This document shows, in pieces, positions 1 through 17,205 of a stretch of DNA of 17,205 nucleotides. The notes beneath the pieces were generated by a model. That model searched no databases and was not told the origin of the DNA. It saw nothing but the letters and a program-made list of their open reading frames with translations. Within the stretch, counting starts at the first letter, position 1. Each line of letters begins with the position of its first letter. Location: positions 1 to 17,205 of the forward strand of contig JAYGCN010000004.1 of assembly GCA_046583315.1 (NCBI GenBank), written 5' to 3'. Both the position numbers and the translations under genes were made by a program. Source of the DNA: Candidatus Hydrogenedentota bacterium (GTDB lineage Bacteria > Hydrogenedentota > Hydrogenedentia > Hydrogenedentales > GCA-2746185).

Positions 1-1161
1 GACAACGTCTATGCGGAATTCACCGCGACGGGAAACAGTCTCACCGGCGGTTACGTGTACTCGAATGGACTCGATTCCATTCCCTTCGACCAAATGCGCG
101 CGACGTGGGACCTGTACGGCGGGGCCGATCCCTTGACCGAAGTCGATCCCGTGCGCCTCGTCCTCAAATTCGCCGCGGCGGATCGTGCCGATATTTATTA
201 TCCACGCGGCAATACCTCGCAACCCGCGCGCGCCATCATGACGCGCCGCCACTACCAACTCGATCCCCTTCAAGTCTGGTGGATGCGCGAAGTCAACACC
301 GCGATCGTTCGCGACAATATTCCCGCCGATGGCATCACCCGTACACCCGATTTCACCTGGGTCATCGACAACCAGCCGCGACCGATATTGCAGAATGGCG
401 ATCCGGTATTACCCTTATATCAATACGAAATATGGAACACGGCTGTCAGTGCGAACGTGGATGATCATCGTGACGGACCGTATGGAAGCCCTGTAGCAAG
501 TGGATGGATCCCCGATCGATTCCGCATACCCACCGGATTGACAGAAAAGACTTGGTATCTGTTTGTCGTAATGGCCGTTGACGAATCCGGTAACGCCGAA
601 CAATGGCCCGCCAATCTGCCTATCGATGGTAGCAACCAAATCAACATCGAACAAAATATTACCTCCGATTCCAACTGGCGACGTTTTTATTATCCAGCCA
701 TCGAATCAGAAATCGATACGCGGGTGACTGCCGAGTTTTGGCACGATGTGAATTCGAACGGATTTATAGATGACCCTGAGCCGTACTTCGGGAATCAGAC
801 TATTATTCCGATGCCTGCCACTACGCCGCCAACCGTTAACGCACTGTTTACCGGAGAAGTTATATCGTCATTGGTTGTCGATACGGAAATCGATTGGACT
901 CTTTACGAGAACGGTGTGCAGATTGGTACGGGAACAGGCCCGACATTTCCATGGCCGAATTTGGGTGATCCGTCGCGCCTTCGACCATACAATTATGTAC
1001 TAACCGCCCAAGGTAGGACTGACGCAGGCGCGCCTTTCATCGTAGACCCGACCCCTGTGAACATTCGCTTCACGGTGGTGCCAGAAACGAACATTACTGA
1101 ATATCTGAAGAATAGTCAGACCGATGACGCGCAGCCCTTCAAGGACTTCGATCGAGAATAA
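1..1161 (+). CDS. C-terminal part of a large secreted/surface protein with Ig/FN3-like beta-sandwich modules (5'-truncated by the window)
   Basis: Frame is open from base 1 (DNVYAEFTATGNSLTGGYV...), so the GTG at 55 is internal. The sequence is acidic and rich in Pro/Thr/Trp. It has Ig-like strand motifs (FVVMAVDESGN; YVLTAQG...VDPTPVNIRFTV) and a DxNxNGxxD Ca-binding-like loop (WHDVNSNGFIDDPE). Stop TAA ends at 1161. Confidence 0.7.
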   Translation, partial: DNVYAEFTATGNSLTGGYVYSNGLDSIPFDQMRATWDLYGGADPLTEVDPVRLVLKFAAADRADIYYPRGNTSQPARAIMTRRHYQLDPLQVWWMREVNTAIVRDNIPADGITRTPDFTWVIDNQPRPILQNGDPVLPLYQYEIWNTAVSANVDDHRDGPYGSPVASGWIPDRFRIPTGLTEKTWYLFVVMAVDESGNAEQWPANLPIDGSNQINIEQNITSDSNWRRFYYPAIESEIDTRVTAEFWHDVNSNGFIDDPEPYFGNQTIIPMPATTPPTVNALFTGEVISSLVVDTEIDWTLYENGVQIGTGTGPTFPWPNLGDPSRLRPYNYVLTAQGRTDAGAPFIVDPTPVNIRFTVVPETNITEYLKNSQTDDAQPFKDFDRE

Positions 1162-1182
1162 AGTTGTCACTTTCAATTTTTA

Positions 1183-1211
1183 TTGCATAATTCCGCATAT
1201 TTGTGTTTAAT
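1183..1211 (+). promoter_or_regulatory. Putative sigma70 promoter of the PEGA/FGE gene
   Basis: TTGCAT (1183-1188), 17 nt, TTTAAT (1206-1211) in an AT-rich gap. It overlaps the ORF-track GTG at 1203, which favours the ATG at 1293 as the start. Confidence 0.45.
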
Positions 1212-1292
1212 AGCATTAATCACGGCGTGAGGGTGTGCCTGACGGCGCGCGATGTACCATGGTGGGCACAAATCGGGAGTTGTGACACAGGT

Positions 1293-2675
1293 ATGAGGCG
1301 AAGACACGTCCATAGTATTACTCAATTGGCGGGAGCCTTTGTTGCCATTGGCTTCATCGTTCTGCTTTCCGACTGTTCATCGCCCGAGCCCGAGACCGCC
1401 ACGATCATCGTTATCTCAACACCCGCCGGCGCCAGAGTCATGGTTGACGGAACGCCCTATGGCACCACCCCGGTGACCATCCCGGATTTGGCGCTTGGCG
1501 AGCACTACGTCATTCTCCAGATAAAAGATCATCGTCGCCTGAACAAGCGCATCACGCTCAACGTTGCCGAAACGGTCGAATACAATCTCGACATGGAGCA
1601 CTTTTTCGGCGAGGTGAAATTTTCGACCACGCCACCCGGAGCCGATGTGACCATCATCAGCAAGAACGGCCCGGTGACTGTCGGACAGACCCCGCTCGAG
1701 CAATTCGAGCTGGACACCGGGAATTATACCTTCGAGATAAGCCTGGCCAATCACCATACCATCCAGGGAGAAATTATAATCGAAGAAGGCGGATATTACG
1801 TCCAGGATTTTCCGCTGGTAGCCATGGAGTCTCAGATTCAGCTGTTCAGCAGGCCGACCGATGGCGATATCTATATCAATGACGAATTACGCATCGAAAA
1901 AACACCGGCAAGGATTACCCTGCTTCCCGGCGAATATACCGTGGGCATCTACAAAATCGGGCACATGATTCATGAAGAAACGGTGACGCTGATACCCAAC
2001 GATATGCAACGTATCGAAGCGGTACTCAAACAAGGGAATATGCCTCTGGGTATGGTATTGATACCCGCTGGCGAATTTTTATTTGGCGATGACGACAAAT
2101 CGCCCGACGAGAAGCCTAAAATAAGTGTTACGCTGCCAGATTTCTATATGGACAAGTACGAAGTCACGAATCTCCAGTTTAAGGAGGTGTTTCCGGGCCA
2201 CAAGTATGAAGAAGGTCGCGACAACTACCCCGTGCAAAATGTATCCTGGAAGCAAGCGGACGAATATGCGCGCGCGGAAGGAAAGCGCCTGCCTACTGAG
2301 CAAGAATGGGAGAAAGCGGCGCGCGGCATTCAAGGCGGCGAATATCCGTGGGGTACCATATTCAAACCGGATTTCCTCAATTATCTTGGGCATTCCATTG
2401 CCGACAGTAAGAAAGTAGGCACCTACCGAAAAGGCGTATCCCGATACGGATGTTACGATATGGCCGGCAACGTCTACGAGTGGGTCGCAGACTGGTACAA
2501 CCCCTACCCCAACAACCCCGACGTACGCATCGACTACGGCACTGTATACAAAGTGTTACGTGGCGGTTCCTTCGCGAGCGACTCGTTTGAGGTGCGCAGT
2601 GCCAAGCGCCATTACAACAAGCCAGACGCCAAACGCGAAGACTACGGCTTCCGTTGTGCCATGGATGCCCATTAA
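1293..2675 (+). CDS. Exported PEGA-repeat + FGE-sulfatase (SUMF1/C-type-lectin fold) domain protein, probably non-catalytic
   Basis: From ATG 1293: basic N-terminus, then a hydrophobic stretch ending LLSDC. About three PEGA repeats (STPAGARVMVDG..GTTP; STTPPGADV; SRPTDGDIYIND..KTP). FGE motifs: FYMDKYEVTN, PVQNVSW, RLPTEQEWEKAARG, YDMAGNVYEW, RGGSF, GFRC. The ORF-track start at 1203 is less likely. Confidence 0.88.
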   Translation: MRRRHVHSITQLAGAFVAIGFIVLLSDCSSPEPETATIIVISTPAGARVMVDGTPYGTTPVTIPDLALGEHYVILQIKDHRRLNKRITLNVAETVEYNLDMEHFFGEVKFSTTPPGADVTIISKNGPVTVGQTPLEQFELDTGNYTFEISLANHHTIQGEIIIEEGGYYVQDFPLVAMESQIQLFSRPTDGDIYINDELRIEKTPARITLLPGEYTVGIYKIGHMIHEETVTLIPNDMQRIEAVLKQGNMPLGMVLIPAGEFLFGDDDKSPDEKPKISVTLPDFYMDKYEVTNLQFKEVFPGHKYEEGRDNYPVQNVSWKQADEYARAEGKRLPTEQEWEKAARGIQGGEYPWGTIFKPDFLNYLGHSIADSKKVGTYRKGVSRYGCYDMAGNVYEWVADWYNPYPNNPDVRIDYGTVYKVLRGGSFASDSFEVRSAKRHYNKPDAKREDYGFRCAMDAH

Positions 2676-2736
2676 TCTTGCTCCGCTTTTGCGCGAAATT
2701 CACACCTTCGAAACTATTGTCAATTGTCCAATCATC

Positions 2737-2765
2737 TTGACATCCAATCTATGTTGTATTACAAT
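2737..2765 (+). promoter_or_regulatory. Sigma70 promoter P1 of the pilMN-O-P module
   Basis: TTGACA (2737-2742), 17 nt, TACAAT (2760-2765): 11 of 12 consensus bases with optimal spacing. Confidence 0.7.
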
Positions 2766-2853
2766 GAACTGTAACGATTTACAGCGAAAACGAAGTGCGA
2801 TTTGAGATCCGATATCACACTAATCTCATTTCAATAAAATTTCACTCGAAATG

Positions 2854-2882
2854 TTGACTCAAACCACTGGTTTCGTCAAAAT
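2854..2882 (+). promoter_or_regulatory. Second putative promoter, embedded in a dyad, upstream of pilM
   Basis: TTGACT (2854-2859), 17 nt, CAAAAT (2877-2882). The same stretch is an inverted repeat TTGAC-tc-AAACCA-c-TGGTTT-c-GTCAA. SD GGAGGT at 2895-2900. Confidence 0.45.
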
Positions 2883-2905
2883 GTACGAAGAATTGGAGGT
2901 CGGTC

Positions 2906-4945
2906 ATGGCTTTTTCAAAATCACGCGCTCCCAATCGCCTGGTCCTCGATATAGGTACCAGTGCCGTACGTCTGTGTGAACTATCCCAAACAAAGGCCGG
3001 ATTCCAGCTGTCCAAATATTATCAGCGCGAATTCAATATCGATCCCGCGATGGATGAGGCCGATAAGCAGGACAGGCGTGCCGAAGTGCTCGGTGCGCTA
3101 CTCAATGAAGCCAAAGTCCGATCCCGAAAAGCCATCGTTGCCGTTCCCGGGCAATCCGTGTTTACGCGCAACCGCCCATTGCCGCCCGTACCGGAATACA
3201 AAGTTACCCAGATAGTCCGCTACGAAATTCAACAACAGATTCCCTTTTCACTAAACGAGATCGCGTTGGACTATCAGGTGCTTGATCGTACCGAAGTCGG
3301 CGGATACGATGTCATGATGGCGGCCATCAAGGTCGATGTCGTCGAAAAACAGCTCGAGATACTCAGCCGAGTTAAACGAACGGTAAGCATAGTCGATGTT
3401 TCGCCCCTGGCTGCTTATAACTGGCTTACCCATACCGGCGATTTCGGCGAAGATGGACAGTGCATCGCTCTGGTCGATATGGGCGCAACCACCACCGATA
3501 TTGTCATTCAGAAAGACAATCAATTCAAATTTACCCGTAGTCTGCACGTGGGCGGGAACGACGTGACCTCAGCACTTGCCTCCGCGTTCAATATGCCTTT
3601 TGAAGAAGCCGAGCGACTCAAACGCGAAAAAGCGTTTGCGCCAACCGGAGATGCCAATCGCGATGGACGTGGCGGCGAAGTAACCGGTCGCGTGCTGGGT
3701 CGCTTGGTCGGAGAAATCAATCGTTCCTTCGCGTATTTTCGTTCACAGCCTGGTGGAGGACCCGTTACGCGTGTGATTATTACGGGCGGCGGTTCCTGCC
3801 TGCGCAACATCATCCCCTACCTGCAACGTCAATTGAACATCGAAGTACGCATCGCGCAACCTTTGGCCGGACTGGCCATTGGACCCGCCGCGAACGAGGC
3901 CAGCGAACACCCCGAACAGGCCTGCGTCGCACTCGGACTCGCATTGCGTGCTACACAGACCGTGCCTATCGAAATAAATCTGATTCCGCCACGCGTGAAA
4001 GAAGCCACCAAACGCAAAGAACAAATGGTTTATTGGGCGCTGACGTTCTTCGCGATTTTGATCATCATGGCATCCACCATACCGGCCACGGCGGACAAGA
4101 TAGACAAGACACAGGAACGCGTCAAGATACTCAAGAGCATACTGGGTAAATACGATCCGGCTCTCATTAATAATCCACAGGGGCGTTCTTCCTATCAAGA
4201 TGAATTCAATACCGTGTTGAATGATGTAAACAGTTACCGAACGGAAGTGGTCGATTTGGATACCATTCGCCGCGAACAACACTTTTGGGTAAAACAATTG
4301 CACATGATCAATGATGCACGTCCCCAGGGTATTGGCATCAGCTCGTTCCAGACCATCGTGCTCGGTGGCAAAGGCAATACGGGGCGAAAAGCCTATGAAA
4401 TAGCCAATCCCGATAAAGTAATCGATACCATTGAGAAGCCTGAAGCACCGAAACCTCAAGCCCAAAACGAGCCGACCGGTGGTATGAGTAGCTTTAGGGT
4501 TGATGTCTCAAAACTTAAATCCTCAAGCGGAGATATCCTGGCCTTTCCGGGCATTGCCGCTTCCACTTCGATTCTGGAGCCAAATGCCGTAGCCATTACG
4601 GGCTACGCCTACGATATACCGACCGTTCAAGAGTTTGAACGACGACTCAAAGAGACGGAAGGCGTGATCGTAAACGGTGTATATCTACACGTGAAAGATA
4701 TAGAAAAAGTTGATTTATCGGAACTGGATTCTGCCAATTTTGGGTCGTTGGAATCGACCGCACCCAAGAAAAAGACCGGTGGCGGCGGTAGCGACAAAGG
4801 GATCAGGATCAGTATCGACGCTTCAACTATCGCGCGCAGTTCCAGTTCATTCAATTCAGCTATAGCGAGTGGCATAGAAGTGTTTCGATTTGATATTGAA
4901 ATACAGTTCATGGGCGAAGCAATAAAATTTGACCAGAGTCAATAG
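2906..4945 (+). CDS. pilM: Type IV pilus assembly protein PilM fused to a PilN-like membrane/periplasmic domain
   Basis: The N-terminal ~350 aa are actin-like PilM (VLDIGT, YEIQQQIPF..IALDYQ, DVSPLA, VDMGATTT, GGNDVT, EINRSFAYF, ITGGGS, VALGLALR). This is followed directly by the PilN signature INLIP (~aa 357), a TM helix (MVYWALTFFAILIIMA), a coiled coil and a ferredoxin-like part (ITGYA...FERRL). Strong SD. Confidence 0.9.
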   Translation: MAFSKSRAPNRLVLDIGTSAVRLCELSQTKAGFQLSKYYQREFNIDPAMDEADKQDRRAEVLGALLNEAKVRSRKAIVAVPGQSVFTRNRPLPPVPEYKVTQIVRYEIQQQIPFSLNEIALDYQVLDRTEVGGYDVMMAAIKVDVVEKQLEILSRVKRTVSIVDVSPLAAYNWLTHTGDFGEDGQCIALVDMGATTTDIVIQKDNQFKFTRSLHVGGNDVTSALASAFNMPFEEAERLKREKAFAPTGDANRDGRGGEVTGRVLGRLVGEINRSFAYFRSQPGGGPVTRVIITGGGSCLRNIIPYLQRQLNIEVRIAQPLAGLAIGPAANEASEHPEQACVALGLALRATQTVPIEINLIPPRVKEATKRKEQMVYWALTFFAILIIMASTIPATADKIDKTQERVKILKSILGKYDPALINNPQGRSSYQDEFNTVLNDVNSYRTEVVDLDTIRREQHFWVKQLHMINDARPQGIGISSFQTIVLGGKGNTGRKAYEIANPDKVIDTIEKPEAPKPQAQNEPTGGMSSFRVDVSKLKSSSGDILAFPGIAASTSILEPNAVAITGYAYDIPTVQEFERRLKETEGVIVNGVYLHVKDIEKVDLSELDSANFGSLESTAPKKKTGGGGSDKGIRISIDASTIARSSSSFNSAIASGIEVFRFDIEIQFMGEAIKFDQSQ

Positions 4946-4974
4946 CTTGTCGGCATAGAAAGAACTAATATTAC

Positions 4975-5907
4975 ATGAAAAAAGGGATTATTATTATGGC
5001 CGTATTTTTTCTGGCCTCTTGTGCCGGAACTTACGCGGTATTCACCAAATACGTCTTGCCCATGCAGCAACAGCTTGCCGAACAGGAAAAAGTAGAAGCG
5101 GCGATTTCCAAAAAAATTCGTGAGCTCGAGGTGGAATTCGAGCGAACCGTTCCCGATGTCGTTATTCGTGCCCTGCAAGATGAAAAACAGCCTTGGGTAA
5201 ACGCTTCCAAGGCGCGCACCGTTTTCTTCAAGCTCGAAGAAGTGTCCGATATCGAAATTCCCGAAAACGCGATTCCGCGATTCTGGTATGAAGACAAATA
5301 CCCCGAGCTGGAAGACTCCTTATACGAAGCGGCAGGCGCGCGCGGTATTCTGTTGACCTCCGTCGATTTTGATGTGAAGACTCCCAATTTCTTCGGTTCA
5401 GGAACCAATCCCACCCGCGAAGAAATTCTCAAAGAAGTAAACAAATACAATTACGGCATTCAGATGACGAAATTCATTTTCGGGGCCAATCCGAGTACGG
5501 TGGACTCGGTAAATATTTGGCCCAAGAGAAGTGCCTACAACGGGCGCAGCGGAACGGTATACTACCGCACGACCGGATACAGGATTACGGTCATGTGGGA
5601 TGACCTGCTTCGTTTTCTGGAGAGGCTTGCCAGAAGCGATTACTATGTGACGGTGGACGCGATTAAAGTCACGAATAAAACACTGCGCGATTCCCGGAAT
5701 CCCGATCCCATGAGCGTAGAACTGATTCTTACCGAAGCCCAATTTGAGCCCCACACAGGCGCCATCGCCGGATTGGGTGCCGATGGAGCTGATGGATCTT
5801 CCGGTCTATTCAATATGGCATTTGGCGGTGACAATGCGGCAGCGGAAGCAGAGGAAGAATCTTCTGGAATCATGGGATTCCTCAAGAAACTTAATCCCTT
5901 CGACTAA
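4975..5907 (+). CDS. PilO/GspM-like alignment subcomplex protein
   Basis: N-terminal TM followed by a coiled coil (QQQLAEQEKVEAAISKKIRELE). PilO-like ferredoxin motif ITVMWDDLLRFLERLARSDYYVTVDAIKV. Lies directly after pilMN. Confidence 0.75.
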   Translation: MKKGIIIMAVFFLASCAGTYAVFTKYVLPMQQQLAEQEKVEAAISKKIRELEVEFERTVPDVVIRALQDEKQPWVNASKARTVFFKLEEVSDIEIPENAIPRFWYEDKYPELEDSLYEAAGARGILLTSVDFDVKTPNFFGSGTNPTREEILKEVNKYNYGIQMTKFIFGANPSTVDSVNIWPKRSAYNGRSGTVYYRTTGYRITVMWDDLLRFLERLARSDYYVTVDAIKVTNKTLRDSRNPDPMSVELILTEAQFEPHTGAIAGLGADGADGSSGLFNMAFGGDNAAAEAEEESSGIMGFLKKLNPFD

Positions 5908-5943
5908 TTTCTGGAAGCAGATCACACATAATTAGAAGGTACT

Positions 5944-6447
5944 ATGAACAAAATACGGAAAATAGCCGGCTGGTGCTGGGAGACCAAAGAGCGTATCGTT
6001 CTGGCGGTGATGGTAATCCTGCTTGGGTATCGCGTTTATTCACTGGTATATACACCGGAGAATAACGATCCCAATCGTATGCCGATCAAGCCGGGAGACC
6101 AGTATCAGGGAGACGTGCTAACTCCGCCGCTGATTCCGCCGCCCTACGACATGGATCCCGTAACCCGGCTCATCCGAAATCCACCCTTTAACTATACGAC
6201 CCCCAGGGGAGGCACGGACACCAGAGGTCCGGGCGCCGAAGACGCAGGTGAGATTCGGGTATTACGTATTGTGGAGGGTGCGGATGGCAGATACAAAGCT
6301 CGTATTACCACCGGCGCATCCAAGAAACTTATCCTGGAAGGCGAAAAATTTGAGAGTTACCAGTTGATGACCATCGACCCTGACACGGGTTGCTGTGAGA
6401 TCTATTCCGAGATCTTGAGCAAGCTAATCGAGGTCTGTATTGAGTAA
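5944..6447 (+). CDS. Membrane-anchored PilP/GspC-like protein
   Basis: TM segment (IVLAVMVILLGY), Pro-rich linker with RNPPF (cf. PilP RDPF), and a small beta domain (IRVLRIV..YKARI..LILEGEKFESYQLMTID) resembling the PilP/GspC HR fold. Lies between pilO and the secretin gene. Confidence 0.6.
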   Translation: MNKIRKIAGWCWETKERIVLAVMVILLGYRVYSLVYTPENNDPNRMPIKPGDQYQGDVLTPPLIPPPYDMDPVTRLIRNPPFNYTTPRGGTDTRGPGAEDAGEIRVLRIVEGADGRYKARITTGASKKLILEGEKFESYQLMTIDPDTGCCEIYSEILSKLIEVCIE

Positions 6448-6691
6448 AACTGATAATTCTGATTATATAAGGGGTCGAAAAACAAAAATTTATGAGAAAG
6501 TGTTTGATAGATTGCGATAAAGTGTATTAGACTAACGAGTTATTATACTGCATGCGGGTTGCACCTCGTTATCGGTTATCTATTTACAAACTTGAAATAG
6601 TAAAGAACAAATCAACTCTGTGAGCCGGATTTTCGGGTGAGTTGTTTATGTAACGTATCCAGGATAATTCCTGGCAGGAGGAAATAGTTCG

Positions 6692-9580
6692 ATGAACACC
6701 AGGCTGTCCCAGGTATCAACATCTTTTTGTTCGGCATTGATGCTCGTCTTCGCCCTGCAAATCATCGTTTCCCCTGATGCGCTCGCGCAAGATAACGAGG
6801 CTACCATCTCGCAAGCCGAAACACACTTTCGCGATGGGGTGCGTCTTTACAAGGAAGGTAACTTTCGCGAAGCACTCAATGAATTCAATCGCGTACTTGC
6901 ACTCGATTCCGACAATGCTGCTGCCAAGCAGTATAAAGCCGATACCGAGACGCAGCTTGTTCGTACCGAGTTGAAGGGCGCGACGACGACTTCTGGCGAA
7001 TACGAAATATTTGATCCCGATGCGCTTGAGGAATTGAGCAGCGCGACGATGACCGCAGAAGAGTACAAGATTCAAAGCGTGCGCGAGAATGTTGAGATGG
7101 GCGAAGACTATCTTGAGCATCAGATGTATCGGGAGGCCATCAACAAGTTCGAGCAAGTTCTTTTGACTGCACCGGACAACAAGCGTGCACAGGATGGTTT
7201 ACACAAGGCGGCGCTGGGATACGACGAGCAGCAAATAGTGGAATCTCAGAAAAGTCTTATCGAGCAGACCAAAGAAATTCGAAAAGGTATCCAGGACAAG
7301 AAACTCATGCCGCCCGGCGCAGGTGTTGATGGAATCAAATCGTTCCGTCTGTCAATCCCCACTATTGAGGAGCGTATAACTCCTATTGAAGAACGCGACA
7401 AAATAGAAGATATTCTGGACAGTGAAGTAGGTGTTGTCTTTGAGAATGTTCATCTTAAAGACTTGCTTGAAATACTTTCCGAGAACTACGACATCAACAT
7501 CATGGTTGATAATCGCGTCGTTCAGCCGCCCGTTTCGGAAGACGATACAGTTGCGGGCCGCGCGCCCGGAGCGCCACCCGCTCCAAGACCCACTAGCGGT
7601 GGCGGAGGCGGTTTTGGTGCCGGTGGTGGATTCGCCGGTATAGGCGGAGCTGGCGGAGCTGGTGGACAACAGGGCGATATCGGACCGGTGACTGACGGGA
7701 TGATTGACTACATCAATCTCAAAGACGTAACGCTTCGCCAGGCACTCAAAGCACTCTTGCGACCCCTTAACCTGGACTACTCGATCCAGCAGGGTTTTAT
7801 CTGGATCAGTACACCCGAAAAAATACGAACAGAATCATTTGACGATCTCGTTACCCGGTATTATGAACTGCGTAACGCTGGTGCCGAGACATTGTTCAAG
7901 CTGGTACTGGGCAATCCCAACACCAGCCAGCAGGGCGGTCAGGGTGGTCAGGGCGGTGGTGCTGGCGGTGGTGGCGGTGCAGGCGGCGGTGTCGGTGGCG
8001 GTGGCGGTGGTGCCGCAGCAGGCGGCGGCGCAGGCGGCGGTGCAGGCGGCGGTCAGGGCGGTCAGGGCGGTCAGGGTGGTCAAAACAACATCGTAGCAAT
8101 CGGAAACGTATCCGATTTGTTCTCAGGTGGATTTGACGATCAACTCGTCGGGGAATACCCGAATCCATTTGGTACCGGCGGCCAAGGCGGTCAAGGCGGC
8201 GGTGCTGGCCAGGGTGCTGGCGGCGGCGGCGTTGGAGGCGGCGGTATTGGCGGCGGCGCAGGCGGAATCGGCGGTGGAGCCGGCGGCGGAGCCGGTGGTC
8301 CGGGTGGTCAGAACAACTTCGGATATGGTCCCGGACTTGGGCCGTCCAGTGGTATTATTGGTGAGCCGCGAATCATGTACGTGTTGCGCAGCCTCGTGCC
8401 AGGCGTAATTGAGCCCATCACGGAAAAAGAACTTTCATTTATGTACTACAACCTTGTGAGCAATCAACTAATCGTCCACAATACACCGAACAATCACGAT
8501 ATTCTGGCAGAAAACCTAATTCACCTCGATGAAACGCCGCAGCAAGTGGCCATCGAAGCGAAATTCTTGACGATTGGTATCAATGATACCGAAAAGATTG
8601 GTTTCGACTGGACGACAAAATTCTCCGATGCCAATGATCGCGTGATTCCTCCTATAGTTCAGCAGCAAATATTATTGCCCGGTGGCATCGACGGCATCGA
8701 CGGCGGTGATGGTGGTGATGGTGGTGATGGTGGTGATGGTGGTGATGGCACAATCGGGATTTTCACTCCGCCGCCAACAATTGTTGATAGTAACGGGGAC
8801 GGTATCTTCGAAACCGTGCCCTTCGGCTTCAACCCCGATGCGTCACGCTACGGCAGCGCATTTTCACTGGCCAATCTGGGTGCCGCGCTTTCTCCCGGAG
8901 CAGCCGGCAATATTCTTGGTGAATTCACGATGTTGTCGACTCTGGATGGAGATCGATTGCAGTTGACTATCGATATGATCGATACGCTGGCGGAAAGTGA
9001 ACTGATGAGTGCGCCGCGCGTGACGACCATGAACCAGAAGCCAGCGGCGGTGGCAGACTTCGTGACGGAATACTACCGCACATCGCAGGATAACGAATCG
9101 AACGTAAATACCAATGGTCAAGGAGATACCGGCGGCGTGATTACCTCTACGACCCAGTCAACCTATACGCCGTTTCAGGCCGGTATTGCCTTCTCGGTAA
9201 CCCCACAAATATCCGGCAATCAGGTTCGCATGTGGTTGAACCCCTCCGTCGTGGAGATTGTCGGTGAGAGTAGTTTCACTCAAGCTCAGATCGTGGGTGG
9301 CCAGGTATTTCCGACTGAAATTGTGTTCCCAAAAATTGCAACCAAATCCGTTTGGACCAACGTCATTGTGCTGGATGGGGATACCGTTGTCCTGGGTGGT
9401 CTCGTGAGCGATACCTCTTCCCGCGAAGAAACCGGCGTTCCCTATCTGCAAGACATCCCGGTTATCGGGTTCTTCTTCCGCGGCAAATCGAGAACTGTGC
9501 GCCAGTCCAGCCTGCTCATTTTCGTGACGCCAACCATTATCGACCGGACCGGATCGCGCTACTTTGAGTCCAGTCTATAG
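6692..9580 (+). CDS. pilQ: Outer-membrane secretin (PilQ/GspD family) with N-terminal TPRs and Gly-rich insertions
   Basis: SD AGGAGG at 6676-6681. Signal peptide ending ALA-Q, two TPR-like motifs, STN/N0-like segments (FENVHLKDLL; LKDVTLRQALKALL), and the N3 end (NQLIVHNT...LDETPQQVAIEAKFL). Secretin core motifs: SAPRVTTMNQ, GIAFSVTPQI, DGDTVVLGGL, GVPYLQDIPVIGFFFR, LLIFVTPTII. Confidence 0.93.
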   Translation: MNTRLSQVSTSFCSALMLVFALQIIVSPDALAQDNEATISQAETHFRDGVRLYKEGNFREALNEFNRVLALDSDNAAAKQYKADTETQLVRTELKGATTTSGEYEIFDPDALEELSSATMTAEEYKIQSVRENVEMGEDYLEHQMYREAINKFEQVLLTAPDNKRAQDGLHKAALGYDEQQIVESQKSLIEQTKEIRKGIQDKKLMPPGAGVDGIKSFRLSIPTIEERITPIEERDKIEDILDSEVGVVFENVHLKDLLEILSENYDINIMVDNRVVQPPVSEDDTVAGRAPGAPPAPRPTSGGGGGFGAGGGFAGIGGAGGAGGQQGDIGPVTDGMIDYINLKDVTLRQALKALLRPLNLDYSIQQGFIWISTPEKIRTESFDDLVTRYYELRNAGAETLFKLVLGNPNTSQQGGQGGQGGGAGGGGGAGGGVGGGGGGAAAGGGAGGGAGGGQGGQGGQGGQNNIVAIGNVSDLFSGGFDDQLVGEYPNPFGTGGQGGQGGGAGQGAGGGGVGGGGIGGGAGGIGGGAGGGAGGPGGQNNFGYGPGLGPSSGIIGEPRIMYVLRSLVPGVIEPITEKELSFMYYNLVSNQLIVHNTPNNHDILAENLIHLDETPQQVAIEAKFLTIGINDTEKIGFDWTTKFSDANDRVIPPIVQQQILLPGGIDGIDGGDGGDGGDGGDGGDGTIGIFTPPPTIVDSNGDGIFETVPFGFNPDASRYGSAFSLANLGAALSPGAAGNILGEFTMLSTLDGDRLQLTIDMIDTLAESELMSAPRVTTMNQKPAAVADFVTEYYRTSQDNESNVNTNGQGDTGGVITSTTQSTYTPFQAGIAFSVTPQISGNQVRMWLNPSVVEIVGESSFTQAQIVGGQVFPTEIVFPKIATKSVWTNVIVLDGDTVVLGGLVSDTSSREETGVPYLQDIPVIGFFFRGKSRTVRQSSLLIFVTPTIIDRTGSRYFESSL
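7931..8315 (+). repeat. Two related Gly-rich low-complexity blocks (GGQ/GGA repeats) inside the secretin
   Basis: 9-bp CAGGGYGGT units at 7931-7957 and GGTCAGGGY units at 8051-8077. Both protein blocks begin GGQGGQGGGAG and end GGQNN. Confidence 0.85.
8684..8746 (+). repeat. In-frame 9-bp tandem repeats encoding (GID)2(GGD)5
   Basis: GGCATCGAC x2 (8684-8701), then GGCGGTGAT, then four exact GGTGGTGAT copies (8711-8746). Confidence 0.92.
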
Positions 9581-9607
9581 TCGACGGACAAAGTGATCAT
9601 CTAAACG

Positions 9608-9642
9608 GGCCCCATTCTTTACTGGATGCGGCCTTTTTCTTT
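9608..9642 (+). terminator. Putative intrinsic terminator after the secretin gene
   Basis: GGCCCCATTC-tttact-GGATGCGGCC forms a 10-bp stem with one mismatch and one G-U pair, followed by TTTTTCTTT. Confidence 0.6.
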
Positions 9643-9653
9643 ACAATCATCCC

Positions 9654-10934
9654 ATGCTCTTGATTCATGCCCTATATAATCTGTTGCTCACGCTCCTGGT
9701 GATTCCCGCTGCAGCGTATCTCGCTATCCATCCCAAACATAGACCGCTTCTTCATCGTTTTCGGCCCTTTATAGCGCCCACACTAAAGGCCGGGGCGATA
9801 TGGGTGCATGCCGCCAGCCTCGGCGAGGTCAATACAGCGCGGCCCATCGTGACCGCGCTCAGGGAGCGCTACCCGGAAGCCTCCATTGTGCTGACCACCT
9901 CCACCGTCACAGGAATGGCACAGGCCAACGATTTGCCAGACGTTGACGGTATCGCCTGGTTCCCATTCGATCACCCATGGAGTGTGGCCGGTTTTCTGGA
10001 ACGTCTCAAGCCAGCCCATCTCATACTCATCGAAACCGAGTTGTGGCCGAACGTGTTGTTCCACGCCCGGAAGCGAACGACAGTCGTCTCCCTGGTGAAC
10101 GGTCGGCTCAGCGAGAAACACTTCGGCGGCTATCTCCGGGCAGCACCGTTGCTGCGACCTGCCATTGAATCGATACAGCTTGCGGGTATGCAAAGCGCGC
10201 TCGACGCGGAACGCATTCAACGCCTGGGCCTTCGTGCGGACGCTGTGCACGTTCTCGGGAACACGAAATTTGACGGAGCGATTACGCAGGTCGACTCAGC
10301 GATCACGAATTCACTGCGCGAGCATTGTGGTATTGAGTCCACAGCATCAGTGCTCATTTTTGGGAGCACGCGGCCCGGTGACGAAGCACTGGCTGTAGAA
10401 TGCTGGGAGTATCTGCGCGAGCGCGTAACAGGTTTGCGACTCATCATCGCCCCTAGACACATACAACGTACACAAGAGATAGTCGGACAGCTCGAAAGAT
10501 ATTCACTGCTTCTGCGCAGTACCACGAAAGCACCCCAGACGGAGCACGTGGAGGCTACATCGGATGAGCGCCCTATCATCCTCTTGGATACCGTAGGCGA
10601 GTTAGTCCACTTTTATGCCTTGGCTGATGTCGCCGTCGTTGGAGGCAGCTTTTCTGATGATGTTCAGGGGCATAATCCCATCGAACCTGCGGCCCTGGGT
10701 GTGGCAACCGTGTTTGGCCCGTGTATGAAAAATTTCCATGTCCCGGCAGCCATGCTGGTGGAAGCCGAAGGGGCCACCCAGGTTTCGTGTGCCGACGATC
10801 TCCCCGCGCAGCTCCAGGCACTCTTTGTTGACGATGATTGCCGAAACGTGATGGGTCAACACGGACAGATTGCTGTACAACAAAACACAGGGGCCATCGA
10901 AGGCTTTCTGAAACACTTCGACGCACTTCGATGA
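9654..10934 (+). CDS. waaA: 3-deoxy-D-manno-octulosonic acid (Kdo) transferase, GT30
   Basis: N-terminal membrane anchor and WaaA motifs WVHAASLGE, TTSTVTG, PFD, ETELWPN, VNGRLS, GNTKFD, GST, IIAPRH, LDTVGEL, VGGS, GHNPIEPA, FGP.M.NF. Length (426 aa) is typical. Confidence 0.95.
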   Translation: MLLIHALYNLLLTLLVIPAAAYLAIHPKHRPLLHRFRPFIAPTLKAGAIWVHAASLGEVNTARPIVTALRERYPEASIVLTTSTVTGMAQANDLPDVDGIAWFPFDHPWSVAGFLERLKPAHLILIETELWPNVLFHARKRTTVVSLVNGRLSEKHFGGYLRAAPLLRPAIESIQLAGMQSALDAERIQRLGLRADAVHVLGNTKFDGAITQVDSAITNSLREHCGIESTASVLIFGSTRPGDEALAVECWEYLRERVTGLRLIIAPRHIQRTQEIVGQLERYSLLLRSTTKAPQTEHVEATSDERPIILLDTVGELVHFYALADVAVVGGSFSDDVQGHNPIEPAALGVATVFGPCMKNFHVPAAMLVEAEGATQVSCADDLPAQLQALFVDDDCRNVMGQHGQIAVQQNTGAIEGFLKHFDALR

Positions 10935-10964
10935 GCGACCCACGGGAAGCATAGTCGGGTAGAG

Positions 10965-11003
10965 AAAAGAAACGGCGCACTCCAGGAAGCTGGAGTACGC
11001 CGT
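10965..11003 (-). terminator. Intrinsic terminator of the minus-strand lipoprotein gene (may also stop waaA transcription)
   Basis: On the minus strand, ACGGCGTACTCCAG-cttc-CTGGAGTGCGCCGT forms a 14-bp stem with one G-U pair, followed by TTCTTTT. It lies between convergent stop codons. Confidence 0.85.
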
Positions 11004-11025
11004 GGTCACTTGATTTGCGGGAGGG

Positions 11026-13053
11026 CTAGTTCTTCAGGTGAATCTGCGCGGTATCTGCATTCAATACAACCACTGCACAACCATCGTCCACACTCACGTG
11101 GCCGTCCCACATCACGCCTTCGCCGTAGGCGTGGAAGTAATAGGTGTTTGGTGCCAATTCACCCGTGACGGTACCGCCGGGGGCTTCCTGGCCGCACACG
11201 ATGTCGTCTGCAACGGTAGCGGTATCAATCGTGCCAATGCCTCGACCGTTGAGGACGACGTCGATGGCACCATAGGCGAGGTCTTCACTGATAAAGCTGA
11301 CTTTACCTTTCGCGGGTGCAGTCAATCGAACAACACCGCTATTGGAACTGGTATTGGCATCGAATGGAGGTGGGAAATTCACGTGTGTGGAGGCTATCTC
11401 CAATTGATCGAAGAATACAGCGTTGGCACGAATTTCCGGCTTCACAATGAAGAACGGATCCGTATGCACATCAAGATACCAACCCGTTGTATAACTGGCC
11501 TCGAGCAGTAATGCGGCTTCATCGTTGGTCAATATTTTGATGATGTTCTCTACTCCTGGAATGAAGACGCCGGACGCGTCTACTGCCGGTTCATAGCGTG
11601 GGCGCGCATTAAAGTGAGGTACCAGGCCAAGGTCAATGAGAATCGGCCCCTCTTCGCCCGGTCGGCCGGTATGCACATGAATGGCAGCATCACCAATGCC
11701 CGCAGGCGGCTCCACATCATAGAGGAGCGCGAAGCTCTGATACTCATCGTTGTACACAACCTCAAGTGTATTTGGCGAACCCGTTTGGGGTACTGTATCG
11801 AATCCGTTCAGCACAAATGCTGAATCGAAGAATCGAATACCCCCTTGCGGATGCGAGGATACAATCGGAACGGAATACAAATCGAGATCGTTCGTGATAT
11901 GAGCGTCGGCGTACCAATGTCGACCGACCATTAGATGGACAAGTTCTTCGGAGAAACCAATTATGTTTCCTGAAACATCTTCGATAAAGGGATGTGAAAT
12001 CCCCGGTTCAAAATTCAGATTTGGCGCGAAATTGTCGACTGGACCGAGGGGGAGTCCGTTGCCGGGATCGTAGTTCCAAAAGATATCATCTACGTTGTCA
12101 TTCAAATCGCTACTGGGTCTTCCCCAATGGATGTGCGCCGCAGATGTCTCTGGATTCGGTTGCAGCATGCCATCCTGATCGAAAAAGGTGACCTCAGACA
12201 CATCGTGAGAAAATCCGGCACCGTAAAATAGGAGCGTGAATGTGGGAGGGACCAAGCCATCGGTCTGTGCCGCAATCTGTAGAAAACCCATGTCCAACGA
12301 TCCGAATAATGGTTCTTTGAATACGCTCTCAGCCGTATTAGGGAGATTTGGGCCGTTATAACGGACGTTTTCCTGGTCATCAATAACCAATACGTAACTA
12401 CGCAGGTTTTGCACAGAGCCGCCGAATTTCGGTTCGCCAAACGAAGGATAGCCACGCGACATAGCAACGCCAAGTCGTGAACTTGCGATACGAAATGAGT
12501 ATTGACCTACCCCACCGGCGAATTGGCTTTGAAAGCGCAGATAATAGTTTCCGGTGTAGGGGGCAAACCAAATGGCACGCAGATTGGAATCCGGGTCTGG
12601 AATTACTCCGGGATAAGGAAGCTCTACTGTCGTAGGGATTGTAAGGCTACCAGTCGAATCCAGTATCGAGTACAACAAGGATGAGTCGCCTTGACCACTT
12701 TGGTTATCTTGTGGGAAGTTAGCATGAAAGCCATAGGTATTCCCACCAACAAGCGACACCCGAAAGAAGTCAACATCGCCCGGATAATTGATGAATCGTT
12801 CATAGTCGACCTTCTCTTGGCCTTCGAAATCTTTTCCGCCAATAATTGCCTGGCTGGCAACGATCTGTGTTGCATGGGCTTGCAAGTTACCGTCGAGATC
12901 CACCACGCCAAGTAGTAATTCCTCGTTGTGGGGCTTGCTGCCCGAACTGCCGCCACCGCTGCATCCGGAAGAAATGACCGCTGCGCATAACACCAACGCC
13001 CAAGGTCGAAGAAGTTTAGTGATACTGCCACCATTGAAAGAGGCGAGATTCAT
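11026..13053 (-). CDS. Lipoprotein with a PPC-like beta domain and two CHRD-like domains
   Basis: Lipoprotein signal ...LVLCAAVISSG-C followed by a SGGGSSGS linker. PPC-like segment (INYPGDVDFFRVSL...APYTGNYYLR...GQYSFRI). CHRD-type motifs occur twice: SAAHIHWG...WYADAHIT...GGIR and AAIHVHTGRPGEEGPILIDL...GWYLDVHT...PEIRA. ATG 13053 has GGAG 6 nt upstream; the alternative start is 13074. Confidence 0.75.
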   Translation of the reverse strand: MNLASFNGGSITKLLRPWALVLCAAVISSGCSGGGSSGSKPHNEELLLGVVDLDGNLQAHATQIVASQAIIGGKDFEGQEKVDYERFINYPGDVDFFRVSLVGGNTYGFHANFPQDNQSGQGDSSLLYSILDSTGSLTIPTTVELPYPGVIPDPDSNLRAIWFAPYTGNYYLRFQSQFAGGVGQYSFRIASSRLGVAMSRGYPSFGEPKFGGSVQNLRSYVLVIDDQENVRYNGPNLPNTAESVFKEPLFGSLDMGFLQIAAQTDGLVPPTFTLLFYGAGFSHDVSEVTFFDQDGMLQPNPETSAAHIHWGRPSSDLNDNVDDIFWNYDPGNGLPLGPVDNFAPNLNFEPGISHPFIEDVSGNIIGFSEELVHLMVGRHWYADAHITNDLDLYSVPIVSSHPQGGIRFFDSAFVLNGFDTVPQTGSPNTLEVVYNDEYQSFALLYDVEPPAGIGDAAIHVHTGRPGEEGPILIDLGLVPHFNARPRYEPAVDASGVFIPGVENIIKILTNDEAALLLEASYTTGWYLDVHTDPFFIVKPEIRANAVFFDQLEIASTHVNFPPPFDANTSSNSGVVRLTAPAKGKVSFISEDLAYGAIDVVLNGRGIGTIDTATVADDIVCGQEAPGGTVTGELAPNTYYFHAYGEGVMWDGHVSVDDGCAVVVLNADTAQIHLKN

Positions 13054-13060
13054 AGTACGC

Positions 13061-13099
13061 TCCAAGTGTGTCATCTTTTGTAATCCAAATGTGTCATCT
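13061..13099. repeat. 16-bp direct repeat pair at the 5' end of the CHRD lipoprotein gene
   Basis: TCCAAGTGTGTCATCT (13061-13076) and TCCAAATGTGTCATCT (13084-13099) are identical at 15 of 16 positions, with a 23-bp period. Confidence 0.85.
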
Positions 13100-13177
13100 G
13101 TAGATTAAGGGAATCGATCCCGATGGAAGCGGGCCGCCCTGCGACTCCCAATTGCGCAGAGCCGTATAACCACGTCA

Positions 13178-13206
13178 ATGATAGCCGTTCTTAAGGCGAA
13201 GGTCAA
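13178..13206 (-). promoter_or_regulatory. Sigma70 promoter of the CHRD lipoprotein gene
   Basis: Minus strand TTGACC (13206-13201), 17 nt, TATCAT (13183-13178). Confidence 0.65.
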
Positions 13207-13404
13207 CAATTTATTGAAGTTCGTCCGCGATTATCCCCTATATTAGGATATAATAGCGATGCGAGTACGCAAAACAATCGACCAATTTATTTACTGTTCG
13301 CATTTTTATTACTGCAAGTATCGTTGTGTCAGGCACAATGGCTGAAACATGAGCATTGCTATGTCGTAGACTGAAAGTCACTGGGAGTTAAAACACGGTT
13401 CGCC

Positions 13405-14355
13405 ATGTCACTATTCCGTCGCACATCGGACGTAAATCGCTCGAACATACTGGCTTATGCACTCATCGCGCCCGCTCTGGCTGTTTTACTGCCCTTCGCC
13501 ATTTCCCCCTTCTTTTATGCAATCTATCTGAGTCTTTTTGAGTTTGAGGCGAATACATCGGAATATATAGGTGGTGTGCATTATGTCGCCGCGATTCAAA
13601 GCGAAGGATTCTGGAACAGCGTGCGCGTCACGATCTATTTTGCGGTCGGTACCGTGATACCCACTCTCCTGATCAGCACCATACTTGCGCTTGTTCTAAG
13701 TCACATCACTCGGCTACAATCGTTCCTGCGAATCGTCTATTTTTTGCCTTTCATCACCTCCGTCGTTGCCGCAGCGATGATTTGGCGTGCGATGTTCGAG
13801 CCGATTAACGGCCCCATCACGCAGCTCTTTATGCAATTGGGCCTGGAGCGCCAGGATTGGCTTCTTGAGCCGCGCGGCGTGTTGCATATTCTCACGGGCG
13901 GTGCAATTGACCCTACCTTCGGGCCGAGTCTGGCGTTGTGTTGTGTCATGGTCTTTGAAATCTGGCGCAGCATCGGGTTCATGGTCGTCATTCTGCTTGC
14001 CGCGCTCACGCAACGATCAAAGGGCCTCGAAGAAGCCGCAACGCTCGAAGGGGCCAATCGCACACAGCTCGCATGGCATGTGATTCTGCCCGGAATTTCG
14101 CCTACCCTGATGTTTTTGACGGTGGTCGCGACAATTCAGTCGTTTCAGGCCTTCAACGGATTTTTCGCGTTAACGGGTGATGGTCGCGGCCCGCTTGATA
14201 CGACGCAGAATATGACGGTGTACATTTACACGCAGTTTTACGAGTACGGACACATCGGCTACGGTTCCGCGAATGCTGTTCTGCTGAGCCTGGCCATCAT
14301 GGCGTTCACGGTTGTTCAGTTGCGTCTCACCGGGCAAAGGATGCAGAGTCGATGA
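13405..14355 (+). CDS. Carbohydrate ABC transporter permease (CUT1, UgpA/MalF-like)
   Basis: Multiple TM helices. Motifs FLRIVYFLPFITSVVAAAMIW, W..IGF.MV.LLAAL, EAA loop LEEAATLEGA, ITLP-like VILPGISPT, and GYGSA. Confidence 0.92.
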   Translation: MSLFRRTSDVNRSNILAYALIAPALAVLLPFAISPFFYAIYLSLFEFEANTSEYIGGVHYVAAIQSEGFWNSVRVTIYFAVGTVIPTLLISTILALVLSHITRLQSFLRIVYFLPFITSVVAAAMIWRAMFEPINGPITQLFMQLGLERQDWLLEPRGVLHILTGGAIDPTFGPSLALCCVMVFEIWRSIGFMVVILLAALTQRSKGLEEAATLEGANRTQLAWHVILPGISPTLMFLTVVATIQSFQAFNGFFALTGDGRGPLDTTQNMTVYIYTQFYEYGHIGYGSANAVLLSLAIMAFTVVQLRLTGQRMQSR

Positions 14356-15167
14356 ACTGGCGAAACGTGGTCACATACGGATTGTTGGCCGTGGGGGCGC
14401 TTCTGGCACTCTACCCTTTCGCGTGGATGCTTGGCACGTCACTGATGACGCTGCAAGAATCGACCTCGGCTTCGTTGAGCCTGATTCCGGATGAGCCGCA
14501 ATGGCAGAATTATCCCGATGCGATGTCGTCGGCCCCCTTTGCTCGCTATTTCGGAAACACCTTTGCCATCGCCATCACAATTTCCTTGATGACGATGATT
14601 ACGGCAGTGATGGCTGGCTATGCTTTTGCGCGCTTGCACTTTGTCGGGCGGCGCGTATTGTTCGCTACTATCATTGCGACGATGATGGTTCCATTTGAGG
14701 CATTGATCATTCCCAACTACGTTCTGATTACCAAATTGGAGTGGTACGATACCTATCAGGCACTCATCATTCCCTGGTGTGCGAATGCGTTTTCCATATT
14801 CCTGATGCGCCAGGCCTATGCCTCCACACCTTCGGAGTATTACGACGCGGCGGTTATCGACGGATGCGGCCACATTCGATTTCTGCTCTTCATTGCGACA
14901 CCGATCGTGCGCCCCACGGTGTTAATCGTGGGACTCTTCGCGTTTTTGGCCAGTTACAATGCGTTGCTATGGCCGATGATCGTCACGGGTTCCGAGTCGA
15001 TGCACATGATTCAAGTGGGCCTTGCGCTGTTCGCGACCGATGCCGGCGTGCGCACCAATTTACTCATGGCCGCGTCCGTCGTTGTAATCGTGCCGGTACT
15101 GCTTCTATACTTTGCTACACAGCGGACCTTTGTGGATGCCGCGACGAATTCCGGATTGAAGGGATAG
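14352..15167 (+). CDS. Carbohydrate ABC transporter permease (CUT1, UgpE/MalG-like)
   Basis: ATGA overlap with the previous gene. Motifs PFAWML.TS, WQNY, AGYAFARLHF.GR, TMMVP, IFLMRQ, EAA loop YYDAAVIDGC, WP, Q+.FV. Confidence 0.93.
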   Translation: MNWRNVVTYGLLAVGALLALYPFAWMLGTSLMTLQESTSASLSLIPDEPQWQNYPDAMSSAPFARYFGNTFAIAITISLMTMITAVMAGYAFARLHFVGRRVLFATIIATMMVPFEALIIPNYVLITKLEWYDTYQALIIPWCANAFSIFLMRQAYASTPSEYYDAAVIDGCGHIRFLLFIATPIVRPTVLIVGLFAFLASYNALLWPMIVTGSESMHMIQVGLALFATDAGVRTNLLMAASVVVIVPVLLLYFATQRTFVDAATNSGLKG

Positions 15168-15179
15168 GAAAGGGCGAAG

Positions 15180-16508
15180 ATGCCTGGACGTGTTTTGCTC
15201 AGCGTGTATCGATGGACAGTACCCGCGGTTCTTGTAGCCATGATTGTGTCGTGTTCACCGTCTGGCACAGGCTCGTCGGAGAAGGGCTCTGATTCGCGCT
15301 CCTTCAGGCCGCTTGAGGCAGACACGGCAATCTTCTGGGACCGTCAGACGTCTGATTCAGCGGATGAATTGGCAGCGATTGTTGATGAATACAATGCCTC
15401 ACACGAAGGCGTTCCGATCAAAGCGGTTTCCACGGGAAACTACGGCGATATTTACAAAAAAGTGGTTGCCAGTACGCGCGCGGGAGTGTTGCCCGCCATG
15501 GCCGTCGCCTATGAAAACATGACGGCTGAGTACATGCGGCAAGGCGCGGTGAAATCGCTGGACGACTACATTGCTAATCCCGAAACGGGTTTGTCGGAAG
15601 AAGAGTTGAACGACTTTTTCCCCGCCATGCTTGACACGAATCGATTCGCGCAGTTTGATGGGCAGACCCTTTCGTTTCCCTACACCAAAAGCGTTCTCGT
15701 CATGTACTACAATCTGGATGTGATGCGGGCAGCGGGTCTTGATGCGCCGCCCACTACGTGGGAAGAGTTCGTCGAACAATGCCGCGTCATCAAACAGAAA
15801 ACGGGCAAATTCGGTATCGCTCTGGATGTGGATTGCTCGACCATCAGCGGGATTATTTTCAGCATGGGCGGAGAAATTCTTGGTGCCGGTGAAACGTTGT
15901 ACGATTCACCCGCGTCGATCCGAACGTTCGAATTGATTGAGACGCTCATGCGAGAAAAACTGGCGTACCAGATCCCGCCGCGTACGTTTAATGATGAGAC
16001 TTCGTTCGGAAACGACGAGATCGCGTTCATCCTGAGAACGAGCGCGCAACGACCGTACTTGAAGAATCTTATTCCTGATAGCAACACATGGGGGATCGCT
16101 GCGATTCCGCAGGCCGACCCCGCCGATCCACACACGGCCCTCTTCGGCGGGAACGTCACACTGTTCCAGACGACACCCGAACAACAGGCGAGCGCATGGG
16201 GTTTCATGAAATATTTCACCAGTCCGGAAACGACCGCGCGCTGGGCCCTGGCGACGGGTTATTTACCGGTGCGTCGATCGGCTGCTGACGATCCTGCGCT
16301 ACAGGCCTTCTGGGCGGAATGGCCCAGCAACAAGACCGCATTCGATTGTCTGGAGTTCGCAAAACCGGAGCCGAACATTCTGGCCTGGCAGGAGATCCGA
16401 TCCCTTGTAGAAAAAGCGGAGACGGCGGTGATAGCGGGAATGAAAAGCGGACGCGAGGCGGCTGAGGATTTGAAAAGGGATGCAGACGCGCTAATCAAGA
16501 AACAGTGA
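15180..16508 (+). CDS. ABC transporter substrate-binding lipoprotein (SBP family 1, UgpB-like)
   Basis: Signal peptide ending MIVS-C. Motifs GNYGDIYKK, PYTKSVLVMYYNLD, PPTTWEE, AWGFMKYFTSPE, WALATGYLPVR. Follows two CUT1 permeases. Confidence 0.9.
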   Translation: MPGRVLLSVYRWTVPAVLVAMIVSCSPSGTGSSEKGSDSRSFRPLEADTAIFWDRQTSDSADELAAIVDEYNASHEGVPIKAVSTGNYGDIYKKVVASTRAGVLPAMAVAYENMTAEYMRQGAVKSLDDYIANPETGLSEEELNDFFPAMLDTNRFAQFDGQTLSFPYTKSVLVMYYNLDVMRAAGLDAPPTTWEEFVEQCRVIKQKTGKFGIALDVDCSTISGIIFSMGGEILGAGETLYDSPASIRTFELIETLMREKLAYQIPPRTFNDETSFGNDEIAFILRTSAQRPYLKNLIPDSNTWGIAAIPQADPADPHTALFGGNVTLFQTTPEQQASAWGFMKYFTSPETTARWALATGYLPVRRSAADDPALQAFWAEWPSNKTAFDCLEFAKPEPNILAWQEIRSLVEKAETAVIAGMKSGREAAEDLKRDADALIKKQ

Positions 16509-16522
16509 TAGGGCAGCGCAAC

Positions 16523-16744
16523 TTAGGTCTGGTCGTGTTCTTCCGCAAAATCGCCCAGCGCTTCTTCGATCTGTTGCTCGTGTTTGCGCTTGAGAAACTC
16601 AGAATCCGATTTACGACGCATCATGTTTCGGCGATCCCCGTCTATGGAAGTATCGCGCTGTCGTCGATTGCTGGAGCCGCGTCGATCCGGCTGCAGATCG
16701 CCATTGGAATCTTTATAGTAGCCCTCTGGAACTGGATTTGACAC
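16523..16744 (-). CDS. Small hydrophilic protein (73 aa) with DRR/NRR repeats
   Basis: GTG at 16744 is preceded by GAGGGG 5 nt upstream and by its own promoter. Sequence: MSNPVPEGYYKDSNGDLQPDRRGSSNRRQRDTSIDGDRRNMMRRKSD...EEHDQT. Confidence 0.7.
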   Translation of the reverse strand: MSNPVPEGYYKDSNGDLQPDRRGSSNRRQRDTSIDGDRRNMMRRKSDSEFLKRKHEQQIEEALGDFAEEHDQT

Positions 16745-16778
16745 GATATCCCCTCTTGATAGCGTTTTCTCTGAACCA

Positions 16779-16807
16779 AGTATACTTTCAATCTCGAAAT
16801 GCGTCAA
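16779..16807 (-). promoter_or_regulatory. Sigma70 promoter of the small DRR-repeat gene
   Basis: Minus strand TTGACG (16807-16802), 17 nt, TATACT (16784-16779). The TTG that the ORF track uses as a start is the -35 box. Confidence 0.7.
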
Positions 16808-16820
16808 GCGAATCCGCCTA

Positions 16821-17204
16821 TTATTTAAGAATCGGCTTTATCCATTCGAGTATATTCGGGCCGATTTGAGCGTTGCCGACGAGCAGAGCGGTGCCGTGTG
16901 AGGAGCCCAGATAGGTGCGCCGTTCGGCGTAGGATGGGGAGGAGTCGGTCAGCGTCTTGACGGACGATGCGGAGTAGGTGTCTCCTTCGGCAGCAACGAG
17001 CAGCAGGGGCAGACGTCGATTCTTTTTGACTTTCGATTCAATGCTGACGCCCTTGTATGAGAGACCGGGCGACAATGCGATCACCGCCTGTATTTTCGAA
17101 TCGGCAACGCCGCAGTGAATGGCCAGATTTCCGCCGATGCTCGCGCCCACAATGAAAATATTGTCCGGATCGGCTCCGGAATCGAGCAGATGTTGCTTGG
17201 CCAG
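16821..17204 (-). CDS. Alpha/beta-fold hydrolase, C-terminal part (5'-truncated by the window)
   Basis: Frame is open to the window edge (LAKQHLLDSGADPDNIFIV...). Nucleophile elbow GASIG, acid in AAEGD, His in SSHGT. Tandem stops TAA-TAG. Confidence 0.88.
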   Translation of the reverse strand: MAKQHLLDSGADPDNIFIVGASIGGNLAIHCGVADSKIQAVIALSPGLSYKGVSIESKVKKNRRLPLLLVAAEGDTYSASSVKTLTDSSPSYAERRTYLGSSHGTALLVGNAQIGPNILEWIKPILK

Positions 17205-17205
17205 G

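Follow-up and report, generated by a model that had tools for sequence, protein, structure and literature searches.

The four genes MN-O-P-Q of a marine Candidatus Hydrogenedentota genome encode, in the reading that we prefer and to which we assign a probability of about 65%, the scaffold that spans the envelope and the pore of a retractile type IV filament; the genes for its motors and pilins would lie immediately upstream. These upstream genes are seen in relatives, and the same arrangement is presumed for this fragmented genome. Gene content, gene order, folds, motifs and conservation are the observations from which filament assembly, retraction, docking of the secreted protein Y on the giant pilin K and a role in the cell are inferred. 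What appears to be undescribed so far is the complete linked locus, in which T4aP traits are mixed with T2SS-like ones.

Gene layout of the window

The window, that is the whole stretch of DNA that was analysed (17,205 nucleotides), is one entire contig (C117) of a 4.65 Mb assembly in 355 contigs, and it starts inside gene Y. More than half of its words occur in each of three runs, all of them marine or seawater metagenomes from two studies; no RNA dataset is found among the matches listed. The named relatives of the first of the four genes, at 58% identity, belong to Ca. Hydrogenedentota, which is taken as the lineage. All features described below lie on the forward strand. The C-terminal 386 amino acids of Y, a large secreted protein and candidate PilY1-like tip adhesin, are encoded at 1..1161, followed at 1203..2675 by a protein with three PEGA domains and an FGE-sulfatase-like domain, which is conserved directly 5' of MN and is probably an envelope accessory factor. 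A sigma70-like promoter match (11/12, 2737..2765) precedes MN; it is a consensus match only, in a stretch where nine such sites are observed and 7.5 expected by chance, and it is the only one above 9/12. MN (2906..4945, 679 aa), O (4975..5907, 310 aa), P (5944..6447, 167 aa) and Q (6692..9580, 962 aa) follow as four co-oriented open reading frames in pilMNOPQ order, at the positions given in an earlier sequence-only reading of this DNA. The conserved 3' flank is waaA (Kdo transferase, 9654..10934), probably not part of the machine. Carbohydrate ABC transporter genes are found downstream of the locus.

It had also been remarked that no ATPase, platform protein, pilin or prepilin peptidase is present in the window. 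That is correct; the window, however, comprises one complete contig, and the motor and pilin genes are missing from it because contig breaks cut the locus here. The conclusion drawn at that time, that the missing parts are encoded elsewhere, holds for the prepilin peptidase, of which one clear copy (PilD) is found on contig C278, but not for the ATPases, the platform protein and the pilins, which in relatives are directly upstream.

The PilM-PilN fusion

MN is composed of an actin-fold PilM domain (residues 1-352), the motif INLIPP, a transmembrane (TM) segment (374-392), a coiled coil and a periplasmic PilN-type domain carrying two disordered Gly/Ser-rich loops. Pfam PilM_2 covers residues 14-349 (E 4e-48), and the TM is present in all 87 aligned homologues, with INLIPP just before it in 84 of them. 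In the AlphaFold model (mean pLDDT 84) the actin-fold domain is followed by a long helix and then by a periplasmic domain arranged as helix-strand-strand-helix-strand-strand, with the two disordered loops. Pfam PilN stays below its cut-off on MN (E 0.19), and neither sequence nor profile searches of the C-terminal half against the PDB returned a significant match. The same half is matched by hhalign to the product of the phylum's stand-alone pilN gene at 95.7% probability (E 1e-8, 119 columns), while three controls reached 0.3-0.4%; that gene takes its PilN label from its position between pilM and pilO and from its motif, Pfam giving no match. The joining of M and N in one polypeptide, already proposed from the open reading frames, is thus borne out by the PilM_2 match, the single TM and the similarity of the C-terminal half to a stand-alone pilN product.

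Residues D15, G17, D191, G193, G294 and G295, which we take to be the motifs that contact phosphate and adenosine in actin-fold proteins, are invariant in the 87 homologues, so that the site is kept, unlike in GspL with its degenerate actin fold, and by these residues MN is predicted to possess the nucleotide-binding PilM that is characteristic of T4aP systems. The ten best Foldseek matches of MN are without exception PilM structures, with E between 4e-29 and 4e-26; FtsA and MreB come next, and GspL is not among the matches listed; a wide fold search gave its best hit (Z 36.7, rmsd 2.4, 325 residues) to the Thermus PilM-PilN structure 2ych. Both fold searches used the full-length protein and are uninformative on the periplasmic domain. 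Among NCBIfam models the best match is the Amuc_1101 family with 259 bits over residues 12-474, which is far below its equivalog cut-off of 650, followed by pilM TIGR01175 with 179.5 bits (cut-off 133), whereas GspL scores 11.9. The PilM domain of MN is therefore a PilM, not a GspL.

The fusion is real, because a contig of another run spans positions 2965-6544 with 16 substitutions and no gap; an assembly artefact is ruled out by this contig and by the presence of the fusion gene in 85 of the 86 good genomes of the phylum.

O, P and the secretin Q

For O we found no Pfam match, and sequence searches of O and P against the PDB gave nothing significant. In the Atlas structure search O matched the Amuc_1100 family above the naming bar (TM 0.49) and the PilO and T2SSM (GspM) clusters below it; the only PDB entry retrieved with an O profile was Myxococcus PilO (E 0.11), and T2SSM_b weakly matches 6 of 37 family members. 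With hhalign, O reached 31% against the phylum's canonical PilO and 54% against its canonical PilN, the latter over the TM and coiled coil. The identity of this bitopic protein thus rests on the Atlas structure match and on its PilO/GspM position, because the hhalign score to canonical PilO is only 31%; the modelled fold suggests a PilO-like protein, weak by sequence. A lipobox-like stretch in O (LASC) is unconserved, being found in 2 of 37 members, and was discarded.

P has an amphipathic N-terminus, a TM at residues 18-36, a Pro-rich linker and a beta domain at 100-167, without PDZ. Pfam scans of 18 homologues gave no match and none of the 18 has a lipobox, which excludes P as a lipoprotein and bears out the earlier description of P as TM-anchored. 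In the fold search the predicted domain 100-167 matched GspC-HR best (Z 9.7, rmsd 1.9, 61 residues aligned) and PilP closely behind (Z 8.3, rmsd 2.3, 65 residues; further PilP structures at Z 8.2 and 7.7), where unrelated rows score about 5. P is accordingly unlike the lipoprotein PilP of T4aP, though the PilP fold is present, and like the TM-anchored GspC HR protein of T2SS, without its PDZ.

Q carries a signal peptide, TPRs at 44-87, a weak STN/N0-like region at 341-373, long Gly-rich inserts and a Secretin domain at 768-951. Its ten Pfam matches include no AMIN, so that the TPR-bearing secretin without recognisable AMIN described in the sequence-only reading is seen here too, and Q departs from the AMIN-containing PilQ-type secretin of T4aP. 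The MshL, Amuc_1098, GspD and PilQ models all score between 117 and 126 bits on Q and all below their cut-offs (PilQ TIGR02515 117 against 284, Amuc_1098 126 against 750); with Amuc_1098 the best of ten secretins reaches E 3e-42, and the secretin passes no family cut-off.

The upstream block in relatives

MN is present in 123 of 135 Hydrogenedentota genomes, and an orthologue of the PilT encoded on contig C62 of this genome in 118. Both are found in 109 genomes, in 36 of them on one contig, and in 35 of these 36 pilT shares the strand of MN and precedes it by 18.7-25.1 kb, the remaining one being rearranged. A PilT linked to the module, which the sequence-only reading had proposed to look for, was thus found. 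In seven more genomes pilT and MN are apparently truly split; the rule applied sees only breaks with a known free flank, leaving the remaining 66 of the 109 genomes outside it, and splits may therefore be undercounted.

The block of the relatives reads pilB-pilT-pilB-pilC, the pilins G-H-I-J, giant K, Y, PEGA/FGE and then MN-O-P-Q. Ten relatives were read over about 24-40 kb, and eight have one co-oriented block ending MN-O-P(-Q)-waaA, a conservation of the neighbourhood for which the earlier reading had proposed a survey; in the other two (G016, G017) the upstream part is missing at that place and the PEGA/FGE protein is kept beside MN. A further 27 linked genomes have the order (PilB2-PilC)-G-H-I-J-K-Y-PEGA/FGE within the 20 kb that precede MN, where H, I and K are present in 27/27, J and Y in 26/27, G in 25/27 (two stretches start after G) and FGE in 24/27. 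Both halves are intact in four split genomes.

In this genome the locus is distributed over three contigs: C62 ends with PilB1-PilT-PilB2-PilC-G-H-I and the N-terminus of J, C238 holds the C-terminus of J and the N-terminus of K, and Y is the gene in which the window opens. These pieces are consecutive and colinear with the closest well-assembled relative; no overlaps were found among the ends of the three contigs.

Products of the upstream genes

PilT scores 468 bits against TIGR01420 (cut-off 319). The two extension motors are closer to PilB than to GspE (626 versus 587 bits for PilB1, 573 versus 568 for PilB2), with PilB scores below the cut-off; both have the MshEN c-di-GMP motif above cut-off and intact Walker A, Asp, Walker B and His boxes. 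Two extension motors are described in A. baylyi in the sections consulted of PMC8213720. The platform protein scores 432 bits with Myxococcus PilC and 421 with GspF, both below cut-off.

The major pilin G has 220-305 mature residues, a DPWG motif in 29 of 34 sequences and a conserved GGGDDINNWD end; DPWG and the acidic C-terminal motif resemble GspG motifs, which can also be seen in the same genome's own GspG. Pfam T2SSG matches 5 of the 34 (best E 2e-5), TIGR01710 gives 48 bits against 89 and only at the N-terminus, and PilA structures are the best match of the N-terminal helix.

K is 1,809-3,338 aa long in 37 open reading frames, measured from the first start codon. It is without Glu+5, ends at a 'VYER' strand and has PilX_N and LTD matches; TIGR02600 matches its N-terminus (E 1.5e-10) and, in 6 of 37, its C-terminus (best E 1e-3). 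Y spans about 960-2,630 aa in relatives. It has TIG and beta-helix domains; its last domain is conserved, and a variable linker leads to a conserved tail of about ten residues, (D/E)QPIKxFxR. No PilY1 Pfam match was found in the two full-length forms of Y scanned, nor any glycan-binding domain in K or Y, where Pfam finds LTD, TIG and beta-helix domains only. According to the consulted part of PMC13533445, PilK in T4aP gains the final strand of its sheet from roughly the ten C-terminal residues of PilY1, while GspK has such a strand of its own. A K without Glu+5 and with a 'VYER' end, together with the Y tail, corresponds to the arrangement described for PilK plus PilY1, and the position and tail of Y fit a PilY1-like role.

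Other filament systems in the genome

A canonical T2SS is encoded on C62, with GspE (660 bits) and GspD (379 bits) above cut-off, a GspC with PDZ and a GspL, and the upstream block follows its operon directly. A canonical pilM-N-O-P-Q cluster is present on C5, and C128 carries PilB together with PilT; there are several PilT-like ATPases in this genome. Because the genome has its own T2SS and canonical pilMNOPQ, the module counts as a third system, equipped with motors of its own, in agreement with the independence from the proteobacterial-type T2SS that had been suggested. Stand-alone pilM was recovered from 57 of the 61 genomes sampled. Two distinct alignment modules are accordingly maintained in the phylum, of which the fused one has its own motors.

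A probable retractile filament and its alternatives

In the model that we favour, PilD would process the prepilins, and the two c-di-GMP-motif PilB proteins, with PilC, would polymerise the large GspG-like major pilin into a filament under an H-I-J-K tip, with a K subunit of 1,800-3,300 aa to which secreted Y would bind, in the manner of PilY1, by its conserved C-terminal tail. The PilM domain of MN, predicted to bind ATP, would keep the motors in place. MN-O-P would form the connection across the periplasm to the secretin, and retraction of the fibre would fall to PilT. The cell would most likely use such a filament to attach to particles and surfaces or to capture them. A PilT in the block and an intact PilM nucleotide site favour a retractile pilus over a secretion system. 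The sequence-only reading had left the choice between a secretion and a pilus machine; its T2SS-like topology built from PilM-like sequence stands, seen in the single-chain MN with a complete PilM domain and in the anchored P, but the motor is not T2SS-like. Against the pilus we counted the GspG-like major pilin, GspC-HR as the best fold match of P, PilB scores below cut-off with PilB2 nearly tied with GspE, a secretin passing no cut-off, a Y without PilY1 Pfam match, the one rearranged and seven apparently split genomes, and a PilT-MN link that is physically unbridged in this assembly. PilT could also serve another pilus in trans, as the genome has several such ATPases.

The same GspG-like motifs, the GspC-like anchored P and the GspL-like single chain, with an AMIN-free secretin, a large secreted protein in the locus and a block following the canonical T2SS operon, would fit a secretion machine in which folded proteins, Y among them, are driven out through the secretin by a short endopilus of GspG type and PilT recycles the piston, that is, the T2SS-like view of the earlier reading with a retraction motor added. 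We regard it as unlikely: T2SS is described as having arisen from T4aP via loss of PilT (PMC10191384, in part), the PilM nucleotide site is intact, a complete canonical T2SS is already in the genome, and a K of 2,000-3,000 aa suits a displayed tip better than a piston. Doubtful, too, is a retraction-driven importer, loosely proposed for Akkermansia MUL2, in which polymers or nutrients would adhere to the tip (giant K, Y or orphan pilins of PVC type) and be drawn by PilT through the secretin into the periplasm. Homology to MUL2, which with MUL1 is described as mediating mucin transport and processing in the consulted sections of PMC13174399, speaks for it, as do the near-universal retention in good genomes, the FGE-sulfatase-like gene inside the locus and the carbohydrate ABC transporter downstream; the same sections, however, assign MUL2 to attachment rather than transport, Pfam identifies no glycan-binding domain in K or Y, and the ABC genes are missing at this position in several relatives (G016, G017, L032). 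At similarly long odds we would place a more general proposal, a PVC-type filament class between T4aP and T2SS, of which the locus would be the full set of parts. A fibre made of pseudopilins and retracted by PilT would catch extracellular polymers or nutrients with a tip pilin of 200-350 kDa and draw them in through the secretin like a T2SS in reverse, and this form would be ancestral to the Akkermansia MUL2 uptake module.

Finally, MN-O-P-Q might be a scaffold borrowing another motor of this genome, with the upstream block a mere neighbour in other species. The lack of a physical bridge between C62, C238 and C117, the promoter-like site of MN and the two halves lying apart in eight genomes are consistent with it, but J, K and Y lie in pieces that follow one another colinearly over the three contigs, linkage is kept at near-constant distance in 35/36 same-contig cases and both halves are intact where split. 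With the order recurring in 27 genomes as well, an orphan module was ruled out, and the borrowing scaffold is given very little weight.

Meaning of the locus

Much work on Akkermansia has been devoted to Amuc_1100 and the genes around it, yet their partner ATPases, platform and pilins are unnamed in the portions of the literature examined. Relatives keep the module in one block with motors and pilins, which likely shows the parts that drive the Akkermansia-type 'pili-like' module; the Hydrogenedentota block, with two PilB, PilT, PilC, G, K and a candidate tip adhesin, is a concrete parts list. It also suggests that proteins of the Amuc_1100 type belong, like PilO, to the scaffold in the inner membrane and are not subunits of the pilus itself. 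The mixture of T4aP traits (PilT, PilM) and T2SS traits (GspG-like pilin, anchored P) offers a reference point for the divergence of secretion systems and pili, and the near-universal retention suggests a core lifestyle function in this uncultured phylum.

Comparison with known systems

A profile search of 1.84 billion representatives retrieved, beyond the phylum, mostly proteins of 500-700 aa. Among the outside relatives of MN, 109 of 124 have at least 500 aa, 101 of those with a TM after the PilM domain, and 71 of 82 scanned reach E 1e-75 or better with the Amuc_1101 family, two passing its cut-off; of 20 clusters looked up, a single one outside the phylum carries an organism name, Ca. Auribacterota. 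In a PilM-domain tree (FastTree, 85 rows, every second unlabelled outgroup row, outgroups picked by similarity to MN, proteobacterial references left out) the Hydrogenedentota MN proteins form one clade (support 100) beside an Amuc_1101-like clade (89 for the branch that joins them), and both stand apart from canonical PilMs. This lends support to Amuc_1101-like fusions as the probable nearest relatives outside the phylum.

The Amuc_1098-1102 cluster of Akkermansia is described as pili-like, with a PilQ secretin, in the consulted parts of PMC5332112 and PMC10688800; it is also called MUL2, its Amuc_1101 being a PilM protein likely for attachment, and is conserved in Verrucomicrobiales (PMC13174399, in part). 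The suggestion that similar architectures exist in PVC-type phyla was thus right. As in MUL2, a long PilM-like protein is followed by an Amuc_1100-like second, a small third and a secretin last. Differences are that MN (259 versus 650 bits) and Q (126 versus 750) are far below the family cut-offs, that NCBIfam scans of the neighbouring genes report no Amuc_1102-like gene, PEGA/FGE and Y being there instead, and that two PilB, PilT, PilC and five pilins are linked here, which for MUL2 are undescribed in the consulted sections. The main text of the TFF survey of Denise et al., in the part consulted, makes no mention of PVC, Planctomycetes or Verrucomicrobia.

With T4aP (Pseudomonas, Neisseria, Myxococcus, Thermus) the system shares PilT, extension ATPases with the MshEN motif that score best on PilB, a platform protein that scores best on PilC, a PilM with nucleotide site, the M-N-O-P-Q order and a large secreted protein encoded after four minor pilins; it differs in the fused PilM-PilN, a membrane-anchored P instead of a lipoprotein, TPRs and Gly-rich inserts in the secretin instead of AMIN, an operon that holds a PilB pair, a major pilin that is large and GspG-like, giant K and a Y without PilY1 family match. 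T2SS, whose GspL is described as an M+N fusion (PMC10191384, in part), has in common the single-chain L-type topology, a TM-anchored HR-fold protein, GspG-like motifs and the G-H-I-J-K order, but here PilT is present, the PilM domain is complete with its nucleotide site, P has no PDZ, the secretin is below the GspD cut-off and a separate canonical T2SS exists in the genome. The PilMN of C. difficile (PMC6916266, in part) is likewise a natural fusion inside a T4aP system, in a monoderm where PilP and secretin are absent. Verru_Chthon cassette protein A (TIGR02600) is, like K, a very large K-type pilin, matching weakly at both ends of K, but K scores 40 bits against 332 and proteins B-D are unmatched by H, I and J at E 1e-8.

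The module is thus outside T4aP by PilP lipidation and the AMIN secretin, outside T2SS by PilT and GspL, and outside the Akkermansia families by their cut-offs while sharing that layout. The sequence-only reading, which could not establish novelty, had considered that the components might nest within a characterised clade already having this architecture. This is partly so, because Amuc_1098-1101 and the C. difficile fusion are known. The four-gene layout and the fusion are not novel, though the Amuc cut-offs are not reached. No description of the complete locus was found in the published literature searched, from which subscription journals were excluded. The four-gene module alone is a member of a known PVC-type architecture, and the whole system would work most like a retractile T4aP.

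Genes downstream of waaA and the contig end

Between waaA and the genes of a carbohydrate-type ABC transporter lies a reverse-strand gene (window 11026-13074) encoding a 682-aa exported-looking protein with a weak match to CHRD (E 0.007); it has no paralogue in G000, the genome of the window, and it is absent at the corresponding place, from waaA to the ABC genes, in the relatives G024, G033 and G036. The transporter genes (window 13405-16508, forward strand) encode two permeases and a binding protein, with no ATPase gene in the set, and they are kept 3' of waaA in several relatives but do not lie there in G016, G017 or the locus L032. A reverse-strand 94-aa ORF without family match (window 16523-16807) is kept at the equivalent place in G024 (44%). 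The window end (17056-17205) matches another contig of G000 (C312:283-432, 96.7%), which represents either a duplicate or contamination; the contamination of G000 is 5.4%.

Variation in the secretin, split genes and related repeats

In contigs of other sequencing runs, 9-base in-frame insertions are present at window 8182 and 8683, inside Gly-rich loops of the secretin, and the length of these loops is variable between relatives. The secretin of G041 (locus L092) is read as two ORFs of 547 and 493 aa, and the giant pilin K of G108 (locus L086) is in six pieces; these are either real splits or sequencing errors. Elsewhere in G000, a 391-aa ORF (C172:1391-2563) contains several repeats resembling secretin residues 236-393 (STN/N0-like) and no secretin domain, and a 5'-truncated ORF of 1,851 aa on the reverse strand (C7:1723-7275) carries repeats resembling the N-terminal part of the large secreted protein Y.

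Other filament components of the genome

G000 has nine secretin-domain matches and 16 T2SSE-family ATPases above cut-off, the sites named for these families being C65:4183-6335, C259:3696-4373, C52:1275-3581, C76 and C256. Among them are a tandem pair of short secretins (354 and 364 aa) and a secretin-like ORF of 226 aa. In a further type IV filament locus (C11:33805-39670), four pilin-like genes are accompanied by a single ATPase gene and a pair of platform genes, with no secretin nearby. Pilins with an 'LLPALxRARE' N-terminus are scattered over C77, C91, C180, C245, C303, C320 and C11; they are possible clients of the window's filament machine, and their N-terminus is one that we take to be typical of PVC DUF1559/H-X9-DG pilins.
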